In this document: piece after piece, positions 1 through 64,000 of the stretch
Numbering within the stretch: the stretch's first letter is position 1
Layout of the letters: each line of letters begins with the position of its first letter
Assembly (NCBI GenBank): GCA_045561015.1
Contig: JBJKYO010000055.1
Coordinates: 1,131-65,130 of the forward strand
Length of the DNA: 64,000 nt
Direction of reading: 5' to 3'
Origin: Longimicrobiales bacterium
GTDB taxonomy: Bacteria > Gemmatimonadota > Gemmatimonadetes > Longimicrobiales > Gaopeijiaceae
The notes under the pieces: generated by a model
What the model was told of the DNA's origin: nothing
The model's input: only the letters and a program-made list of their open reading frames with translations
Database searches by the model: none
Translations under genes and position numbers: made by a program

Positions 1-1517
1 AATGCTCTGGCTAAAATCCACCCAGGCAGTATCACCCTCCCCCCAATGTCCATGATTGGAATTCCCTCTGGAAGGCTTTCCAATGTCCCTATCTCTTTGA
101 AATCCCCTTTTTCAACTAAGATTGTTGCGTTTCTTAACTCTCCATCACCGACGGTAAAGAGGTGAGCATTCGTTATTGCGAATGTACTGTCGTGACTGGT
201 TAAATCGCCTTTAATTGTCTGAAATGGTCCGACGGAGCGTGGTCGGTCGGTCTGCAATTCTGTTTCTCTCTCATACTCAAGAACTCCGTCCACGATAACA
301 CGCTCTATGCGATCCGCCGTCAGGTCCAAAAAATGCCCATCTAGCAAGACCAGGTCAGCATCTTTCCCCTCTTCTATGCTACCGACTCGATCCTCCAACA
401 TCATAGCTTTAGCACCATTGATCGTCATAACCTCCAATGCCTGCATGTCAGTCAAACCATGTCTGGCGAGGAAAGCACCATACTCTCGGAAATCCTTGAA
501 ATGTTGGTTTGACATATCTGTCTGAATACTTGCTGAAACGCCTGCATCCAAGAGGTCTTTCAGAAGATTTCGGGGTTTATCGTCCCCAAAATATTGGACA
601 ATCATCATCGGACCAATAACTGGTACGATTTTTGTCTCTTTAATTAGATCAATGATAGGAAACACTTCCTCTGCATGCCCCAAAGCCAAACGATCGATGA
701 AGCCATATTTTCTAGCCAGCCGCATCACCATCATAATTTCACTGGGATAATGTGAGTGTGCATGCACCATCACTTCTCCACGGATCACAGCAGCAAAAGC
801 TTCAAGGCGTTCATCCACTTCTGGAGGCTCTGTAAGTTCCCCTAATTCATACTTGTCTTGCTCCCCTATGTAGATACTAGCACGTCTAAAATATTCATCT
901 GCAGTCGCATACCAACCCATCACTGTCTGTGGTGTCTCTCCAGGCCGCAAATTGATCAAGGGTCGCACTGCCATCTTCAAATCTACATAGGGTTTGAAAA
1001 TCATTTCATCACTGGGAACACTTTTCATTTTCAAAGCGACTGACTGACCGCTACTTATAATTCCACTTCCAGAACGAGTAATCACTGAAGTGACTCCTCC
1101 GGAAAGCGCTACTTGAATCATTGGGTCTTCCAGGTTCAAGTTTTCGACGGCTTTCCATTCTGCAGTCACAGGACCAGGTATGGACCTTCTTCCTGATCTA
1201 TCCAATGCAATATGAGAGTGCGCATCTATCATCCCAGGTATCACAACTTGCGCCTCATACTCCTTGAAATTGGACGGACGACTTACCGACTTGCCAATTT
1301 CAATGATCTTTCCGTTGCGAACTAAGATCTCGCCTTCCAGTATTGTCCCGTTGGTAACCGTATGAATCTTTGCAGCCCTGATTACAATCGCTTCCTGGTG
1401 CTGGGCACCCTGCAAAACCGCCACCGCTCCGAACGCATGTAGAGCTAAAAAGGCCACTAGCGGTGCACTCAGCACGGCTGAGTCCATTAGCCTCAACTTT
1501 CTCAGCATAACCCTCAT
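1..1517 (-). CDS. COG1228-type amidohydrolase, two-module, exported; 3' end runs off the window
   Basis: Missing from the ORF track because it has no in-window stop. My manual translation from ATG 1517..1515 gives MRVMLRKLRLMDSAVLSAPLVAFLALHAFG (signal), then IVIRAAKIHTVTNGTILEGEILVRNGKIIEIGK and VIPGMIDAHSHIALD (HxH metal motif). The frame stays open to position 1. A second module (FAITNAHLFTVGDG..ILVEKGDFKEIG..ILPGW) begins near position 190. It lies 24 nt downstream of the metalloprotease gene on the same strand. Confidence 0.85.
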   Translation of the reverse strand, partial: MRVMLRKLRLMDSAVLSAPLVAFLALHAFGAVAVLQGAQHQEAIVIRAAKIHTVTNGTILEGEILVRNGKIIEIGKSVSRPSNFKEYEAQVVIPGMIDAHSHIALDRSGRRSIPGPVTAEWKAVENLNLEDPMIQVALSGGVTSVITRSGSGIISSGQSVALKMKSVPSDEMIFKPYVDLKMAVRPLINLRPGETPQTVMGWYATADEYFRRASIYIGEQDKYELGELTEPPEVDERLEAFAAVIRGEVMVHAHSHYPSEIMMVMRLARKYGFIDRLALGHAEEVFPIIDLIKETKIVPVIGPMMIVQYFGDDKPRNLLKDLLDAGVSASIQTDMSNQHFKDFREYGAFLARHGLTDMQALEVMTINGAKAMMLEDRVGSIEEGKDADLVLLDGHFLDLTADRIERVIVDGVLEYERETELQTDRPRSVGPFQTIKGDLTSHDSTFAITNAHLFTVGDGELRNATILVEKGDFKEIGTLESLPEGIPIMDIGGRVILPGWILARA

Positions 1518-1541
1518 ATTCCTTCCAGTTTAGAAAATTAT

Positions 1542-4121
1542 TTAATGCCAATGCCCACCAAAGGGCTGACCTCGCAGCCAATCTTGTTCAAGCCAGGTGT
1601 ACCAAAGCTCTGATCGCTGTATCCAATCCATTGCAGGTTGCCCTATGGGAGCCCCAGGTGGCGGTGAAACTTGATTGATTTCTCGGAAGTTCTCCGCCGG
1701 CCTATTTAGAAAGCGTTTAATATCTCTTACTAGGAATCCAGCTAAGCTTCCTTCTTGTTGCTCGTACGAACCCATTCCTTCACTTACCATCTCTAACGTC
1801 GATGAGGCTATTCCTCTTACTTCCATCATCGGAGAGTTGACCGCTAGCCACTTTACTCTGTCCACTACAACACCCACTACGGCTCTTTTCACTGACATGT
1901 CATATGGACTGTCCGTTTCTGCACCTAGCGTAGCATCGAACAATCTTGAAAGGACATCACGCAGACCAGGTAGATTGGGATCCAAGGCTTTCTGCTCTAC
2001 TAAACGAGCCGCTCTGCTTTGTTCTAAAAGAAAATTGACTGTATGACTTGCAGCTACCACAGCTGGAGTTACCGCGTCGAATGCCGAACCAGTATACCTA
2101 GGAAACATTTCCCGATGCGGACCATATCCTGGGGGCCTCGGTGGTATCAAACTTAAAATGTGGTCGGGTATTTTCAATTCTGATAATTCCAAAGTCCTCA
2201 TCAATGCGTCTATAGCTGCATTTTGAGCTTGAGCCGAGACTCTCTGAAACGGTTGGAGCCCATCCCCTCTCATTGCATAGGTATATTCCACACCACCAAC
2301 AGCCGAAGCAGTCGATTCTACCTGGAAACGGTGATGCAGATAAAGCGGAACTAACGTCTCTTCGATCGTGGCCATTGGAGCGCCTGACTGAATCGCCTTT
2401 TCTCCAAATCGTCTCATCGCAGCAGCTCTCACATCCATCATCCTATTGAGTTCAACCCCAACGTCATTTCCATTTGCCCATTGGTCCGCTTGTGGAGTAG
2501 TTGCGATATCCTGATTCGACATGTAAAGAATGTCGTCTCCCCGTGCCACTTCTAACATTCTGTTCAATTCTTCTGTCTCATTTGTACCAGCTGGAAATTC
2601 TCGATAACCGTAATTCACAGCGACCTTATCCCATTCCCCAATATCCACATCATAGACTTCGGAGTAATCCAGTGACCCATCACTATTCAGATTCACCAGA
2701 TGATGTGGGTAATCCATTACAGAGATGCGTCCTGCCCCACTGTTGTAATAATTATGGCCCAAACCAATAGTGTGGCCTACTTCATGTGCTGAGAGCTGAC
2801 GAATCCGTGCTAAAGACCATTCTGCTAATTCAGGCGGTGTTTCATCCCCATTTTCATAAGGTGACAACAATCCCTCAGCAATCATATAGTCCTGGCGAAT
2901 CCTTAGAGAACCTAGCGTAACCACACCCTTAACAATCTCTCCAGTCCTTGGATCTGTTACCGATCCTCCAGTACTCCATCCCCTGGTAGACCTATGGACC
3001 CAATTAATCACGTTATAACGAGCGTCAAGTGAACTAATACTATCTGGTCTCATTTCAACTTGAAAAGCATCGATATATCCAGCGGCTTCAAAAGCCTGGT
3101 TCCACCATCTGGCACCATCCAAAAGAGCAGACCTTATCGGTTCCGGAGTCCCAGGGTCCAAATAATAAACTATGGGCTCGACAGCTTCACTCATTCGGGC
3201 CGACGGATTCCTCTTTTCCAGACGGTGACGTCTTATAAAACGCTGAGTCATAGGCTCCCCTAAAGGTACAGCGTAGTCCTGATAGGTCACTGCCCCATAA
3301 CCAGCTTGAGGGTCGAAGGCTCTTGGAACATAATTGTCATCTGGAACTTGTACGAAAGAATGGTGCATTCGAATGCTTGCTGCTTCACCTGTTGCCGCTA
3401 CACTACCCACTCCTTCGAAATTAGGGTTGCCACCTCCGAAGCCTCTTCTTCCCCCACCTCCACTGCCAGGTTGCTGGACAAACGTTAACTCTGCCTCCAT
3501 CTCCGTATTAGTCGGAAATGAATTCGTCATTTCCATATATATCGAACTTCTATCCGTATCCAGTCGATAAGTTCCAGGCTGCATTCGCTGAGCGGCATTT
3601 ATAGCATCCCTCAAAAGGAATTGGGTGGCGTTAACCAAAACCCTATCCCCTGTTTGTGCTTCTGCTGTGAAGCTCCACAATACTGATCGAGCAAAAGCGT
3701 CTCTTACTGCTTTCACTTCACTGAGATTATCCGTGATAGCCCTAAATTGGTAGTTAGGTTGCACCATCAAAATTTTCCGCCCTACCTTTTCAAACTTGAC
3801 CATCCTCGATCCTCGTAGGGCCCCTCGATCCAAACCAAGATCATTAGACCCCAAGCCAGCTCCATAACCCACATAGTGGATCATCTCTTGGTTCAACTCG
3901 GGCACCTCCATCCACAGTTCACCCATGTCTTCATCCCAATACAACGGCAGGAATCCATCCATCTTTTGCATGCCTTCTGTCATCTCATCGATGGAAGGTA
4001 AACTGCCAGTGTTCCTCTCCCCTTGAGCTTCAGATGCTACCAGAACAGAACTCGCTCCGAATATTTGCAACAACACTAGGGACATCGTCATAGCCATCAT
4101 CTTTAATTCTTTGCAAAACAT
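1542..4121 (-). CDS. secreted zinc metalloprotease (zincin; DUF4953/DUF5117-like architecture)
   Basis: 859-aa ORF with HEVGHTIGLGHNY (HExxHxxGxxH). N-terminus is hydrophobic (MTMSLVLLQIFGASSVLVASEAQ). Contains a Gly/Arg loop GSGGGGRRGFGGG encoded at 3429..3467. The true start may be one of the internal Met codons in MFCKELKMMAM. Confidence 0.85.
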   Translation of the reverse strand: MFCKELKMMAMTMSLVLLQIFGASSVLVASEAQGERNTGSLPSIDEMTEGMQKMDGFLPLYWDEDMGELWMEVPELNQEMIHYVGYGAGLGSNDLGLDRGALRGSRMVKFEKVGRKILMVQPNYQFRAITDNLSEVKAVRDAFARSVLWSFTAEAQTGDRVLVNATQFLLRDAINAAQRMQPGTYRLDTDRSSIYMEMTNSFPTNTEMEAELTFVQQPGSGGGGRRGFGGGNPNFEGVGSVAATGEAASIRMHHSFVQVPDDNYVPRAFDPQAGYGAVTYQDYAVPLGEPMTQRFIRRHRLEKRNPSARMSEAVEPIVYYLDPGTPEPIRSALLDGARWWNQAFEAAGYIDAFQVEMRPDSISSLDARYNVINWVHRSTRGWSTGGSVTDPRTGEIVKGVVTLGSLRIRQDYMIAEGLLSPYENGDETPPELAEWSLARIRQLSAHEVGHTIGLGHNYYNSGAGRISVMDYPHHLVNLNSDGSLDYSEVYDVDIGEWDKVAVNYGYREFPAGTNETEELNRMLEVARGDDILYMSNQDIATTPQADQWANGNDVGVELNRMMDVRAAAMRRFGEKAIQSGAPMATIEETLVPLYLHHRFQVESTASAVGGVEYTYAMRGDGLQPFQRVSAQAQNAAIDALMRTLELSELKIPDHILSLIPPRPPGYGPHREMFPRYTGSAFDAVTPAVVAASHTVNFLLEQSRAARLVEQKALDPNLPGLRDVLSRLFDATLGAETDSPYDMSVKRAVVGVVVDRVKWLAVNSPMMEVRGIASSTLEMVSEGMGSYEQQEGSLAGFLVRDIKRFLNRPAENFREINQVSPPPGAPIGQPAMDWIQRSELWYTWLEQDWLRGQPFGGHWH

Positions 4122-4363
4122 TGCTGGATCTCCTCGTCAAACAAGATATGGTTTTTATTTATCTGCTAAACACAACCTCAACCAACATGCACCAAAATTC
4201 ATCTTGATGCGAATCTCTACGCTGGACAGCCTACCTGATCGAGTGCAACCATAAGCAACTAATCTCAGGTGGGTTTTTATTTGCCCTATCGTAGAACAAA
4301 TCCCATCGTTATGCGATAAGCAATTTATATGTTAAGCCAATTATTGAACTAATGCTCTTATTT

Positions 4364-4370
4364 AAGGAGG
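4364..4370 (+). promoter_or_regulatory. Shine-Dalgarno AAGGAGG for the M20 gene
   Basis: AAGGAGG lies 8 nt upstream of ATG 4379. This shows the organism uses canonical SD sequences. Confidence 0.6.
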
Positions 4371-4378
4371 TTACCAGG

Positions 4379-6007
4379 ATGCAGTCATTTCTCATGCGAA
4401 TCTGTGTCGCAGCAACGATTTCTGCGACGATGATACCAGGATCAGCTTCAGCACAAAACCCTGATCCTCGTTTAGAAGATCTCAAGAACGAGGCCTTAAC
4501 CCTCGTAGAAGGCCGTGCGAAACAGGTTCAGGAAATAGTCGATCATCTCTTTAGTTTCGGCGAACTGGGAATGCAAGAGTTCGAGACCCAGAAATATCTG
4601 ACTGGAATCTTGGAGGAGGCAGGATTCGAGATTGAGCTGGGAGTCGCAGGAATGCCGAGTGCATGGACTGCTCGCTGGTCGAATGGAACAGGGAAGCCAG
4701 TAATCGCTCTAGGATCCGACGTTGATGGAATTCCACAGTCGAACCAAAAGCCTGGAGTTGCTTACCGAGAGGCTATTCTTGATATGGCACCCGGACACGG
4801 CGAGGGCCACAACTCAGGACAAGCTGTCAATATAGCTGCTGCTCTTTCCGTGAAAGATCTCATGGAACGAGAAAATATCGACGGAACCCTACTCATCTGG
4901 CCTGGTATTGCCGAAGAATTGGTGGTTGGCAAAGCATTTTTTGTACGAGAGGGAATCTTTGACGGTGTAGATGTCAATCTGTTTACCCATGTAAGTAACA
5001 ACTTTGGCATGTCCTGGGGACAACGAGGAGCCAACGCTCTGATGTCGGTTCAGTACCGGTTTACAGGAGAAACTGCACATTCAGCAGGATCACCTTGGAG
5101 AGGCCGATCCGCCTTAGATGCTGTCATGCTCATGGCGAACGCATGGGAATTCAAGAGAGAACATGTCCGTCCGTCACAGCGGTCCCACTATATCATCGTA
5201 GACGGTGGTGACCAACCCAATGTTGTGCCTCAAACCTCTACCATTTGGTTCTATTTTAGAGAAGTCAACTATGAGCGTACCAAGCAACTGTACGAAGATG
5301 CTAACCTCATGGCCCAAGGTGCAGCTCTGATGACAGGCACTGTAATCGACACCATCCAGACTGTCGGCTCAGCATGGAGTCAACACATGAGTAAGCCAGT
5401 GGCCGAAACTACCTACGCCAATATACAAAGGGTTGGACTCCCTGAGTGGTCTGATGAGGATATCTTGATGGCAACGGAGTTCCAAAAGGAATTGGGGCAA
5501 CCAGAATTTGGTTTACCCACCGTAATCGGTGAGCTAGCTGGACCGGTCAACCTAGCTTTATCACTAGGGAGCGGTTCAGACGATATCGGAGACATCTCCT
5601 GGAATATGCCCACGGTCACTCTTCGATTCCCAGCCAATATGCCTGGGGGCCCGGGACACAATTGGGCCAACGGAATCGCTATGGCTACACCTGTCGCTCA
5701 TAAAGGAAGTCTCGCCGGTGCCAAAGTTCAGGCATTGACGCTACTCGATCTCCTGCTTGACGGAAAAACGGTTGGTGCAGCCTGGGATTACTTCAATGAT
5801 GTTCAAACCTTGGAACAAGAATATATTCCATTTATTACTCCTGACGATAAGCCAGCCACCTTCCTGAACGCAGAACTGATGGAAAAATGGAGGCCATTGA
5901 TGAAACCCTACTACTACGATGCTAGTAGGTTCGATACCTACTTGGAACAACTCGGAATCGATTATCCCACCGTCAGAAGTAGGCCGATCTCAGAAGATAA
6001 AAGGTAA
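4379..6007 (+). CDS. exported M20-family metallohydrolase, AbgB (p-aminobenzoyl-glutamate hydrolase B)-like
   Basis: The ORF track starts at 4352, but ATG 4379 has a strong SD and yields MQSFLMRICVAATISATMIPGSASAQ (signal). The motif APGHGEGHNSGQ resembles the AbgB/M20 GHGCGHN metal site as I recall it. Confidence 0.8.
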   Translation: MQSFLMRICVAATISATMIPGSASAQNPDPRLEDLKNEALTLVEGRAKQVQEIVDHLFSFGELGMQEFETQKYLTGILEEAGFEIELGVAGMPSAWTARWSNGTGKPVIALGSDVDGIPQSNQKPGVAYREAILDMAPGHGEGHNSGQAVNIAAALSVKDLMERENIDGTLLIWPGIAEELVVGKAFFVREGIFDGVDVNLFTHVSNNFGMSWGQRGANALMSVQYRFTGETAHSAGSPWRGRSALDAVMLMANAWEFKREHVRPSQRSHYIIVDGGDQPNVVPQTSTIWFYFREVNYERTKQLYEDANLMAQGAALMTGTVIDTIQTVGSAWSQHMSKPVAETTYANIQRVGLPEWSDEDILMATEFQKELGQPEFGLPTVIGELAGPVNLALSLGSGSDDIGDISWNMPTVTLRFPANMPGGPGHNWANGIAMATPVAHKGSLAGAKVQALTLLDLLLDGKTVGAAWDYFNDVQTLEQEYIPFITPDDKPATFLNAELMEKWRPLMKPYYYDASRFDTYLEQLGIDYPTVRSRPISEDKR

Positions 6008-6016
6008 GAATGTTTG

Positions 6017-6057
6017 TGAGAGTTCGGGGATGGCCTATGTAAGTCCCCGAACTCTCA
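6017..6057. terminator. bidirectional hairpin between convergent genes
   Basis: Perfect 14-bp inverted repeat: tgagagttcgggga (6017..6030) pairs with tccccgaactctca (6044..6057), with a 13-nt loop. It sits between the + M20 gene and the - Smr-like gene. No clear U-tract. Confidence 0.65.
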
Positions 6058-6080
6058 GTGACAAAGACTCTGGTTGTTGC

Positions 6081-6335
6081 CTAAAGTTTTCTCACTACTA
6101 TCAGCCCATACCGCTCTTTCCCTACCTCTCTACAGTCTATCCTACCAAGGACTTCATCTACCAATTCGATCATGCGCCGACTATTTCCACAAATGATAGT
6201 CAATGGACATTCTTCCTGGTAACGATAAACGAAATTCTCTACTAATAGATCAACTTCATGATGCCTGACACCATGGAGATCCAAAAAGATCCCAGGCTGA
6301 TGTTTCTTGCGTGTCACCCTTGAGTCTTTAGACAT
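6081..6335 (-). CDS. small Smr-domain-like protein
   Basis: 84 aa with an LDLHG motif near the N-terminus, IICGNS in place of the usual IIHGKG, and a C-terminal YGLIVVRKL. Downstream of the rRNA methyltransferase gene on the same strand. Confidence 0.4.
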   Translation of the reverse strand: MSKDSRVTRKKHQPGIFLDLHGVRHHEVDLLVENFVYRYQEECPLTIICGNSRRMIELVDEVLGRIDCREVGKERYGLIVVRKL

Positions 6336-6383
6336 TTCACACTCGACTATAGTCGCTCCAAAACGTTAATTTAATTCTTGTTC

Positions 6384-7844
6384 TCATGAGTCACTTGGTG
6401 TGAAAACCTTTTTCAACCAGCGACGACGGACACCTGGAATTTCGCCTTTCAGATTGCCCTTTTGGATCAAACCACGACCCAAAACATGGTTCTTCCATTT
6501 CAAAGGTATAAATCCGTAATCATTCACAGAGACCGAAATGCTTTCCTCATTTAACAACCCATCCCATTCTTCCTTAGAGGGGCTATATGCAATCGATGAG
6601 ATACCCCTCTCCAAAAATCGCAATATGTCATTGGTAGGTCTCATTTCGTCACGAAACACTGGTGCCATAGCCCTTAAACCGACCGATAAGACTCTGCAAT
6701 GTTTGCTCTCAAACCAATCATCGCTAGGCCATTGGTCACAACCATGCAACCAAAGATCCTTTCCCCTCAATAACCAATTAAAATCAGAATCTAAATCGAC
6801 TTGGCCGTTTACATACCTAAGCATTCTTTCGATCCCAGTAGCTATAACCTCTTTAACCTCGACTCCAGCCTTCTTTTCTGAAGGAAATTGAACAGCGGAA
6901 TCCTGCCATCCTGACGACTTGTGTAAACATGCGGGATCGACTCGTTCCTCTTGATGGCGCAAGCGGGCCACAAAGAACCCTCCAGAATCAAGATGGTGTG
7001 GATATATTCTACATGTTTTCTCCAAACTTTCGTCGAATACCTTCCCTTCAAAATGAGTCAACCCAGGAGAATGTGGTATCTGTAAGCCGCACTCCTCCAG
7101 GCATACTGGCATATCCTTCAAAACAGCATCAATGACCCCTTCATTTTCCTCTGGAGCAAAAGTGCACGTCGAATAAACCACAACTCCACCAGGACGCGTC
7201 AAACCGATAGCTTTTCTTAACAAAGCTTCCTGACGCTTAGGCACCGATTGGCGAAATTTTTTGGATTCTTTTATTCGCCTGTTGCTCTTACGCCTTGATG
7301 TTCCTTCTGCAGAGCACGGTGCATCCACTATAACTCTGTCAAAAAGAGATGTCTCCGGCAATCTAAGTCCATCCCCAGAAACCACCATAACGTTGGAATG
7401 AACTAAACGATAAATATTAGCCATCAAAGCTTGTAATCGACCCTCATTACGATCGACTGCTACCAGACAACCCGTACCTTCCATTAAATCAGCAATCTGT
7501 GTGGTTTTACCTCCCGGAGCGGCACAAAGATCTAGAATTTTTTCTCCAGGTTTAGGTCGTAAAGCCAGGGCGGCTATTCCTGTAGAAACCTGCTGCACAT
7601 AAAAAAGGCCAAGCCAATGTTCTATCGTGTCTGCAATGTTAAATGGACCTTCGAGTACTCTGATAAAACTGTCGATCCCCTTTACCGCTTCCACTGAAAA
7701 ACCCTGATCTTCTAGCCGATCCATCAATTGTGCAGATGAAATCCTGCCTGTCCTGGCCCTTATGGTAGTAGGATCCCTCCCTTGAATGGAATCCTGAAAG
7801 GATTTCCAGTCGGGAATTATCTTGCGATACCGATCAAATGACAT
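6384..7844 (-). CDS. RsmB/RsmF (NOL1/NOP2/Sun) family RNA cytosine-C5 methyltransferase
   Basis: SAM motif DLCAAPGGKT, and catalytic-Cys motifs DAPCSAEGT and YSTCT. The long C-terminal extension resembles RsmF-type proteins. Confidence 0.85.
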   Translation of the reverse strand: MSFDRYRKIIPDWKSFQDSIQGRDPTTIRARTGRISSAQLMDRLEDQGFSVEAVKGIDSFIRVLEGPFNIADTIEHWLGLFYVQQVSTGIAALALRPKPGEKILDLCAAPGGKTTQIADLMEGTGCLVAVDRNEGRLQALMANIYRLVHSNVMVVSGDGLRLPETSLFDRVIVDAPCSAEGTSRRKSNRRIKESKKFRQSVPKRQEALLRKAIGLTRPGGVVVYSTCTFAPEENEGVIDAVLKDMPVCLEECGLQIPHSPGLTHFEGKVFDESLEKTCRIYPHHLDSGGFFVARLRHQEERVDPACLHKSSGWQDSAVQFPSEKKAGVEVKEVIATGIERMLRYVNGQVDLDSDFNWLLRGKDLWLHGCDQWPSDDWFESKHCRVLSVGLRAMAPVFRDEMRPTNDILRFLERGISSIAYSPSKEEWDGLLNEESISVSVNDYGFIPLKWKNHVLGRGLIQKGNLKGEIPGVRRRWLKKVFTPSDS

Positions 7845-7856
7845 TTCTAACCACGA

Positions 7857-8465
7857 TCAACGGTTCTTAGCTTCCCTAACTTGTGGTCGCCATCTGCCGC
7901 GACTACTCCGAATGCGATAAATCATCAAAACTGTGATCAACATTGCTGCCAAGGTAGGCCAATATGTGTCTGCTTTCACCTGCCAATAGAAATGAACTAC
8001 ACCCATGATCGTCGCTACATAAGCCAACCTATGAAGTTTCTTCCAGCGCTTACCCAAACGGCGAATCCAGCCCTTAGTGGAAGTGATCGCAAGCGGAATC
8101 AATAAGATCCACGCAGTGAATCCGATGGAAATGTAAGGTCTCTCCAAAACATCTTCTATGATGAACTCAAAATCTAAAGTCTGGTCCAACACAGCATAAG
8201 TTAAGAAATGCATTGTCAAGTAAAAAAATCCAAAGAGGCCCAAAGGACGACGAATTTTTATGATCTCATTCCACCCTATAACCGCTCTTAAGGGAGTAAT
8301 CGCCAGTGTCACTAACAAAAATATGAGGGAAATATCCCCCAATCGGTGTAAAATTTCCTCTATCGGGTTGGCACCCAGCCGATCATCCAAAAATCTCCAG
8401 ACTAACCACACAGTCGGCATTAATCCTGCAAACCAAGTAACCGACCTGAGTACGATTAAACGCAA
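7857..8465 (-). CDS. msrQ: MsrQ (YedZ) haem-b membrane subunit of periplasmic methionine sulfoxide reductase
   Basis: The ORF track gives 7857..8573, but that start overlaps msrP by 62 nt. TTG at 8465 follows AAGGA with a 5-nt spacer and yields MRLIVLRSVTWFAGLMPTVWLVW. That resembles the E. coli MsrQ N-terminus (MRLTAKQVTW...LWLVW) as I recall it. The protein is polytopic with conserved His and lies directly downstream of msrP. Confidence 0.8.
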   Translation of the reverse strand: MRLIVLRSVTWFAGLMPTVWLVWRFLDDRLGANPIEEILHRLGDISLIFLLVTLAITPLRAVIGWNEIIKIRRPLGLFGFFYLTMHFLTYAVLDQTLDFEFIIEDVLERPYISIGFTAWILLIPLAITSTKGWIRRLGKRWKKLHRLAYVATIMGVVHFYWQVKADTYWPTLAAMLITVLMIYRIRSSRGRWRPQVREAKNR

Positions 8466-8511
8466 TCTTTTCCTTGATTGCGATTCCACAGTTGAATCAG
8501 ACACAGACTGA

Positions 8512-9456
8512 CTAGTAATGAGTTCGAAGATCCATACCAGAGTATAGGCTTGCAACTTCATCAGCGTATCCATTGAACATCAGGGTCCGTCTTCTTCTAA
8601 ACTCTCCTATGCGTCTCTCACGAGCTTGGCTCCAACGAGGATGGGGCACATCTGGATTAACATTAGCGTAGAACCCATACTCATGAGATGCCGAACGTTT
8701 CCAGGTATTCATGGGCATCTGCTCTAGGAATCGCATACTTACTATCGATTTAATGCCTTTAAATCCATACTTCCAGGGTACCACAAGCCTGATCGGCGCA
8801 CCATTTTGGTTAGGTAAAGTTTTACCGTAGACGCCAGTAATGAGCATGGTAAGGGGATGTTTAGCCTCATCCAAACGAAGCCCTTCTACATATGGCCACC
8901 TCAATACTCCATATCTTTGACCAGGCATTTGCTCCAAATCGTGAAGAGTTCTAAACTCCACAAAACGTGCACTTCCAGAAGGTTTTGCCTGATCAATTAC
9001 GTCCTTTAAAGAAAAACCTTGCCACGGAATGACCATCGACCAAGCCTCAACACATCGCATTCGATAAACCCTATCTTCGATATTCCCAGGTTTAATGAAA
9101 TCTTCCAGACCGTAAGTCCCTGGATTATCACAAAGACCACCCACTTCAATAGTCCATGGCCTAGGTCTCAAGGTGTGTGCATTTCTTACAGGATCTGACT
9201 TTCCAGTTCCAAATTCATAAAAATTGTTATACGACGTTACATCATCAAATGGAGTCAATTCTTCATCTAATTCCGAACGCACCTTGCTCCAATCCTTTTG
9301 GGAATTTTCCGGTCCGATTGATCCCCCAATACCAGATCCCATAGAAGCTCCTGCTACAACAGCTGCACTCTTACCTATGAACTCACGACGATTTACATAC
9401 ACGCCCTCTGGAGTCATCTCAGATGATGGAATTTTTCCCGACTTGCCTATCAGCAT
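8512..9456 (-). CDS. msrP: MsrP (YedY) molybdopterin catalytic subunit
   Basis: Twin-arginine signal ([19 protein letters not shown]). Contains the YedY-type motif [18 protein letters not shown]. About 314 aa, as expected. Confidence 0.9.
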
Positions 9457-9542
9457 TATTGCCTCCGAAACAGAAATAGAACCATAAGAACAAGATAACC
9501 TTTCCCTGGTATAATTTCACTTCCAAGAATAGATCAAACAGG

Positions 9543-10637
9543 TCATCTGTTATCCGTCAGGGAAAATCTTGTTATTCGTCCCTGAGGACCAACTAGCCAG
9601 CCAGCCTCTGGGGAAGCGAAACCAACCGCCCAATAAGTCTCTCTGGTAATTGGGATCCAATTCATGCCCCCATCTAGTGACACATCGCCACCGTCAGGCC
9701 CAACTATGACTACCGTCGCAGTGGGCATACCAGGGACTATGGATGAACCATAGATAGGGCCTAAAATCTCCGGAGCCCCCGCAATCTTCCATGTTTCCCC
9801 ATGGTCTTCCGACAGAGCCACATTATCTGTAAGAACCGTATCGTTGCCAATCACACCACCCATTGCGAGCACACCCCCTTCTCCGATGACCGCCAACGAC
9901 GTCAGCCCCGCGGACGAACCGCTAACAACTGGAGTGACAGAACTATTCCAGGTTTCCCCTCTATCTTTGGTATACAAGACTCTAGCATTTTCACCATTTC
10001 CAGTAGCAACCCAACCTCTGGAATGACTATCTGTAGCTGCACACGTTCCGCTAGCCGCAAATCCGCCCTCTCCAACCTGGGCATCAGGCAATGCAGATTG
10101 TTCGATGCGATCCCATGAATCTCCCCCATCAATAGTTCGCAGAAGAAAAAGCTCTTCATCCACCGCATCGCCATAGGCAATTCCTACTTGCTCATCCCAA
10201 AAAGCCATGCAGTCCAAAAACCCTTCTGGATGGTCCATTACAAACTGAAGTGACCAAGAATCCCCTGAGTCACCAGTCCTATAGATCCTGGACAGGTCCC
10301 CTGTCCCTGCACTTAAGAGATAAGCGGTACTTCCACTAAAAGCTTCCACATCTCGAAACTCTAACATCTCCGCCCCAGGTAGTATCCGAGCCATCCAATT
10401 CAATCCACCATCCACAGTCAGCATATAAGTACCCTCATGCCCACTTGCCCAAACTGTGTCTTGGTTAACCACACTCACAGCCTGCAACAAAGCAGTAGTT
10501 TGACTCTGCTGAGCCAATGAAGTCACCCGCACCCTAGGATGATCGGGCATAAAACCTCTGGAATCCTGCTCACCGCAACTTTGAGTGCTTACCAGCAGGG
10601 TAACACTGGCCAGCCGAAATATGATTTTGTGAGTCAC
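9543..10637 (-). CDS. BNR/Asp-box beta-propeller lipoprotein (Ycf48/photosystem-II-assembly-factor-like fold)
   Basis: Lipobox-like LLVSTQSCG. Seven Asp-box-like motifs: DGGLNW, DSGDSW, DGGDSW, DRGETW, DHGETW, DGGMNW and others. Confidence 0.7.
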   Translation of the reverse strand: MTHKIIFRLASVTLLVSTQSCGEQDSRGFMPDHPRVRVTSLAQQSQTTALLQAVSVVNQDTVWASGHEGTYMLTVDGGLNWMARILPGAEMLEFRDVEAFSGSTAYLLSAGTGDLSRIYRTGDSGDSWSLQFVMDHPEGFLDCMAFWDEQVGIAYGDAVDEELFLLRTIDGGDSWDRIEQSALPDAQVGEGGFAASGTCAATDSHSRGWVATGNGENARVLYTKDRGETWNSSVTPVVSGSSAGLTSLAVIGEGGVLAMGGVIGNDTVLTDNVALSEDHGETWKIAGAPEILGPIYGSSIVPGMPTATVVIVGPDGGDVSLDGGMNWIPITRETYWAVGFASPEAGWLVGPQGRITRFSLTDNR

Positions 10638-10763
10638 TAGTCACTCCGAAGCAAAATTGACATTATTGTCATACAATAGGGTTAATCTTCTTTACAGTCA
10701 GGTGTATCTTTAGTGACAGCTCCATTATTTCACAAGAGAGAAACCCTAAAAGGCAACGACAGA

Positions 10764-11855
10764 ATGATGCATTTTGGACCTACCCATAAACTTATAGTTT
10801 TTAGCTTACTGTTTTTGGCCTGCTCCCCCAGCCACGTTGACGAAAAACCCAGCAAAGTCATCATGTTCATTGCGGACGGTGCTGGTGTAGAGCAATGGAC
10901 CCTGGCTCACTTCGCAAATGCGAACTTAGCTGTAGGCCAAATGCCCGTTGCAGGCCTGATGGATACTCGCGGATCAGATCACGAAGTGAGTGCCAGTGGT
11001 CCTACAGCAACAGCTATCGCGACAGGAACCCGGAGCTTCATAGGAGCTGTCGGAGTTGGTCCCGACAGTCTTCCCAGAGAGTCCCTTTTGGAGATAGCCC
11101 ACCGACAAGATTGGGGGACAGGCTTAATTACAACTACAAGCATAACAGACGCGACTCCAGCTTCATTTGCCGCACACGTTCCAAGCAGAACACAGCGAAT
11201 AGAAATACTAAAACAAATGATTGATTTACCCGTCAATGTTTTGTTGGGAGGCGGATCAAGAATGATGCAGGTAATAGAATCACAGGATTTGATAGAAATA
11301 CAGACACTGATTGAAGACCGCTACACTTACACTGAAGATCTGCTCGAACTGAAAATGCTTTCTCAAGACTCGACGGCCAATAACATTTTGGGTTTGTTCT
11401 CTCCTGGGGAAATGGCCATGGCGCTGCAAGGACGCTCACCCAGCCTAGCGGAAATGACGGCGGCAGGAATAGACATTCTTGAACATCACCCGAATGGATT
11501 CTTTCTACTCATCGAGAATGAAGGCTCTGACACATATGCTCACAGAAATCTTGGACGTGATGTACTAACAGCTGAGATGCTGCACTTTGACGAAGCCATC
11601 CGCATTGCACTCTCCTACCAAGAAAAACATCCAGAAACTCTAGTGGTAGTTACCTCTGACCATGAAACTGGAGGCATAAGCCTAAGAGGCGATGAAGACA
11701 GAAACATAGTTATGGATTACGCCACCACCAGTCATACGGCAGCACTAGTTCCTCTATTCGCAAAAGGTCCTGGAGCAGATCGGTTAGGCGGACTCAAAAG
11801 AAATGACCAAGTAGGTAAAATCCTTGCGAGTCTGATGGATTTTTCCTCAGATTAA
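10764..11855 (+). CDS. alkaline phosphatase (PhoA family), lipoprotein
   Basis: The ORF track starts at GTG 10713. ATG 10764 gives MMHFGPTHKLIVFSLLFLACS (lipobox). Motifs: FIADGAG, SASGPTATAIATG (nucleophile Ser region), ITDATPASFAAHV, TSDHETGG. Confidence 0.8.
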   Translation: MMHFGPTHKLIVFSLLFLACSPSHVDEKPSKVIMFIADGAGVEQWTLAHFANANLAVGQMPVAGLMDTRGSDHEVSASGPTATAIATGTRSFIGAVGVGPDSLPRESLLEIAHRQDWGTGLITTTSITDATPASFAAHVPSRTQRIEILKQMIDLPVNVLLGGGSRMMQVIESQDLIEIQTLIEDRYTYTEDLLELKMLSQDSTANNILGLFSPGEMAMALQGRSPSLAEMTAAGIDILEHHPNGFFLLIENEGSDTYAHRNLGRDVLTAEMLHFDEAIRIALSYQEKHPETLVVVTSDHETGGISLRGDEDRNIVMDYATTSHTAALVPLFAKGPGADRLGGLKRNDQVGKILASLMDFSSD

Positions 11856-11864
11856 GTAAGTATT

Positions 11865-11883
11865 TGTGAGCCCTTAGCTCACA
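11865..11883 (+). terminator. short hairpin after the alkaline phosphatase gene
   Basis: tgtgagc / gctcaca forms a 7-bp stem with a 5-nt loop, 10 nt after the stop codon. No U-tract follows, so this is weak. Confidence 0.3.
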
Positions 11884-12020
11884 GAAAACAATTGACTTGT
11901 CTTCTCTCAGCATTTTAAACAAACGTTTTAAATACTCTTCACCTTGCGCAAACACCCATGTCGAGTGGAAGTTGTGAGCAAATGTAGTGTTGTGGCAATG
12001 TAATCATGGGGAGAATTACT

Positions 12021-13280
12021 ATGGCAAACTTGACTAGAAGAGCTATGCTTGGGACCTCAGGGGGGCTCATTGCTGGAGGGCTCTTGAAAACCAAAGCAGA
12101 TGCTATCTCTTTTGCAGATAACGAATCCGAAAATACAGTCCAAGATCAAGATCCTACAAAAGTCTTAGGTAGGTTGACTAGTGAAGTGGGCCAAAGAGCT
12201 CCTGAGGAACAACCTCGACGGCTTGTTAGAAACCCCAATGTCTCACACTCGAGTTCATCCAGAACTCCATTGCACCAACTGCAGGGAATCATAACACCAG
12301 CTGACCTTCATTTCGAAAGACATCATGCTGGTATACCAACCATCGCCCCCGACCAATACGAATTGCTGATTCATGGTATGGTTGACCGACCCATGAAATT
12401 CACTTTGAGTGACCTGAAGCGTTTCCCCTCAGTGTCAAAACTGTACTTCATAGAATGTTCTGGTAATGGTGGTTCCTCCTACAACAAAAACGCCTCACGC
12501 GAGGTGGATCCCCAACAGATGGATGGACTAACGAGTACCAGTGAATGGACAGGCGTCCCCTTATCAACACTACTCCAGGAGGTCGGTGTGCAGAAAGGAG
12601 CCACCTGGTTAATGGCTGAAGGAGGAGATGCAGCAGTGATGGCTCGAAGTATACCCATTGAGAAAGCTTGGGACGATGCAATGATAGGTTACGGTCAGAA
12701 TGGAGAAGCTATTAGGCCGGAGCAGGGATATCCCGCAAGGCTTCTTCTACCTGGATGGGAAGGCAACGCTTCCGTCAAATGGATTCGTCGAATAGAAGTT
12801 AAGGACCAACCAACTATGACTCGGGACGAGACATCAAAATACACTGATCCTCTCAAGGACGGCACAGCCAGACAGTTCAGTTTTACCATTGATGCCAAAT
12901 CAGCCATAACCTTCCCTGCCTATCCTTATGCGTTGACTGAACCAGGTTGGTGGGAGATTCAAGGGGTCGCATGGAGTGGCAGAGGGCGCATCACTAAAGT
13001 CGATATAAGCACTGACGGTGGTGAAACCTGGAACGAGTCTAAACTTCATGGGCCTGTGCTTTCCAAATGTCACACCCGGTTTACCTATCCTTGGAATTGG
13101 GATGGGAAGGAAACGGTACTGATGAGTAGAGCAACCGACGAAACAGGCTATGTCCAACCGGCATTGAGTACACTAATGGAGGCCAGAGGTGAAGGCACCT
13201 CCTACCATTACAACAGTATTAGACCCTGGAAAATCGAAGAAGATGGAAGAGTGTACTTCGGTCAAGGAGAGATTTCATGA
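12021..13280 (+). CDS. sulfite-oxidase-family molybdoenzyme, SorA-like sulfite dehydrogenase
   Basis: The ORF track starts at 12006. ATG 12021 has GGGGAG 5 nt upstream and yields MANLTRRAMLGTSGGLIAGG (TAT signal). FIECSGNGG matches the Mo-ligand Cys region (ECAGN-type). An ATGA overlap joins it to the downstream cytochrome c gene. Confidence 0.8.
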   Translation: MANLTRRAMLGTSGGLIAGGLLKTKADAISFADNESENTVQDQDPTKVLGRLTSEVGQRAPEEQPRRLVRNPNVSHSSSSRTPLHQLQGIITPADLHFERHHAGIPTIAPDQYELLIHGMVDRPMKFTLSDLKRFPSVSKLYFIECSGNGGSSYNKNASREVDPQQMDGLTSTSEWTGVPLSTLLQEVGVQKGATWLMAEGGDAAVMARSIPIEKAWDDAMIGYGQNGEAIRPEQGYPARLLLPGWEGNASVKWIRRIEVKDQPTMTRDETSKYTDPLKDGTARQFSFTIDAKSAITFPAYPYALTEPGWWEIQGVAWSGRGRITKVDISTDGGETWNESKLHGPVLSKCHTRFTYPWNWDGKETVLMSRATDETGYVQPALSTLMEARGEGTSYHYNSIRPWKIEEDGRVYFGQGEIS

Positions 13281-13924
13281 CCATGACTCAAACTGACACA
13301 CCCCGATATCGTGATAGAACTACTTTGAATCATAAAATTCCAACCATCTTTTTTGCACTTCTGCTGCTGGGAAATATTGCATGTGCAGATGTCAACACAG
13401 AGCCAAATGGAAATCAGGAAACTCCTGGAGGTAGCTTTAACCTAGGTTCGACAGCCAGCGCTTCCGATATCGCAGCTTGGGACTTAGATATGGACCCTAG
13501 TGGATCGGGCGCCCCAATTGGCAGTGGCTCCGTATCCGAGGGGAAACAGACTTATGACCTAAAATGCGCCAGTTGTCATGGTATAGACGGTGGGGGTACT
13601 CCGCTTGGAGATCAACTGGTAGGACGTGAACCCCTTGAAGGATTCCCATTTGGGCAAGTGAGAGGTCAATACCGGCGTACAGTTGGTAATTATTGGCCGT
13701 ATGCAACGACTCTCTTCGATTACATTATCCGAGCAATGCCAATGAATGCGCCCGGATCACTTACGGCAGACGAAGCCTATGCTGCTTCAGCCTACATTCT
13801 CTATATGAATGATATCATCGATGAGGATGCGGTCATGGATACAGAAAGCCTACCAAAGGTTGTAATGCCAGCAAGGGATCGTTTTGTGATGGACAACCGA
13901 ACTGGCGGTCCAGAAATACGTTAG
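13277..13924 (+). CDS. membrane-anchored or exported mono-haem cytochrome c (SorB-like electron acceptor)
   Basis: One CASCHG haem-c motif with a downstream Met-Pro (AMPMNAPG). N-terminal hydrophobic segment IPTIFFALLLLGNIACA. Start overlaps the SorA-like stop by 4 nt. Confidence 0.75.
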   Translation: MTMTQTDTPRYRDRTTLNHKIPTIFFALLLLGNIACADVNTEPNGNQETPGGSFNLGSTASASDIAAWDLDMDPSGSGAPIGSGSVSEGKQTYDLKCASCHGIDGGGTPLGDQLVGREPLEGFPFGQVRGQYRRTVGNYWPYATTLFDYIIRAMPMNAPGSLTADEAYAASAYILYMNDIIDEDAVMDTESLPKVVMPARDRFVMDNRTGGPEIR

Positions 13925-14051
13925 AAAAAATGACAATCAAGCAATGTGTGCCTGTTTTTGGCAAGTGGTTCCCACACTAGCGCTCCAATACCTCTGTGCT
14001 GTAGACTTAGTTAATTGAACCGCCGAGATAATTAAACCGTCGAGGTGTATT

Positions 14052-14888
14052 ATGAGATCAAAGCAAGTTAGAACTGAAACCGTACTGGGCGCCGTCCTGA
14101 GCCTAGTTGTATTTACTGCGTGTCAAGACGGCGTGGGACCAGACTCATACCAAAGTGAACGTCCTTTGGATAACAACGAGTTAGCTATGGATGTGGCGTT
14201 AGTAGCCGCCGATGCAATACTTGAGGATATTGATGCATGGGGATCTGACTTCGATTTTAGTATCGGCTTGGGTTTTGAAGCTGCGACTTCAGTAAACAAT
14301 GAGAAATCATCCAAGAAATTTCACCCTTGCAAACCAGGGCATCACAGAATTGGATGGTCATGTACCCGCGACGTTAGCTTTTTTGATGAAGCTGGAAATA
14401 ATCAGTCGCAATACGACAAATTGACCACAGAGCGAGTGCACGCAGTCACAGACATCAGTGGAGATGTCTCCAGAGAAAAATGGAGCGCATTGGTCAACCG
14501 TGAAAGAGACATGAATATTACTGGCCTCGCTGGGGAAAATACACATAGAACTATTAATGGTAGTGGTACCGTAGAGGTTAGCAAAAGCAAGCATCTTAAA
14601 GACGGTAGCGTTCGAGAGTATGATATGACTGGATCTTTTACTAAAACAGACGTAGTCATGCCTGTCAGAGGGACTAAACCTCGTTATCCAATCTCAGGAA
14701 CAATCACTCGATCTATGCAAGCTCAAGTAGTCAATGGGAAAAAGGGTGATAGAGCCAAATCGGTGGAGATGACCATCACTTTTGATGGGGATTCCACAGC
14801 AAACATGGTGGTTAACGGGGAAGAATTAGAAATCGATCTCACAACACGAAAAGGGAAGAACCCACTTAGGAGAAAAAAGGGCAGCTAA
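14052..14888 (+). CDS. hypothetical lipoprotein
   Basis: 278-aa ORF with lipobox LVVFTAC. I recognise no other motif. Confidence 0.55.
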   Translation: MRSKQVRTETVLGAVLSLVVFTACQDGVGPDSYQSERPLDNNELAMDVALVAADAILEDIDAWGSDFDFSIGLGFEAATSVNNEKSSKKFHPCKPGHHRIGWSCTRDVSFFDEAGNNQSQYDKLTTERVHAVTDISGDVSREKWSALVNRERDMNITGLAGENTHRTINGSGTVEVSKSKHLKDGSVREYDMTGSFTKTDVVMPVRGTKPRYPISGTITRSMQAQVVNGKKGDRAKSVEMTITFDGDSTANMVVNGEELEIDLTTRKGKNPLRRKKGS

Positions 14889-14915
14889 TTAGCGTGAGAT
14901 GAGACTTCCTTAAAA

Positions 14916-14961
14916 AACAGAAGGGATGTTCAAGGAAAAACGATCAAACATCCCTTCTGTT
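14916..14961. terminator. bidirectional rho-independent terminator
   Basis: Perfect 15-bp stem: aacagaagggatgtt (14916..14930) pairs with aacatcccttctgtt (14947..14961). An A-run precedes it and ttttttc follows. It sits between convergent genes. Confidence 0.85.
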
Positions 14962-14982
14962 TTTTCTTTTGTACGGAACGCA

Positions 14983-15612
14983 TTATGGAGACAGCTCCCC
15001 TCCCGCCTGAATTCCTGTCACCTCTATGCCTGCATCCCTCGCACACAAAGATGAAATAGAAATTTTGCCTTCTACAGCCACACGATCTCCAGCAACGAAC
15101 TCCTCCAAATCTCCCGTTAGGGCATACAAAATTCCATCATCTGTCAACAGTGCTGGGGCCTCGCATTCAGGAACATCATTCATAATCCTTCCCTCTCGGG
15201 ATACGTTGCCGTCTGGTCCAAGGACAAAAAATTCGCTTGATAAAGCTATAGGAGCAAAATAAAAGTCAAAAACTATAAAAACATGCGCAAAAGAGGGATC
15301 TGCCCAGTCAGGGACTTCGACATCGATAGTCAATTCTCCTCTCTCTGTCGTCAGTGCTTGTCCAATTTCTTCGAATCCCACCTGTGTTGCTCCTATTCCT
15401 ATTCGAACGGGAGTGATCGCTGGCATTCCACCAGTCGTTAATGTCACAGTCGTTCCAGCCCTCCCTATCCCGGGAGAGAAAGAATCGATTCTCCTAGAAA
15501 CGTTATGAAAGCTCGATTGCACCTCCTGAGCCATGACGTCTACTGTTCCCTGACAAATCATTCCGAATATCAATATTGCAACGAATGATCGGCATTGCCT
15601 TGCCCACATCAA
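14983..15612 (-). CDS. hypothetical secreted protein
   Basis: 209 aa with signal FVAILIFGMICQGTVDVMAQ. The N-terminal half is IPT/TIG-like (SPGIGRAGTTVTLTTG). The C-terminal half has two Cys flanking a GDRVAVEG motif. Family uncertain. Confidence 0.5.
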   Translation of the reverse strand: MMWARQCRSFVAILIFGMICQGTVDVMAQEVQSSFHNVSRRIDSFSPGIGRAGTTVTLTTGGMPAITPVRIGIGATQVGFEEIGQALTTERGELTIDVEVPDWADPSFAHVFIVFDFYFAPIALSSEFFVLGPDGNVSREGRIMNDVPECEAPALLTDDGILYALTGDLEEFVAGDRVAVEGKISISSLCARDAGIEVTGIQAGGELSP

Positions 15613-15650
15613 AAACCTCCTTATATCTCAAGCCAAACCTATTACCGTGA

Positions 15651-16664
15651 CTACCTTTTCAGTATTGTTCCTCCAAAAGGATCGGATCCTACATCATATC
15701 GATTTTCGATCTGCATACTGTCCATATCTATAATCACAACTTCACCTCCCCTAGGTGTCCCTCTATAAGAGATCTGGACATATAGTTTCTGACTGTCTGG
15801 TGAGAACAATGGAAAAGCAGATCCTGGAGCACCAAGGGGTATAGTCGCTACCACCTCTCTCGCATGTGCATCAATGATATGGACATCTTCTGTGCCGCCA
15901 CGAGTAGATGCCGCAAATCTTCCATCGGAAGAAACGTCGATACGACCCGGTCCTTCCCCTTCAGTTTGAATCACCTCAACAACCCCGTCAGTTTCCATAT
16001 CTATAACTGTCACCGAGCCATCGTAGTCGGAATGTATCCATGCCTCACCTTCTGGTGAAAATGCAACTCCAACTGGGCCTCCTTGAACTGGAATAATCTT
16101 AGTTACCTCGTCCGTTTCCGTATCTAGCACAACCACACGGTCATCCAGACGCATGGGATAGTACATCTTGTCTGTAGCGTGATTTATGGCCAGGAAATGG
16201 CCTCCTCTTAACAAAAGGTCAATTTTCTTGAGAACCTTCTGTTCAATAACATCATAAACGACAACACCAGGTATAGCATGGTTTTCTACACCTACATAGA
16301 GCTTACTACCGTCCCGATTCAAAGCTATCCCATGCGGAGAAGCAGAAGAAGACTCGAGAGGACCGTAGAAATACTCACTTTCAATCTTACCTAATTCAGT
16401 GAAAGTCTCAGTATCTAGGATTACAACATGTGGACCGTTTGGCACGGCTACAAACACAATACCACCATCCGATGTTGCAACACCTTCGTGAGGCTGATTT
16501 TCAGCCGTAAACTGATTAAGCACACCCAACGTCGGACTAACCTCATAAACAGTAAAATCTGAATGGCTGAGAGCAATGACTGAGTGTTCCTGAGCCTGAC
16601 ACGCTGTCATAGATAGTATGACTCCTGACAGCGTGAGAATAGTATTTCTAATCATCTTGTTCAC
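15651..16664 (-). CDS. YVTN-type beta-propeller lipoprotein
   Basis: Lipobox LSMTAC. Contains repeated ~40-aa units of the form 'G..P.G.A.S.DG..LYV.....V.V.D'. Confidence 0.7.
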   Translation of the reverse strand: MNKMIRNTILTLSGVILSMTACQAQEHSVIALSHSDFTVYEVSPTLGVLNQFTAENQPHEGVATSDGGIVFVAVPNGPHVVILDTETFTELGKIESEYFYGPLESSSASPHGIALNRDGSKLYVGVENHAIPGVVVYDVIEQKVLKKIDLLLRGGHFLAINHATDKMYYPMRLDDRVVVLDTETDEVTKIIPVQGGPVGVAFSPEGEAWIHSDYDGSVTVIDMETDGVVEVIQTEGEGPGRIDVSSDGRFAASTRGGTEDVHIIDAHAREVVATIPLGAPGSAFPLFSPDSQKLYVQISYRGTPRGGEVVIIDMDSMQIENRYDVGSDPFGGTILKR

Positions 16665-16772
16665 TTCTCCTTAACTGAAGCAGACACCCAGGAACTATTC
16701 CCGAAAACCTACCGTAACTGAGAATCAACCCCGAATATGCCAAGCCGACAATCTTTAAGAGCTAAGATTATA

Positions 16773-18569
16773 CTAACAGGACTGACAATTGTGATTGTTG
16801 ATGGATCCTAAGCCTTCAAGCAAAGCAATAGCTTCAGGGTATGGCTGTGTGCGCTGGTAAGGGCCATTGGCCATGTCGGCTGTCGTTTGACCCTCCCTAC
16901 TCACCGCCATCACATCGGCACCCTTCTCGACCAAATACTGTATCATGTCTGTATCACCTCTGGACGCAGCATGATGCACAGCAGTATAGCCCTGATAATC
17001 TCTAGCATTTACATCAGCGCCGATTTCTTCGACAAGGTACTTCATGGCATCCATCCAGCCAGCAGGCACATGTCGGTGTGAGTTTGCTGCGAACCCTTGT
17101 CCGTAGCCCACTCCAGAAGCCGCATGAATTGGGTAAACACCAGGCCCTCCCAAGGGAACTACCGGTAGACCAGATTGATCAGATTTCGCGTCTCCATCCC
17201 ACGCTGGGCGTCTGCGGTCTGGCATCCTCTGAGTTGCTACTTTTGGATCGGATCCATAAGAAACCAACATTTTCATAGCTTGTAAATCAACACCATAAGC
17301 TGCCCGCCAGAAAGGTGTGGCCCCTGTCATATTTACCCCTAAAAGACCTCTTCCATACGCCGTGTACCATAAGCGTTTTTTCAATCTTGCATTTGGATCA
17401 GCTCCGCTATCCAAAAACATTTTCATGAGTTCTAAATAACCAATTTCCTGCTGAAGATGGGCGTTTGGCTGCTGATACTGTGTCTTAGGAATCCATTGCT
17501 GATTAATCACAGCATATAACGGAGCGCCTCCAGCCTCATTGGCTAAATTGACATCCGCACCATTCTCCAGCAATTCAACCGCCAAATCGAAATGTCCATT
17601 TATAACAGCTATTAGTAACGGACTTGTTCTCTCAGCGTTTACCTGGTTCACATCTGCACCAGCATCCAACAAGGCTCTGACAGCTGATCTGTGACCCTGC
17701 CTTGCGGCATGCAAAAGAGCCGTCATCCCACCAACCTTTCCTATCTGCTCAGCACTGGTTAAGGGACGAGGTTCTTCTTTTTCCTCTGTTGATCCTTCTT
17801 TTCCTTCAACTGAAATATCGGAATTGAAATCATCGCATGCATAAGTGGTGGGACCACCTTGTTCTATCGTCAGTAACTTACCTCTCCTACCATCCGAACA
17901 GTCTTCCTCTTCCCCTTCCTCCATTGGTGCCGACGAAGATCCAACTGGATTTTCCTGCTTCTTCAGTAATTTGTCTTCAGCAACCATGTCTATTATTTCG
18001 GTCTGGATAGAAAGATCCGCACCCTTATCGGCCAAAATTTTGATGGCTCCCACTCTTCCCAAAGATGCGGCAAAAATTAGAGGAGTTTGTCCTGACTGCA
18101 TTTCTTTGTCATCTATAGAAGCTCCGTGGTCTATGAGTGCTTCAATACTCTTCACATCCCCAGAAGCGGCAGCAAAATGCAGAGAAGTAACCCCCCCGCT
18201 CGACGTTCTTTGATTGGGGTCACTTCCTGCTTTCAACAGACTGACAACCATGGGGGAATGGCCTTCTCTGCTAGCTAGGTGAAGAGGGGTATAAGCCCCC
18301 ATTCGAGTAGTTGCTTCGATACTGGCACCCGCATAAAGTAACATTTCAGCAATGTCTGACTGTCCATTAACAGCAGCCCAATGCAAAGCTGTCATTCCGT
18401 CGCCCTGTGCGGCATTAACGTCTGCACCTTGGTACAGCAGGTTCCGTAATACCTCCACGTCATTGCGCATAGCTGCGTCTGCAACAGGTGACTCAAGAAC
18501 ACCAGCACCCGTAAATACAATCGTCAAAAAGAATGTGGCAACTATACTCGAAAAACTTTTGTTTCTCAT
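16773..18569 (-). CDS. secreted ankyrin-repeat protein, cassette A
   Basis: 598 aa with a signal peptide (FFLTIVFTGAGVLESPVADAA). Many ANK units (G.TALHWAA..G......LL..GA..N). GGGAG SD 5 nt upstream. Starts 17 nt after the DUF1552-A stop. Confidence 0.85.
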   Translation of the reverse strand: MRNKSFSSIVATFFLTIVFTGAGVLESPVADAAMRNDVEVLRNLLYQGADVNAAQGDGMTALHWAAVNGQSDIAEMLLYAGASIEATTRMGAYTPLHLASREGHSPMVVSLLKAGSDPNQRTSSGGVTSLHFAAASGDVKSIEALIDHGASIDDKEMQSGQTPLIFAASLGRVGAIKILADKGADLSIQTEIIDMVAEDKLLKKQENPVGSSSAPMEEGEEEDCSDGRRGKLLTIEQGGPTTYACDDFNSDISVEGKEGSTEEKEEPRPLTSAEQIGKVGGMTALLHAARQGHRSAVRALLDAGADVNQVNAERTSPLLIAVINGHFDLAVELLENGADVNLANEAGGAPLYAVINQQWIPKTQYQQPNAHLQQEIGYLELMKMFLDSGADPNARLKKRLWYTAYGRGLLGVNMTGATPFWRAAYGVDLQAMKMLVSYGSDPKVATQRMPDRRRPAWDGDAKSDQSGLPVVPLGGPGVYPIHAASGVGYGQGFAANSHRHVPAGWMDAMKYLVEEIGADVNARDYQGYTAVHHAASRGDTDMIQYLVEKGADVMAVSREGQTTADMANGPYQRTQPYPEAIALLEGLGSINNHNCQSC

Positions 18570-18586
18570 TTTTTCTCCCTCATTCC

Positions 18587-20017
18587 TTAACTACGAGAAC
18601 CTGAATTATTCATTTCCGTCGTTGTCGCACCCATAGATAGAGGGAAAGCACCTGTGCTATCGCCAAAGCTCTCCATATCATCATGGCCCAAGGCATGTAG
18701 TAGACTTAGCATGACGTTAGCCGTAGGTGTCCCATCTGGAGCCTTCAGATGAAGATTCCCTTCAAGTTGCCCGTTGGCATGTCCGGCAAACAAAAGCGGA
18801 ATACGTCTATGGTTATGTACGTTCGGATCTCCCATCGGAGAACCATAAATAACTGCAGATTTATCAAGAAGATTGGAGTCTCCTTCCTGGGTACCCTTTA
18901 GTTTTTCCAAAAGGTGAGGAAGAAGACTTACGTGAAACTCATTCAGTCCAGCAAACTCTAGGATTACTTCTTCTTTGTTTCCATGGTGTGAAGTAGGATG
19001 GAACGGTAAATCGATTCCGCTCTCTGGGTAGACCCTGTTCAACGCATCCCTGGACAGTTTCAGCGAAAAGACTCTAGTCATGTCATTTTGAAAAGCCAAT
19101 GCTTGGAGATCAAACATGAGTTTGACGTGCTCTGAGAATGAATCGGGAACACCTGCCGGAGCTTCTGGCAATTCCCTTGCCTCTCCACTGGCATTTTGTG
19201 CCTCAATCTTTTGGATTCTTCTTTCAAGCTCTCTGACGTTCTCCAAATAGCTCTCTAATCGGATCCTGTCCTCAGGCCCTAAAGCTCTCGTTATTTCACC
19301 CACCTCACCAGCCACCCAATCTAGGATACTGCTATTCGCTCTTCTTCTTTCCGCACGTGCTTTAGGGGTCCCGCCCGCTCCGAAAAGCATATCGAAAGCT
19401 ACTCTGGGATCCCTTATCATTGGAAGGGGTTCGTTGGGAGATGCCCAACTTATTGTGTCAGTATATACACAAGCGTATCCATAAGAACATCCACCAGCTT
19501 GATCTACATTCTCAATACAAAACTGCATCGATGGAATTGGTGTGTCCTGCCCAAAACGGTTCGCAAACATTTGGTCGAGAGACATCCCCACCAACACATC
19601 AGACCCCTCAGTCTGTTTGGGATGCATTTGTGTCAAGAACACAGCACTGGATCGAAAATGATCTCCACCTATTTCGGGGGCTGAAAAAGCATCTGCATTT
19701 CTCATGTCTGTGTTACTGACGATTGTTAGGTAGTCCTGAAACGGTTCCAGAGGCTTTAAAACACTTGGACTTAAGTCGAAATCGCGCCCCTCTTCTGCTG
19801 GAGACCACAGATTCTGAGTTTCTCCCCATTCTGTACACCCTGCCGAACCATGCACAATCTCAATACATATTAATCGAGTCTTGTCGATCTCAGCAGATGA
19901 CTTCGACCAATGGCGCCCAGCTGGCACCATAGCATCGAGCAATGGTAGAGCAACACTGGCTCCTGCTCCACGCAGAAAAGTCCGGCGAGGCATATGTTTT
20001 TGGGTGATAAACTCCAT
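18587..20017 (-). CDS. TAT-exported DUF1552 (HXXSHH) family protein, cassette A
   Basis: Twin-arginine signal MPRRTFLRGAGASVALPLLDAM. Contains an HPTSHH motif. GAAGGAG SD upstream. Starts 24 nt after the DUF1592-A stop. Confidence 0.85.
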   Translation of the reverse strand: MEFITQKHMPRRTFLRGAGASVALPLLDAMVPAGRHWSKSSAEIDKTRLICIEIVHGSAGCTEWGETQNLWSPAEEGRDFDLSPSVLKPLEPFQDYLTIVSNTDMRNADAFSAPEIGGDHFRSSAVFLTQMHPKQTEGSDVLVGMSLDQMFANRFGQDTPIPSMQFCIENVDQAGGCSYGYACVYTDTISWASPNEPLPMIRDPRVAFDMLFGAGGTPKARAERRRANSSILDWVAGEVGEITRALGPEDRIRLESYLENVRELERRIQKIEAQNASGEARELPEAPAGVPDSFSEHVKLMFDLQALAFQNDMTRVFSLKLSRDALNRVYPESGIDLPFHPTSHHGNKEEVILEFAGLNEFHVSLLPHLLEKLKGTQEGDSNLLDKSAVIYGSPMGDPNVHNHRRIPLLFAGHANGQLEGNLHLKAPDGTPTANVMLSLLHALGHDDMESFGDSTGAFPLSMGATTTEMNNSGSRS

Positions 20018-20041
20018 AGTGTCATACTCCTTCAGAGGGAT

Positions 20042-22543
20042 CTAATTACTATTATTCTCAACTTCTTCTACAACCGTTTCTGTAGAAGCTTTCATTTGAA
20101 ATGCGTCACTATTAATCACACCTAGAATGAATGAAGACATTCTATACTCATTAGTTTTTGCAGCCTGTGTGATTTTTCTAATTGTCGGTTGGTCGAAGTA
20201 CTCCATCCTACGCCCAGTAGCGTAAGCCATAAGGTTGTTAGCAAATGTCCGAACAAATGGAATAGACTTGTTCAGCAGAGCCGTATGCAAATCAGAGGGA
20301 TTAGCCAAAGGCGTTCCGTCATAGAGCATTCCATTTGTGTCTAGCTCACTGCCATGTTCTCTAATTCTCCAAGTGCCTGTCACATCGAAATTATCCAAGG
20401 CTAGACCGATAGGATCCATGAACTGGTGGCAGGCGTTACATGTTGGATTCGCTCTATGTCTTTCCATCCTCTCTCGCGTTGTCAAAAATCTTCCGTCCTC
20501 TGTACCCTCAGTAGCAAGCAAGTCTGGGACATCCGGCGGAGGTGGCGGAGGTGGCGCATCTAGAAGGACTTCCATCACCCACTTCCCTCGTAAAACAGGA
20601 GAAGTCCTATGAGCCATGGAAGTCAGCATCAGTACACTTCCGTGACCCAGTATCCCACGTCTGTTATCATCGGGATAAGACACCCTGCGAAATGCATTTC
20701 CCGCCACACCAGGAATCCCATAGTGTTGAGCTAAGCGTTCGTTCAAGAATGTGTAGTCAGCGTTAAGTAATTCAAGAATACTCCTGTCTTCACGAACGAT
20801 ATTGTAGAAGAAAAGTTCGGTTTCCCGATACATCGCTTCCGATAAGGTCATATCGAAATATGGATAATCGTACACATTGGGAGAAACTTTTTCCAAGTCT
20901 TGAAGTCTCAACCACTGTGCTGCAAATCTTGTAGCCAAAGCCTCGGCACGCGGGTCACTCAACATCCTTTCTACGTGACCCTGGAGAACTTCTCGATTGG
21001 CAAGATCACCAGTTGAGACATCTTGCAACAACGGAGCGTCTGGCGGTGATCCCCAGAGGAAAAAAGAGAGTCTTGAAGCAAGAGCCAGTTGATCTATCCT
21101 GTATGGTTCTTCCCAGTCGACACCTTCTGGAGCTTCTTCAAACCGGAACACAAAATAAGGACTCGCTAGCATGGCCTGTAAAGCAAGCCTCACTCCTCTT
21201 TCGAAACCCCCTTCCTGAGCCCCTTCCTTATAGAAGCTCATCAAGTCACTAACCTCAGCCTCACTGACTGGACGCCGATAAGCTTCCGAAGAAAGTCGTG
21301 TCACGATATCTCTGGCACACCCTACTTCCTCTTGGAAAGTGGTTGGCCGACAAGTAAAAATGCTTTGTCGGCTAGATGTTTCGGAAACCCCAGTAACATT
21401 GTAAGGACCACTGACCGCCAGATCCCTTAGATGCGGGAGTGTGGTCAACATTTCCTCTGGGAATCCCTCTTGTACCGATCTACCTAGAGGAGCCCTCACT
21501 TCTTCCACTGGACCTTCAAATCTTGGAACGAATGCTGCAGCTATTTTCTTGGGACCAGCGCGAACAAAAATGGGTTCTGTCTCGATTCTAGTACTAGGGG
21601 GATCCGCGTACTCAGCTTCTGAAAGATCAATATCCAGAAGTGCAACTCGTTCACCATCAAAAGAGAGTTCTAGTTGTTCTCCAACAGCTCTTTTCCCCAC
21701 ACTCTGAAACTGGAACCAAAAAGTATATTCACCATCGGCCGGGAAGATATGTTCCGCAGCTACCCCACCCCTACTTCCAAAAGGTGTTCCTTCAACGTGG
21801 ACCATTTGAGAAGCACGTTTCTCCGCACTGTAAACTGTTTCGGTCGGAGTAACTTCACGGTCGCCAATCGCCAATCGACTGATCTCACTGGCCGCGGTCA
21901 GATAGGCCTCCAAAAGTGTTGGAGAAAGCATCTGAACATCTGCTATGTTATCGAAATTTGCACTTTTTGTGTCCAAAGGAAGATATTCCCCAACATCTAT
22001 TTGAAGCCCTAACAAATTTTTTATGGACTCGGTATACTCGGCCCGATTCAGACGCTGGAAAGTTCGACCACCAGGATTTGGATTCATTACGGCTTCCCGA
22101 TCCATTCTGGTCTCCAGCTCTTCTACCAGAGCTAACAAGGTATCTGGACTAGGCCTCGGCATGCCTGGTGGAGGCATCATACCAGCCCTCAATTTCCGAA
22201 TCATTTTCTCTGCTGTCTCAGGTCTGTTCGGAGCATTTTCAACTTCAAATCCAGCCAAAGAAAGATTTCCTGTCATCATCGCGTCGTTGTGACATACCTG
22301 ACAGTAAGTCTGAACGACTTCGGTCAATGTAGCAGCTTCGATTTCAAGACTGCCTGTAGAATGTGTCCCACCCAACTCAGATGAAACGTCCGATTCTGTC
22401 CTCTGTACATCAGAAATATCAGATTTAGACTGTACTAATACAGCCCCTTCGGTGTCTACCGAACGAGCATCAGCAACCTGTCCGACCATCACTAGAATTA
22501 GCCCGAAAACTATAGCCAAAACAGCAGTAACGGATCTTTTCAT
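20042..22543 (-). CDS. exported protein with two CxxCH motifs, PSCyt/PSD (DUF1585/1587/1588/1592/1595) family, cassette A
   Basis: 833 aa with Sec signal MKRSVTAVLAIVFGLILVMVGQVADA. CQVCH is encoded at 22289..22303. A PPPPPPPPDVP tract precedes CNACHQFMDPIG, with CNACH encoded at 20426..20440. Confidence 0.85.
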   Translation of the reverse strand: MKRSVTAVLAIVFGLILVMVGQVADARSVDTEGAVLVQSKSDISDVQRTESDVSSELGGTHSTGSLEIEAATLTEVVQTYCQVCHNDAMMTGNLSLAGFEVENAPNRPETAEKMIRKLRAGMMPPPGMPRPSPDTLLALVEELETRMDREAVMNPNPGGRTFQRLNRAEYTESIKNLLGLQIDVGEYLPLDTKSANFDNIADVQMLSPTLLEAYLTAASEISRLAIGDREVTPTETVYSAEKRASQMVHVEGTPFGSRGGVAAEHIFPADGEYTFWFQFQSVGKRAVGEQLELSFDGERVALLDIDLSEAEYADPPSTRIETEPIFVRAGPKKIAAAFVPRFEGPVEEVRAPLGRSVQEGFPEEMLTTLPHLRDLAVSGPYNVTGVSETSSRQSIFTCRPTTFQEEVGCARDIVTRLSSEAYRRPVSEAEVSDLMSFYKEGAQEGGFERGVRLALQAMLASPYFVFRFEEAPEGVDWEEPYRIDQLALASRLSFFLWGSPPDAPLLQDVSTGDLANREVLQGHVERMLSDPRAEALATRFAAQWLRLQDLEKVSPNVYDYPYFDMTLSEAMYRETELFFYNIVREDRSILELLNADYTFLNERLAQHYGIPGVAGNAFRRVSYPDDNRRGILGHGSVLMLTSMAHRTSPVLRGKWVMEVLLDAPPPPPPPDVPDLLATEGTEDGRFLTTRERMERHRANPTCNACHQFMDPIGLALDNFDVTGTWRIREHGSELDTNGMLYDGTPLANPSDLHTALLNKSIPFVRTFANNLMAYATGRRMEYFDQPTIRKITQAAKTNEYRMSSFILGVINSDAFQMKASTETVVEEVENNSN

Positions 22544-22720
22544 CTAAAATCTCCCTATTGACTTGTGTGTCAACGAATTACCCGAAAGGAAGCCAAATTT
22601 CTGCCCCGATTTCTGATCACCCAACAAGTCCAAGCTCAAACAGGAACCACTCCACCATGAAAACTAGCATGCTCACGCCATCCTAGCCAGGATAAAGCAA
22701 CTCCCAAACTGAGCTTTGGG
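22071..22720. repeat. 650-bp near-identical duplicate, copy 1 (partner 29625..30274)
   Basis: My base-by-base comparison found only 2 mismatches (22115, 22116), at a constant offset of 7554 bp. It covers codons 1 to about 158 of the DUF1592-type gene plus 177 bp upstream. Confidence 0.95.
22677..22700 (-). promoter_or_regulatory. conserved palindrome-containing motif gccatcctaSccaggataaaRcaa
   Basis: ATCCT-N4-AGGAT core. The same 24-mer occurs at 30231..30254, and a 22/24 match occurs at 35079..35102. All three are intergenic. Confidence 0.3.
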
Positions 22721-22733
22721 AGGGGGGATTTGA

Positions 22734-24158
22734 TCAATATGGTAGAAAATAAAGTGCCGCAGCTAAAAACGGGAATAGCAAAATCATCATCGTTATCCCA
22801 TATCCAAACATATCCCTCGCCTTAAGTCCGGTAATCGCTAACAAGGGTATCGCCCAGAACGGATTCAACAAATTGGTGTGCGCATCTCCCACAGCATAAG
22901 CAGCTATAGTTTGACCATGCGGTATGCCAAGCTCTGATCCTGCAAGCAACATAGGACCTCCAACTATAGCCCATTCACCTCCGGCAGACGGAACGAATAC
23001 GTTCAGCACTCCACCTGTAAGCCACGCTGTCACAGCGAAGTTTTCTTCCGTAGCGATGGAGAGCAAAGCTTCGGTCATACTGTCCACCAAACCAGTTCCA
23101 GTCATAATCCCAATAATTCCAGCATAGAAGGGGAACTGCAGTATTACACCAGCGCTCCCTTTCACAGCATCATTAAATTCTTGCTCATATTTTGCTGGAC
23201 TCAAATACAAAACCATACCGATCATGATGAAACCGAAATTGAAAACATTCAGATCTAGAGCACCTAGGCCGTCTTTGACAAAAGCTCCCACAAAGAGTGC
23301 AATACCCGTTACAGCAACGATGCCGCCCAGCAATTTAGAATTATCCAGCCGGTCGGAGGGTGTTAACCTCTTCTCTTCCTTATTATCTAAACTACTTCGA
23401 TGACTATCTAACTCCATGTAGCGCTCTATACCTCTGCAATTAGCTGCTGGAGGAGCAAGTAGGTACATCATTAAAGATGCATAGGCCATAGAAAGAACCG
23501 TTAACAGTAATGGGTAGGAATGGAAAACCCATTCTGTAGCCGGAATCACCCTGTCTACAATGCCCTGCAACATAAACACATTACCGTCAGTAGCCTGCAA
23601 AAGACCTGCAGAACTTGATAGGCCCCAACCCCAAGTGAGACTCATACCCATGTAGCCAGCTACAGCTATAAGTGGGTAGTGCACTGCCATACCTTTTTCC
23701 GCAGCTGCCTTCCCCATTTCTCTTGCAAGAATAGCACCAAAAATCAGTCCCAATCCCCACGAGATCCAACCCACAATCATCGATCCGATCCCTACAAGAA
23801 CGACAGCCTGTCGACCATTTTGGGGTAACGATACCAGTCGTTTGATTCCCGAGAGCACTGTGGGGTGATAGGCTACTACAAATCCCGTCACTAATATAAT
23901 CACCATTTGCATGGCAAATTGAAGTAAATTCCAGAAACCTCCGTACCAAGCAAGTGCTATATCTACAGGATTTGAACCTTCTGACAGAAAAGCTGCCAAA
24001 CCTGCTACATAGGTAAGTATGATCGCAAAGACAAATGGACTCGGCATCCATCTTTCGACCCGATCAGCTATCGCCTCTCCAAACCGCTGAACCCACGTTA
24101 GCTGCGGATCGGTATGATTACCTTGGTCGTTCTGCTGCTCCAATGCTTCAAATTCCAT
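22734..24158 (-). CDS. AtoE-family short-chain fatty acid / carboxylate transporter
   Basis: 474-aa polytopic protein. WYGGFWNLLQFAMQMVIILVTGFVVA resembles E. coli AtoE WGDGFWNLLAFGMQMALIIVTGHALA as I recall it. Its start overlaps the ankyrin-B stop by 11 nt. Confidence 0.8.
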   Translation of the reverse strand: MEFEALEQQNDQGNHTDPQLTWVQRFGEAIADRVERWMPSPFVFAIILTYVAGLAAFLSEGSNPVDIALAWYGGFWNLLQFAMQMVIILVTGFVVAYHPTVLSGIKRLVSLPQNGRQAVVLVGIGSMIVGWISWGLGLIFGAILAREMGKAAAEKGMAVHYPLIAVAGYMGMSLTWGWGLSSSAGLLQATDGNVFMLQGIVDRVIPATEWVFHSYPLLLTVLSMAYASLMMYLLAPPAANCRGIERYMELDSHRSSLDNKEEKRLTPSDRLDNSKLLGGIVAVTGIALFVGAFVKDGLGALDLNVFNFGFIMIGMVLYLSPAKYEQEFNDAVKGSAGVILQFPFYAGIIGIMTGTGLVDSMTEALLSIATEENFAVTAWLTGGVLNVFVPSAGGEWAIVGGPMLLAGSELGIPHGQTIAAYAVGDAHTNLLNPFWAIPLLAITGLKARDMFGYGITMMILLFPFLAAALYFLPY

Positions 24159-26175
24159 CGAAATTTTCAGTTCCTGGTCTTAAAACAGAACTGTTTGGAA
24201 GCTCATCATCGTCAACAGGAGGCTTGTTGGGTGATTCCTCTTCCTCAGTAGTCACCCTCCACGGATCTATCTCACCAGCCCTTGGACATGAATCTCCAGT
24301 ATCCAAAAAATGAGTATGGAGACATTCCAAAGTAGATCCCAAATCCTGTAACAGTTCCACTGTCTCGGGAAATGCTACTCTAGTGAAAAAACCTGCCCGA
24401 CCGCCTCGCGCCATATCTGCTGTCGATTGACCCAGTCGCGTTATCACCTTTACATCACCACCTTGTGAGACCAAGTATTCGATCAGTTCATTATCACCCC
24501 TTGAAGCGGCATAATGCATCGGTGTGTACCCCCAGGAATCTAGGGTATTTACATCTATTCCATGTTCTTCAACCAAATATTTTACAGCAGGTATGAAGCT
24601 CCCGGGAACGGTTCTGATGCTGAATGATCCGAGACCAGTAAAACCTCCACCTGCAGCAGCATGAATGGGGTAGGCATTAAAAGCATTCTTCGGGATATAC
24701 GGCAGTCCAGAATCTTCTTGTTGCCTTCCATCCTGCTGCCGTCTTTCTCTCATTTCCGGAGCTGGCCAAGCGGTCGGTATGTTAGGGTCAGCCCCATACT
24801 CCGACATCATTGCCATCGCTTCGACATCCTGAGCGTACGCAGCACGCCAAAAAGGAGTGGCGCCCCTTAGATCCGTCCCGATTTTAGTGAGTCCATATTC
24901 CCAATACCAAAGATGAGTATTAAGACTGACATTCGGATCAGCTCCCGCCTCTAACAAAGCACTAAGTAGCTCCAGGTATTCCGTTTCCTGCATATCCTGA
25001 GCTCTTGGTTGCGGGTAATTAGATTTCGGTGCCCACTGGGTTTGCAGAACTGCAAACAAAGGATTCGAACCATCAGTATTCGCTGACAGGTTAGGATCCG
25101 CACCCTCTTCTACCAAGATCATCGCCAAATCAAACTGTCCATTGAGAGCCGCTATCAAAAGAGGGCTTGTCTCGTCACCCCCACTGACCTGGTCGATATC
25201 TGCCCCCCCTTCTATAAGACTCATAGCTACTTCTGTATTGCCTTCTCTTGCTGCATGCAGCAAGGCAGTCATCCCACCCGTCTTTCCTACCAATGTTTCA
25301 CGATATGGCGGTCTTGGAAGATCAGGCCCTCCTGGATAGTCTGGACGATAACTGATCAAATTTTCTGGAAGATAATCACGGTAAGGTTCTCCAGATTTCA
25401 AAAACTCTCGTTGCGCCTGAATAGCAGCCTGTACCTCAGCAACACTGGGTTCTTTGTTCCCACTAGCACTATTTGTATTTACGTAATCCCCACTTGCATC
25501 CATTACTCGGCTATTATTGATATACTCGGAGAGTTCATTCCTCAAAAAACGACTTGCCTGCTGATCTGCCAATACATGTTGGAGTACATCTACAATCACC
25601 GTGGAAACGTTCGGATCCGCGCCATGAGCCAAAAGCAACTCAGCTGACTCAGTCCTATTCTTAGCCGCAGCGAACATCAGTGGGGTTTGGCCTGCTGAGG
25701 ATTCCCTAGCGTTCGGATCCGCGCCATGAGCCAAAAGCAACTCAACTGCCGCGCCACCGCCTACGACTTGTGCTGCCAAATGCAAGGCTGTGGCAAAGCT
25801 ACTAGATGTGACTGCATCCACATCCGCCCCTGCTTCCAGTAATTTCCCAACAACGACATAGTGTGCTTTTCCGCTTGCCAAATGAAGGGGAGTATATTCG
25901 CCAATTCTAGTTGTTGGATTCACTTCAGCCTGAGCAGCCAAAAGCAACTCAACGATCCTTTCGTGACCTGATTGAGCAGCAATGTGAAGTGGTGTCAAAC
26001 CATCTCCAGTCACCTCATTCACATCTGCACCACCCTCTATCAGAGCCATAACAGCCTCAACATCGGCCAATCTCGTCGCCTCAATCAAAGGCGAATCGGA
26101 AGCCGTCGTCCATCCCAAAAACAGTGCAGAAAAGACGAAAACGCTCGCAAAGCGGATGTTTCTTCCAATGTTCAT
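24148..26175 (-). CDS. secreted ankyrin-repeat protein, cassette B
   Basis: The ORF track starts at GTG 26178. ATG 26175 gives MNIGRNIRFASVFVFSALFLGWTTA (signal). It overlaps the DUF1552-B stop by 1 nt (TGATG). Architecture matches the cassette A ankyrin, plus an acidic C-terminal tail. Confidence 0.85.
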   Translation of the reverse strand: MNIGRNIRFASVFVFSALFLGWTTASDSPLIEATRLADVEAVMALIEGGADVNEVTGDGLTPLHIAAQSGHERIVELLLAAQAEVNPTTRIGEYTPLHLASGKAHYVVVGKLLEAGADVDAVTSSSFATALHLAAQVVGGGAAVELLLAHGADPNARESSAGQTPLMFAAAKNRTESAELLLAHGADPNVSTVIVDVLQHVLADQQASRFLRNELSEYINNSRVMDASGDYVNTNSASGNKEPSVAEVQAAIQAQREFLKSGEPYRDYLPENLISYRPDYPGGPDLPRPPYRETLVGKTGGMTALLHAAREGNTEVAMSLIEGGADIDQVSGGDETSPLLIAALNGQFDLAMILVEEGADPNLSANTDGSNPLFAVLQTQWAPKSNYPQPRAQDMQETEYLELLSALLEAGADPNVSLNTHLWYWEYGLTKIGTDLRGATPFWRAAYAQDVEAMAMMSEYGADPNIPTAWPAPEMRERRQQDGRQQEDSGLPYIPKNAFNAYPIHAAAGGGFTGLGSFSIRTVPGSFIPAVKYLVEEHGIDVNTLDSWGYTPMHYAASRGDNELIEYLVSQGGDVKVITRLGQSTADMARGGRAGFFTRVAFPETVELLQDLGSTLECLHTHFLDTGDSCPRAGEIDPWRVTTEEEESPNKPPVDDDELPNSSVLRPGTENFDGI
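25609..25744. repeat. intragenic 34-nt exact direct repeat, two copies 102 nt apart
   Basis: gttcggatccgcgccatgagccaaaagcaactca occurs at 25609..25642 and 25711..25744. On the minus strand both encode ELLLAHGADPN of adjacent ankyrin units. Confidence 0.85.
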
Positions 26176-27596
26176 CACTGAGTTCCCCCCGTTGACGTCA
26201 CTCCTCGTGGAGCCGTCAAAACCAAACTGCCGTCACTATCTCCGAAACTTTCCATGTCGTGGCCTATACCCTGCATTAGCGTAACAAAGGCATTGGCCAT
26301 CGGTGTTCCTTCAGGGGCTCCAATATGAACACCCCCTTCCAGGGCACCATTTGCACCTCCCATAAGGAGTAGTGGACATCTCCGGTGGTTATGTAAGTTT
26401 GGGTCTCCCATAGGAGAACCCCAGACGATAGCAGTTTTATCTAGCAAGGAACCGTCCCCATCCATAGTATTCTTCATTTTTTCTAAGAAATACGCGACAG
26501 ACCCTAAGCGGTAGGTATTGATCTTGTGGAAATCCATAATGTCATCGGCAATATTACCATGATGTGAGGCTCCGTGGATAGACTTAGTAGTTCCACTCTT
26601 CGGGAAGGTCCTATTAGACTGATCAAAGCCTGTTTTAAAGCTGATCACTCGAGTCATATCTGTCTGTAAAGCCAGAACCTGAAGGTCAAACATGAGCTGC
26701 ATATGCTCTTCCCAAGAATCTGGAATTCCTGATGGAGCTTCTGGCATCTCACGCTCTTCCCCACTTACATTTCGGGCTTCCATCAGCTGGATTCTGCGCT
26801 CGATCTCACGTACATGCTGTAAATATTCATCCATGGCAAGTCTGTCCGCTGCCCCTAGAGATGTTCTCAGTCGAGCGACTTCGGTAACGATCCAATCCAG
26901 CATGCTCTGATCTGTCCGTCTCCTTTCACTTCTATCTTTTTCTGAATCTCCAGCTCCAAACAGTCTTTCAAACACAGCTCTCGGTTCTCTGATAGCAGGA
27001 AGAGGTTGGTTAGGAGAAGACCAAGCCAAAGAAGTGGTATAAGCACAATGATAATTGTAGGCACAACCACCACCGCGATCTATCTCTTCTACACAGAGCT
27101 CGAGAGACGGTAGAACCGTGTCCTGCCCGAATCTCTGTGCATGTACCTGATCCAAAGACGTGCCAAGGAAGATGTCTGATCCCTGAGTTTGCTTAGGATG
27201 AGCCTGAGTTAAGAACACGGCCGTCGAACGATCGTGGTCACCTCCGATTTCTTCAACTCTATAAGCTTCAGCCATACGACAATCGGTGGAACTCACGATG
27301 GTAAGATAATCTCTGTAAGCTTCGAGTGGTTTCAACTGACTATCAGCTTCCAAAGTAAAATCCCTACCTGTTTCTGCTGGAGCAAAAAGATGTCTTTCAT
27401 CCCCCCAATCACTTCCTCCTGCACAACCCATTGATTCTTCGATACATACCATTCGCGTTTGCTTTGCTTCCACCGAACTATCCTTCCATGGACGCCCAGC
27501 TGGAACCATAGCATCCAAGAAAGGTAGTGCTATACCAGCACCCATACCGCCGACAAAAGTTCTTCGTGAAAGATGTTTACCTGTGATGAATTCCAT
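26175..27596 (-). CDS. TAT-exported DUF1552 (HXXSHH) family protein, cassette B
   Basis: Twin-arginine signal LSRRTFVGGMGAGIALPFLDAM. Contains an HGASHH motif. Its start overlaps the DUF1592-B stop by 1 nt (TAATG). Confidence 0.85.
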   Translation of the reverse strand: MEFITGKHLSRRTFVGGMGAGIALPFLDAMVPAGRPWKDSSVEAKQTRMVCIEESMGCAGGSDWGDERHLFAPAETGRDFTLEADSQLKPLEAYRDYLTIVSSTDCRMAEAYRVEEIGGDHDRSTAVFLTQAHPKQTQGSDIFLGTSLDQVHAQRFGQDTVLPSLELCVEEIDRGGGCAYNYHCAYTTSLAWSSPNQPLPAIREPRAVFERLFGAGDSEKDRSERRRTDQSMLDWIVTEVARLRTSLGAADRLAMDEYLQHVREIERRIQLMEARNVSGEEREMPEAPSGIPDSWEEHMQLMFDLQVLALQTDMTRVISFKTGFDQSNRTFPKSGTTKSIHGASHHGNIADDIMDFHKINTYRLGSVAYFLEKMKNTMDGDGSLLDKTAIVWGSPMGDPNLHNHRRCPLLLMGGANGALEGGVHIGAPEGTPMANAFVTLMQGIGHDMESFGDSDGSLVLTAPRGVTSTGGTQ

Positions 27597-30097
27597 TATT
27601 TATACTCCTCGTTCAAATCCGCGACTGACATAGGAACCTGCATCATCTGGAATGGACTGCTATTCACCACTCCCAAAATGAAAGAGGACATACTATAGTC
27701 ATCCACTTCAGCTTCTCTGACAATTTTTCGCACCGTTGGCTGATCAAAATATTCAATCCGTCTACCCATCGCATAAGCCAACAGGTTGGCTGTAAAACTA
27801 CGCATGATAGGAATTGGCCTCTTTGCAACAACTTCATTTAGATCCATCGGAGTATTAAGAGACGTCCCATCATAATACGTTCCCGCAGTATCTAATTCTC
27901 TACCGTATTCTCTCATTCTCCAGCTACCTGTCACATCGAAATTATCCAGGGCTAGACCGATAGGATCCATGAACTGGTGGCAGGCGTTACACGTTGGATT
28001 CGCCCTGTGTCTCTCCAATCTCTCTCGAGTTGTAAGGAATCTCCCGTCTTCAGTACCTTCAGTCGCATCTAGGAAGGGTACATCTGGTGGTGGTGGTGGT
28101 GGTGGTGAACCCATAATAACTTCCATCACCCACTTTCCTCGCAACACAGGTGAAGTTCTGTTGGACATCGAGGTCAACATAAGAACACTTCCGTGCCCGA
28201 GCAGGCCCCTGCGGGTCTCATCTGTATAATTGACCCGTTGAAATTCATCGCCCACGATTCCATCTATTCCATAGTGTTCAGCGAGCCTCTGATTGACAAA
28301 TGTGTAGTCTGCTGAAACCATCTCCAGCACACTCCTGTCCTCCCTTATCAAATTCTCGAAAAACATCTGTGTTTCTCGAATCATATCTTCTTTTAATTGT
28401 CCTGTAAAATCAGGATATAAGTAGGGCTCTGGTTCATTTTTGCCAGCTTCCTGCAATCGCAACCATTGCGAGGCAAAACTCGTAGCCAAATTCTGAGAAC
28501 GCGGATCCGAGAGCATCCTTAAAACCTGGCTTTCTAAGACTTTCGGATCAGACAGTTTTCCTTCGTTGGCCAACTCTCTCAACTGATCGTCGGGACCCGA
28601 ACCCCATATGAAAAATGATATACGTGAGGCTAAATCGCTGTCGTTCAGGCGATAGAGCTGCCCTTCATAGGCATTCTCTGGCTGTTCCTCAAACCTAAAC
28701 AGGAACGAAGGATTAGCCAGAATACTCTGCAATCCAGTCCTAACACCTACTTCAAACCCAGATTCTTTTGCAGCTCTATCGTAAAATTCCATTGGTCCAG
28801 CAAGGTCTTCTTCTGTTATTGTCCGTCGATATGCTTGGGCAGCGATCCGTGAAATGATCTGCTCCGCACATTCATACTCTTCATTCTCCGTATCTGGATA
28901 GCAAGAAAAAACCTTTTCCCTACTTGCTGTTTTGGATACTGGCCCAGAACTGACAGGACCAGTGATCATCAGATCAGCTAAATGCGGAAGAGCGGTAATG
29001 CCATAGTTAGCCCACTGCTGCGCATCCTCGCCCCCTACAAACGACCATTTAAATGGACTTAGACGATCCTCGTAAGGCCCCTCTATCCGTCTCACAAACG
29101 CTGCTGCAACCTGATGTTGACCAGCAGAGACAAAGATGGGATCAGTTCGAATGTCTACAGTTTTATCACCATTATGTTCGAGTGCGAGCTGAGCCACCCC
29201 CACTCCGTCAATCGAAATATCCAGATCCTGCCCAGACAATCCTTTACCAAAAAGAGTTTCTATCGAAATGACATACTCTCCGTCTGTAGGGAAATCATGC
29301 CTGACTACCATACCTCCTCTTGTACCAAAAGGAGTGCCCTCCAAATGATCCCATGAATGTTGAGAAACATGTATAGGGTTAGTGTACTTCGAAGAAACAG
29401 ACAAAGCCTCTGGATTTCCTACTGCAATGCGACTAACCTCCGCCGCCGCCCTCAAGTACGATTCTAAGAGAGTAGTAGAAAGTCCTTGCGCAGCGGAAAG
29501 GTTATTAAAATTTCCTAAGAAAGTGTCTTCTGGAAGCCAGCGACTCGCGTCTATTTCCAACTCAAGAAGCTGACGTACACTTTTTTCGTATTCAGCTCTA
29601 GTTAATCTCTGGAATCTTCTGGATCCAGGATTTGGATTCATTACGGCTTCCCGATCCACCCTGGTCTCCAGCTCTTCTACCAGAGCTAACAAGGTATCTG
29701 GACTAGGCCTCGGCATGCCTGGTGGAGGCATCATACCAGCCCTCAATTTCCGAATCATTTTCTCTGCTGTCTCAGGTCTGTTCGGAGCATTTTCAACTTC
29801 AAATCCAGCCAAAGAAAGATTTCCTGTCATCATCGCGTCGTTGTGACATACCTGACAGTAAGTCTGAACGACTTCGGTCAATGTAGCAGCTTCGATTTCA
29901 AGACTGCCTGTAGAATGTGTCCCACCCAACTCAGATGAAACGTCCGATTCTGTCCTCTGTACATCAGAAATATCAGATTTAGACTGTACTAATACAGCCC
30001 CTTCGGTGTCTACCGAACGAGCATCAGCAACCTGTCCGACCATCACTAGAATTAGCCCGAAAACTATAGCCAAAACAGCAGTAACGGATCTTTTCAT
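27596..30097 (-). CDS. exported protein with two CxxCH motifs, PSCyt/PSD (DUF1592-type) family, cassette B
   Basis: 833 aa. The first ~158 aa match copy A except for M147V. CQVCH and CNACHQFMDPIG are both present, along with a poly-Pro tract. Confidence 0.85.
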   Translation of the reverse strand: MKRSVTAVLAIVFGLILVMVGQVADARSVDTEGAVLVQSKSDISDVQRTESDVSSELGGTHSTGSLEIEAATLTEVVQTYCQVCHNDAMMTGNLSLAGFEVENAPNRPETAEKMIRKLRAGMMPPPGMPRPSPDTLLALVEELETRVDREAVMNPNPGSRRFQRLTRAEYEKSVRQLLELEIDASRWLPEDTFLGNFNNLSAAQGLSTTLLESYLRAAAEVSRIAVGNPEALSVSSKYTNPIHVSQHSWDHLEGTPFGTRGGMVVRHDFPTDGEYVISIETLFGKGLSGQDLDISIDGVGVAQLALEHNGDKTVDIRTDPIFVSAGQHQVAAAFVRRIEGPYEDRLSPFKWSFVGGEDAQQWANYGITALPHLADLMITGPVSSGPVSKTASREKVFSCYPDTENEEYECAEQIISRIAAQAYRRTITEEDLAGPMEFYDRAAKESGFEVGVRTGLQSILANPSFLFRFEEQPENAYEGQLYRLNDSDLASRISFFIWGSGPDDQLRELANEGKLSDPKVLESQVLRMLSDPRSQNLATSFASQWLRLQEAGKNEPEPYLYPDFTGQLKEDMIRETQMFFENLIREDRSVLEMVSADYTFVNQRLAEHYGIDGIVGDEFQRVNYTDETRRGLLGHGSVLMLTSMSNRTSPVLRGKWVMEVIMGSPPPPPPPDVPFLDATEGTEDGRFLTTRERLERHRANPTCNACHQFMDPIGLALDNFDVTGSWRMREYGRELDTAGTYYDGTSLNTPMDLNEVVAKRPIPIMRSFTANLLAYAMGRRIEYFDQPTVRKIVREAEVDDYSMSSFILGVVNSSPFQMMQVPMSVADLNEEYK
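28085..28105. repeat. (TGG)7 microsatellite, (CCA)7 on the coding strand
   Basis: Seven perfect trinucleotide units encode the poly-Pro tract of DUF1592-B. The same tract in copy A uses mixed codons (ggcggaggtggcggaggtgg). Confidence 0.9.
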
Positions 30098-30274
30098 CTA
30101 AAATCTCCCTATTGACTTGTGTGTCAACGAATTACCCGAAAGGAAGCCAAATTTCTGCCCCGATTTCTGATCACCCAACAAGTCCAAGCTCAAACAGGAA
30201 CCACTCCACCATGAAAACTAGCATGCTCACGCCATCCTAGCCAGGATAAAGCAACTCCCAAACTGAGCTTTGGG
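29625..30274. repeat. 650-bp near-identical duplicate, copy 2 (partner 22071..22720)
   Basis: See copy 1. Identity ends exactly at a cccaaa-N6-tttggg hairpin (30257..30274). Confidence 0.95.
30231..30254 (-). promoter_or_regulatory. conserved palindrome-containing motif, second copy
   Basis: Identical to 22677..22700 and lies inside the 650-bp duplicate. Confidence 0.3.
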
Positions 30275-30376
30275 GACCCTTGTGGACCCAACCAAAAGAC
30301 TCGGGTACAAGTCGATAGCATACAAAAGATTAGGAATCCATTGTGAGCCAAACACTCTATGACCAGAAGATCCGGA

Positions 30377-31771
30377 CTAACTAATCAACCGCAGGTGCTG
30401 TCTCACCTTTTCCATGTACTTTTGAAAGAAGTGATATTGTATATTGTTCATGTCTATCTCACGACCTTGGATATAAGACTGTTCAATATTACTGGTCATG
30501 TCCAAAGGCGTACCTGTAGTAATTAGTAAAGTGGCCTGCTTCCCAGGTTCTAGGGATCCAACCCTGTCACTTATTCCCATGAACTCTGCAGCGTTTATGG
30601 TCACCGCCCTTAGAGCTTCTTCTTCAGGAAGTCCGAAAGCCACAGCAACACCTGCTTCCCATGGAAGTCGGTCCGAATACAAGGACCCTGAGCCACCCGA
30701 TATAGCGAACTTTACACCTGCTGTGTAAAGTCGCGCTGGCATACTGTATGCTCCGTCATATCCCTCATAATCTCGACCGGGTGCAGCCATAGTTGAGGTT
30801 AAAATTACCGGAATATCTTCAGCCACTAATCTATCCGACACGTGGATAGCATCAGCCCCACCGCGAATCACTATTCGCAAGCCTTCCTTTTGAGCCCAAG
30901 TAATTGCATCGTTGATTTGCCCAGCACCGTCAGCTGAGATCACTACAGGAATGTCCCCATCTAGAGCTGGGATCATCGCTGCATAACGTGAATCCGTTCG
31001 CATTTCCATACCAGCCACCGCAGCATCACGATAAGCTCTTGCTTCCGCAAAAAAATCATCGAGCTGCTGGATCTGTTCACCGTAAGTCGGGGGAGGCTCC
31101 TGTGGATTCGGACCAAAGCCACGTCCTCTTCCTCTGCCAGGATTTGGGTTTGGCCAGTTCACATTTAATGCCGCCGCGGATTCAAGAGACATTTCCTCCC
31201 AATCCCATCCCTCTAAACTCATTGCTGATGACATACCCGAAATCAGGCCACCCTCTGGTGTCGTCAGAGTCACAAGGACTCCAGCTGCACGAGTCGTACC
31301 TATATGACGACTCTCTGCATTGACTGCAACTTCAGCCCTGACATTGGGATTAAAGTCGCCCAGCTCGTTGACATCACTTGATACGCCAACAGCTCCGATT
31401 TCACTTATTCCTACTGTGCTATAGGCATCGATTAGTCCTGGATAGATGTGCTTCCCAGAGACGTCTATAACCTTAGTCCCACTAGGCAGGGTTATGTCCG
31501 TTCCAACCGCGCTAATCAAACCATTTTCCATTAAGATGGTACCGTTTTCAATCACTCCGGCTGTAACGGTATGGATGGTAGCCCCACTTAATGCCACTGG
31601 TTCCGATTGCGGAGGGACGGTCATTCGCACCTGTCCCATAGCGGCAGTCGGTGACAACATGATGACAACCCAGGTTAATGAACTCACTGCCAACATGGTA
31701 GCAGCGACAGTACGAACCATCTCTACATAGTTTTTCATATTTCCTCTTATAGTCGTCACATTCATAGTCAT
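30377..31771 (-). CDS. COG1228-type amidohydrolase-fold protein with a degenerate metal motif
   Basis: 464 aa with a signal/TM segment. Amidohydrolase-like N-terminus (IHTVTAGVIENGTILMENGLISAVG). The strand-1 motif reads PGLIDAYSTVG instead of HxH. Contains the loop PNPNPGRGRGRGFGPNPQ (31100..31153). Starts 2 nt after the stop of the upstream 1014-aa gene. Confidence 0.8.
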   Translation of the reverse strand: MTMNVTTIRGNMKNYVEMVRTVAATMLAVSSLTWVVIMLSPTAAMGQVRMTVPPQSEPVALSGATIHTVTAGVIENGTILMENGLISAVGTDITLPSGTKVIDVSGKHIYPGLIDAYSTVGISEIGAVGVSSDVNELGDFNPNVRAEVAVNAESRHIGTTRAAGVLVTLTTPEGGLISGMSSAMSLEGWDWEEMSLESAAALNVNWPNPNPGRGRGRGFGPNPQEPPPTYGEQIQQLDDFFAEARAYRDAAVAGMEMRTDSRYAAMIPALDGDIPVVISADGAGQINDAITWAQKEGLRIVIRGGADAIHVSDRLVAEDIPVILTSTMAAPGRDYEGYDGAYSMPARLYTAGVKFAISGGSGSLYSDRLPWEAGVAVAFGLPEEEALRAVTINAAEFMGISDRVGSLEPGKQATLLITTGTPLDMTSNIEQSYIQGREIDMNNIQYHFFQKYMEKVRQHLRLIS

Positions 31772-31773
31772 AA

Positions 31774-34700
31774 TCAGTTCCCCCGCCGTTGCTCAGCAAC
31801 ATTTCCGTTTCCGTTACTTTCGACAGCAAGAATCGCTTGTATCAGCTGTGTTCGCTCTCTATCAATCTGTTCCCGCAAGACTGCATCCTCCTCTAGGGAG
31901 AAATAACGACGACCATCAACCCATGTCTGCTCGGCCCTAGTGAATTGAGATAGAGGGTTGCCGTTCCAGACAACGAAATCACCATCCTTGCCTTCTTCCA
32001 ATGATCCAACTCGATCATCGATCGCCATCGCCATAGCGGCTTGATTGGTAACCGTTGAAAGTGCTTGTTCTTCAGTTAGTCCTGTGCGAAGAAGTTTTCC
32101 TGCCTCCCAGTTCATCCGGCTAGCAATTTCAGCATTGTCTGAGTGAAGCGAAGTGACGACTCCAGCTTCAATTAAGATCCTAGCGTTGTAAACCGAGGCA
32201 TCGTAGGCTTCTAGCTTGAATCCGCCCCAATCACTCCAGACGACAGCTGCTACTCCAGATGCAGCTAGCTCGGGTGCAATCTTATAAGCTTCTATTCCAT
32301 GCTGCAGAGTTTGTACTCTGAATCCGAATTCCTCTGCAAGCCTCACCAATGCAAGGAATTCATCTGCTCTATATCCGTGAGAAGATATCAGCAATTCTTG
32401 TTCTAGAATGTCTAAAATTGACTCCATCCTGAGGTCACGCCTGGGAGGTATTCCTATCTGATCGTCTTCCCAACGTTGCCACTCTCTTTCATAATCCCTA
32501 GCTGCTAGAAAATGATCGCGGATAATTTCCTGGGTTCCCATTCTCGTGTCTGGATAACGACCCTGACGCCTCTTTGGATTTTCGCCTAGAGCGAACTTTA
32601 CTGTTCTAGGAGCATCCTCTAAAATCAAATCTTCTGGCAAGGAACCCCAACGAAGTTTGACGAAAACGTTCTCACCACCGATAGGATTCGCCGAACCGTG
32701 TTTTATGTGAGCAGTAGTTAAACCTCCCGCCAATTGACGGTACATTGAAATATTATTGTGCGTTACCACATCTCCCATCTTAACCTCAGGAACAATCGCA
32801 AAACCACTCTCGTTCACAGCGCTCACACCCGAATGAATGTGAGGATCTATTAGCCCAGGGGTGACATGCTTACCTGTACCATCGACCTCCACTGCCCCAC
32901 GGGGCGCATCAAGGTTGATCCCGACTTCTACAACCTCACCATTTTGGATAAGGAGATCGGCATTATCCATACGACCCTGTAGACCCATGGTCCAGATCGT
33001 GGCGTTACGTACTACAACTGCGTCTGGCTGCTCAGGGATCGAACTGACCCCGTACTCCATCATCGGACGAATGAATGGTAGGTCCAGCTCTGGTACGTTC
33101 ATTGCTACAGCCCCGCGCTCCTGGCCATCATACGCCTCGGTGCGTGTACCACTGAACGACGGGTCAGCTCCATTGGGCAGTGATGTCCATCCGAAGAACT
33201 CGTCATCGCGAATAGATCCAGCCAGAAGGACCATGCCCTGATATCCAATCTCCTCTCCGTCGAATCTCACTTCGAGTCGGCCTGTTTCAGCTACTGCTTC
33301 AGCAGACGCGAGATTCACGACCACACCATCAAACCGCGTAGTCGGCCCTGCAGCGATCTCGACCTGGCCTCGCATTCGATTCAACGGCCCTTCGAGTGTC
33401 AGCATCGCGTCGAATCCCCATTCGTCACTCGAAGCAATCCGCCAAGTCCCTCGGGGATCAATCTGAGCCGGACGGGTGACACCATACACGCTGCCTTGAA
33501 CCCAAACGTCCCGAACCTCAGCTTCCTGAGTGAAGAGATCTCCTTGAGTAACAACGAGATTGGCGATCTTTCCCTCTTCAATCGTCCCGTGACTGCGAGA
33601 TAACCCGAGCCATTCAGCAGGTGTTGTCGTCAATGCAGCAAGGGCGTCATCCGCCGACAGACCACGTGCAACCGCAATCCGAACGTTAAGCAAAAAGTCG
33701 TTGATCGACGACATGCCATCAGCCGTGATCGCAAAGGGAATGCCCGCTTCGGCCAACTTTGCTGGGCTCGTCGGAGCAAGGTACCAATGACGCAAATCAG
33801 CCAAACTTGCGTTAAGTGCAGCCTCTGGATCACTCACATCCGGTGCGTCGGGGAAATTCAGCGGAACAATCAGCGGATCATTACGACCACTTAGCACGTC
33901 GATAAGACGATACTCCTGCCCGCTGCCCCTATACCATGCCTGAACGCCGAATTCGGACGCAATCGTGTGCGCACGGAGGTACTCTTCCTCGCTATCAGTT
34001 TCAAACACTACCGGCTGTCTGCCCTGTATTGCATCATCGAGTGCACTCAAACTCTCACTAGTTTCTGGAGGAAGGAACGCCCTGCCACTTGCCTCATATG
34101 CTTCCCATGCTCTCCTATACCAACCTGTATCCATCAGTGTCTGTTTCATCAAAGAAACAGTACCCATTGCAGAATTAGGGTAAGCGCCTCCTAGTTCAAA
34201 AGACCGCTGAAAACCAACAGACTGAGCAAAGTCAGGCCGAAGTATCCTTTCTCGAACACCCGTATCTCCAAGGTTTATCACCGAGGCCTTACCCCGAAAA
34301 ATTCCCTGCTTAGGGACTACAAGTGCGGTTCCAAACCCCTGCGATCGCAGCGCAGCTCTCCGATCAACATCATCCTGAAGATTTTCTGTGGTACTGAACC
34401 AAGCCCGTACTTGTGGATTCCAATGAGTCGGGCCTATGTCCCCTCCTTCAGGAACTTCATCCATCCCTAGATCTGCGTGAGCGTCGATAAATCCTGGATA
34501 TATCGTGTAACCCTCCAAATCCCATACTCTCGCGCCTGCTGGAGGTGTCAGATCACTGGTCACCTCTTGTATAAGTCCATCTCTGATCACTATGGTAGCA
34601 CTCTCCATGACCCTGCCCGGAGTAGTTACCACGCGCGCACCCACAAGCGCATGGAAGCCAGTTGAGTTATCTCTCATACCGCTTACAGGTTGAATCCGAG

Positions 34701-34818
34701 TCGCCTGTTGAGCCGAGAGAGACAAACTGAATGATATCATGAATCCTAAGCAGACAATCATGATAAACGTGTTTTGCCTCAAGCTTCTAAAGGCTAAAAA
34801 ATCGAGCCGCAAACTCAT
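31774..34818 (-). CDS. two-module COG1228-type amidohydrolase, exported
   Basis: 1014 aa with a signal-like N-terminus. Module 1 has PGFIDAHADLG (one His only). Module 2 has PGLIDPHIHSG (canonical HxH). GGGAG SD upstream. Confidence 0.85.
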   Translation of the reverse strand: MSLRLDFLAFRSLRQNTFIMIVCLGFMISFSLSLSAQQATRIQPVSGMRDNSTGFHALVGARVVTTPGRVMESATIVIRDGLIQEVTSDLTPPAGARVWDLEGYTIYPGFIDAHADLGMDEVPEGGDIGPTHWNPQVRAWFSTTENLQDDVDRRAALRSQGFGTALVVPKQGIFRGKASVINLGDTGVRERILRPDFAQSVGFQRSFELGGAYPNSAMGTVSLMKQTLMDTGWYRRAWEAYEASGRAFLPPETSESLSALDDAIQGRQPVVFETDSEEEYLRAHTIASEFGVQAWYRGSGQEYRLIDVLSGRNDPLIVPLNFPDAPDVSDPEAALNASLADLRHWYLAPTSPAKLAEAGIPFAITADGMSSINDFLLNVRIAVARGLSADDALAALTTTPAEWLGLSRSHGTIEEGKIANLVVTQGDLFTQEAEVRDVWVQGSVYGVTRPAQIDPRGTWRIASSDEWGFDAMLTLEGPLNRMRGQVEIAAGPTTRFDGVVVNLASAEAVAETGRLEVRFDGEEIGYQGMVLLAGSIRDDEFFGWTSLPNGADPSFSGTRTEAYDGQERGAVAMNVPELDLPFIRPMMEYGVSSIPEQPDAVVVRNATIWTMGLQGRMDNADLLIQNGEVVEVGINLDAPRGAVEVDGTGKHVTPGLIDPHIHSGVSAVNESGFAIVPEVKMGDVVTHNNISMYRQLAGGLTTAHIKHGSANPIGGENVFVKLRWGSLPEDLILEDAPRTVKFALGENPKRRQGRYPDTRMGTQEIIRDHFLAARDYEREWQRWEDDQIGIPPRRDLRMESILDILEQELLISSHGYRADEFLALVRLAEEFGFRVQTLQHGIEAYKIAPELAASGVAAVVWSDWGGFKLEAYDASVYNARILIEAGVVTSLHSDNAEIASRMNWEAGKLLRTGLTEEQALSTVTNQAAMAMAIDDRVGSLEEGKDGDFVVWNGNPLSQFTRAEQTWVDGRRYFSLEEDAVLREQIDRERTQLIQAILAVESNGNGNVAEQRRGN

Positions 34819-35078
34819 ATGAAGATCTCCCTCACCTAAATGAACTATAATTCGACTGTGTAGTTTCTTTTATTCCAAACGGAACTGTCTTAGCATATCC
34901 TCACCTTCTCCCTGAGGCTAGTATCCGCCTAAGATGAAGCCCACAAAACCAACTATTTTACAACGCTACTGACCCATCAAATTGTACACCCCTGCGTCAG
35001 GAGAAGCTTCGGAGGGTGAATTCACACTTACTCACTCTCCTGTAGCTCTTGCGCAACGATAGCTTCTGGATGCGACGA

Positions 35079-35102
35079 GCCATCCTACCCAGGATAAAAC
35101 AA
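35079..35102 (-). promoter_or_regulatory. conserved palindrome-containing motif, third copy
   Basis: gccatcctacccaggataaaacaa matches 22677..22700 at 22 of 24 positions. It lies 16 nt downstream of the M20 stop and about 260 nt upstream of the 1014-aa amidohydrolase start. Confidence 0.3.
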
Positions 35103-35117
35103 TTAGGCAAACTACCC

Positions 35118-36680
35118 CTAAAAAAGTGTTGAAGGCATTGTCAGAAGGCTGGCATAGAGGTCAATGGCATACCACAGATTAGCTACCCTTAAATTTTCAT
35201 CAGGAGCGTGTTGATTGTTATCGTGATTAGCCACAGGAACTATTATCGCTGGCTTTCCCGCAACCTCTGTGAGTACGTTTAAAGGCAAAGTGCCACCCAT
35301 TCCTGGAGCTACGACCAAAGCACCCTCCCCAAAGGTCTGTTCTGCAGCCTCCCTTGCAGCCGCAACCACACTTTGCGCAAAAGGATCTGCCATCGATGTC
35401 CGAGAGGCTAGTGAACCACCTCCGCCAGTTATTTTCGCAATCCTGGGAAACTGCATTCTTAAAGATATATCAGGATCTTCTGATACCACATGAAAGCCCA
35501 TCTTCTCAATATGAGATACTACTAGACTTTTCATGTGCTCTGGCTCGTTTCCTTTGACTAACCTCACCCCTAAAGACGCGACGGCAGTATTTGGAATCAC
35601 ATTGCGTGCTAGTGACCCAGTATTACCACTAGTAATTCCCCTCACATTCAACGCAGGAACCATTAAACGTTCTGGCAACTTTTCTGGTTCCCCTTCGGTC
35701 CAGACCAGTCCCAGTTCTTCCTTCAACTGTCCTTCCCAATCAGGCATACCCCGCAGTGCCGCAAGCTCTTCATCGCCTATTGGGTCTGCAGTGTCGTACC
35801 AGCCATCAATTAGAACATGGCCTCTCTCGTCCTTCATTGAGGCGAGCAGCCTCGCCAAGATGTTACCAGTATCTGGTGCCCAATTACCGTAGTGCCCAGA
35901 ATGAAGATTTCTAGTGGCGCCGTAAACAGTTACCTCAAGGCCCATTGATCCTCTAACACCAAACGTAACCTGAGGTCGCCCACTGACGTGTGCAGGACCA
36001 TCAAAAAAAAGCCAGATATCGACATCTTCTATCTTATCCTTCCAACGTCGCATGTAATCACCCAGATTCCTTGATCCCGCCTCTTCTTCACCGTCGAAAA
36101 AAAACACCAAATTCGAGGTGGGTGTCACCCCTGCATCCCTAAATGATTCTAGGACAGGAATTAATGCTGCAATGGGAGCCTTATCATCTCCAGCCGACCG
36201 CGCATATATTCGCCATTCTGGATCGACTGGATCACCCTCTATTGGAAATGGACGAGGTTCTCCACCAGCTTCCATTGAAGCAGTATAAAGCGTGGGTTCA
36301 AAGGGTGGGTGAGTCCAGTTATTAGGGTCCACCGCTTGTCCGTCATAATGTACATAGATGCCGAGAGTTCTAGTTGCGCCGGGAACCAAGATTTCTCCAT
36401 ATACTATAGGAGGAACTCCATCAATCTTTAGCAATTCAGAATGGACACCAACCTCGATTAACTCATCCCGTATATATGAAGCTACCGTTTCAATATCGTC
36501 TAGATCTCTCGCACGATTAGGATACCTGAGAAATTCCCTGAAATCACTCAGGATTGCAGCTTCATTATTCTCTCTAAATGTACGAACCACCCGCTGAGGA
36601 GATTGAGCATCAGCGACAGAGATTCCAGCCAAAATTCCAAGTAATATGAAAATAAAAGCTATCCTTGATTGGTATATCAT
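35118..36680 (-). CDS. exported M20A-type dipeptidase/carboxypeptidase
   Basis: The ORF track starts at 36728, overlapping the upstream gene. ATG 36680 gives MIYQSRIAFIFILLGILAGISVADAQ (signal). Motifs: VHYDGQ, SAGDDKAP, DGEEEAGS. Confidence 0.8.
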   Translation of the reverse strand: MIYQSRIAFIFILLGILAGISVADAQSPQRVVRTFRENNEAAILSDFREFLRYPNRARDLDDIETVASYIRDELIEVGVHSELLKIDGVPPIVYGEILVPGATRTLGIYVHYDGQAVDPNNWTHPPFEPTLYTASMEAGGEPRPFPIEGDPVDPEWRIYARSAGDDKAPIAALIPVLESFRDAGVTPTSNLVFFFDGEEEAGSRNLGDYMRRWKDKIEDVDIWLFFDGPAHVSGRPQVTFGVRGSMGLEVTVYGATRNLHSGHYGNWAPDTGNILARLLASMKDERGHVLIDGWYDTADPIGDEELAALRGMPDWEGQLKEELGLVWTEGEPEKLPERLMVPALNVRGITSGNTGSLARNVIPNTAVASLGVRLVKGNEPEHMKSLVVSHIEKMGFHVVSEDPDISLRMQFPRIAKITGGGGSLASRTSMADPFAQSVVAAAREAAEQTFGEGALVVAPGMGGTLPLNVLTEVAGKPAIIVPVANHDNNQHAPDENLRVANLWYAIDLYASLLTMPSTLF

Positions 36681-36700
36681 TTCTTCTATTCCTTCTTCAT

Positions 36701-37312
36701 TTACTGACGTGAAATCAACGATTCCCACGATGGGATTTCTGTAAGCCTACCAATATCTATTTCTTCTCCTCGGCGAAACATCAGCCTCAAACGCCACCCA
36801 TCAGCACTTCCTTGTACGTAAGGATCGAATTCGGAGTCAGCGATCCAAGATATGTCAGTCAACGCATTTTCTAGCAACAGAGCTTCATACGCGGTAGTCG
36901 GTCCAGTCGCAAATGGCACCGTAATAACTCTTTCAGAGAATGGGAAGTTATCATGCCAGCGACCCAAAGCCCGATTGATCTCAGAAGTTTCAGCGCCCTG
37001 ATTTAACAAATGTTGTGCATGAAACTGTAACAGCAATTCATTGTGTTTAATGTCGGCCGAAAGAGCTTTTTCGAGAAGCTGGGAAAATCCCTTCTCGTCT
37101 GCTTCTGAAAGTGCTCGCATTGCCCTGAGAAAATCAGTGTCTGCATCTTCTGGATTCACTCCTATCATGACATCGGTGAAGCCACTACCCTCCCCGGTCA
37201 AAAAATCTACTGGTTGATCTCTCGTCTGAGAAATTGAGTATTCTCTCACTCCCACAAAAATCCCAATGGAATAAACCACAATGAGAATACGGTAACGCCG
37301 AAACCTGCCCAC
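36701..37312 (-). CDS. hypothetical single-TM-anchored protein
   Basis: 203 aa with N-terminal anchor RYRILIVVYSIGIFVGV. Its start codon abuts the stop of the upstream membrane-protein gene. No motif recognised. Confidence 0.5.
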   Translation of the reverse strand: MGRFRRYRILIVVYSIGIFVGVREYSISQTRDQPVDFLTGEGSGFTDVMIGVNPEDADTDFLRAMRALSEADEKGFSQLLEKALSADIKHNELLLQFHAQHLLNQGAETSEINRALGRWHDNFPFSERVITVPFATGPTTAYEALLLENALTDISWIADSEFDPYVQGSADGWRLRLMFRRGEEIDIGRLTEIPSWESLISRQ

Positions 37313-38401
37313 CTAAAGACCGACCTGGACCTTTGTATCTCTGACTTTCCAAATAAATGAATCCACATAGTAATGGACCAAGGCATAAGCTGAAATCATA
37401 GTTTGAGCGAAAAGCTCATAACCACCGATATAGTCCATTCCAGCTATACCAAACTCGGGAATAGCCTGATAGGAAACAAAGTTCACCACACCAAAACCAA
37501 ACTCATCTAGTGGGCGGTTTATGAGCAGTTGGACCCCTATCGCATAAGCACCTCCTCCAATCAGGAACCACTTCAAACGCCCACGACCTGAAACTCGACT
37601 CCAGAGTCCAGGCTTAGAAGTTCCTTGCTCAGACTTTCTCTGAAGGAAAAAGTAGACCATCACGATGTACTGTAGCCCGTGCATAAGCCTGTGTGCAATT
37701 GCAAACAAAAGGATAGAATTAGTATGCCACGCAGCGAAATACCACAAAAAATAACTGGCTCCTATAAAGGCATACTTGACTGGATTGAGAGCTTCCCCAT
37801 TTCGTACCGTTTTCCACAAGTGAAATAGGTAAATGGGTATGAAAAGAAGTAGCACTAATCGACTAGCTAACAATAGAGAGTCTACGAACTGAACTGACAG
37901 CGGCACTTCCAGCTTGTACAATTCCCGGATCCACAAATTCCGAAACATTGGAGCGTTGAGGAACATGAAAGAATACAAAATCCAGTGCAGGGTAAGGTCG
38001 AATTTTCCAGTGTTCGACATGCCTGTACCAGCCTTGAAGTCGTAGATCCTGCCGAATCCATGCTGCTGCATTATACTGTGCTGGTGATCCCAGGCCATCA
38101 CAATAAGTAACAGTGTTATCGGAGCCCATACCATTCCCGCTGCCGCCATAGCCACAATGATAATAGGCCCTAAAATCAACTCCTGTCTGAACCGGATCCA
38201 ATCTTCAGGCATTCCGTAGGTTCTCACCCACGTGGCATAGTGATGAGGAATGGTGATCCAGAGATTTATAGAGGCCACCGCTACAAATGGAAGCCACGCC
38301 TGAGCCCCAAGCGCCGCTAGCACTGCGGCAAAAGGTAATCCCAAGAACCAAACCATATCGAGCTTGGGATTGATGATGTAACCCGTTTTAAACATTCCCA
38401 T
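37313..38401 (-). CDS. uncharacterised polytopic membrane protein with clustered histidines
   Basis: 362 aa with about 8-9 hydrophobic segments. His clusters: IPHHYATW, WDHQHSIMQQHG, AHRLMHGLQY, HYYVDSFIWK. Confidence 0.6.
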   Translation of the reverse strand: MGMFKTGYIINPKLDMVWFLGLPFAAVLAALGAQAWLPFVAVASINLWITIPHHYATWVRTYGMPEDWIRFRQELILGPIIIVAMAAAGMVWAPITLLLIVMAWDHQHSIMQQHGFGRIYDFKAGTGMSNTGKFDLTLHWILYSFMFLNAPMFRNLWIRELYKLEVPLSVQFVDSLLLASRLVLLLFIPIYLFHLWKTVRNGEALNPVKYAFIGASYFLWYFAAWHTNSILLFAIAHRLMHGLQYIVMVYFFLQRKSEQGTSKPGLWSRVSGRGRLKWFLIGGGAYAIGVQLLINRPLDEFGFGVVNFVSYQAIPEFGIAGMDYIGGYELFAQTMISAYALVHYYVDSFIWKVRDTKVQVGL

Positions 38402-38749
38402 TTACCCTTTGAATTTACCGTTGCTATTAGCTAGGAAACCTGGATAATACACACACAATATAAGAGGAACCATCCTAGAAAGAAGCCTAAGCCCTCTTCG
38501 TTTATTTCGCTTAGCAAAAAAAGTGGGCTCGGGCTTACTATTGGCCCGAAACTTGCATATCCTACTCCACTGAGGCAACTGAGCTGACAAGAATGATCCG
38601 CTTAGGAATATAAAACTTATATTTTAACGCAAAACTATGCCACATATCTTGACTAAAGCAGGACATGATTGATCCAGAGTCTTATCTTATCCAGATAGTG
38701 GCATTAAGTTTACACTCTGCTAATGACATTAAGAGTCGGGAGGTTTTAA

Positions 38750-39298
38750 ATGCAGATGTTTGATTTAAGAATTGAGCTATTGGCCCCATTGTTCCTAGCC
38801 GCCACGCTGGTCGCCTGTAGCGATGACCTATCAATGGGCCCTGGAGAACACAGTGAACCAGAAGTCATAGAAACCACCAATTTCCATGCCTCTCTAGAAA
38901 TCACACTTTCCGAATACACCAAAACAGAGACTGGTCTTTATTATAAAAGCATTGAGGATGGAAAAGGTACAATATTAGCAGCAGCAGGTGACACTGTTAG
39001 TGTCTACTATGGAGCTTGGCTATCCAATGGAACTGCATTAGATCCAGGAGAGATCATCTTTATCAGAGGTGATGGAACCACCGCTGCAAAAACACTTCCA
39101 GGAGAAGGTGCTGTGATACTTGGATTTGATCAAGGAGTTGAAGGCATGAAGCTAGGTGGAATAAGGCAAATCATAGTGCCACCAGACCTGGCATATGGGA
39201 ACAACTGGGTAGGAAGCGTCATTCCGCCTGGATCTATCATGGTTTTTAGGGCGCATATGAACAGAATCAATGACCGGATAAACAGCGGGGATTCCTAG
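38750..39298 (+). CDS. FKBP-type peptidyl-prolyl isomerase, lipoprotein
   Basis: Lipobox LVACS. FKBP core: GDTVSVYYGAWLSNGTALD ... GFDQGVEGMKLGGIRQIIVPPDLAYG. GGGAGG SD upstream. Confidence 0.85.
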   Translation: MQMFDLRIELLAPLFLAATLVACSDDLSMGPGEHSEPEVIETTNFHASLEITLSEYTKTETGLYYKSIEDGKGTILAAAGDTVSVYYGAWLSNGTALDPGEIIFIRGDGTTAAKTLPGEGAVILGFDQGVEGMKLGGIRQIIVPPDLAYGNNWVGSVIPPGSIMVFRAHMNRINDRINSGDS

Positions 39299-39333
39299 TC
39301 CTTGCTGTAGTTCCGTAGAAATGATTAGAATGC

Positions 39334-39356
39334 CTCCCAGTATTTCAAACTGGGAG
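39334..39356 (+). promoter_or_regulatory. hairpin whose 3' arm contains the SD of the Nramp-like gene
   Basis: ctcccagt (39334..39341) pairs with actgggag (39349..39356): a perfect 8-bp stem with a 7-nt loop. The GGGAG in the 3' arm lies 7 nt upstream of ATG 39364. Confidence 0.45.
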
Positions 39357-39363
39357 AGCCGAT

Positions 39364-40872
39364 ATGTCAGATGAAGAATTGGACAGAAGCAACGACCTAG
39401 ACGAATCGGGAGTACTCACTCTCCCTTCAATGAGTCCTAAAAGTTTACTAGCTCATTTTGGTCCCGGGATCGTATTGATGATGACCGGGATTGGAACTAG
39501 CCATCTCATAACTGCCCCAACAGCTGGTGGCCGTTTTGAATATGCTTTGCTCTGGTGCATACCTGCTTCTTACATATTCAAATACTATGGGTTTGAGATG
39601 GCTTTCCGTTTTACGAATGCCACCGGAAAGAGTCTCCTGGACGCATACGGGACCGCCAAATTTAAATGGCCAGTTTGGTATATGCTGATTGTAACAATAA
39701 TCGAATGCGCACTAGGCCAAGCAGGAAGACTGATCGCTGCTGCTGCAGTCATGTATTACCTCTTTACTGAGTCCATGTCACTACCGATCAACCCCGACCT
39801 AGAAGTCTATGGACTGATCCTCGGAGTAATTTCAGTCGCAATACTACTAAGGGGCAACTATTCAATAGTTGAGAAATTTGCAAAGGTCTTAGCAGGCCTA
39901 TTGCTGTTCTCAAGCCTTATGGTTTACCTGCAAGCTCCTGCTCCATTCTCGGAAATGGGTCATTTTTTCATCTTTGAAACACCTTCAGGATCATGGCTAA
40001 TTATTGCTGGATTCCTGGGCTTGCTTCCCACTGGAATGGATGTCTCTCTCCAGGCTTCAGAATGGGGCAGTGCAAGGCGACTTGGAATGGCGAGAGTCAG
40101 GCCTGAATTGGAAAGACAAGGATTGGCTTCTAGCTTTGATCCTTTCGGATCGCCTAAAGAAGACCTTGCCATTGATGCTTCTAGAATTCCTGGCCACATG
40201 CAAGAGTATTGCCGTCGTTGGTTTCGTATCGGGTTATGGGACTTTCGATTCGGCCACATGGCTTCATTCATGATAGCAACAATCTTTCTTCTCCTAGCAG
40301 CAGTGTGGATATACCCAAGCCCTGTAGAGGGACGGGGAGTAATGGGAGAAATTGCTGGTATATTTACTTTAAGTGTTGGACCTTGGATGATGGTCATCTT
40401 TATGATCGGAGCTTTCGCGGCAACTTTTTCCACTTCCTTTAATTATTTTGATGGATGGCCTCGATTGGTGGCAGCATGTTGTCGCAATCTATTCCCATCC
40501 ACGGCCAATCTGAAAGGAATCGAAAAAGAACACCACGTGAGTGAAGACTGCTCGACAAAGTGGTACTCGGAATACAATATCTATCGGATTACCATGATAT
40601 ACTCACTGATAGCTGCCGTGCTCTTCATTGCCGTGATTCCCAAACCGGTCTACATGGTACTAATAGCTTCCGCCTTGGCTTTTTTCGTAGCACCCATCAT
40701 TTTTTACTTGAACTTATACTACTGTCTCACGGTTATACCCAAAACAGACAAAATCTTTTATCCGAGTCGGTTTGACCGATATTTTGCCTGGTTTAGCTTA
40801 GCCGTTTTCAGTGGAATGATAATAATACTCTTTTTTGCCAGAGTGCTGCAGATTCCACTCTTCGGAATTTAA
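39364..40872 (+). CDS. divergent Nramp/MntH-superfamily transporter lacking the canonical metal-site motifs
   Basis: 502-aa polytopic protein. FGPGIVLMMTGIGTSHLI aligns to the Nramp GPGFL..DPGN region, but DPGN is replaced by GIGTSH. No MPHN-type motif is present (region LLPTGMDVSLQASEWG). Confidence 0.6.
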   Translation: MSDEELDRSNDLDESGVLTLPSMSPKSLLAHFGPGIVLMMTGIGTSHLITAPTAGGRFEYALLWCIPASYIFKYYGFEMAFRFTNATGKSLLDAYGTAKFKWPVWYMLIVTIIECALGQAGRLIAAAAVMYYLFTESMSLPINPDLEVYGLILGVISVAILLRGNYSIVEKFAKVLAGLLLFSSLMVYLQAPAPFSEMGHFFIFETPSGSWLIIAGFLGLLPTGMDVSLQASEWGSARRLGMARVRPELERQGLASSFDPFGSPKEDLAIDASRIPGHMQEYCRRWFRIGLWDFRFGHMASFMIATIFLLLAAVWIYPSPVEGRGVMGEIAGIFTLSVGPWMMVIFMIGAFAATFSTSFNYFDGWPRLVAACCRNLFPSTANLKGIEKEHHVSEDCSTKWYSEYNIYRITMIYSLIAAVLFIAVIPKPVYMVLIASALAFFVAPIIFYLNLYYCLTVIPKTDKIFYPSRFDRYFAWFSLAVFSGMIIILFFARVLQIPLFGI

Positions 40873-40910
40873 TTAACTACTCATGTAGATTAATAGGCCG
40901 ACCTTGCCGG

Positions 40911-41825
40911 TTAACCTAGACGACCACCAATTTTCAATTGGTGCATCGAAATATACTCTTGAGCGGACATTTTTCCTGCCCCCTCCGGACGAACCCTTTG
41001 AATACATATTCCGCCATCCCCAGTAGCAACGACTAAACCTTCATTATCAATCGACAATATCTCTCCCGGATTTCCCGTCACCTCTGAGCATTTCACACAA
41101 TCAAAAATCTTGAGAGTCTGACCTTCGTGGATAGTCCAGGCACCAGGCTGTGGGTTAGCTCCTCGTATAAGATTATAAGTCTCTTCTGTTGGCGCTGACC
41201 AATCGATTTCTACATCCTTCTTCTTACACCAACTCTCATAAGTAGCCTGAGATTCATCCTGCACGATTTTAGGAGCATTCCCATCACGCACTAAGTCCAC
41301 ACTCTCTAACATAGCTTCCACTCCTAATGGAAAAAGCTCATTGAAATACAAGCTACCGAGTGTATCATCTTCTTTGATGTCCACCTCTTTTTGCAACAAA
41401 ACGGGACCAGTGTCTAATCCGTTGTCTGGCCAGAAAATACTTAGTCCAGTCTTCTCAGACCCTTTGATGATTGGCCAATTGATAGAACTAGGCCCTCTGT
41501 GCAATGGAAGTAATGAAGGATGGTACTGAATAGTCCCGTAAGTTGGAATGTTCAGAAATTCCTCTCTGACGAACAAAGTGACATACGCCATCACAACAAG
41601 ATCGGGAGCTAGAGAACGCAATTCATCACAAACTTCATCATCTGAATACGATGAGGGTTGGTAAACTGTAAGGTTTTTCTCAAGAGCTAGCTCCTTAATA
41701 GGGTCAAGAGGGCGACCCTCTCTGTCAGGAGCGCAGTAGACTGCCACGACATCTTCTCCTCTCTCGAGAAGGGCCTCCAGAACACTTTTTCCAAATGCTT
41801 GTTGGCCATGGACAACAATGCGCAT
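40911..41825 (-). CDS. formyltransferase-family protein resembling the N-terminal domain of 10-formyl-THF dehydrogenase
   Basis: 304 aa. IQYHPSLLPLHRGPSSINW and SIFWPDNGLDTGPVLLQKE match my recollection of ALDH1L1-N (IIYHPSLLPRHRGASAINW; SIFWADDGLDTGDLLLQKE) better than E. coli Fmt (NVHGSLLPRWRGAAPIQ). The C-terminal domain is Fmt-like. Starts 21 nt downstream of frc. Confidence 0.7.
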   Translation of the reverse strand: MRIVVHGQQAFGKSVLEALLERGEDVVAVYCAPDREGRPLDPIKELALEKNLTVYQPSSYSDDEVCDELRSLAPDLVVMAYVTLFVREEFLNIPTYGTIQYHPSLLPLHRGPSSINWPIIKGSEKTGLSIFWPDNGLDTGPVLLQKEVDIKEDDTLGSLYFNELFPLGVEAMLESVDLVRDGNAPKIVQDESQATYESWCKKKDVEIDWSAPTEETYNLIRGANPQPGAWTIHEGQTLKIFDCVKCSEVTGNPGEILSIDNEGLVVATGDGGICIQRVRPEGAGKMSAQEYISMHQLKIGGRLG

Positions 41826-41846
41826 ATCTAACTCCTTTAAAATTTT

Positions 41847-43091
41847 CTAAATAGATCCATCCGACCGAGCATCTTCTATCTCTGCTTCCGTCAACCCAAT
41901 CTCCGCTAACACTTTATCGGTATGCTCACCCAACAACGGAGCTCTGCTCACATCACTAGGAGATTTAGATAATTTAATCGGATTGCCCACTGTCAAATAA
42001 GACCCTCTCTCTGGATGTTCTACCTCTACTACGGTTCTTGTTTCTCTCAGAGCCTGATCTTCCCCTAATTCTTTCATACTCATAATGGGCCCACAGGGAA
42101 TCCCCAATTTACTCAATACATTCATTACTTCGAATTTTGACTTTGTTTCAGTCCATTCCTCGATGAGAGCAAAGCATTGATCTAATTTGGGAAGACGAAC
42201 TTCTGGTGTTGCCCACTCTGGATCAGTAATTAGCTCTTCTCTCCCAATAACCTTCATCAAAGGAGCCCACCCCGGTGGCTGTATAATGACGTAAATAAAA
42301 TCATTTTGTCCCCCTGGTGCACACTTGAGTACCCATCCTGGCTGACCGCCACCAGAAGCATTCCCGCTTCGGGGCACGAAATCACCAAATTCACCAGAAG
42401 GATATTGGGGATACTCCCTTAAGGGACCCCTTGTTAATCTCTGCTGATCTCTAAGTTTTATCCGACAAAGATTGAGAACTGCGTCCTGCATCGCGCACTC
42501 TACTCTTTGTCCCTCCCCCGTGTGAGATCGTTGAATCAAAGCCGCGAGTATCCCGGCCACCAAGTGCAGGCCTGTACCTGAATCTCCAATCTGTGCTCCT
42601 GTAACAGTAGGAACATCATCTTCGAAACCAGTAGTGCTGGCAGATCCACCCATACATTGAGCCACATTCTCATATACCTTACAGTCAACGAAGGGGCCTG
42701 GTCCAAATCCCTTAACCGAAGCATATATCAATCCTGGATTTACCTGTTTGATTTTGTCCCAGGTAAACCCCATACGGTCCAATGCTCCAGGCGCAAAATT
42801 CTCTACCAGAACATCACAGTGATCAACTAATCTCCAGAAAATTTCCTGTCCCTTTTCCGATTTAGTGTTCAGGGTGATGCTACGTTTATTGCTGTTCAGC
42901 ATTGTAAAATAAAGACTGTCCACGTCTGGAATATCTCTCAATTGACTCCTGGTGATATCCCCACGTCCAGGGAATTCCACTTTGATCACATCTGCTCCAA
43001 ACCAAGCAAGAATTTGCGTGCATGTGGGACCAGACTGCACATGGGTCATGTCTAACACGCGAACACCATCTAAAGCTTTACGCATTTCCAT
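41847..43091 (-). CDS. frc: formyl-CoA:oxalate CoA-transferase
   Basis: 414 aa with long stretches like O. formigenes Frc as I recall it: [67 protein letters not shown] (catalytic Asp region), [49 protein letters not shown]. Confidence 0.9.
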
Positions 43092-43144
43092 ACCTTACCT
43101 AAAGATTTCATTTTTGAACGAGAAATATTTTTTGGATCCCAAGC

Positions 43145-44836
43145 CTACTTATACATAGTCTGACGTTTTGTACCGGGAGCATATTCATTTGGATCTACCC
43201 AAATATTCACTACAGCTGATTTTCCAGTGGTCTTAACTGCTTCTCTAGCACGCAGAAGAGCCGGACCTATCTCAGATGGATCCCTAACGGCTTCTCCATA
43301 TCCCCCTAACATCGTCGCAAAATGCTCAAAATCCACATCACCTAACTTGTTCCCGATATTACCCCTTTCTTCGCCATATTTCGCTATTTGCCCGCATCGA
43401 ATCTGGTTCTGAGCGGAATTATTGCCAATGACCGCTATATACGGAAGTCCGAATCTGTTAGCGGTCTCCATATCAAAAGCGGTCATACCGAATGATCCAT
43501 CTCCGTAATAACAGAGGACCTCTTTTTCAGGATGAGCCAGCTTAGCAGCTATAGCAAATCCTGTTCCGACACCCAGTGAGCCTAGAGGGCCTGGGTCCAT
43601 CCAATGACCAGGTGATCGAGGGCGTACAGCTTGAGCAGAGATGGTTACAACATCCCCTCCGTCACCTATATAAATGGTTTCTTCTGTTAAGAACTCGTTT
43701 AATTCCCAAGCAACTCGATATGGATTAATCGGTTTGGCCTCAGATTTGAATAATGCGGTTAATTTTTCTTCTGCCGCTATTTCTCCAGCAGCTAACTGGT
43801 CCATCCAGACCACTCTCTTAGACGATCCGTTGTCTGATCTGTCATTGGCAACATCTGTAACCGCTTTCAATATCGTACCTACATCTCCAACCAGCCCTAG
43901 CGATACATCTCTATTTTTTCCGACAGTACGATAGTCCATATCAATTTGGACCACGGTCGCATCGCTCCGGAGCCTCTTGCCATATCCCATTCGGAAATCG
44001 AAAGGCGTGCCTACAATCACAATGACATCTGCATCATTGAAAGCCATCCGACGGGTTCTGTGGAAGTAATGGGGATCTTCTGCAGGCAAAGTCCCTCTTG
44101 CAGAACCATTCATATATGCAGGGATATTCAGTTCTCTAATAAAACGAACAGCTTCATCGTAAGCCTGACATGTAGCTACCTGTGTACCGAACAAGACACA
44201 TGGCCTCTCTGCGGCAACCAGCAAATCGGCTAGCTTCTCTATGTCACCTAAATCTCCAACACTCTTTGTAGACGCCCTATAACGTCCTGGCTCAGGAATT
44301 CTAGCGGTTTCTGCATCTATCTCAGCATCCAGTATATCACGAGGGATCTCTAAATAGGACGGTCCGGGTGCACCGTTGTGACATTCACGAACGGCCATAG
44401 ACACCATGTCGGCAATCCGCTCAGTACTCTGCACACTTGCAGAGAATTTCGTCACTGGTGCCGCTATATCAACATGTGGTAAATCTTGGAGAGAGCCCAT
44501 CTTATGCTGAGTCAGAGAACCCTGCCCGCCTATGTGTAGTATGGGACTTTCGGCCCGGAATGCATTGGCGAGGCCAGTCATCGCATTTGTAAAGCCAGGT
44601 CCGGCAGTGGTTACCACACATCCTGTACCACCAGTTTGACGAGCATACCCATCAGCAGCATGAGCCGCGACCTGTTCGTGTCGCACGTCTATGATTCGGA
44701 TACCCTCATCCAAGCAACCATCATAAATGTCAATTATATGACCCCCACAAAGAGTAAAAATTGTGTCAATTCCTTCATTTTTCAGGGCCTTGGCTACAAG
44801 GTGTCCACCTGTGATACGACCATTTGAACCACTCAC
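43145..44836 (-). CDS. oxc: ThDP-dependent decarboxylase, probable oxalyl-CoA decarboxylase (2-hydroxyacyl-CoA lyase family)
   Basis: 563 aa. ThDP motif GDGSFGMTAFDMETANRFGLPYIAVIGNN. N-terminal Pyr domain (GIDTIFTLCGGH..RHEQVAAHAADGYAR). GTG start with GAGGA SD. Lies immediately upstream of frc. Confidence 0.7.
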   Translation of the reverse strand: MSGSNGRITGGHLVAKALKNEGIDTIFTLCGGHIIDIYDGCLDEGIRIIDVRHEQVAAHAADGYARQTGGTGCVVTTAGPGFTNAMTGLANAFRAESPILHIGGQGSLTQHKMGSLQDLPHVDIAAPVTKFSASVQSTERIADMVSMAVRECHNGAPGPSYLEIPRDILDAEIDAETARIPEPGRYRASTKSVGDLGDIEKLADLLVAAERPCVLFGTQVATCQAYDEAVRFIRELNIPAYMNGSARGTLPAEDPHYFHRTRRMAFNDADVIVIVGTPFDFRMGYGKRLRSDATVVQIDMDYRTVGKNRDVSLGLVGDVGTILKAVTDVANDRSDNGSSKRVVWMDQLAAGEIAAEEKLTALFKSEAKPINPYRVAWELNEFLTEETIYIGDGGDVVTISAQAVRPRSPGHWMDPGPLGSLGVGTGFAIAAKLAHPEKEVLCYYGDGSFGMTAFDMETANRFGLPYIAVIGNNSAQNQIRCGQIAKYGEERGNIGNKLGDVDFEHFATMLGGYGEAVRDPSEIGPALLRAREAVKTTGKSAVVNIWVDPNEYAPGTKRQTMYK

Positions 44837-45061
44837 TTAATTATCCTCACTATTTTCAGTCTTTAAGTATTTTGACACTCCATCTTCGATCGTTTTGTTA
44901 AGGTACATAACGAAGGAAAGTTTTCATATCAATAGAGTATAGCAGAACTCACAAAAAGAAATCTCGGAGTTTGAATCTATCCTACGTCTGATTCCCAGAG
45001 AAACCAAGAGTTGGTGATCCATATGGTATATCTAGACCTGCCAGAGACAACTCGACCACTA

Positions 45062-47338
45062 CTAAAAACGGTAAGTGTAGTTCATCTTAACTGAAGCTCC
45101 GCGAGACAAAGTCCTCAGCTCTGGGTCCTCAAGAATGCTGGTACTTAAATTTTGCCAATTGTGAGTGTACACAAGAAACACTTCATTTCCTGGTTTAACT
45201 ATCCACCTTAAACGAGAGAAGAGACCAAACAGATCGCTTTGTTCGTCATACTGGACCTGAGTCACAGTACTTATCCACGGACTGGCCTGCCACTTTCCTT
45301 CAATTTCATAAAGATTGGCTGTGAAGTCGCCTTGAGGAAGCGAAACATCATTGATCTGTGTATTCAAGGCAATAGTAAAACCAGGGGTTGGCTTAATTGT
45401 GACTCGACCACCATATCCCAGCCTATGTCCATTCCAGAATTCTCCGAAACTCAACCCTCCATAAAGAGAGATTTTTCTTCTGCCAGCCGTATTACCCGAG
45501 ATCCTATAATCCCAGGTAGAATATTCGCCTTCCGTCAAATAAATGCCGTCACTGACCTGGTACGAACGGTCCAGAAATTCGTACTTTTGAGTAACGTCAA
45601 AATTGAACCTATCACCGCTTTCGAATTCTACCCCAAAAGGCTTCAAGGCCCACTCTCTCTCTTCGAGGATCCCAGTCCCCAACTCAGTCAGATTTCTAAA
45701 TTGTGCTGAAAAGTCAAATTTTCTGATCCAGTCAATATTCCCTGGACGGGGAGACCATCCTAATCTGGGTTCTATTCGACTGAAGTCATTTCGTGCTACG
45801 AATCCAAGAGATGGTCTATACTCCGCTCCAAACTGTCGATAAGAAAGGTGACCCGACCAAACGTCGTTCGGAAAATTTATACGGAAGCCATGAGCCGAAA
45901 GGTCTTCTGTAGAATGAACCTCCGTCGGATCTGGGTTAGAGTTCCATACGTAGAAAGCTTCCATCTCCACATTGTTATTTCCCAGAAAATTTCGTGAGTT
46001 GAGTTGCAAATCAACCCCCGCAGTATGACGATCTTCCAACACGGTCCCATCGGACTCAGCCGCACTCGCTCGGCGAGTGTAAATCGCTCCAATAGTAGAT
46101 TGTTCAAATACACGCCTCTTGATCCTGCCTACAGTGAATTGTTCCTCTGGAACAAAGTTTGATTGCTCACCAGTAATCCAGGATTTAGCGCCCGTTCCAA
46201 TTTGATAAAATCCTACTTCATACGCTCCAACCTGACCTGTCGTCCGAGCGCCATAACTAACTGGAACCGGCTGGCCATTTTTTAACCCGATATTTCTAGA
46301 AAAAAATGGAGAAGGACTACTTCTTGGTGCAAAGGAAAACACTCCTGATCCTTCCAGGAAGAAATCCCTCTTTTCAGGATATCGAATGGAAAATCGGGTT
46401 AAATTGACCCTGCGATTGTCACTCTCTACTTCAGCAAAATCAGTATTCACTGAAAAGGAGGCCCTCAAACTTGAAGTTATACTATAGTCGAGGTCCAAGC
46501 TTACATCTCTAGGGTAGGTCGTGGGCTCACTATTCGAAGGTGTATTTCTATAGCTGACTATCCCAGAAGGTTTAGCTTCTAACCCCAAGCCCTGTGACAT
46601 ATCTTTAAGTCCTGTCAAAGTTCCAGCAAAAATCGGCCTCCAGAGCCCCTCCGTTCTTCGCCATCCCCTCCAAAGAATCTCTTCGTTTTTCCTTCTTATT
46701 GTTCGCTGGAAATTAATCCCCCAATCCTCAGTATTCGGATCGAAGTTTAGTGTGCGAAATGGGATTCTAATCTCTGCGGACCAGCCGTCTGGCCTCCTAC
46801 TGGTCTGAGCCTCCCATATCCCATCCCATGCTTTGTTCGCACCGCCGCCAAAACCACCACGACCAAAACCACCACGACCTCCACCTCCACCTCCCATTAA
46901 CCCATCACCCATCAATCCAGCCGCGTTTATCTCAAAGAAATAACCAGTGCGCCCATCCCTAAATGTATCCAAGATCCACATGAACCGATCATCTGAACCC
47001 AGCGAAGCATCACGCTCTAGTTGGTTGGCAAGGATTCCTTCAGGGTCATCATAGATAATTGCCCCGATATATAAGTTGTCGCTGTCAAAAATGACACGCA
47101 CTTCTGTTCTTTCTGAAGGCTCTCCACCTTCAAGGGGTTCTTGCTGAGTAAAATCACTTATAGGTACCGCTTGTTGCCATACGTCTTCTAAAATCTGCCC
47201 GTCCAAATCCAGAGTGATGCCATCCGACATCTGAAAGGCCTGGAGAACAGGATCAGGGCTATCTTGAGCGACTAATGTCTCCTTGCTGAGACAACTCACC
47301 ACAAGAATGAAAGAGAATGCTGATAGGACTCTTATCAC
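45062..47338 (-). CDS. DUF5916-like protein with CBM9-like N-domain, probable outer-membrane beta-barrel
   Basis: 758 aa with signal FSFILVVSCLS. N-domain: LDLDGQILEDVWQQAVPISDFTQQEP..EVRVIFDSDNLYIG. The C-terminus ends YTYRF (OMP-like terminal Phe). Contains a Gly/Arg/Phe insertion GGGGGGRGGFGRGGFGGG. Confidence 0.7.
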   Translation of the reverse strand: MIRVLSAFSFILVVSCLSKETLVAQDSPDPVLQAFQMSDGITLDLDGQILEDVWQQAVPISDFTQQEPLEGGEPSERTEVRVIFDSDNLYIGAIIYDDPEGILANQLERDASLGSDDRFMWILDTFRDGRTGYFFEINAAGLMGDGLMGGGGGGRGGFGRGGFGGGANKAWDGIWEAQTSRRPDGWSAEIRIPFRTLNFDPNTEDWGINFQRTIRRKNEEILWRGWRRTEGLWRPIFAGTLTGLKDMSQGLGLEAKPSGIVSYRNTPSNSEPTTYPRDVSLDLDYSITSSLRASFSVNTDFAEVESDNRRVNLTRFSIRYPEKRDFFLEGSGVFSFAPRSSPSPFFSRNIGLKNGQPVPVSYGARTTGQVGAYEVGFYQIGTGAKSWITGEQSNFVPEEQFTVGRIKRRVFEQSTIGAIYTRRASAAESDGTVLEDRHTAGVDLQLNSRNFLGNNNVEMEAFYVWNSNPDPTEVHSTEDLSAHGFRINFPNDVWSGHLSYRQFGAEYRPSLGFVARNDFSRIEPRLGWSPRPGNIDWIRKFDFSAQFRNLTELGTGILEEREWALKPFGVEFESGDRFNFDVTQKYEFLDRSYQVSDGIYLTEGEYSTWDYRISGNTAGRRKISLYGGLSFGEFWNGHRLGYGGRVTIKPTPGFTIALNTQINDVSLPQGDFTANLYEIEGKWQASPWISTVTQVQYDEQSDLFGLFSRLRWIVKPGNEVFLVYTHNWQNLSTSILEDPELRTLSRGASVKMNYTYRF
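46848..46877. repeat. 15-nt tandem duplication inside the Gly-rich insertion
   Basis: ccaaaaccaccacga occurs twice in tandem (46848..46862, 46863..46877), encoding GRGGF GRGGF on the minus strand. It is followed by a cctcca-type low-complexity run to about 46895. Confidence 0.85.
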
Positions 47339-47602
47339 TATATTTTATCTCCACTCACGGACAACTCGCAGTCGCCTCAAGTTCATCAATATCTCATCCA
47401 CTGAGGACAACGCCCTAGAGTGATGACTCACCTAGTAAGGGAAATGTTAAAAATCCCATCATGGACCTTATAAACTAACTCGCCCAAGGTAGATCTCAAA
47501 GAGTTTATCGTTGAAATGGAGGTATCAAAAGTGACACTTTTTTGATAGACTACCTTTTAGGTAATTTGGCGAACGATACAGCTAACCCTAACTAAAACTG
47601 GA

Positions 47603-49123
47603 GTGAACTTGGATACTTACAACTCCAACACTGAAACTTTGGGTCAGAGCTCAACCGAACAAACATTTTTTGGTCAACCCAAGGGACTCTCCATCCTGTT
47701 TTACACCGAGATGTGGGAACGCTTTTCTTATTATGGCATGCGCGCCCTCCTCATACTGTTTATGACAGCTAGCACCAGTGGAGAAAATCCTGGACTTGGT
47801 CTCGATGTAGGATCTGCTTCTGCAGTTTATGGACTATATACAGCCCTAGTCTACCTCCTCGCTCTGCCTGGCGGCTGGATTGCTGATAATCTTTGGGGCC
47901 AAAGGAAGGCAGTCTATGTAGGAGGGTGGATAATCGCAGCTGGACATTTCAGCATGGCTTTTTCTTCGGTGCCTTCCTTCTACTTAGGATTGCTGCTGAT
48001 CATCGTTGGAACTGGTTTCCTAAAACCCAACATTAGTGTCATGGTCGGTGATCTGTACCCCGATGGTGGTGCTTCGAGAGACGCTGGGTTCTCAATTTTC
48101 TATACAGGCATCAATATTGGCGCCCTCATTGGACCTATACTCTGTTCGTTCTTGGGTGAAGACTATAATTGGCACTTGGGTTTTGCACTTGCTGGAATAG
48201 GAATGGTCTTTGGGCTTATACAATTTAGAGCTGGAATACCACATCTCGGAGAAGCTGGACTACTGAAAACCACTCTTTCGAAACAAGAGTTGACTAAAAA
48301 ATCCCGTAATTTCTGGAGTGGTACGATTTGTTTTGTAGGTTTGCTAGGAGTCTTTTCGTATTCGGTTGGAATTGGTCTTATCCCATTATCTTTGACCCAA
48401 ATAGCTACAGGCCTCGGGACCGCTATCCTGATAATCGTAGCACTTTATTTTGCTTATCTCATTACCCTAGGAGGGCATAATACGGAAGAGAAGAAACGAC
48501 TCCTAGTCATTCTATGGTTATTTTTGTTATCAGCCATTTTCTGGTCTGGCTTCGAACAAGCTGGGTCATCTCTAAATCTGTTTGCTCAAAACCTTACTGA
48601 TCGCAACGTTTTCGGATGGCTAATGCCAGCTGGATTCCTTCAATCGGTAAACTCTGCATTCATAATTATTTTCTCTCCAATCTTTGCTTCACTTTGGCTC
48701 TGGTTAGCATCGCGAAACGTCAACCCTTCGATACCAGTTAAATTCGGTCTCGGATTACTGGGTCTTTCGGCCGGCTTCTTCGTCATAGCATGGGGTGCAG
48801 TCAATGCATCCATTTCCCCCGTATCACCAGCCTGGCTAGTTGTCATGTATTTTTTCTTCACCGTCGGCGAATTGGCCCTATCCCCAGTCGGCCTTTCTTC
48901 CATCACCAAACTTGCCCCTGCTGGCAGAGTTGGTCAGATGATGGGAATCTGGTTTGTAGCCACGGCATTAGGGAACCTGTTTGCCGGTCTTGTAGCAGGA
49001 AATCTTGAAACACTGGAACCTTTTGAATTATTTCGTAGCGTAGCTATGACCACCGCGGCCTTCGGATTGCTAGCTCTAGCCGTCAGTCGCGCTGTGGACA
49101 AAATGTCTGGAAATATCAATTGA
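47603..49123 (+). CDS. POT/PTR2-family di-/tripeptide:proton symporter (DtpT-like)
   Basis: FFGQPKGLSILFYTEMWERFSYYGMRALL is the PTR2 signature. The protein is polytopic. The ORF track uses GTG 47603. TTG 47609, 5 nt after GGAG, is an alternative start. Confidence 0.9.
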   Translation: MNLDTYNSNTETLGQSSTEQTFFGQPKGLSILFYTEMWERFSYYGMRALLILFMTASTSGENPGLGLDVGSASAVYGLYTALVYLLALPGGWIADNLWGQRKAVYVGGWIIAAGHFSMAFSSVPSFYLGLLLIIVGTGFLKPNISVMVGDLYPDGGASRDAGFSIFYTGINIGALIGPILCSFLGEDYNWHLGFALAGIGMVFGLIQFRAGIPHLGEAGLLKTTLSKQELTKKSRNFWSGTICFVGLLGVFSYSVGIGLIPLSLTQIATGLGTAILIIVALYFAYLITLGGHNTEEKKRLLVILWLFLLSAIFWSGFEQAGSSLNLFAQNLTDRNVFGWLMPAGFLQSVNSAFIIIFSPIFASLWLWLASRNVNPSIPVKFGLGLLGLSAGFFVIAWGAVNASISPVSPAWLVVMYFFFTVGELALSPVGLSSITKLAPAGRVGQMMGIWFVATALGNLFAGLVAGNLETLEPFELFRSVAMTTAAFGLLALAVSRAVDKMSGNIN

Positions 49124-49276
49124 CGGCTTTAACGGGCATTAGAAATTTGTCCAAGAACTATCGACATCTATGATTACCGCAGTACTATTGAGCGTTCCAG
49201 GTCCTGACTTAGATAAGCGTCGACACATTTTAAACAAAAAGTGGATCAAGATCACCAAGAACTCATATCAATCTAA

Positions 49277-52006
49277 ATGAAAAATAATCTCTACTTATCG
49301 CTGACAACATTCATTGTATCAGGCTTTTTTTCATTGAACTCGTCTATCCTCGCTCAAGAGGAGATCCCCACCATGAGCGCTGGGGTACTCTTAGGGGAAA
49401 TCGAACTGGACGGAAGATTGGATGAAATCAGCTGGCAACAGAGTGCGCCTGGCTCCAACTATATACAGGGTAAGCCTTATGAGGGTAGCAAAGCCCTAGA
49501 AGAAACCGAAGTCCATGTATTGATCGGAGAAAAATTCATCTATGTCGGAGCTCAGATGTATGAATCTGACCCTTCTGTAATAGACAAGAACTTGGTGCGG
49601 AGAGATACAGAAGGACAATACGATTTCATCAATGTGGCCTTTGATCCCAACTTTGATCGGCGAACTAGTTACTATTTTCGGGTCTCAGCAGCAAACGTTC
49701 AATTCGATAAGTACTTCTACAACGATTCCCAACAAGACCAAGCATGGAATGCTGTATGGGAATCAGCAGTGCATCACCACGACCAAGGATGGTCGGTGGA
49801 AATGAAAATACCGCTATCCCAAATTCGCTATGATTCAAATGAACCCAACCAAACCTGGGGTTTTCAATCGTCGCGTAGACGAATGGTTGAAAACGAGTGG
49901 AGTTACTTCGCACTGCATTCTCAAAGGCGAACTGGTTACGTCAGTCAATTTGGTACCTTAGAAAATGTTCGAATACCAGAAAGCTCACGTAGAATTGAAA
50001 CTCGACCATATGTTTCAAATAGCCTGCACAAGGCCACCGCGGAAGAGGGTAATCCTTTCTTTGACGGATCCGAGAACATCGAACGAATCGGTGCTGATTT
50101 AAAATTAGGACTAGGATCAGCTTTCACCGTAGATGCAACGATCAATCCCGATTTTGGACAAATCGAAGCAGATCCAGCCGAAATCAATCTCTCGGAGTTC
50201 GAAACTCGTTTTGATGAACGTCGTCCGTTTTTTGTCGAAGATGCCCAAGTATTTGATTTTCCACTGTCACGGTCTCCAGGTGACAAGCTGTACTACTCTC
50301 GGAGAATAGGCAGAGTGCCTCACGGAAGCGCTCCATCTGGGGCCGACTTCAGTCGCATCCCGCTCGATGCAACCATAGATGGAGCGATGAAATTAACTGG
50401 GAAAACCGACTCCGGCCTGTCCATAGGCCTACTGGCAGCATCGGTCGGAGAAGAGACTGGAAAAGCTTTCTATACAAGTGAAAATCGTTTTGAGGAGTTC
50501 CGTGCCGAACCCAGGTCACAGTTTGGTGCACTTAAAATACAGAAGGACCTTAAAGGAGGAGCGTCACAGATCGGCGCCCTGCTTACAGGAGTTAATAGGG
50601 ATTTATCGAAAGATGATACCTTTGATTTTCTTCCCAAAGATGCTTTGACTGGAGGATTGCACTTCCAGCATCAATGGAACGACCGTGACTGGTCCATCGA
50701 AGGATCTCTAGCTGCCAGTCAGGTAAGGGGGAGCGAGAGTGCGATAACGCGAGTTCAAACTTCTAGCAACCATTATTTCCAGCGACCAGATGCTACCCGC
50801 CTTGCTGTCGACTCAGCAGCTACCTCTATGAGTGGAGGTCGCTGGCAGCTATCGTTAAACCGACAGAATGGTGAGCACTTCACAGGTGGATTCTGGTTGG
50901 GAGAACTAAGTCCTGGTTTCGAAGTGAACGATCTAGGATACAGTCGTGCTAGAGAGAAAATATCTGGTGGAACACGATTGAATTATAAGGAGATCTTCCC
51001 TAGTTCGTGGTACAAATCCTACAATATTGGATTTTGGGCAGCATCAAGTTGGAGTCACGAAGCCCTGGACAATTACAGCTCATGGAATTCCTGGGAAGCA
51101 TCAAGAGCTTCTGGAACGACTAACCTCAGCTTCAAAACGACGTTCATTAACGAATGGAAAAGTGAAGTTAATTTCACTTATAGCTCTGACCACCGAAATT
51201 TTGCTCTGACTCGAGGGGGTCCTGTAATGGAAGATCCTGGTAGTTTTAATGTCAGAGGGAATGTAAGTAGTGACGCCCGAAAAACTCTCTTCTTAAAGAG
51301 TGGGTTCAGTCGTCGTTCTGGACGTAAGGAGTCTGGAGATCAGTTGAAATTCTACGGGACAGTTAGAATACGGCCATCTCCGCAATTCGAAATGTCAGTA
51401 GAGCCTAGTGTGACCTCAGAAACTATGGCTCAGCAATATGTTACATCAACTACGACTTTGCCATATACCGAAACTTATGGAAGACGGTACATTTTTGCTG
51501 ACCTAGAAAGACATACAATGGAGATGGCCACAAGAGTTAGTTGGATATTCTCACCTAGAATATCATTTCAATTTTACGCTCAACCATTCATGTCTTCCGC
51601 AGATTATACCCGCTATAAACAGCTGAAATCTCCTCGAACCTATGACTTTACCTATTTTGAAGAGGGCACCCCAGTCAATTCATCACAATCTCTAACCTGC
51701 CAAAATGGTAGTCTCTGTAGAGACGAAACCACTGGAACAGTGAGAAACCACGTTGATTTCAATGACGATAATGTAGTGGACTACACATTTACTGACCGTG
51801 ACATCAACTTAACTTCATTGATAGGAAACGCAGTCTTTCGTTGGGAATATAAACCAGGCTCTACATTGTTCCTCGTGTGGCAACGCAAGAAAACTTCATA
51901 CTTAGCACTCGGAAATTTCAACTTTGATAGAAATTTTGAGGCATTGTTAAATTCAACACCAGATGACCGTATCATCGTCAAATTAAACTACTGGCTTGGA
52001 ATATAA
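49277..52006 (+). CDS. DUF5916-like protein with CBM9-like N-domain, paralogue of 45062..47338
   Basis: 909 aa with signal FIVSGFFSLNSSILAQ. N-domain: IELDGRLDEISWQQSAPGSNYIQGKP..EVHVLIGEKFIYVG. Shares WSVEMKIPLSQIRY and NPDFGQIEAD motifs with the paralogue. Confidence 0.7.
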   Translation: MKNNLYLSLTTFIVSGFFSLNSSILAQEEIPTMSAGVLLGEIELDGRLDEISWQQSAPGSNYIQGKPYEGSKALEETEVHVLIGEKFIYVGAQMYESDPSVIDKNLVRRDTEGQYDFINVAFDPNFDRRTSYYFRVSAANVQFDKYFYNDSQQDQAWNAVWESAVHHHDQGWSVEMKIPLSQIRYDSNEPNQTWGFQSSRRRMVENEWSYFALHSQRRTGYVSQFGTLENVRIPESSRRIETRPYVSNSLHKATAEEGNPFFDGSENIERIGADLKLGLGSAFTVDATINPDFGQIEADPAEINLSEFETRFDERRPFFVEDAQVFDFPLSRSPGDKLYYSRRIGRVPHGSAPSGADFSRIPLDATIDGAMKLTGKTDSGLSIGLLAASVGEETGKAFYTSENRFEEFRAEPRSQFGALKIQKDLKGGASQIGALLTGVNRDLSKDDTFDFLPKDALTGGLHFQHQWNDRDWSIEGSLAASQVRGSESAITRVQTSSNHYFQRPDATRLAVDSAATSMSGGRWQLSLNRQNGEHFTGGFWLGELSPGFEVNDLGYSRAREKISGGTRLNYKEIFPSSWYKSYNIGFWAASSWSHEALDNYSSWNSWEASRASGTTNLSFKTTFINEWKSEVNFTYSSDHRNFALTRGGPVMEDPGSFNVRGNVSSDARKTLFLKSGFSRRSGRKESGDQLKFYGTVRIRPSPQFEMSVEPSVTSETMAQQYVTSTTTLPYTETYGRRYIFADLERHTMEMATRVSWIFSPRISFQFYAQPFMSSADYTRYKQLKSPRTYDFTYFEEGTPVNSSQSLTCQNGSLCRDETTGTVRNHVDFNDDNVVDYTFTDRDINLTSLIGNAVFRWEYKPGSTLFLVWQRKKTSYLALGNFNFDRNFEALLNSTPDDRIIVKLNYWLGI

Positions 52007-52126
52007 TCCATCCAAGCCTAGACAAGGTTTACCTTCCTTTATATATCTTTCCGCAATGCAATACGCTTTCGGTCGTACAGTAATAGGGAGACTATTCACT
52101 GCGACGGCCCCGACTTGGGATGCCAC

Positions 52127-52831
52127 ATGACACATTATCATAAATTTTTCCTCGTTGTTTTTCTATCAGTCCTCTATGCTTGTGAAGCTACTGACGAACC
52201 AGGTGCACCAGTTTCCCTAGAAGGGGACGCGGAAATGGGTAGCTATGGATTCGGACAGGAGATTGGCAACTCCATGTTTACCATGAAAGACCACATAGAA
52301 CTGGAAAAACTTTTCAGAGGAATAGAGGATGCCCTAAATGGTGTCGAGTCACCTGTACCAATGGCCGAATTAGGACAAGCTGGTCAGCGTTTAGTTCAAA
52401 AAGTTGAAGAAGAAGGACGAATCAGAATGGAGGAGGCGGGAGTGGAAAATGCAACAGAAGGAGAAGCTTTTCTTGAAGCAAACGCTGTGGCAGAAGGAGT
52501 GACAGTCACGGATAGCGGATTGCAATATGAAATACTTGAAGAAGCCAGTGGTCCAAAACCGGAAACCACAAGCCAAGTCCGAGTTCACTACCGCGGTACG
52601 CTCATCGACGGAACCGAATTCGATAGTTCCTACTCTAGGGGAGAACCTGCGACATTTGGAGTAGGGGGAGTAATTCCAGGATTCGGGGAGGGGCTTCAAC
52701 TCATGTCAGTGGGAAGCAAGTATCGTTTCTTCATACCTTCTGATCTTGCTTATGGAGCCAATGGAGCAGGTGGCGCTATAGGTCCAAACTCGACCTTAAT
52801 CTTCGAGCTGGAACTACTGGAAATACTCTAG
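52127..52831 (+). CDS. FKBP-type peptidyl-prolyl isomerase (FklB/FkpA-like, with N-terminal helical domain), lipoprotein
   Basis: The ORF track starts at TTG 52115. ATG 52127 gives MTHYHKFFLVVFLSVLYAC (lipobox). Core: VHYRGTLIDGTEFDSSYSRGEPATFGVGGVIPGFGEGLQLM..FFIPSDLAYG. Confidence 0.85.
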   Translation: MTHYHKFFLVVFLSVLYACEATDEPGAPVSLEGDAEMGSYGFGQEIGNSMFTMKDHIELEKLFRGIEDALNGVESPVPMAELGQAGQRLVQKVEEEGRIRMEEAGVENATEGEAFLEANAVAEGVTVTDSGLQYEILEEASGPKPETTSQVRVHYRGTLIDGTEFDSSYSRGEPATFGVGGVIPGFGEGLQLMSVGSKYRFFIPSDLAYGANGAGGAIGPNSTLIFELELLEIL

Positions 52832-52869
52832 ATAGAGTAGGATTTCTAAGACCAGGGACGGAAGAGAGA

Positions 52870-54096
52870 TCAATTACATAAATCGGCTACACCCGCAATG
52901 AGCCGTTCTACTTCCTCTTGATTGGTATAACAAGCACAACCGGCCCTCACTAGTCCCTGGTGTTCAATCCCTAAAGCCTCTGTTACACCAGAAGCATAGA
53001 AATCTCCATGTGAAAGAAACAAAGCCGAACCGTTTGCCAATCGTTCAGCCACGTCGGCAGAATCCATTCCCTGAATCGTAAACCCGATGGTTGGAGTTCG
53101 AAGTTGCTCAGGTCCAGGACCATATAGCTGGACATGTCCCTGCTCATTCAGACCCTTCCAGAGAAGATTCACAAGTCTTTGATTTCGCTCATGTAAAACT
53201 TCGAAGACATCTGTCAGACGTTCTCGACGAGATCCATCCGTTCCAACCATCTTAGACAAAAATTCGACGGCTGCTGACGCACCAACTATACCTTCATGAT
53301 TTAAAGTTCCTGTCTCTAGTGACTCTGGCAAATAATCTTTAGCACATGGTAGCCGAGGTGGCGATAAAAACTCTTCAAGATCTTTTCGAACAAATAAAAT
53401 CCCCACATGAGGTCCATAAAACTTATACGCTGAGCACGCTAGAAAATCACAATCTATTTCTGCAACGTCTATTAACATGTGGGAAGCCATGTGCACAGCA
53501 TCAACGAAAAAATAAGCCCCAAAGGATCTACACAAATGTGCGGCCTTATTCAGATCATTCACAGTTCCTAGAGAGTTCGAAGCACCGCCTATAGCCAAAA
53601 GCCGAGTTCGTTTAGAGAACAGTTTAGTGAGAACATCCCAATCCAATGTTCCATTTTCTGGAAGCATAGGTACCGTATGCACCTTCACTCCCCTCTCACT
53701 CTCTAAACTTCGCCAAGGAGCTTGATTAGCCTGATGATCCATCTGTGTAACGATTATCTCATCCCCTGGGCCCCAAAGTCTTCCCAAAGTCCTACTCAAA
53801 TGAAATGTAAGAGTGGTCATGTTATTACCGAAAATAATTTCCCCTGAACTGCATCCTAAGAAATCTGCAAATATCTGTCTTGCTTCATGTAAGAGTTCGT
53901 CTGTTTCTTCACTGGTGGGATATCTCCACTCCGTATTAGCATTGTGACATAACAGATACTCACTGACTGCCTGTGCTACTCCAGTAGGGACCTGAGTTCC
54001 ACCTGGTCCATCGAAATACCCTACCGAGTGTCCTGATTGCATCCGCTGCAGGGCGGGAAAATGTTTTCTGATTTCTTCAGTTGAAATCACACTCAT
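52870..54096 (-). CDS. class-V PLP-dependent enzyme (cysteine-desulfurase-like / SufS-CsdA-related)
   Basis: 408 aa. CSAYKFYGPHVG contains the PLP-lysine motif (S-x-x-K). Overall pattern is aminotransferase class V. Confidence 0.75.
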   Translation of the reverse strand: MSVISTEEIRKHFPALQRMQSGHSVGYFDGPGGTQVPTGVAQAVSEYLLCHNANTEWRYPTSEETDELLHEARQIFADFLGCSSGEIIFGNNMTTLTFHLSRTLGRLWGPGDEIIVTQMDHQANQAPWRSLESERGVKVHTVPMLPENGTLDWDVLTKLFSKRTRLLAIGGASNSLGTVNDLNKAAHLCRSFGAYFFVDAVHMASHMLIDVAEIDCDFLACSAYKFYGPHVGILFVRKDLEEFLSPPRLPCAKDYLPESLETGTLNHEGIVGASAAVEFLSKMVGTDGSRRERLTDVFEVLHERNQRLVNLLWKGLNEQGHVQLYGPGPEQLRTPTIGFTIQGMDSADVAERLANGSALFLSHGDFYASGVTEALGIEHQGLVRAGCACYTNQEEVERLIAGVADLCN

Positions 54097-54134
54097 ACTC
54101 GATCCTTACATTCTGATTGTTACTGGAAATTCCA

Positions 54135-55592
54135 TTATTCGTTACTGACAAAAGCATCAGCTTCGATTTCAACCAAATACTTTTCGCCGACAAGTCCAGC
54201 TTGAACAAGCGTATTTGCTGGTGCTATGTCCCCGAACCGCCTTCCGTGTACTTTTGCTACGACTTCCCAGTCTGAAATATCTCGAAGGTATACTCTAGTC
54301 CTAACAACGTCCTTCAAACACCCACCTAATGACTCCAAGGCACCTTCTATCTTATCTATGATAAAATGAGTCTGCGATTCAGGATCACTTCCCCCAATAT
54401 TGCTTTCTCTATGCGTCGCAGTGGTTCCAGAAACCCAAATGTGGTCACCAATTCTGACAGCTCTAGAATAACCGCCGATTCCCTCCCAGGATGTACCAGA
54501 CGAGACTGCACTCCTTTTGCCTGACAGTTCTTTTTTGTTATACGCGGAAGGCACTTCGTTAAAGTGGTCACTTAAATCACCAGATGCTGTCAGAAAAGGA
54601 GGTTTCCTGTATTCATCGCCACAGTCACCTGGTATCATACCGAATACTTCAAGTCCCTCAGTTATAGCGGACCTGTCTGTTTCACCCAATTGCAAATCAG
54701 GAATCCTCGAATTATCGCGGATATGCTCTTCACCCCCCATTCTTAGTCCAAGAATGACACCAGCAACTGCTGGGTCTTCAAGTATGTACCTAGCAGCTAT
54801 GTTGGCTATTGAAACCTCATGAGATTGAGCTATTTCGTGCAAGTGCTGAAGGATCTCCTGGTAGGCCCTCCAGCCACCACCAACTTCGATAAATCTTTTG
54901 TATTTCATTTGTGACCATTTTCCGAGGTCCTTTATGCTTGGCTCGGCAACTTCCAGCCATTCTTCTGAGAGGAAACCACCAGCTAAAGTGCCATAGGCAA
55001 GTAGACTCACCTCGTTAGATTGACAGAAACCAGTCATTTCTTCCTTAGCTCTTTGGTCAATCAAAGAGTAAGAAACCTGATTGGACACGACATCGATACC
55101 ACTCTGAATAGCCATTTTCAGATGGACTGTGTCAAAATTGGTTAAACCAAGTTGACCGATTAATCCTTCTTCCTTTAGCTCCTGTAGCCAGAACAAGCTG
55201 TCCAACCAAACTGGATCTGCATAGTTCCAGGCATGAAACTGTAAAAGACTAATCGAATCGATCCCCATCCTCTCTAAGGAACTCTCCACGGCTCTTCTAG
55301 TATCTTCCCGCGTTATAGGACCAGGTTTTGGGACCCACTTAGTGAGACATTCTACTTCTGTTCCTGGAAAATCCCTGAGAAAACTCCCTACAAGTAGTTC
55401 TGCAGATCCATAGTGGTCGGCCATGTCAAACGTAGTAAAACCAGCTTCCACGTATGAACCCATTAATCTTGTCACTTCCCCAGGATCTAAGCTTCCGAAA
55501 CGCTCCATATCGGCTATCTGCCAGAGACCAGTCAGGACCTCAGACACTTCCAGTCCTGGACCTAACCTGGTCTTCTTTACGACATTTGCCAC
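54135..55592 (-). CDS. aldo/keto reductase fused to a C-terminal RidA/YjgF-family domain
   Basis: 485 aa. N-terminal AKR motifs: DMADHYG (Asp/Tyr), LTKW (Lys), QFHAWN (His). After a linker, the C-terminal ~120 aa are RidA-like: YSRAVRIGDHIWVSGTTA...VRTRVYLRDISDW...PANTLVQAGL...VEIEADA. Confidence 0.8.
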   Translation of the reverse strand: MANVVKKTRLGPGLEVSEVLTGLWQIADMERFGSLDPGEVTRLMGSYVEAGFTTFDMADHYGSAELLVGSFLRDFPGTEVECLTKWVPKPGPITREDTRRAVESSLERMGIDSISLLQFHAWNYADPVWLDSLFWLQELKEEGLIGQLGLTNFDTVHLKMAIQSGIDVVSNQVSYSLIDQRAKEEMTGFCQSNEVSLLAYGTLAGGFLSEEWLEVAEPSIKDLGKWSQMKYKRFIEVGGGWRAYQEILQHLHEIAQSHEVSIANIAARYILEDPAVAGVILGLRMGGEEHIRDNSRIPDLQLGETDRSAITEGLEVFGMIPGDCGDEYRKPPFLTASGDLSDHFNEVPSAYNKKELSGKRSAVSSGTSWEGIGGYSRAVRIGDHIWVSGTTATHRESNIGGSDPESQTHFIIDKIEGALESLGGCLKDVVRTRVYLRDISDWEVVAKVHGRRFGDIAPANTLVQAGLVGEKYLVEIEADAFVSNE

Positions 55593-55595
55593 TTG

Positions 55596-57095
55596 CTATT
55601 CCGCGGGTAATTTAGAAGTGATTTTGTTGATGTCGACACCTTTTTTTTCTAAATGATTGACTTCAAAAAGATAAATCAGGCTTGCTAAGCCCATCACTAA
55701 AAGCCAAACAAACGTCGAATGAAAATACCAAGCAGCTAATTCACTGGTCAGATCTTTCCAGACATGTACACTTAGGAAAATGACTAGCAATACCATACCG
55801 ATTAAGGCGGTAGCTTTGCGCACCTTCCAGGAACTCAAAATAATGACCTTATCAGCAATATCTCTATTTCTCATTGGCAGTACCCACACTGCCAAGCACA
55901 TAAACATAAAATTGACGAGCATTGAAGTCACAAGGATATCAATACCCAAAAAGAAGTCGCTAGCCAAATGACTACCTACTATTCCAACTGAAGCCATGCA
56001 ACCACTGAGCACTATAGCCGTTCGAGGAGTTCTAGATCTTTCGTCTATTTTTGCTATCCCAGATGGCACAATACCATCCTTAGCCCACGAAAACATGAGC
56101 CGAGAAACCGACAGTAGCATTGCTGGCAAATCATTTAATAGGGCAATGGCAGCCCCCAAGATAATTGCAACAGTCAAACTATCAGGAAGTAGATACGCTA
56201 GAAGCCCAGGGGCTGTAAGGTCTTGCGATTGAGCTTTTTCTGCGATGTAATACCAAGGAACAGCATGATAAATAGCAGCCGTAAAAAGCATGTCAAAAAT
56301 ACCTACGATTAGAACAGCTAGGCCAATCGCTAATGGTAAATTTTTAGCTGGATTGCGTGCTTCTCCTCCTGCCTGAGCGATAGAGTCAAAACCTATAAAG
56401 CTCGTGAAAAGTATGGCTGAAGCAGCTAAATAATCTGAAGCTCGCAAGGGAGAGGCTACGGGATCAACCATGACTTCTCCCGTCGCCTTGAGAACCGCCG
56501 AAGCAAAATCTTCCTGACTGAACAAAAATCCTGATACTATCACCACACTGCCCAAGACGAACATGATCAACATGAGTGGAACTAAGGTTTTTTCATAAAT
56601 CCGCACTCCCTTGAGGCTTAAAGCAACAAAAAGCCACAAGATTCCTAGCGAAAGAAGAAGTCTGATAGGTCCAGAATCAATGGCTCCAGCTGTTTGTGCC
56701 CATCCCAAGACTAAGAATACGTCCCTGAAAAAAGGAACTATTAGATACGATATCACCCCTATTGCGATGGATAACCCAAACCATTGTGAGAAGCTGGCAA
56801 CAAAACCCAGGTATGGATTCAAAGCCCGACTTGCGTAGACGTAGCTGCCTCCTGCCCTTGGCATAGATGAACTGAGAATGGCATAAGCGAGCGCCGCAAA
56901 GCCAGCGGGAACAATCGAAAACAAATAGGCCTCTACTACTGAAGGTCCAATCCCCGGTACACTACGTTGGATCATTATGGGCACAACATTTATAGATGCC
57001 CCCATCATAGAACACACACCCGTTGCCACCAATCCAGTCAAGCCTATCTCTCGAAGTAAACTTGGCTTTTTGTCAAAACCAGTCATTTGAGTCAT
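55596..57095 (-). CDS. APC-superfamily amino acid/polyamine permease
   Basis: 499 aa with about 12 TM segments. N-terminal motif: GLVATGVCSMMGASINVVP..AGGSYVYASRA. Its stop is 3 nt before the AKR-RidA start. Confidence 0.8.
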   Translation of the reverse strand: MTQMTGFDKKPSLLREIGLTGLVATGVCSMMGASINVVPIMIQRSVPGIGPSVVEAYLFSIVPAGFAALAYAILSSSMPRAGGSYVYASRALNPYLGFVASFSQWFGLSIAIGVISYLIVPFFRDVFLVLGWAQTAGAIDSGPIRLLLSLGILWLFVALSLKGVRIYEKTLVPLMLIMFVLGSVVIVSGFLFSQEDFASAVLKATGEVMVDPVASPLRASDYLAASAILFTSFIGFDSIAQAGGEARNPAKNLPLAIGLAVLIVGIFDMLFTAAIYHAVPWYYIAEKAQSQDLTAPGLLAYLLPDSLTVAIILGAAIALLNDLPAMLLSVSRLMFSWAKDGIVPSGIAKIDERSRTPRTAIVLSGCMASVGIVGSHLASDFFLGIDILVTSMLVNFMFMCLAVWVLPMRNRDIADKVIILSSWKVRKATALIGMVLLVIFLSVHVWKDLTSELAAWYFHSTFVWLLVMGLASLIYLFEVNHLEKKGVDINKITSKLPAE

Positions 57096-57358
57096 CTCGA
57101 TTCCTCTTTCAGAAATCAGTTAATTTCATACGGTCAAAGCCGTTACAAATCCCTTAAAGGTACATTGCTGAACACCGCAAATGTTAGGTCGAACGTCCAC
57201 AATTGATAGTGCGAACCATCTTCGTTCCACAAGAGCCATTAGGCTACCCCTTGTGGATCTTCTCTTTCAACCCAATTTTTTCTGTCCACCTTAAAGACTG
57301 TGACGGTGGAACCAAAAGAATTAAAGCCTTAAAAAATGCACTTAAAAAGGAAACTAAT

Positions 57359-59986
57359 ATGATCAAGTGTCGACGAGAGGTGCCAATTGTTGGAGGGACA
57401 CTCCTTAAAACCCTAACTGTTTTTGCCTGCTTGTCCCTATCGTTCACATCATCTCAAGCTCTGGCTCAAAACCAAAACCAAGATTGGGACGCTCAGCAGA
57501 CACTTGACGACAAATCGTTTGTCCATCCACCCAATGACATATCTGAAGCTGTTTTGGCCCCACGATATCTCAACATGACATTATCGAATATAAGTGCAAA
57601 TAAACGTTGGTTTCTTCATGAAATCAGTGACGGACCAGTGACGATGGACCGATTCTCCAAGGATTTTGACGAGCTAGGGGGGCAGTTTTTTGACTATTCT
57701 GCAAATCGGCATCGTAACCTCACTATCCGTTCCAACGTAGGCATTGATGTCATTTCTGCTTCTGACGGGTCAAGAAATTCAATACAAACGCCCAACGGTT
57801 CTAGAATTTCTAACGCGAAATTTTCACCCGATGGCTCCACTCTGGCCTTCTTTGTCCACACAGGCGGCGATACTCACATCTACACCGGAAATCCTGCGAC
57901 TGGAACAGTAAGAAAGATTACAAATAACGCGGTCCTGGGGAATTTCGTAACTGATTTCGAGTGGACTGGTGATGGTAAAGAAATAGCCACCGTGGTAATT
58001 CCAAGTGGACGTTCTGCCAGACCTGTACCGAGTACAATTCCTACTGGCCCCCAGGTGAAACACACTGAGGACGGTGAAAATATGCTTCGCACCTATGCAA
58101 GCCTTATGGCAACTCCTCACGACGAAGAATTGCTAGAATGGCATGCCACGGGTCAGCTAGTCACCATAAATGTGGAAACTGGCAACACCGAGAATATTGG
58201 CTCGCCCGCAATGATCTATGGATTTGACTTTGCTCCGAATGGTCAGTACTCCAGAGTAGAGCTATTAGAAAAACCTTTCAGCTACATAATACCTGTTAAC
58301 AATTTCGGTCGCGTTGAGCAAATCTGGAGTCGAAATGGAAATATGTTGGCCGACTTAGAAAAAACCGAAATGAACACAGGTCTGGGTGACAGAAGACCCT
58401 CAGCGCCTGGAGTGGCGGGTAGCGGAGACGCGCTACAGAAAAGACAAATCCGATGGAAAGAGGACTCCAGTGGCTTAACCTATGTACAAGCCGAAAGCCC
58501 TACCGATGAAAAGGAAGAAGATAGTGACCGAGTAATGGTATGGGCTCCCCCCTTCGAAGATTCGAACATATCGGTTCTTTACGAAACTGATTCTTCCCTG
58601 TCCAGCCATGGCTTTTCTAATGACTACGAAATTCTATTTGTGACTGAAACTTCTGGATCTGAAAATGAGCAAGGCCAGATAACACATCGAGCAATTGACC
58701 TGAGTGACCCGGGACAAACTTTCGTCCTAGCGCAGTACGACTCAGACGATTTTTACTCCAATCCAGGTTCACTATTGATGGACGGAGGACAAGTACCAGT
58801 CGTTAACCGGCGACGCGGATCCTCAGCAGGAGGCACTGGCGTAGTAGAAACATCTATGGATGGACAGAACGTCTTCTTCTACGGTCACGAATACAATGCT
58901 GATCCAATGCAGGAGGGACCAAAAAATTTCCTTGATAAGGTGGCAATTAGGACAGGAGAGAAAGAAAGGATTTACGAAAGTAATAATCAGGAATCATATG
59001 AACGAATCATTTCGGTGATCGACATAGACGATGAAGAGTTTGTGGTTTCAAGAGAAACACCTACTGAAACGCCTCAATCCCATCTCTTAGCAGATGGCAG
59101 ACGCACGCAACTGACAGAGAACGTCGATTACACTCCCGATTTGACCCATGCCCCTAAACGAAGATTTGTGGTAGAACGTCCAGATGGATTCAAGTTCATG
59201 GTCAATGTGCTTCTCCCTTCGAATTACAACCCAGGCACAAGGCTGCCTGCCATGTTCTGGTTCTATCCAAGAGAATATGAAGACCAAGAAAGTTATGACG
59301 AAGCCGGCAGGACCTACAACAAAAATGCCTTTCCAAATTTCGGCACCCGATCCATTCAGTATATGACAAGAATGGGCTACGCTGTGGTTGAGCCCGATGC
59401 TCCTATCGTCGGTAAACCTGGCCAAATGAACAACAATTACGAACATGACCTCCGAAACAACTTGGCTGCTGTAATCGACGAACTTGATGAAAGAGAAATT
59501 ATTGATCGAAAACGACTGGGGTTGGGAGGTCACTCCTACGGTGCCTTCGGAACTGTAAACGCCATGGTACACACCCCATTTTTTAAAGCAGGAATCGCTG
59601 GAGATGGGAATTACAATAGGACTTTTACTCCACTTTCATTCCAGAGTGAAAGACGAATATTTTGGGATGCCAAAGAAGTTTATTTGGGCATGTCTCCATT
59701 TGTGTACGCTAACAATCTGACTGGTGCCTTACTCATGTATCATGGAATGCATGACCAAAACGTCGGCACCGCACCGGACCATTCGCCAAGACTTTTCCAT
59801 GCATTAAATGGACTGGGCAAGAAGGCCGCTATGTACTTGTATCCTTTCGAAGACCACGGACCAGCAACCAAAGAGACACTCCTTGATTTGTGGGGTCGTT
59901 GGGCCGCATGGCTGGATGTACATCTCAAAGGAACCGAAGAAGAGGAAAGAAGGATAACTAGCGATGAGCATCAATGGAGAGACTAA
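57359..59986 (+). CDS. S9-family serine peptidase (prolyl oligopeptidase / dipeptidyl peptidase type), exported
   Basis: The ORF track starts at 57203. ATG 57359 follows AAAAGG and yields MIKCRREVPIVGGTLLKTLTVFACLSLSFTSSQALAQ (signal). Nucleophile motif GLGGHSYGAF. Asp and His regions: YHGMHDQNV and FEDHGP. N-terminal beta-propeller-like half. Confidence 0.85.
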   Translation: MIKCRREVPIVGGTLLKTLTVFACLSLSFTSSQALAQNQNQDWDAQQTLDDKSFVHPPNDISEAVLAPRYLNMTLSNISANKRWFLHEISDGPVTMDRFSKDFDELGGQFFDYSANRHRNLTIRSNVGIDVISASDGSRNSIQTPNGSRISNAKFSPDGSTLAFFVHTGGDTHIYTGNPATGTVRKITNNAVLGNFVTDFEWTGDGKEIATVVIPSGRSARPVPSTIPTGPQVKHTEDGENMLRTYASLMATPHDEELLEWHATGQLVTINVETGNTENIGSPAMIYGFDFAPNGQYSRVELLEKPFSYIIPVNNFGRVEQIWSRNGNMLADLEKTEMNTGLGDRRPSAPGVAGSGDALQKRQIRWKEDSSGLTYVQAESPTDEKEEDSDRVMVWAPPFEDSNISVLYETDSSLSSHGFSNDYEILFVTETSGSENEQGQITHRAIDLSDPGQTFVLAQYDSDDFYSNPGSLLMDGGQVPVVNRRRGSSAGGTGVVETSMDGQNVFFYGHEYNADPMQEGPKNFLDKVAIRTGEKERIYESNNQESYERIISVIDIDDEEFVVSRETPTETPQSHLLADGRRTQLTENVDYTPDLTHAPKRRFVVERPDGFKFMVNVLLPSNYNPGTRLPAMFWFYPREYEDQESYDEAGRTYNKNAFPNFGTRSIQYMTRMGYAVVEPDAPIVGKPGQMNNNYEHDLRNNLAAVIDELDEREIIDRKRLGLGGHSYGAFGTVNAMVHTPFFKAGIAGDGNYNRTFTPLSFQSERRIFWDAKEVYLGMSPFVYANNLTGALLMYHGMHDQNVGTAPDHSPRLFHALNGLGKKAAMYLYPFEDHGPATKETLLDLWGRWAAWLDVHLKGTEEEERRITSDEHQWRD

Positions 59987-60038
59987 AATTTGACGTCCCC
60001 CTCGACTTCTAGAACTTATTTATGAAAGGATCACATTT

Positions 60039-62858
60039 ATGCTAAACGTCAAGCACCTCAATCAGATTTATTTGTATACTGCCTTTGTATTTCTAAGTAT
60101 CTCCCTAAGCTCAGCAGGAGATGCCCAGGAAACAGTGGTCAATCAGTCGGACAACCCCATTTTGCAATCATTCTCATGGAGGGGTATCGGACCCATAGGA
60201 CAGGGCGGTCGTGTCGATGATTTAGCAGTATCAAAGGAAAATCCTCACGTTTATTTCGTTGGTTTCGCCACTGCAGGCCTTTGGAAGACTAAAAACAACG
60301 GAACTACCTTTAAAGCTGTCTTCGAGACACATCCCACGGCTTCAGTTGGTGCGGTGGCAATTAGCGACGCGGATGCTGATATAGTATGGGTGGGAACTGG
60401 AGAGGCGAACAATAGGCAAAGCTCCTCATTTGGAGCAGGAGTCTACCTTTCTACAGATGCTGGCGAAACATTTAGTCTGGTTGGACTAGAGGAAACTCAA
60501 TCAATAAGTAGGATTTTGACACACCCCACTGACCCCGATGTAGCCTGGGTAGCTGCAAACGGTCATCTATTTGGTGCAAATCCAGAAAGAGGTGTATACA
60601 AGACTGCAGACAGGGGATCATCTTGGGAAAAGGTACTCTACGTTGATGAAAATACTGGTGCTACCGACCTAATAATTGACCCATCGAATCCAGACGTCTT
60701 ATTTGCAGCGACTTACCAACGCCGAAGAACAGCTTGTTGTTTTGTAGGAGGAGGGCCGGGAAGTGGCATTTGGCATTCTTCAGATGGCGGCAAGGAATGG
60801 TCAAAGGTAGAAGGAAATGGACTACCTAACGGAACCATGGGTCGTATTGCTCTAGCCACTAGTCAAGCGAACCCGAACATTATTTATGCACAAATCGAAG
60901 TAGCTCAAGACAAAGAAGAAAGCCTGTCTTCGGAGGAATCCTCTAAATATCAGCAGCTCGCACAAGAAGATGCCCTGCCTCCCGATACAGAATACAATGG
61001 TATTTGGAGATCAACTGACAAAGGGAGCACGTGGGAATTCAGGAGCAATGAAAATGGGAGACCCATGTACTTCAGTCAGATAAGGGTAGATCCTATGGAC
61101 CCTAATTTAGTCTATGTAGTCGACCAGCGAGTCCACAAATCAACAGATGGAGCACAGACTTTCGCAACATTGGAAGGATATGGACATGTTGATCAACATG
61201 CCTTTTGGATCAATCCAGAGAACAGCAACCACATCATGATCGGGAATGACGGTTCGTTGGACGTCAGCTATGACCAAGGGGAAACTTGGGAATCCTTCCG
61301 AAACTGGGAGGTTGGACAACCATATCACGCTTCTATCGATATGCGTCGTCCTTATTACGTCTGCACTGGACTTCAAGATAATGGATCTTGGTGTGGCCCA
61401 AGCTCAGTCCGGGGGGAACAGATACTATCCGAGGACTGGTATCGTGTTGGAGGGGGTGATGGATTCTATACGGCAGTAGACCACACTGATCACCAACAAC
61501 TTTTCAGTGAATCTCAGAATGGCAATATCCGCAGAGTCAATCTAGAAACTGGAGAACAAATCAGTATTCGTCCACAGCCACCCAGAAATGATCAAGATTC
61601 TAATATCAGTCCCGCTCCTTCTCGAGATCTTGAAATAAGGTGGAATTGGAACACCCCGTTCATGCTCTCGCCTCATAATCAAAGAGTTATTTTCGCTGGC
61701 TCAAATAGACTCTTTAAATCTCTGGACCAAGGACGAACCTGGACAATGAGTCCAGACCTGACTAAAAATGTGGATAAAGACGAGATAGAGATAATGGGAC
61801 AGTACAACTCTCTACCACGTTGTAGGCCTTGGATACGAGGAGAAGAGTGTATCCTCTCTCGTAATGATGGTGTCAGTCAATACAGCACTATAGTGTCAAT
61901 TGCAGAATCCACACTGATGCCAGGGGTCCTATGGGTTGGAACCGACGATGGAAACATCCAACTGAGCAGGGACGGAGGTAATACCTGGACGGAAGTGGGA
62001 ACCAACATACCCGGGGGAACCCATAACTACTACGTCTCCAGAGTCGAAGCATCTCATAGTGACCCAGGTAGGGCCTATGCCTCTTTAGATGGGCACCGAA
62101 GTGACGACCTCAGACCCCACATCTACATGACTCATGATTTCGGGGAAAATTGGACATCTATAGGATCGGATTTACCCTCGTATGGGAATGTCCGCACAAT
62201 ACGGGAAGACCCACGAAACCCCGATCTCTTATACGCAGGTACCGAATTTGGATTTTACATCTCCCTAAATAGCGGAGACAACTGGCACAAATTCATGAAC
62301 AATTTAGGTACTACACGCATAGATGATGTTATCGTGCATCCAAGGGACAATGATCTCGTACTCGCAACGCATGGACGTAGTGTACAAATCATGGACGATA
62401 TTACGCCTTTGCAAGGTTTAAACGCTCACATTCTTGAAACGGATGTACATCTTTTTGAACCTCGAGAAGCAGTACTTTGGAAACAAGATCGAAGATTTTC
62501 AAGATCTGTTACTGGAGCCAAGATTTGGCAAGGAAAAAATGCTCCTCAAGGCACGATGATTAGTTATTACTTGAAAAATGGAACAAATGACACTGCAACC
62601 ATTACGGTAACAAACCTGAGTACCGGAGAGACTTTCAGAGAGCTGGAAGGATCGACAAATAAGGGACTGAACAGAATTGCGTGGGATCTCAGAGGCACTG
62701 CCCCACCGATCGAAGAAAGTGTCAACAGAGGCTTCTTCGGCCGAAATCAGGCTCCAACAGCAGAACCGGGGACCTACAGGGTTACACTCGAAGTAAATGG
62801 CGAAAGCCTTTCACAGTTAGTAGATGTGCTCGAAGATGTGTGGATGGATGAGAGATAA
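60039..62858 (+). CDS. VPS10/sortilin-like multi-Asp-box (BNR) beta-propeller protein, exported
   Basis: 939 aa with a signal. About ten S-x-D-x-G-x-(T/S)-(W/F) boxes: STDAGETF, TADRGSSW, SSDGGKEW, STDKGSTW, STDGAQTF, SYDQGETW, SLDQGRTW, SRDGGNTW, THDFGENW, SLNSGDNW. Confidence 0.75.
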   Translation: MLNVKHLNQIYLYTAFVFLSISLSSAGDAQETVVNQSDNPILQSFSWRGIGPIGQGGRVDDLAVSKENPHVYFVGFATAGLWKTKNNGTTFKAVFETHPTASVGAVAISDADADIVWVGTGEANNRQSSSFGAGVYLSTDAGETFSLVGLEETQSISRILTHPTDPDVAWVAANGHLFGANPERGVYKTADRGSSWEKVLYVDENTGATDLIIDPSNPDVLFAATYQRRRTACCFVGGGPGSGIWHSSDGGKEWSKVEGNGLPNGTMGRIALATSQANPNIIYAQIEVAQDKEESLSSEESSKYQQLAQEDALPPDTEYNGIWRSTDKGSTWEFRSNENGRPMYFSQIRVDPMDPNLVYVVDQRVHKSTDGAQTFATLEGYGHVDQHAFWINPENSNHIMIGNDGSLDVSYDQGETWESFRNWEVGQPYHASIDMRRPYYVCTGLQDNGSWCGPSSVRGEQILSEDWYRVGGGDGFYTAVDHTDHQQLFSESQNGNIRRVNLETGEQISIRPQPPRNDQDSNISPAPSRDLEIRWNWNTPFMLSPHNQRVIFAGSNRLFKSLDQGRTWTMSPDLTKNVDKDEIEIMGQYNSLPRCRPWIRGEECILSRNDGVSQYSTIVSIAESTLMPGVLWVGTDDGNIQLSRDGGNTWTEVGTNIPGGTHNYYVSRVEASHSDPGRAYASLDGHRSDDLRPHIYMTHDFGENWTSIGSDLPSYGNVRTIREDPRNPDLLYAGTEFGFYISLNSGDNWHKFMNNLGTTRIDDVIVHPRDNDLVLATHGRSVQIMDDITPLQGLNAHILETDVHLFEPREAVLWKQDRRFSRSVTGAKIWQGKNAPQGTMISYYLKNGTNDTATITVTNLSTGETFRELEGSTNKGLNRIAWDLRGTAPPIEESVNRGFFGRNQAPTAEPGTYRVTLEVNGESLSQLVDVLEDVWMDER

Positions 62859-62859
62859 A

Positions 62860-64000
62860 ATGATCCAAGCAAACAAATTGACACTATTTCGAAAACCTTG
62901 GCCAGTCATTTTGTCACTGGTAATCAGTTTGTCCTGTGACCAAGTGCCAAGTCCTATCAACGTCGTCGATATAAATATTGCCCAGATTCAGGAGAATATC
63001 CTTTCAGGACAAACAACCTGCAGAATGATTGTTCAGAGTTACCTGGATCGCATCGAAGCTTACGATAAATCAACTATCAATGCGATCACTGTCACTAACC
63101 CAACAGCTCTTGATAAGGCAGATGCGATTGATCTCCTGGTACAACAAGGTGAACAGTTAGGCCCGTTATTCTGTGCTCCATTACTGATCAAGGATAATTT
63201 TGATACAGAAGACCTACCCACTACAGCGGGTTCTATTGCTTTGCTGAATAGCTATCCTCCTGATGATGCATTTATGGTGCAGAAAATCCGTGAAGCAGAC
63301 GGAATTGTCCTTGCCAAAACCAACATGGCAGAATGGGCTTTCAGTGCCAGACAAACTGTGAGTTCATCTTATGACACTACAGCAAACGCTTATGCACTGG
63401 ACAGGGTTCCGGCAGGATCCAGTGGCGGGACTGCTTCTGGAGTGGCAGCCAGCTTAGGCGTAGCTGGCCTGGGAAGTGATACTGGAAATTCTATTCGAGG
63501 ACCATCATCTCACCTTGCTCTAGTAGGCATCCGCTCGACAATTGGACTTACAAGCCGAGACGGTGTCGTCCCCCTCTCTTTCGATCGAGATATCGCTGGA
63601 CCAATGGCTACCTCTGTCGAAGATGCTGCAAGAATCTTTAATGTTGTTGCAGGATATGATCCAGCTGATCCCTATACTGAGGCTGGGAGAGGACGTAAAG
63701 AATCAGACTACACAAATTTTCTTAAAACAGACGGACTGGAAGGAGCTCGGATAGCAATAATACCTAATATGGTCTATACCGAAGATGCTGATACTGCTGT
63801 GGTCAGCTTGTTCGAACAAGCTGTCTCCGACCTGGAAACATTGGGAGCACAAATCTTAGACTCGTTAGATTTCGACTTACAAAAACAGTTGGACCGTGAA
63901 AATATGTCTTGTCGCCGTTTTCGCTATGACATGTATCAATATCTATCCTCACTGGGTGACGCCGCCCCAATAAAAGACGTCTTAGAGGTTTTAGAAAGTG
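62860..64000 (+). CDS. amidase-signature (AS) family amidase, lipoprotein; 3' end runs off the window
   Basis: Missing from the ORF track because it has no in-window stop. ATG 62860 lies 1 nt after the upstream stop. My manual translation gives MIQANKLTLFRKPWPVILSLVISLSC (lipobox), then PAGSSGGTASGVAASLGVAGLGSDTGNSIRGPSS (AS Gly/Ser-rich signature). The frame stays open to 64000. Confidence 0.85.
   Translation, partial: MIQANKLTLFRKPWPVILSLVISLSCDQVPSPINVVDINIAQIQENILSGQTTCRMIVQSYLDRIEAYDKSTINAITVTNPTALDKADAIDLLVQQGEQLGPLFCAPLLIKDNFDTEDLPTTAGSIALLNSYPPDDAFMVQKIREADGIVLAKTNMAEWAFSARQTVSSSYDTTANAYALDRVPAGSSGGTASGVAASLGVAGLGSDTGNSIRGPSSHLALVGIRSTIGLTSRDGVVPLSFDRDIAGPMATSVEDAARIFNVVAGYDPADPYTEAGRGRKESDYTNFLKTDGLEGARIAIIPNMVYTEDADTAVVSLFEQAVSDLETLGAQILDSLDFDLQKQLDRENMSCRRFRYDMYQYLSSLGDAAPIKDVLEVLES

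Follow-up and report, generated by a model that had tools for sequence, protein, structure and literature searches.

A survey of related loci strongly supports an exported ankyrin-repeat protein as a genuine third component, in a large clade of bacteria, of the gene pair that encodes a DUF1592-type cytochrome and a DUF1552/HXXSHH protein. We refer to the cytochrome as D, to the DUF1552 protein as H and to the ankyrin protein as K. The best overall explanation of the data, to which we give a probability of roughly 60%, is that the three proteins would form a single periplasmic haem-linked enzyme with K as a structural subunit.

Two cassettes with the same three genes

The window, i.e., the whole stretch of 64,000 nucleotides that was analysed, contains two neighbouring three-gene cassettes, A and B, which lie in the same orientation on the minus strand in the list of open reading frames. 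As judged from sequence comparisons, each of them represents one copy of a conserved, co-inherited D-H-K module. The genes are, in the order of transcription:

27596..30097, minus strand: A1 (D), 833 aa; reading frame, Pfam matches and AF2 model
26175..27596, minus strand: A2 (H), 473 aa; reading frame and Pfam match (E 4.5e-82)
24148..26175, minus strand: A3 (K), 675 aa when started at the ATG that shares 1 nt with the A2 stop codon; Pfam Ank match (E 5.6e-63)
22734..24158, minus strand: AtoE-like short-chain fatty acid transporter; Pfam SCFA_trans match (E 3e-117)
20042..22543, minus strand: B1 (D), 833 aa; reading frame and Pfam matches
18587..20017, minus strand: B2 (H), 476 aa, with the motif HPTSHH; Pfam match (E 5.2e-83)
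16773..18569, minus strand: B3 (K), 598 aa; Pfam Ank match (E 1.2e-66)

The six cassette genes have exactly the coordinates given in the original prediction, all on the minus strand, and the junctions between them are as it described. The genes of the upstream cassette overlap at TAATG and TGATG, and those of the downstream cassette are separated by gaps of 24 and 17 nt with the sequences GAAGGAG and GAGGGAG. An alternative extent of A3 is 24148-26178 (676 aa). We defined a trio as a K reading frame that adjoins a D-H pair on the same strand and has a signal-like N-terminus, and both cassettes have this arrangement. The ATG of the transporter gene lies 11 nt ahead of the A3 stop codon. A transporter beside the trio was found in contigs of the same species only and was missing from the other surveyed loci; it is outside the conserved module.

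The families proposed from the letters alone held up in a search with Pfam profiles: the PSD/PSCyt3, HXXSHH/DUF1552 and Ank matches all exceeded their gathering scores, and the Cytochrome_CBB3 match of A1 and B1 was marginal (26.2-26.4 bits for a cut-off of 27). The two CxxCH motifs, the arginine pair and the HxxSHH motif were all present where they had been claimed.

The ankyrin gene is a conserved partner of the pair

We collected about 165 loci with DUF1552 or ankyrin queries, scanned genomes with an alignment of 12 DUF1552 sequences, and scored the position of K from the union of all BLAST segments (loci are numbered with the prefix L). The D-H-K arrangement surrounded all three ankyrin homologues whose neighbourhoods were inspected. 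K directly followed H in 79 genome loci with H proteins 49-79% identical to A2, wherever the downstream DNA sufficed, and lay downstream of H or upstream of D in 80 metagenome loci (H sharing 36-58% identity with the window copies). The re-scored survey comprised 129 loci with the order D-H-K, 16 H-K loci of which the upstream side was cut off, and eight with the order K-D-H. K adjoined the pair in 153 of the 155 informative cases, and no true exception remained. The two apparent ones were a false negative of the scoring (L080) and a divergently oriented ankyrin (L151).

The original prediction held that the ankyrin was not a chance neighbour and proposed a neighbourhood survey to check this. 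The survey agrees: K was adjacent in every informative case, and 162 of the 163 ankyrin reading frames touched D or H, compared with a single ankyrin among 889 other flanking reading frames. The most common junctions between H and K were overlaps of 4 and 1 nt. Since about 150 loci of several phyla contain this trio, K is a real third partner of the pair. The pairwise identity matrices of D, H and K from 95 trios are correlated (r 0.89-0.93), as would be expected for any tightly linked genes, so that the correlation alone is no proof of contact.

The module occurs in Gemmatimonadota, Acidobacteriota, Gamma- and Alphaproteobacteria, and Kiritimatiellia, often as two or three tandem paralogous trios. 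The megaplasmid NZ_CP117882.1 of the cultured Novosphingobium sp. KACC 22771 carries a trio (39% identity) at about 943.3-948.5 kb; a search of plasmids with K (tblastn, E ≤ 1e-20) gave no match. K accompanied DUF1552 proteins that share about 36% identity or more with the window copies, and was absent from the three more distant D-H pairs inspected (23-31% identity; Planctomyces, Chondrinema and Sphingobium), which puts the limit of its occurrence at roughly 31-36% identity to A2. Hence, K characterises a large clade rather than the family as a whole, and the idea that it belongs to the widespread pair stands for this clade but not for the three distant pairs. Since such pairs exist without K, the basic chemistry does not depend on it.

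A search for a fourth conserved gene found none; the most frequent flanking family was present in only 17 of the roughly 165 loci. A cytochrome c gene follows K in L102, L147, L094 and L122, and in Sphingobium the gene order is DUF1592-DUF1552-cytochrome c'-cytochrome b561. Genes resembling those of TonB-dependent receptors follow the trio in about 10% of the loci (e.g., L089, L102, L105, L122 and L131).

D is a predicted two-haem cytochrome

A1 consists of a Sec signal, a class-I-like cytochrome c domain, PSD3, a β-sandwich resembling CBM6/35 modules, PSD5, PSD4, PSCyt3 and PSD2. All five Pfam domains (PF07626, PF07637, PF07631, PF07627 and PF07624) scored above the gathering threshold in both A1 and B1, with 61-153 bits for cut-offs of 23-34, in the order PSD3-PSD5-PSD4-PSCyt3-PSD2. 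The two putative haem sites of A1 are:

29843..29857, minus strand: haem motif 1, CQVCH, A1 residues 81-85
27977..27991, minus strand: haem motif 2, CNACH, A1 residues 703-707, in PSCyt3 after a run of eight prolines

In an alignment of 83 D sequences, the residues C81, C84, H85 and M123-P124 of the first site and C703, C706 and H707 of the second are invariant. The first CxxCH was found in about 90 of 95 trios, the remaining five rows being gapped at this place, and CxxCH is kept in every one of the second-motif variants listed. The Met-Pro pair M123-P124 probably provides the sixth haem ligand. With its conserved CxxCH sites and Sec-type signal, D is a putative c-type cytochrome.

The AF2 model of A1 has a pLDDT of 80.9. 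Foldseek matched the β-sandwich alone (residues ~234-384), which it likened to CBM6/35/36 modules, and this is the least conserved of the folded domains of D. Sequence and profile searches of the PDB with D returned chance-level matches only, and NCBIfam had no family for it.

H is a predicted TAT substrate with a possible, distantly sulfatase-like fold

A2 and B2 matched HXXSHH/DUF1552 (PF07586) with 276-280 bits for a cut-off of 30. This is a very populated family: A2 matched 12,685 clusters at 50% identity (E ≤ 0.001). Two conserved elements stand out in A2:

27561..27566, minus strand: twin-arginine codons, A2 R11-R12, followed by a conserved LPLLDAMxPA segment
26559..26576, minus strand: HGASHH, A2 residues 341-346, equivalent to HPTSHH in B2

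At least 95% of 95 sequences share the residues R11, R12, L24, P25, L27, M30, P32 and A33, the same holds for H341, S344, H345 and H346 in the 95 trios, and the family carries a conserved set of His/Asp-rich residues. The twin-arginine motifs (SRRTF and PRRTF) and the hydrophobic stretch make H a predicted TAT substrate; the Pfam TAT_signal model matched B2 only, below threshold (17 bits for a cut-off of 22.7).

The fold of H is predicted to be distantly similar to that of alkaline phosphatases and sulfatases. The AF2 model of A2 (pLDDT 85.9) matched sulfatases, LtaS and YejM of the PDB in Foldseek with a probability of ~1.0 (E 2e-4 to 1e-2), and the same matches are weak in structural terms (TM 0.3-0.4, rmsd 8-20 Å, identity ~10%). 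The sulfatase motif CxPxR (C/S-x-P/A-x-R) is missing from A2 and has no conserved version across the H family. A conserved Asp/nucleophile pair was not found after the first β-strand, where the residues vary. We rejected an assignment of H to the type I sulfatases (PF00884), since it has no formylglycine motif and no Pfam sulfatase match even at E = 10. Pfam gave no second family at E ≤ 10, searches of the PDB by sequence or profile gave chance-level matches only, and NCBIfam had no family for H.

K is a predicted Sec-exported, two-lobed ankyrin

A3, which is identical to NCBI MFL2545105.1, has two ankyrin lobes linked by a variable segment. Several repeats of A3 and B3 matched the Ank families (PF00023 and PF12796) above the gathering score (E 1e-63 to 1e-67), and Pfam identified six K proteins of distant trios as ankyrins. 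NCBIfam returned generic ankyrin matches only, far under the cut-offs. Across trios K has 450-680 aa, two lobes and about 12 repeats. It diverges somewhat faster than its partners, with a mean pairwise identity over 95 trios of 0.42 versus 0.49 for D and 0.52 for H. Its conserved residues in the alignment are mostly positions of the repeat framework, and with these dominating, conservation identified no binding surface. A signal-peptide-like N-terminus was present in 124 of 129 K proteins; the separate export of all three proteins that had been proposed fits their conserved signal-like N-termini.

Two old lineages and a probable recent gene conversion

The two cassettes were predicted to be diverged tandem copies. 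They are tandem and diverged, but they did not arise by a recent local duplication. On the evidence of their protein sequences, A and B represent two lineages of old standing, and either one has separate orthologues in other phyla. The identity between them is 62% for D (a value inflated by the first 148 residues, which are identical), 56% for H and 37-43% for K, the last being lower than the 50-60% estimated by eye. A-type trios of different phyla share 75-85% (D), 75-84% (H) and 62-78% (K) identity; with trios of Gammaproteobacteria and Kiritimatiellia the A type shares 75-85%. The orthologues of A2 in other phyla are 75-92% identical and those of A3 64-80%. B-type proteins match the locus L027 at 57-74%, B-type K orthologues are 45-57% identical, and past residue 148 the best match of B1 is the B-type protein of L027 (70%). 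The A and B types also fall in separate clusters of a library built at 50% identity.

The beginnings of the two cassettes are nevertheless the same, in the form of a perfect direct repeat of 614 nt (exact match at an offset of 7554) that covers the leader and the first 146 codons of D:

29661..30274, minus strand: repeat copy 1, 177-nt leader and first 437 nt of A1
22107..22720, minus strand: repeat copy 2, leader and first 437 nt of B1

The end coordinate of the original prediction, 30274, coincides with the exact edge of this repeat, which the prediction did not mention. The N-terminus that the repeat encodes in B1 is A-type, being 93% identical to L004 and L005, so that the repeat would stem from a later event, and its perfection indicates a recent gene conversion from A to B. 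The tandem position, the common orientation and the perfect stretch at both 5' ends could also be read as a recent tandem duplication in this genome, in which K was carried along as a passenger gene. This we consider highly improbable: beyond the repeat the copies share only 40-56% identity, each is closer to relatives in other phyla than to its neighbour, the types cluster apart at 50% identity, and the A-type character of the shared N-terminus points to later conversion. The presence of K in some 150 independent loci likewise speaks against a passenger gene.

Other assemblies break at the edges of the repeat, and a terminator-like hairpin lies at the 5' edge of repeat copy 1. A search of positions 16000-31000 with Rfam found nothing in the shared leader, and a promoter scan gave sites no more numerous than in shuffled sequence.

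Comparison with known systems

The D-H pair of the window agrees with the PSCyt3/PSD (DUF1585/1587/1588/1592/1595) and DUF1552 pair in its Pfam families and in their order, with D immediately upstream of H. Annotated cases of the PSCyt3/PSD and DUF1552 pair include Planctomyces sp. SH-PL62 and Chondrinema litorale. This pair is uncharacterised and occurs in Planctomycetes, Verrucomicrobia and others (PMC5615132). The present clade differs in the exported ankyrin of 450-680 aa and in its frequent tandem multi-copy trios. The literature searched held no functional study of these DUF/PSCyt families, and the sparse publications that name them do not mention a coupled ankyrin. The D-H-K trio has apparently not been described before.

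Proteins with a DUF1501 domain have a sulfatase-like fold. They are part of a parallel two-gene system, PSCyt1/PSCyt2/PSD1 (DUF1549/DUF1553) with DUF1501, where a PSCyt protein is also encoded beside a TAT-signal protein but the Pfam families differ from those of D and H. The DUF1549/DUF1553 and DUF1501 pair is likewise uncharacterised (PMC5615132). The alkaline-phosphatase superfamily (type I sulfatases, LtaS and YejM/PbgA) has a core fold similar to the one predicted for H, yet the resemblance stops at TM 0.3-0.4 and ~10% identity, with no CxPxR or other conserved nucleophile motif and no link at the sequence level in Pfam or the PDB. A twin-arginine signal and an obligate cytochrome partner further set H apart.

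In Pseudomonas aeruginosa, the katB-ankB genes encode the catalase KatB and AnkB, an exported ankyrin of ~180 aa that is thought to support it. The likeness lies in the gene order, in which the gene of an exported or periplasm-related haem enzyme is directly followed by that of an exported ankyrin. The cassettes contain no catalase, the partner of K being a different protein; the haem is predicted to be of the covalent c-type, whereas KatB has haem b; there is a third partner with a TAT signal, and K has two lobes and three to four times the length of AnkB. Apart from generic ankyrin repeats, we found no relationship between the sequences.

A possible periplasmic enzyme

Our best guess is that the module functions as a haem-linked metalloenzyme of the periplasm, in which the ankyrin would be a structural subunit. 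D, H and K would meet in the periplasm, where H would be the catalytic, metal-binding subunit and D would give or take electrons through its two c-haems and might select the substrate with its β-sandwich. K would be a structural subunit in stoichiometric amounts and would clamp D and H or stabilise them. The two trios of this marine Longimicrobiales genome would then be old paralogues, probably acting on different substrates. The A-to-B conversion appears to have given both the same leader, signal peptide and first haem domain; owing to the shared leader, their expression is probably regulated alike. A more tentative proposal, to which we give less than even odds, is that D-H-K represents a new class of three-subunit enzymes in the periplasm, in which a metalloenzyme linked to haem c has the ankyrin as an obligate structural subunit.

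K might instead be a dedicated periplasmic factor for maturation or stability, and not a permanent subunit, by analogy with AnkB and KatB. The gene position just downstream of a haem enzyme, the distant D-H pairs that do without an ankyrin and the faster divergence of K speak for such a role. We think it somewhat unlikely, as K with its two lobes and dozen repeats far exceeds the size of AnkB, and as the 62-78% identity of A-type K across phyla and the overlapping stop and start codons, which suggest near-equal synthesis, fit a stoichiometric partner better. The predicted sulfatase-, LtaS- and YejM-like fold of H and the CBM-like domain of D would also suit a module without redox function. H would then belong to the alkaline-phosphatase superfamily as a hydrolase or transferase, and its substrate would be imported and resemble a sugar or a phosphate/sulfate ester. 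The haems would have a structural or sensory role, and K would be an adaptor to envelope proteins such as the TonB-dependent receptors encoded after several trios. An earlier suggestion ties PSCyt proteins to carbohydrate use (PMC5615132), in line with this scheme. It is nonetheless quite unlikely in our view: the sulfatase nucleophile motif is missing and the residues after the first β-strand vary, two invariant CxxCH motifs and the invariant Met-Pro, a probable sixth ligand, are kept throughout the clade, the additional cytochromes c, c' and b561 of related operons point to electron transfer, and the TonB link concerns only about a tenth of the loci.

Implications

The DUF1592-DUF1552 family is very large and has expanded in several environmentally dominant phyla. 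A dedicated exported ankyrin in a large clade defines a coherent three-component system within it, and the trio offers a concrete handle on the biochemistry of a widespread, uncharacterised pair. Bacterial ankyrin proteins have mostly been studied as effectors of pathogens and symbionts, and K widens their known roles. If the three-subunit enzyme exists as proposed, ankyrins would have a housekeeping metabolic role in free-living bacteria of soils and the sea that is not related to hosts, and the variable CBM-like domain of D would determine which substrates each paralogous trio accepts. The tandem paralogous trios and this variable domain suggest a substrate-diversified enzyme family, which would bear on carbon turnover in soils and oceans.

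Organisation of the two cassettes

Seven ORFs lie back to back on the minus strand within 16773-30274. They form two cassettes, A and B, each with genes in the order D (a predicted exported, DUF1592-type two-haem cytochrome), H (a DUF1552/HXXSHH protein with a TAT signal) and K (a predicted exported ankyrin-repeat protein), with a transporter gene between the cassettes:

27596-30097 (-): A1, D of cassette A, 833 aa
26175-27596 (-): A2, H of cassette A, 473 aa
24148-26175 (-): A3, K of cassette A, 675 aa from ATG, 676 aa when counted from the GTG codon immediately before it
22734-24158 (-): transporter, 474 aa, Pfam SCFA_trans
20042-22543 (-): B1, D of cassette B, 833 aa
18587-20017 (-): B2, H of cassette B, 476 aa
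16773-18569 (-): B3, K of cassette B, 598 aa

In Pfam searches, A1 and B1 matched PSD3, PSD5, PSD4, PSCyt3 and PSD2, all above threshold, and a cytochrome c profile just below threshold (residues 70-140). A2 and B2 belong to HXXSHH/DUF1552 (E about 1e-82), and A3 and B3 matched ankyrin families. The motifs listed in the original prediction were all present: CQVCH (81-85), CNACH (703-707, preceded by eight consecutive prolines), SRRTF/PRRTF, and HGASHH/HPTSHH. In the upstream cassette the gene junctions read TAATG and TGATG; in the downstream cassette gaps of 24 and 17 nt separate the genes, with the sequences GAAGGAG and GAGGGAG. The NCBI proteins MFL2545101-MFL2545107, from a marine Longimicrobiales MAG (Gemmatimonadota), are identical to the window proteins, and Tara Oceans data contain close relatives.

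The transporter is AtoE-like, of the short-chain fatty acid type. Its start codon precedes the A3 stop by 11 nt, which makes co-transcription with cassette A probable. We found it in same-species contigs only, and in none of the other loci encoding a D-H-K trio.

The ankyrin as a third component

Full-length homologues of A3 (64-80% identity) were found in Pseudohongiellaceae, Halioglobus, Pseudomonadales, Kiritimatiellia and Gemmatimonadota (taxa as annotated). All three ankyrin-homologue neighbourhoods inspected were ordered DUF1592 - DUF1552 - ankyrin, with one further A-type example, and in these neighbourhoods the DUF1552 stop overlaps the ankyrin start. A genome scan, with one genome per species, yielded 79 loci with DUF1552 proteins 49-79% identical to A2, and metagenomes, scanned with DUF1552 seeds that are more remote, yielded 80 loci at 36-58%. 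Homologous loci (given L numbers, each with its own coordinates) were translated in six frames and searched with the window proteins. The order D-H-K occurred 129 times, H-K truncated on the upstream side 16 times, and K-D-H eight times; the tally also includes 10 cases without room downstream and nine with nothing downstream and a truncated upstream side. Only two cases were scored as having no ankyrin: in L080 one is nonetheless present (9447-11378), and in L151 it lies upstream in divergent orientation. In the surveyed loci 162 of the 163 ankyrin ORFs touch a D or H gene, and only one of 889 other flanking ORFs is an ankyrin. These counts uphold the main claim of the original prediction, that the ankyrin is a genuine third component and not a chance neighbour.

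Six distant trio ankyrins were confirmed with Pfam. The spacing between H and K is most often -4 or -1 nt, and the N-terminus directly ahead of the first repeat is positively charged and hydrophobic in 124 of 129 ankyrins. Across 95 complete trios, the matrices of pairwise identity for D, H and K correlate with r of 0.89-0.93. Tandem trios occur in L027, L033, L041, L043, L048, L052, L070 and L072, and every copy has its own ankyrin.

Some loci depart from the usual order, with DUF1552 duplicated (D-H-H-K; L013 1281-5957, L106 2465-6643) or with H-K-D (L031 8001-13872). Two trio-bearing contigs, L009 and L068, are assigned to bins of Bifidobacteriaceae and Acidimicrobiia; since every other trio carrier belongs to a Gram-negative lineage, both were probably binned wrongly.

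The association has limits. At E <= 0.001, A2 has relatives in 12,685 clusters of a library clustered at 50% identity, in which the best two are an A-type cluster at 74% and a B-type cluster at 59%, and all others are at or below 43%. The ankyrin is found down to about 36% DUF1552 identity in metagenome loci, and is present at 39% on a Novosphingobium megaplasmid. There is none by the D-H pairs of Planctomyces sp. SH-PL62 (31%), Chondrinema litorale (29%) and Sphingobium herbicidovorans (23%). It is thus the mark of a large clade within the DUF1552 family, not of the family as a whole, with a rough boundary drawn from three negative examples. The ankyrin-less operon of S. herbicidovorans pMSHV (L168 4373-8519) encodes DUF1592, DUF1552, then a cytochrome c' and a cytochrome b561; of all the contexts, this arrangement hints most clearly at electron transfer to the membrane. 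Its DUF1592 protein is short (536 aa) and lacks both the N-terminal haem domain and the β-sandwich.

Origin of the two trios

Orthologues of A2 reach 75-92% identity. The window A trio shares 75-85% (D), 75-84% (H) and 62-78% (K) identity with the A-type trios of Gammaproteobacteria, Kiritimatiellia and an acidobacterial MAG, and is far closer to them than to the adjoining B trio. The best matches of B-type proteins are in other Gemmatimonadota and in Acidobacteriota. Judged by these cross-phylum matches, the cassettes are old paralogues; the whole trio, ankyrin included, was therefore duplicated anciently and has probably moved between phyla as a unit.

Global identities are 62% for A1/B1, 56% for A2/B2 and 37-43% for A3/B3, of which the first is misleading because residues 1-148 of A1 and B1 are identical, as is their DNA. 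The assembled sequence contains a perfect 614-nt direct repeat (22107-22720 = 29661-30274) that takes in a leader of 177 nt and the opening 437 nt of A1/B1, past which identity falls immediately to the level of the remaining gene. The shared N-terminal part is of A type (93% identity to the A-type proteins of L004/L005, 88% to that of L001), and is therefore most simply explained by gene conversion, recent and directed from A1 to B1. Independent assemblies show the same arrangement as this one, so the repeat is no assembly artefact. Several other public assemblies break at its edges: L171 and L176 start at its first base, and L177 and L181 start about 50 nt ahead of its end. A scaffold gap in L170 falls inside the A copy. 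Its 5' edge carries a terminator-like hairpin (CCCAAAGCTCAGTTTGGG), and an Rfam search of the leader gave no match.

Predicted structures and conserved residues

The AlphaFold model of H (mean pLDDT 85.9) had its best Foldseek matches in the PDB among type I sulfatases and other alkaline-phosphatase-superfamily proteins, e.g., LtaS and YejM (probability about 1.0, E only 2e-4 to 1e-2, TM 0.3-0.4, identity about 10%). The sulfatase CxPxR motif was not found in H, and at the sequence level H had no link to Pfam or PDB families beyond its own. Seven histidines (121, 298, 341, 345, 346, 402, 424), the acidic residues D141, D149, D234, D251, D304, D386 and E266, and two cysteines (178, 184) are present in at least 95% of 95 sequences, a pattern that suggests a putative metal site. 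The segment LPLLDAMxPA after the twin arginines (A2 residues 11-34, window 27495-27566; the same segment in B2) is kept in at least 95% of the 95 DUF1552 proteins, far above what is usual for a cleaved signal peptide, and may serve as a TAT signal-anchor that stays uncleaved, or in recognition.

The model of D (pLDDT 80.9) shows a signal peptide and a disordered linker, and beyond these three folded parts: a small haem domain made of helices, a β-sandwich at about 234-384, and a large body, also helical, holding the second CxxCH. Only the β-sandwich had PDB neighbours, the CBM6/35/36 jelly rolls (E 2.5e-3 to 2e-2, target-normalised TM 0.5-0.6). It is the least conserved folded domain of D (mean column conservation 0.50, A1/B1 40%), and PSCyt3 is the most conserved (0.74, A1/B1 88%). 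C81, C84, H85, M123-P124, C703, C706 and H707 are invariant. In K, about five repeats make up the N-terminal lobe, which a variable linker of some 100 residues joins to a C-terminal lobe that has long inserts; conservation falls mainly on residues of the repeat framework.

Genomic context

No conserved fourth gene accompanies the trio in the surveyed loci. Some distant trios have a four-gene version with a cytochrome c of about 247 aa directly 3' of the ankyrin, and A-type trios of different taxa have a divergent upstream gene for an NHL/SBBP-repeat protein of about 400 aa:

L102 10842-11585: cytochrome c after the ankyrin
L147 2937-3749: cytochrome c after the ankyrin
L094 4759-5607: cytochrome c after the ankyrin
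L122 10892-11728: cytochrome c after the ankyrin
L001 2877-4109: NHL/SBBP-repeat protein
L004 4558-5763: NHL/SBBP-repeat protein
L005 2521-3726: NHL/SBBP-repeat protein
L172 4660-5865: NHL/SBBP-repeat protein

In L102 and L122 a TonB-dependent-receptor-like gene comes next after the cytochrome c; in roughly 10% of loci such a gene lies behind the trio. Directly upstream of cassette A (window 30377-34818, -) are the genes of two exported amidohydrolases, of 464 and 1014 aa, and amidohydrolases also adjoin trios in L172/L173 and eight other loci, e.g., L011 13540-16578. Two genes follow B3 on the same strand:

15651-16664 (-): YncE-like seven-bladed β-propeller protein
14983-15612 (-): secreted DUF5818 protein

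In L040 and L055, homologues of the latter sit immediately upstream of the trio; none of the β-propeller was found in other trio loci. Nearby (10713-13924, +) are genes for an alkaline phosphatase of 380 aa, a molybdoenzyme of the sulfite-oxidase type (424 aa; Oxidored_molyb and Mo-co_dimer) and a cytochrome c (215 aa), with Pfam labels taken from the same-species contig L169. The latter two look like a SorAB-like sulfite dehydrogenase.

A proposed mechanism

Comparison of the loci shows D-H-K to be a module of three genes that is conserved and inherited together, with predicted export signals on all three products; D has two conserved haem-attachment sites and H is a conserved His/Asp-rich protein with a predicted alkaline-phosphatase-like fold. 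We propose that the three proteins would assemble in the periplasm, where H would be the catalytic subunit, D would pass electrons and recognise the substrate via its variable β-sandwich, and K would hold the assembly together. We give this whole package a probability of about 0.6. We are far more confident that the module exists, and rate the chances of K being a permanent subunit, or of a redox reaction, as about even.

K might instead be a maturation factor like AnkB, which we find rather unlikely. The katB-ankB system offers an analogy only, and differs from D-H-K in partner, haem type, ankyrin size and number of components. Given the fold of H, one could also think of a non-redox hydrolase with the ankyrin as adaptor; set beside the invariant haem-attachment residues of D, this seems improbable. 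A recent duplication with the ankyrin as a passenger would fit the perfect repeat, but hardly the age of the paralogues or the ankyrins of other phyla, and we regard it as very improbable.

The D-H genes are the known, uncharacterised PSCyt3/PSD-DUF1552 pair, noted, e.g., in freshwater Verrucomicrobia (PMC5615132). Literature searches by family names returned no functional study of these families, and the little literature naming them did not couple them with an ankyrin. What appears to be new is the three-component, ankyrin-bearing clade; the two-gene D-H system was already known. The well-supported trio turns a vague pair of "domains of unknown function" into a testable three-protein system.

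Follow-up and report, generated by a model that had tools for sequence, protein, structure and literature searches.

A leader and haem-domain head homogenised between two diverged PSCyt3/DUF1592-family cytochrome cassettes in a marine Longimicrobiales population

The window, a stretch of 64,000 nt, derives from an uncultured marine Gemmatimonadota (Longimicrobiales) population. Its minus strand carries two three-gene cassettes, here called A and B, each of which starts with a PSCyt3/DUF1592-family cytochrome gene bearing one copy of a near-identical 5' block and continues with genes for a DUF1552 protein and an ankyrin protein. The genes and the two block copies are given below.

16773..18569, minus strand, ankyrin-repeat protein in cassette A, which shows no homogenisation with that of cassette B
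18587..20017, minus strand, DUF1552 (HXXSHH) partner of gene A, with the N-terminal RR motif RRTFLRG as read from the translation
20042..22543, minus strand, gene A, an 833-aa PSD3-PSD5-PSD4-PSCyt3-PSD2 (DUF1592-family) cytochrome with an A-subfamily body and a B-type head
22071..22720, minus strand, block copy A, leader plus codons 1-158 of gene A, covering signal peptide, linker and c-type cytochrome domain
22734..24158, minus strand, short-chain fatty acid (SCFA) transporter gene, which closes the B unit
24148-26178, minus strand, ankyrin-repeat protein of cassette B, counterpart of that in cassette A
26175-27596, minus strand, DUF1552 counterpart in cassette B, not homogenised with the DUF1552 gene of cassette A
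27596..30097, minus strand, gene B, 833 aa with the same architecture as gene A, of the B subfamily over its full length
29625..30274, minus strand, block copy B, the same leader as copy A plus codons 1-158 of gene B

Matches to PSD3, PSD5, PSD4, PSCyt3 and PSD2 all exceeded the Pfam gathering thresholds, with a DUF1552 gene adjacent, and an N-terminal match to Cytochrome_CBB3 fell just under its threshold (26.4 against 27 bits). The two CxxCH motifs, C81-H85 and C702-H706, are invariant. Sequence searches of the PDB with the A and DUF1552 proteins returned no relatives. There is a weak hint of a CBM35/6-like beta-sandwich fold in the A protein, and a low-confidence model weakly suggests a sulfatase/alkaline-phosphatase-like fold for DUF1552. 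The SCFA transporter gene shares an 11-nt overlap with the ankyrin gene of cassette B, and its end lies 14 nt ahead of block copy A. Recent horizontal acquisition of one cassette was considered and set aside; codon usage and GC3 are equal in A, B and the neighbouring genes, and the test was uninformative.

The two block copies, 22071-22720 and 29625-30274, are 650 nt each and lie in direct orientation 7554 nt apart. Base-by-base comparison reproduced the observation of the first-pass annotation that only two adjacent bases of the 650 differ. The differing bases are 22105 and 22106, ten positions away from the site 22115-22116 given there, and identity is unbroken for the 614 nt from 22107 to 22720. 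Against a background identity of 59%, the chance probability of such a run is about 1e-138. Base 22106 is the third base of codon 146 and its difference is synonymous, while 22105 opens codon 147, where the replacement M147V had been correctly called:

22103..22105, minus strand, codon 147 of gene A, ATG (Met), the sole non-synonymous difference in the block
29657-29659, minus strand, codon 147 of gene B, GTG (Val)

The block is composed of a 177-nt leader (22544-22720), 100% identical between the copies, and codons 1-158. The extent that had been described, with 177 nt of upstream DNA, a Shine-Dalgarno sequence (AGGGAG, 22551-22556) and about 158 codons, was thereby confirmed. The following features were located in or at the edge of the leader.

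22701..22722, minus strand, terminator-like hairpin at the outer edge, whose stem measures 8 bp in the A context, just past the stop codon of the SCFA transporter gene
30257-30274, minus strand, 6-bp version of the hairpin in the B context
22660..22690, minus strand, leader motif CTGGCTAGGATGGC..GAG.ATGCTAG.TTT, kept across clades, a candidate promoter/operator
30214-30244, minus strand, copy B of the leader motif CTGGCTAGGATGGC..GAG.ATGCTAG.TTT, as in copy A
22558..22573, minus strand, palindrome TTGAC-N6-GTCAA, conserved, just upstream of the Shine-Dalgarno sequence
30112-30127, minus strand, palindrome TTGAC-N6-GTCAA of copy B, as in copy A

The CCCAAA-N6-TTTGGG hairpin reported for the outer boundary was found at 22703-22720 and 30257-30274, and its folding energy was not significant relative to shuffled sequence. 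It was rejected as a marker of A-to-B polarity, since a B-only relative has the hairpin region upstream as well. A sigma-70 scan returned no promoter-like site in the leader, the sole match being inside coding sequence; an Rfam scan of the leader gave no match, and a 201-nt leader segment folded no better than its shuffles (z = -0.78). The B-only relative L055 (L-numbers denote the loci or contigs of relatives that were compared) has the same leader motifs in place.

Identity drops to about 50-60% just beyond both edges of the block and synonymous sites there are saturated, as the first-pass annotation had indicated for the 3' side. The sliding-window and synonymous divergence profile that it proposed as a check was near zero in the block and saturated after it, with an NG86 dS of 0.02 in codons 1-158 and a saturated pS of 0.78 beyond codon 158. 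In 100-nt windows outside the block, identity is 40-65%, and the conserved C-terminal CxxCH domain is the one place where it rises to 75-88%. This second rise (20298-20597 against 27849-28148, 78%) was rejected as a conversion tract, as it reflects protein conservation (dN 0.1-0.2, dS 1.1-1.9), and no within-genome excess of A-B identity was detected there. Likewise, no concerted signal was found elsewhere in the two genes, within-genome and between-genome A-B identity being equal in every other region.

Both edges of the block are sharp, with a precision of a few bases, and are conserved across lineages that are about 25% divergent. The inner edge lies in a loop (residues 154-162) between the last helix of the cytochrome domain (133-153) and the PSD3 domain and coincides with an invariant NPNPG motif, likely the founding crossover point. 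Amino acids remain conserved over this edge (GxRxFQRLxRAEY), and it therefore marks where recombination ended and not where constraint changes. The outer edge encloses the entire conserved leader.

Orthologous loci of relatives were compared, as had also been suggested. A tandem A/B pair is present in at least four species-level lineages (L001, L085/86, L088, L090-92 and L009, plus L008+L012), and in place of uniform divergence a homogenised 5' block was observed in at least four lineages. Within a genome, the A and B copies of the block are 99.1-99.8% identical (window, L085, L088, L091 and L092), while between lineages they are 94% and 74% identical, equal to the divergence of orthologues. 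The gene bodies group the other way, with identities of 77-96% for A-A and 77-98% for B-B against 59% for A-B in all combinations. Between the window and L091, for which heads are 74-77% and leaders about 61-65% identical, the block holds 177 genome-specific sites common to both paralogues versus 2 paralogue-specific sites; the corresponding counts for the rest of the gene are 44 and 379. Since the adjacent gene parts follow orthology, duplication or divergence of the paralogues predates speciation. The tandem pair of ANT-84 (L009) has heads that are only 84-86% identical and an unrelated leader, so homogenisation is not universal. Among 80 other Longimicrobiales/Pseudomonadales loci the same phenomenon was absent, save for one different case (L056).

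The origin of the shared head was judged by distance and bootstrap tests and not by strictly diagnostic residues, which number only two, both B-type. The cytochrome domain of the head is 82-84% identical to B-subfamily outgroups and 73% identical to A-subfamily outgroups, for which the baselines are 80% among B outgroups and 70.5% between A and B outgroups. The head was nearer to the B outgroups in 999 of 1000 bootstraps, and the split separating A outgroups from head plus B outgroups appeared in 196 of 200 neighbour-joining bootstraps. On these comparisons the shared head is B-type in origin and gene A is a chimera. The description of the two genes as diverged paralogues consequently holds as to their divergence, but they are not simple local duplicates, being members of two old subfamilies of which gene A carries the B-type head.

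Taken together, the block is very probably an island of segmental concerted evolution, maintained by repeated gene conversion after an ancestral replacement of the A head by a B head. The phylogeny places the founding step in an ancestor of this Longimicrobiales clade, where a B-type leader and head replaced those of A; the transferred segment begins in the hairpin region, takes in the promoter/operator motifs, the ribosome-binding site, the signal peptide and the c-type cytochrome domain, and ends in the loop past NPNPG at codon 158. The heads have since been copied onto each other repeatedly. This recurrence is shown by the relatives, and the mechanism would be non-reciprocal homologous recombination (gene conversion), presumably RecA-mediated in the repair of breaks or gaps. 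Recent gene conversion of the promoter and N-terminal haem module had been proposed at the outset; the relatives bear out conversion, but a process that is recurrent and old takes the place of a single recent event. Heteroduplexes presumably cannot extend into flanks that are about 55-59% identical, so that tract edges would be the same in every lineage. The consequence would be a shared regulatory region, export signal and haem-entry domain for bodies and partner proteins that remain different; identical regulation and export would follow from homogenisation. The direct repeats could also delete or re-insert the 7.55-kb B unit.

Codon 147 is the exception within the tract. Met is present in 20 of 22 A-clade proteins, and every B-clade protein and every outgroup has Val or Ile. 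The difference at this codon is paralogue-specific in all lineages that were compared, and it persists despite concerted change on either side. Simple contiguous tracts fit awkwardly with this pattern; selection, back-mutation or very short tracts are needed, and most simply selection would remove convertants, allowing Met147 in A and Val147 in B to survive.

Selection may also favour homogeneity itself, if both cassettes need to have a promoter/operator, an export signal and a redox-entry domain in common (e.g. because they dock to the same electron donor), with function in place of sequence divergence setting the edges. This would refine gene conversion as the best explanation and not replace it, and we hold it as a tentative possibility that is on balance unlikely. 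An inner edge in an interdomain loop, an outer edge that takes in the whole conserved leader, the retention of both edges over about 25% divergence and the selection that evidently acts inside the tract at codon 147 are all consistent with it. A neutral, self-limiting tract, however, predicts equally stable edges, the inner edge also falls at the probable founding crossover at NPNPG, and ANT-84 apparently tolerates heads that differ by 14-16% as well as different leaders. A further elaboration is more doubtful still: the shared head could be a selectively kept module that provides two functionally different bodies with a common promoter/operator, export signal and haem entry domain, with the direct copies acting as a recombination switch by which the 7.55-kb B unit (B body, DUF1552, ankyrin and SCFA transporter) is lost and regained, and with residue 147 matched to its body and defended against conversion.

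The possibility that a collapsed or chimeric repeat placed one 5' sequence on two genes, which the first-pass annotation had kept as its alternative, is very improbable given that both junction pairs recur across samples, assemblers and at least four species-level lineages in many independent assemblies. The inner part of an exact 614-nt repeat is beyond what short-read assemblers can place, and signs of this difficulty were observed: block copy B of L002 is interrupted by a gap of 100 Ns, L003 and L004 start precisely where the block does, and in four contigs (L005, L007, L087 and L093) the flank upstream of B is joined straight to gene A. Contig breaks at repeat edges are nevertheless expected of a true repeat, and unique flanks run into the block from all four sides. 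Furthermore, the junctions are present, together with a few copy-specific differences, in L091. This is a likely long-read contig: its record is named FRAM_RAS_F4_..., which matches a PacBio HiFi/metaFlye project, that of mooring F4 RAS, whose reads are about 6 kb long. Its block copies are 99.1% and not 100% identical, retaining five or six A/B differences, and an independent short-read contig (L093) shows the A-copy state at four of these sites. For the block in the window, identity of about 99% or more is secure, and exact identity could be partly imposed by a short-read assembler, as bubbles between near-identical copies merge.

It is scarcely credible that one old transfer without ongoing conversion left two heads that strong purifying selection has since held alike. 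The head does encode a haem-binding domain along with regulatory motifs conserved across clades, but heads diverge between lineages as fast as gene bodies, copies within genomes are at least 99% identical even at synonymous and non-coding sites, and constraint cannot yield 177 lineage-specific changes common to both copies. Equally hard to credit is a mobile element that carried a promoter and inserted in front of each gene in a separate event, as a hairpin at one end and two sharp edges might suggest, given that the block extends in frame over 158 codons of a domain that is native to the B subfamily, that B-only relatives have the same leader in place, and that neither a search of the window, which holds two copies, nor a scan of metagenome contigs, in which the A and B contexts alone appeared, revealed a third copy or an unrelated context.

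The mechanism is a textbook one of a known kind, as exemplified by tufA/tufB and babA/babB. Bacterial conversion tracts at tufA/tufB of Salmonella enterica are contiguous and blocked by divergent sequence (Paulsson, Hughes et al. 2017, PMC5485169), and the present case resembles that system in the intragenomic, non-reciprocal homogenisation of two copies with tracts that stop at divergent sequence. In Salmonella, a whole gene is involved, the copies are inverted and 762 kb apart, and conversion was measured experimentally (PMC5485169), whereas here only a leader and 158 codons are affected, in direct copies 7.55 kb apart in genes that are 59% identical, and conversion is deduced from comparisons alone. 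The same mosaic, in which one segment groups by strain and the other keeps paralogue or allele identity, is described for babA/babB and homA/homB of Helicobacter pylori in the passages of PMC2795765 that cite Pride & Blaser 2002. As presented there, the homogenised part is a 3' segment of adhesin genes at separate loci of a pathogen and is tied to antigenic variation; in the present case, a free-living marine bacterium, periplasmic cytochrome cassettes are homogenised in their 5' regulatory region and haem domain, and the signature spans species and not strains only. Chimeras arising by recombination between paralogues in E. coli evolution experiments, as outlined in the available text of PMC13626634, are similar to gene A in that it too is a head-and-body chimera of two paralogous subfamilies, and the contigs joining the B flank to gene A resemble the deletion products outlined there. 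Unlike those chimeras, as far as that text describes them, the junction here is ancient and conserved and both parent-type genes persist side by side. Genes of the PSCyt3/PSD ('Planctomycete-specific cytochrome') type together with a neighbour gene have been reported from Verrucomicrobia, with their function given as unknown (He et al. 2017, PMC5615132). They have the same domain architecture and a conserved DUF1552-type neighbour, and conversion or shared heads are not mentioned in that study.

Intragenomic repeats of 600-700 bp break or mis-join short-read metagenome assemblies, so gene-content calls for metagenome-assembled genomes are affected at such loci. The cassettes represent an unusually clean natural case of segmental concerted evolution in an uncultured marine phylum, visible from metagenomes alone; it is clean because the edges are stable over about 25% divergence, a regulatory region and a whole domain are homogenised together, and one paralogue-specific codon resists. 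The two cassettes are probably co-regulated and share a redox-entry domain, and the shared head provides a handle on the widespread, uncharacterised PSCyt/DUF1552 systems.

Base-by-base comparison of positions 22071-22720 (copy A) and 29625-30274 (copy B), each 650 nt, yielded two adjacent mismatches, with unbroken identity over 614 nt from 22107 to 22720. The near-identical 650-bp module reported in the first-pass annotation is thus confirmed, as it is by cassette alignment and synonymous divergence, and its count of two adjacent mismatches stands; their position is corrected from 22115/6 to 22105 and 22106. The block consists of a 177-nt leader followed by codons 1-158 of two neighbouring cytochrome genes. 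The features concerned are:

20042-22543, minus strand: cytochrome gene A, 833 aa
27596-30097, minus strand: cytochrome gene B, 833 aa
22734-24158: short-chain fatty acid (SCFA) transporter gene, last of the B unit, ending 14 nt before block copy A

Of the two mismatches, 22106 falls on the third, synonymous position of codon 146, and 22105 on the first position of codon 147, which reads ATG (Met) in A and GTG (Val) in B. In a global alignment of the two cassettes the block showed 98-100% identity and other regions 40-65%, the only other rise being the C-terminal CxxCH domain (75-88%). Synonymous divergence was 0.02 in codons 1-158 and saturated downstream (pS 0.78), and with such a background, 614 nt of unbroken identity would arise by chance with a probability of about 1e-138. 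Residues just beyond the inner edge are still conserved (A, GGRTFQRLNRAEY; B, GSRRFQRLTRAEY), indicating that the edge is a recombination boundary and not a shift in protein constraint. Across lineages the outer edge lies at a hairpin (4 nt farther out in the clade of locus L091) and the inner edge at coding nt 473-475, directly after an NPNPG motif that is invariant in the family.

Genes A and B each head a three-gene cassette encoding the cytochrome, a DUF1552 protein and an ankyrin-repeat protein. The cytochrome gene carries the Pfam domains PSD3, PSD5, PSD4, PSCyt3 and PSD2, CxxCH motifs at residues 81-85 and 702-706, and a near-threshold N-terminal cytochrome c match (residues 70-140). 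A seven-proline run in the PSCyt3 region (P664-P670; window 20534-20554 in A, with a matching site in B) is invariant in 62 family members. The N terminus of the DUF1552 (HXXSHH) protein, read from translation, holds a twin-arginine-type RR motif, RRTFLRG. The ankyrin-B and SCFA-transporter genes share 11 nt (24148-24158), suggestive of translational coupling, and cassette A lacks an equivalent transporter gene. PSCyt3-type genes and the neighbour conserved beside them have been described as being of unknown function (PMC5615132), and no sequence relatives were found in the PDB. In an AlphaFold2 model of A (pLDDT 72, pTM 0.74) a signal helix is followed by a disordered linker and by cytochrome helices that extend to residue 153; the block ends in the loop at 154-162. 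As leads only, the modelled beta-sandwich at 234-385 weakly resembles CBM35/CBM6 modules, and the poor DUF1552 model (pLDDT 57) weakly matches sulfatase/alkaline-phosphatase-superfamily folds.

To compare lineages, the block and the remaining gene bodies were examined in loci of relatives, the named ones being marine Gemmatimonadota/Longimicrobiales MAGs (L numbers denote loci or contigs in relatives or other assemblies). Gene bodies cluster by paralogue (A-A 77-96%, B-B 77-98%, A-B 59% in all combinations) and block copies cluster by genome.

Table. Identity of block copies within and between lineages (W, the window).
A-B inside W: 99.7%
A-B inside L085: 99.8%
A-B inside L088: 99.2%
A-B inside L091: 99.1%
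A-B inside L092: 99.7%
W vs L085 or L088: 94%
W vs L091: 74%

The non-coding leader follows the same pattern, with 98-100% identity within a genome and approximately 61-65% between clades. Between W and L091, 177 block sites are lineage-specific (common to both paralogues) and 2 paralogue-specific; the corresponding counts for the rest of the gene are 44 and 379, and no within-genome excess identity was found beyond the block. Homogenisation must follow each split, giving at least four independent episodes (W, L085, L088 and L091 lineages). At the level of sequence, genome-wise blocks joined to paralogue-wise bodies are what defines concerted evolution by gene conversion, which supports the reading first proposed for this locus. 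In the L088/L087 lineage identity to the window is 95% for the B body and only 83% for the A body; a more distant allele seems to have taken the place of cassette A, and the additional A/B differences at coding nt 447-457 are compatible with a breakpoint close to the inner edge. A second, independent segmental homogenisation in the cassette family affects the partner gene: the Longimicrobiales chromosome L056 (OZ252109.1) carries a 1441-nt, 100% identical direct repeat (2292-3732 and 12426-13866) spanning nearly all of the DUF1552 gene in two cassettes that lie 10 kb from each other, with sharp edges and unrelated flanks. In a sponge-associated MAG, a PSCyt gene is immediately preceded by an exact 317-nt tandem duplication (L060, 9198-9514 and 9511-9827).

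The two heads form a direct repeat with a spacing of 7.55 kb, and RecA-type, non-reciprocal repair would copy sequence between them. Heteroduplex extension would abort in flanks of only 55-59% identity and confine the tract, making the island self-perpetuating with fixed edges. Selection could also favour identical heads, if the two genes depend on common regulation, common export or one redox partner, and the coincidence of the inner edge with a predicted structural domain boundary is consistent with this. The tandem A+B pair of the relative ANT-84 (L009; JAPKDG010000011.1, 2272-2922 and 9824-10475), with heads only 84-86% identical and leaders unrelated apart from conserved motifs, speaks against a strict need for identity. 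In L009 the A head matches the L091 head at 99% identity and the A body at only 87%, which points to either inter-lineage recombination into the head or a chimeric contig. Elements of the leader kept across clades are the motif CTGGCTAGGATGGC..GAG.ATGCTAG.TTT and a palindrome, TTGAC-N6-GTCAA, beside the ribosome-binding site; neither an Rfam family nor a sigma-70 consensus was matched in the leader.

The chimeric or collapsed assembly raised as an alternative in the first-pass annotation is rejected, since the tandem pair recurs in independent assemblies and in related species (L085/86, L088, L090-92, L009, L008+L012). Independent assemblies of the same population, approximately 99.7% identical to the window, show the pattern that a genuine repeat exceeding the k-mer should produce: L001 holds both block copies on a single scaffold, L002 has a 100-N gap within the B copy with block sequence entering from both unique flanks, L003 (A) and L004 (B) start exactly at the block outer edge, and L095 (7653 nt) has both ends inside the block, implying a period of 7554 nt. 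Judging from its record name (FRAM_RAS_F4_...), L091 is probably a product of the Fram Strait mooring F4 RAS metagenomes, for which PacBio HiFi reads of ~6 kb were assembled with metaFlye (PMC11790911). L091 retains five or six A/B differences within the block, and L093, an independent short-read contig, has the A-copy state at four of these sites; thus the copies were not merged. The exact interior identity in the window could in part be imposed by a short-read assembler; a block identity of ~99% or more is secure. Purifying selection as the cause of identity is excluded, because the head diverges between lineages at gene-body speed.

Matching states at a population SNP within the block (22196 and 29750; G/G in the window, A/A in L001; elsewhere A in L002_A and L004_B, G in L003_A) reflect either very recent conversion or a pooled-read consensus of the repeat. 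In four contigs (L005, L007, L087 and L093) the block connects the upstream flank of B straight to gene A, and the body of B, DUF1552-B, ankyrin-B and the SCFA transporter are absent; the crossover in L093 lies in the leader, between -162 and -86. Either recombination between the repeats has genuinely deleted the 7.55-kb B unit in these cases, or the assembler took a shortcut across the repeat.

B did not arise by recent local duplication of A. In other lineages, Pseudohongiella chromosomes among them, B-type proteins are found at 73-82% identity and belong to complete B-type cytochrome-DUF1552-ankyrin cassettes without A; the nearest outgroups of A are ~70% identical. The cytochrome domain of the head (residues 69-158) is 82-84% identical to B outgroups (80% among themselves) and 73% to A outgroups (between-subfamily level, 70.5%). 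Column bootstraps place it nearer the B outgroups in 999 of 1000 replicates, and the split of A outgroups from head plus B outgroups was recovered in 196 of 200 NJ bootstraps. Furthermore, the leader motifs and hairpin region of L055, a B-only relative, match those of the block. In this clade, gene A is therefore chimeric: its leader and head are B-type and its body is A-type. The homologous crossover that founded it could plausibly have taken place at the NPNPG site. The whole B-type cassette (24148 to 30097) has 73-86% protein identity to cassettes (L034, L052, L055, L074) of genomes labelled Gammaproteobacteria, including complete Pseudohongiella chromosomes, suggesting that the unit may have moved by cross-phylum horizontal transfer. 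The spacer upstream of block B (30275-30331, minus strand) translates as NLLYAIDLYPSLLVGSTRV and looks like a relic of an M20 peptidase C-terminus (NLWYAIDLYASLLTMPSTLF, gene 35118-36728). That peptidase gene immediately precedes B in the L091 clade, so two amidohydrolase genes (30377-34818) appear inserted in the window's clade.

Within the converted head, coding nt 439 is A (Met) in all A copies and G (Val) in all B copies of W, L085, L088, L091 and L092. The 33 nt from codon 147 to the inner edge are also concerted, all five differences between W and L091 and both between W and L085 being common to A and B. Synonymous site 438 flips freely (AGA-GTG in L085_B and L088_B, AGG-ATG in L088_A). 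Among database proteins, position 147 is Met in 20 and Val in 2 A-clade variants, Val in 3 and Ile in 1 B-clade variants, Val in 14 and Ile in 20 B outgroups, and Ile in 15 A outgroups, marking Met147 as a derived state of the chimeric A copy. Met147 persists despite conversion, with rare convertants (database proteins P0012 and P0016). Of the conversion tracts in Salmonella tuf, >96% are contiguous (PMC5485169), so conversion countered by selection or back-mutation would be the simplest reading. Both forms of codon 147 are possible starts, and GGAG lies upstream at a 6-nt spacer (GGAGACCAGAATG; the stretch is 22103-22117, minus strand); translation might conceivably begin here, bypassing signal peptide and haem domain.

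Among known systems, those most similar are tufA/tufB conversion and, in H. pylori, the segmental concerted evolution of babA/babB and homA/homB, and the A/B head is a further case of this kind. What stands out here is that a 5' regulatory region and a whole domain are homogenised together, that the edges are kept across species, that gene A is of chimeric origin, and that a single codon resists conversion.

Follow-up and report, generated by a model that had tools for sequence, protein, structure and literature searches.

A stand-alone formyltransferase beside frc in a Longimicrobiales bacterium, a candidate link between folate and formyl-CoA in oxalate breakdown

The last gene of a three-gene cluster in the window (the whole stretch of 64,000 nucleotides that was analysed) encodes a stand-alone formyltransferase, hereafter FT, which we put forward as a candidate reversible 10-formyl-THF:CoA formyltransferase on the grounds of its family, its residues and its gene neighbours. 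Its two companions are a formyl-CoA:oxalate CoA-transferase (Frc) and a ThDP-dependent enzyme of the oxalyl-CoA decarboxylase (Oxc)/2-hydroxyacyl-CoA lyase (HACL) superfamily that we call c3-type, and the trio is best explained as an operon for CoA-dependent oxalate breakdown (Table 1). Formyl transfer between folate and CoA is known from LctF, in vitro, and from HypX, as a proposal, neither of which acts in oxalate catabolism; FT most likely carries out such a transfer, a step that is not known to have been described for oxalate metabolism.

The gene trio, Frc and the c3-type enzyme

The three open reading frames picked out by the sequence-only reading were recovered, all in one orientation, and the 21-nt gap between frc and FT and the length given for the third gene (304 aa) also held. 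A strong AAGGAG ribosome-binding site lies 7 nt 5′ of the FT ATG; the ThDP gene is separated from frc by 53 nt and has a GAGGA ribosome-binding site 8 nt 5′ of its GTG start. The only sizeable gap 5′ of the trio is the leader region in Table 1, and because a consensus scan of it gave no sigma-70-like site, the promoter placed there is a presumed one. In Proteobacteria a GntR/FCD regulator gene precedes the module, whereas none is present here, and the gene beyond FT is convergent. Public annotations label FT a methionyl-tRNA formyltransferase.

Table 1. Features of the trio, in window coordinates
Feature	Position	Strand	Remarks
ThDP enzyme, c3-type, Oxc/HACL superfamily	44836-43145	minus	563 aa, GTG start
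frc, formyl-CoA:oxalate CoA-transferase	43091-41847	minus	414 aa
FT, stand-alone formyltransferase, FDH N-domain relative	41825-40911	minus	304 aa
Presumed promoter/leader of the trio	44837-45061	minus	225-nt intergenic region

The identification of frc proved secure: the protein carries a CoA_transf_3 domain (329 bits, Pfam) and exceeds the cut-offs of the equivalog model TIGR03253 (664.4 bits, cut-off 504.2) and of NF003809 (697.7 bits, cut-off 442). Of 80 related loci, 46 encode an Frc beside FT, at 54-92% identity to the one described here.

The upstream gene had been read as oxc, and of that reading the GDG...NN ThDP motif is present while the identity as canonical Oxc had to be given up. 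The protein has the three TPP_enzyme domains (N, M and C), and it falls short of both Oxc models (TIGR03254, 235.6 bits against 739.4; PRK09259, 255.4 against 557) as well as of PRK05858 (452 bits against 587) and the actinobacterial HACL model NF058623 (338.3 against 600). Among solved structures HACL/HACS enzymes come closest, at about 260 bits, whereas Oxc of Oxalobacter formigenes reaches only 166 bits. In O. formigenes numbering, which is used throughout for this enzyme, the substitutions Y120L, E121Q, Y483I, S553G and I34G are invariant among 28 c3-type members, Glu56 is kept, and the position of Arg555 is mostly Lys in the same 28 sequences; from structural work on the O. formigenes enzyme we take Tyr120, Glu121, Tyr483, Ser553 and Arg555 to be catalytic or substrate residues of Oxc. 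Canonical Oxc was therefore rejected as an identity, at about 25-27% sequence identity, below the cut-offs and without the Oxc-specific catalytic residues, and none is found elsewhere in this genome. Among 20 Frc-positive genomes, 11 have the c3-type enzyme, 9 have true Oxc and none has both, and whichever is present adjoins frc. As in this genome, the c3-type gene adjoins frc in about 33 loci, its orthologues beside frc being 68-79% identical to the enzyme described here. Since it excludes true Oxc and always adjoins frc, the c3-type enzyme is probably an alternative, non-canonical oxalyl-CoA decarboxylase that regenerates formyl-CoA, its substrate being read from genomic context; as the neighbour of frc and the only candidate for consuming oxalyl-CoA it would work like Oxc, with scores and residues that lie outside the Oxc family.

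Family, residues and genomic linkage of FT

FT combines a Formyl_trans_N domain (106.8 bits) with a Formyl_trans_C domain (85 bits) in Pfam and lies under every family cut-off in NCBIfam, scoring 188.1 bits on the fmt model TIGR00460 (cut-off 201.5) and 137 bits on the ArnA model. Against solved structures it matches hydrolase domains of 10-formyl-THF dehydrogenase (FDH) at 201 bits, the best Fmt at 172, ArnA at 108, HypX at 59 and PurN at 47, which bears out the earlier claim of a closer likeness to the FDH hydrolase domain than to Fmt; the two strings on which that claim drew, IQYHPSLLPLHRGPSSINW and SIFWPDNGLDTGPVLLQKE, both lie within the FT translation. In the tree FT forms the sister clade of the FDH N-domain (SH-aLRT 95), apart from Fmt, and this is also where a check against sugar-nucleotide formyltransferases placed it. 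As a stand-alone protein of this length, without carrier-protein or aldehyde dehydrogenase domains, FT is a relative of the FDH domain and not an FDH.

The residues point the same way. Across 81 members His102, Ser104 and Asp138 of FT never vary, and the FDH residues Phe89, His106, Arg114, Asp142 and Tyr200, whose roles have been described (PMC4388273), correspond to F85, H102, R110, D138 and Y196 of FT; among 19 members Y196 is invariant and R110 at least 90% conserved, and F85 is present. The Asn of the N-x-H motif is kept in 6 of 6 aligned Fmt sequences and is replaced by Gln in FT and by Ile in the FDH N-domain. The AF2 prediction (pLDDT 89) gives a two-lobed fold with a TM-score of 0.87 to the FDH N-domain (4qpd), 0.90 to Fmt and 0.69 to HypX, so that fold as such does not separate the FDH N-domain from Fmt.

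The genome holds only three Formyl_trans_N genes, namely PurN (contig C95), Fmt and FT. Its housekeeping fmt (276.5 bits, above the cut-off) is paired with def on contig C90, and FT is thus not the sole fmt homologue; other carriers agree, with a separate Fmt above the cut-off in all five tested. FT was rejected as the housekeeping Fmt on its sub-threshold score, the missing N-x-H Asn, the lack of an adjoining def and the coexistence of a true Fmt. PurU, which is absent from the genome's three Formyl_trans_N genes, was rejected as an identity for FT as well, given the lack of an ACT domain, the presence of Formyl_trans_C and the absence of any PurU model among the NCBIfam matches.

Linkage of FT to frc turned out to be strongly conserved. 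In 46 of the 80 closest related loci, from several phyla, FT has an frc gene no more than 10 kb away, mostly directly upstream, and this is so with either a canonical Oxc or a c3-type gene alongside. About 27 loci have the formate-THF ligase gene fhs directly downstream of FT, often with an NAD-dependent formate dehydrogenase next in line; in the present genome fhs and folD are both found, with fhs away from the trio. An evenly drawn sample of 499 Alpha- and Gammaproteobacteria contained 20 genomes with both FT and Frc, none with FT alone, 3 with Frc alone and 476 with neither, so that Frc occurs in 20/20 FT carriers and FT in 20/23 Frc carriers, and Fhs is present in all 16 sampled alphaproteobacterial FT carriers as against 43% of non-carriers. 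Only one sampled genome has a true YfdE, encoded 1.4 kb away from its frc, and it is among the three Frc-positive genomes that lack FT, a complementarity seen in a single genome. The tie between FT and Frc is not a strict one: of the 80 closest loci, 34 show no frc within 10 kb. A genome-wide search, run on these 34 genomes and on two more of the 80 (L022 and L054, in which frc was likewise not seen near FT), recovered a true Frc in 16 of the 36. Several complete Pseudomonadales chromosomes carry FT with a HACL-like ThDP enzyme and Fhs, though no Frc.

None of the refuting conditions set in the sequence-only reading held: the genome has a separate fmt homologue, FT lies outside the sugar-nucleotide clade and its linkage to frc is conserved. 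The link between folate and formyl-CoA proposed in that reading is therefore well supported by context. The accompanying remark, that such a link was not known to be established, needs correcting in that LctF carries out the transfer in vitro (PMC11730586), outside oxalate catabolism.

Proposed direction of formyl transfer and competing explanations

In the mechanism that we propose, Frc would move CoA from formyl-CoA to oxalate, yielding oxalyl-CoA and formate, and the c3-type enzyme would decarboxylate oxalyl-CoA to give formyl-CoA again. FT, most likely through its His102-Ser104-Asp138 triad, would interconvert 10-formyl-THF + CoA and THF + formyl-CoA. We consider this reaction, in one direction or the other, fairly likely, with the CoA acceptor and the reversibility as its deduced parts. 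Several lines of published work bear on it. The natural acceptor of the animal FDH N-domain is a 4′-phosphopantetheine thiol, and its in vitro “hydrolase” activity depends on millimolar mercaptoethanol (PMC8748788, PMC4388273); formation of formyl-CoA from 10-formyl-THF and CoA has been demonstrated in vitro for LctF (PMC11730586), and the same transfer to CoA has been proposed from structure for the N-domain of HypX (PMC6802093). The cycle of Frc and decarboxylase merely recycles its thioester, and formyl-CoA hydrolyses fast, with a half-life of 1.9 h compared with 92 h for acetyl-CoA (PMC3720670), which would leave FT as the single valve through which the cycle is entered and left. Together, Fhs and FT would convert formate, ATP and CoA to formyl-CoA, starting the cycle and topping it up, in keeping with the E. 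coli oxalate cycle, which requires the priming enzyme YfdE (PMC3720670). That FT primes the cycle in this way, reaction and direction taken together, is a possibility to which we give somewhat less than an even chance. Priming could also come from SucCD paralogues, present in many superclusters, by way of succinyl-CoA, and FT would then be less needed for it.

Formyl groups may instead flow in the opposite direction, as the sequence-only reading preferred, with FT draining formyl-CoA into 10-formyl-THF for biosynthetic C1 units or for ATP through reversed Fhs, bypassing free formate. Transfer from a thioester to THF should be downhill, as an approximation from general thioester and formyl-THF energetics, both fhs and folD are in the genome, and SucCD paralogues could donate CoA to oxalate and so free formyl-CoA for withdrawal. 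Each formyl-CoA removed would nevertheless cost another ATP-dependent activation of oxalate, and the net ATP equals that of the route through Frc and Fhs, so there is no clear gain; an Fhs beside FT would be redundant for assimilation, and in both relatives that have been characterised, LctF and HypX, the reaction goes toward formyl-CoA (PMC11730586, PMC6802093). We regard the draining role as unlikely, and of the two directions the priming one is modestly favoured over flow to the folate pool.

Two further explanations would dispense with CoA as the acceptor. FT could be a 10-formyl-THF hydrolase substituting for PurU, sparing the THF pool while cells grow on oxalate and Fhs is flooded with formate, as befits a genome without PurU and the name borne by the isolated FDH N-domain (PMC4388273). 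That activity requires a thiol co-substrate (PMC4388273), however, and a plain hydrolase, which had been raised earlier as an alternative, fits poorly with the many relatives in which fhs lies directly downstream, where the pair would run an ATP-wasting futile cycle; simple folate housekeeping does not predict the near-perfect co-occurrence with Frc, nor does FT have the ACT regulatory domain of PurU, and the hydrolase is accordingly improbable. More improbable still is the formylation of some other acceptor, be it an amine metabolite, a sugar nucleotide or Met-tRNA, with proximity to frc reflecting co-regulation only. Most Formyl_trans_N/C proteins are indeed N-formyltransferases, FT does reach 188 and 137 bits on the fmt and ArnA models, and some FT genes lie in unrelated neighbourhoods; yet FT falls below all family cut-offs without the Fmt Asn, stands apart from Fmt in the tree in a genome that has its own def-fmt pair, has no recurring sugar-nucleotide or NRPS genes near its loci, and keeps 60-70% identity across phyla with Frc and Fhs as constant partners.

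Should priming by FT be the right reading, FT and Fhs would form a natural two-step, ATP-driven route from free formate to formyl-CoA. In most environmental Proteobacteria and some Gemmatimonadota this route would set the Frc-dependent oxalate cycle going and determine how large its thioester pool is, and in more than half of these organisms decarboxylation in the cycle would fall to a second oxalyl-CoA decarboxylase, one that evolved independently and has a different active site. This fuller picture is tentative, with perhaps a little over a third of our confidence behind it. In a bolder version the c3-type enzyme could act as a formyl-CoA carboligase, and the module would then be a natural formyl-CoA-based route of C1 assimilation.

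Comparison with known systems

The closest known counterpart of FT is the N-domain of FDH/ALDH1L1 (PDB 4qpd, 1s3i, 2bw0, 7rlu), which has the same fold, His-Ser-Asp triad and key Phe, Arg and Tyr (PMC4388273) and shares the motifs YHPS, LPxHRG and INW. Identity is only about 35%, however, and FT is bacterial and stand-alone; in FDH the acceptor is a tethered 4′-phosphopantetheine and the formyl group is oxidised to CO2, whereas free CoA and no oxidation are proposed for FT. Fmt (TIGR00460) has the same pair of domains and the same fold. LctF of Streptomyces lactacystinicus, from the lactacystin pathway, is likewise a stand-alone, Fmt-like protein, and the reaction proposed for FT is the one it performs (PMC11730586), but it serves a PKS/NRPS pathway and not oxalate catabolism. 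The N-domain of HypX (HoxX; PDB 6j0p), which makes the CO ligand of O2-tolerant [NiFe]-hydrogenases, has an FDH-N-like fold and a proposed transfer from 10-formyl-THF to CoA (PMC6802093). It is a distant relative by both score and structure, and unlike FT it carries an enoyl-CoA-hydratase-like decarbonylase domain as a fusion partner, has a modified, His-Asp-Asp triad and holds CoA as a bound prosthetic group.

For the oxalate cycle itself, YfdE (ACOCT), the acetyl-CoA:oxalate CoA-transferase of E. coli, does the job proposed for FT, namely providing the thioester with which the Frc/Oxc cycle begins (PMC3720670), although as a family III CoA-transferase that uses acetyl-CoA it is unrelated to FT in protein family and in chemistry. 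The c3-type enzyme resembles Oxc (O. formigenes 2c31, Methylobacterium extorquens 7ayg) and the 2-hydroxyacyl-CoA lyases (7pt1, 8vza) in superfamily, domain order and ThDP-activating Glu, and its gene, like that of Oxc, lies directly upstream of frc; it differs in having Leu, Gln, Ile and Gly where Oxc has Tyr120, Glu121, Tyr483 and Ser553, at an identity of about 25-27%.

The operon and its third gene product

The three genes are separated by 53 nt (ThDP enzyme to frc) and 21 nt (frc to the formyltransferase gene), and each is preceded by a ribosome-binding site. A sequence-only reading had seen here an oxc-frc-formyltransferase oxalate module; the strings it quoted are found in the translations, and its frc call proved correct, with the product scoring 664 bits on TIGR03253 (cut-off 504) as a true formyl-CoA:oxalate CoA-transferase (Frc). 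A promoter and terminator scan was uninformative, returning fewer sites than shuffled sequence and none within the gap upstream of the operon. Directly upstream, on the same strand, lies a gene for a secreted-looking protein that matches DUF5916 and, weakly, CBM9, contains a Gly-rich insert and finds no match in NCBIfam. On the other side, an Nramp-like transporter gene converges on the operon, with 38 nt between stop codons; a 90%-identical copy occupies the same position in another Longimicrobiales locus (L007) and is found in no proteobacterial locus, and the transporter is a lineage-specific neighbour.

Coordinates of the features discussed (window positions unless a genome, contig or locus is named)
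Feature	Position	Strand	Remarks
ThDP enzyme (c3 type)	44836-43145	-	563 aa, GTG start
frc, family III CoA-transferase	43091-41847	-	414 aa
FT, formyltransferase-fold protein	41825-40911	-	304 aa
Secreted-looking protein	45062-47338	-	758 aa
Nramp-like transporter	39364-40872	+	502 aa
fhs	source genome G000, contig C91, 10626-12284	+	divergent pair with fdsBA
fdsB + fdsA	source genome G000, contig C91, 10365-6033	-	divergent from fhs
Oxc/HACL-like ThDP enzyme	locus L112 (genome G004), 1501-3069	-	541 bits against a cut-off of 557 (figure given jointly with L110)
Oxc/HACL-like ThDP enzyme	locus L110 (genome G025), 1501-3087	-	541 bits against a cut-off of 557 (figure given jointly with L112)
c3-type ThDP gene, frc, FT	genome G063, C1:1267867-1271664

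The third gene product, hereafter FT, contains Formyl_trans_N and Formyl_trans_C domains. Its source assembly, a MAG of 1.73 Mb (83% complete) whose nearest relatives are Longimicrobiales/Gemmatimonadota, carries exactly three Formyl_trans_N genes: PurN (contig C95), a true fmt directly downstream of def (C90; 276 bits, over the cut-off) and FT, which reaches 188 bits on the fmt model and falls under its cut-off of 201.5. A separate Fmt over the cut-off was likewise found in each of five other FT-carrying genomes. The sub-cut-off score, the genome's own def-fmt pair and the separate Fmt of other carriers together rule out a housekeeping Fmt; FT is a third paralogue, and its universal annotation as “methionyl-tRNA formyltransferase” is a misnomer. 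The same genome encodes folD (C74) as well as formate-THF ligase (Fhs) and the formate dehydrogenase genes fdsBA, where the FdsA frame has one in-frame TGA that could represent selenocysteine or an assembly error.

Among solved structures, the best sequence matches of FT are the N-terminal hydrolase domains of 10-formyl-THF dehydrogenase (FDH-N; 201 bits), followed by Fmt (172), ArnA (108) and HypX (59). A maximum-likelihood tree was built from 81 FT sequences together with six Fmt, two FDH N-domains and three further paralogues; in it FT is a single tight clade, with FDH-N as its sister group (SH-aLRT 95) and Fmt apart. Residues His102, Ser104 and Asp138, equivalent to the FDH triad His106-Ser108-Asp142, are invariant in 81/81 members, and Phe89, Arg114 and Tyr200 of FDH are also present (for the roles of the FDH residues, see PMC4388273), while the Asn of the N-x-H motif, found in 6/6 aligned Fmt, is missing from FT and FDH-N alike. 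It is important to stress that sequence and tree alone discriminate between the two affinities: the AF2 model of FT is confident (pLDDT 89), but a Foldseek search with it did not separate FDH-N (TM 0.87) from Fmt (TM 0.90) by fold. A reading as sugar-nucleotide formyltransferase was rejected on the structure-match scores, the gene neighbourhoods and the tree.

Association with Frc

Close relatives of FT (60–85% identity) occur in at least 580 species-level genomes. Among the best 80 loci, 46 have frc within 10 kb, in most cases immediately upstream and co-oriented. Upstream of frc, in turn, lies a gene of the window's ThDP type (c3; 72–78% identical) in about 33 loci and one for a bona fide oxalyl-CoA decarboxylase (Oxc; 1012 bits on PRK09259) in about 10. 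FT is followed immediately by Fhs (919 bits) in about 27. The full supercluster runs TctCBA transporter, GntR/FCD regulator, Oxc or c3, Frc, FT, Fhs, Usp, SucCD and NAD-dependent formate dehydrogenase. The SucCD paralogues recur in oxalate superclusters of both Alpha- and Gammaproteobacteria (L012, L017, L019, L026, L029, L031, L035, L040, L053 of Pelagibius sp. 7325, L056). The beta model for succinate-CoA ligase gives them 576 bits and the malate-CoA ligase model 531, against a cut-off of 604 for the latter; they could provide a second CoA donor, succinyl-CoA, or serve as a ligase for some other acid.

A streamlined alphaproteobacterium of 1.4 Mb (G063) keeps c3, frc and FT contiguous, which suggests that this trio is a minimal functional unit, as in the window. 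The FT of the window and that of one Longimicrobiales MAG nest among proteobacterial sequences, and the GntR and Tct genes are absent from the Gemmatimonadota loci; together these observations suggest that the minimal three-gene module was acquired horizontally.

Co-occurrence was assessed in evenly drawn samples. Of 201 Alphaproteobacteria, 17 carry FT, 20 a true Frc and 96 Fhs; each of the 17 with FT also has Frc and Fhs, and Frc occurs without FT in only three. Among 300 Gammaproteobacteria, FT and Frc are found in the same five genomes and no others. Pooled, with the two centre genomes left out, 20 genomes have both genes, none has FT alone, three have Frc alone and 476 have neither (Fisher p = 7e-33, uncorrected for phylogeny), such that FT accompanies Frc in ~87% of the sampled Frc-carrying Proteobacteria.

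The association has exceptions. Of the 80 closest loci, 34 have no frc inside 10 kb of FT. When these 34 genomes and two more (L022 and L054) that likewise showed no frc near FT were searched genome-wide, a true Frc was recovered in only 16/36. FT genes with and without a linked frc are intermingled in the tree, so linkage was lost several times inside one orthologous group. The neighbours of frc-less FT genes are unrelated (C13 peptidase, PIN protein, ABC exporter, Dyp peroxidase, sulfatase, MerR regulator) and offer no alternative conserved context. Several complete Pseudomonadales/Azotimanducaceae chromosomes carry FT and have no true Frc; what they do encode is Fhs, along with a ThDP enzyme resembling Oxc/HACL that scores just below the Oxc cut-off (L112, L110) and is probably a 2-hydroxyacyl-CoA lyase and possibly a further source of formyl-CoA for FT.

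The ThDP enzyme upstream of frc

The sequence-only reading had taken the upstream gene for a canonical oxc, and this part of it fails: its product stays under every curated cut-off (PRK05858, 452 bits against 587; HACL, 338 against 600; Oxc, 255 against 557) and lacks the Oxc active-site residues. Its closest structures are HACL/HACS at about 260 bits, with O. formigenes Oxc at 166. When 28 c3-type sequences are aligned and numbered on the latter enzyme, the ThDP-activating Glu56 is retained, but Tyr120 is replaced by Leu, Glu121 by Gln, Tyr483 by Ile, Ser553 by Gly and Ile34 by Gly in 28/28, and the position of Arg555 is mostly Lys. Going by the best NCBIfam match, this type is probably misannotated as acetolactate synthase.

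The 20 Frc-positive alphaproteobacterial genomes contain either canonical Oxc (9) or the c3 type (11), never both and never neither, and in each of them that gene adjoins frc. Given this exclusivity and adjacency, and the fact that the source genome has no canonical Oxc, the c3 clade most probably takes the place of Oxc functionally, with oxalyl-CoA as its presumed substrate.

A proposed link between 10-formyl-THF and formyl-CoA

The N-domain of animal FDH passes the formyl group of 10-formyl-THF to the 4′-phosphopantetheine thiol of a carrier domain (PMC8748788), and the “hydrolase” activity of the isolated domain requires millimolar mercaptoethanol (PMC4388273). Formyl transfer from 10-formyl-THF to free CoA has been demonstrated in vitro for LctF of the lactacystin pathway (PMC11730586) and proposed for the N-domain of the hydrogenase CO-ligand enzyme HypX (PMC6802093). 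By analogy with this thiol chemistry and these precedents, FT probably catalyses 10-formyl-THF + CoA <-> THF + formyl-CoA, in one direction or the other.

In textbooks, oxalate is broken down by a closed cycle of Frc and Oxc, whose start-up is to our knowledge known only for E. coli, through the acetyl-CoA:oxalate CoA-transferase YfdE. In such a cycle the thioester is conserved but cannot be newly made. The half-life of formyl-CoA to hydrolysis is 1.9 h, versus 92 h for acetyl-CoA, and E. coli depends on YfdE for priming (PMC3720670). Fhs and FT together would convert formate, ATP and CoA to formyl-CoA, which would prime the oxalate cycle and fix its pool size. That FT catalyses this reaction and does so in the priming direction is a plausible but tentative proposal; in agreement with it, the only sampled genome with a true YfdE (1.4 kb from frc) belongs to the three that have Frc but not FT, a single case. 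The same enzyme could instead run the opposite way and drain formyl-CoA to the folate pool, but compared with Frc plus Fhs this would gain no ATP, since every formyl-CoA withdrawn requires another oxalate activation, and we consider it rather unlikely. A plain 10-formyl-THF hydrolase, which next to Fhs would constitute a futile cycle, is unlikely.

If FT does connect 10-formyl-THF and formyl-CoA, it is an unrecognised pathway component, its gene present in ~87% of sampled Frc-carrying Proteobacteria. Fhs plus FT would then offer C1 engineering a naturally occurring way to turn formate into formyl-CoA, a conversion for which formyl-CoA-based pathways at present use promiscuous acyl-CoA synthetases. 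Surveys of oxalotrophy that use oxc as a marker, moreover, probably overlook over half of the lineages with Frc. Full-text literature searches found no paper that places the FT family in oxalate catabolism and no description of the c3-type decarboxylase replacement; the Azospirillum OX-1 “formyltransferase” is a methanofuran enzyme and not relevant to FT. New in the present analysis are the co-occurrence counts, the mutual exclusion of Oxc and c3, the comparison of active sites and the Frc-less exceptions; the fold and, from LctF and HypX, the type of reaction were already known.
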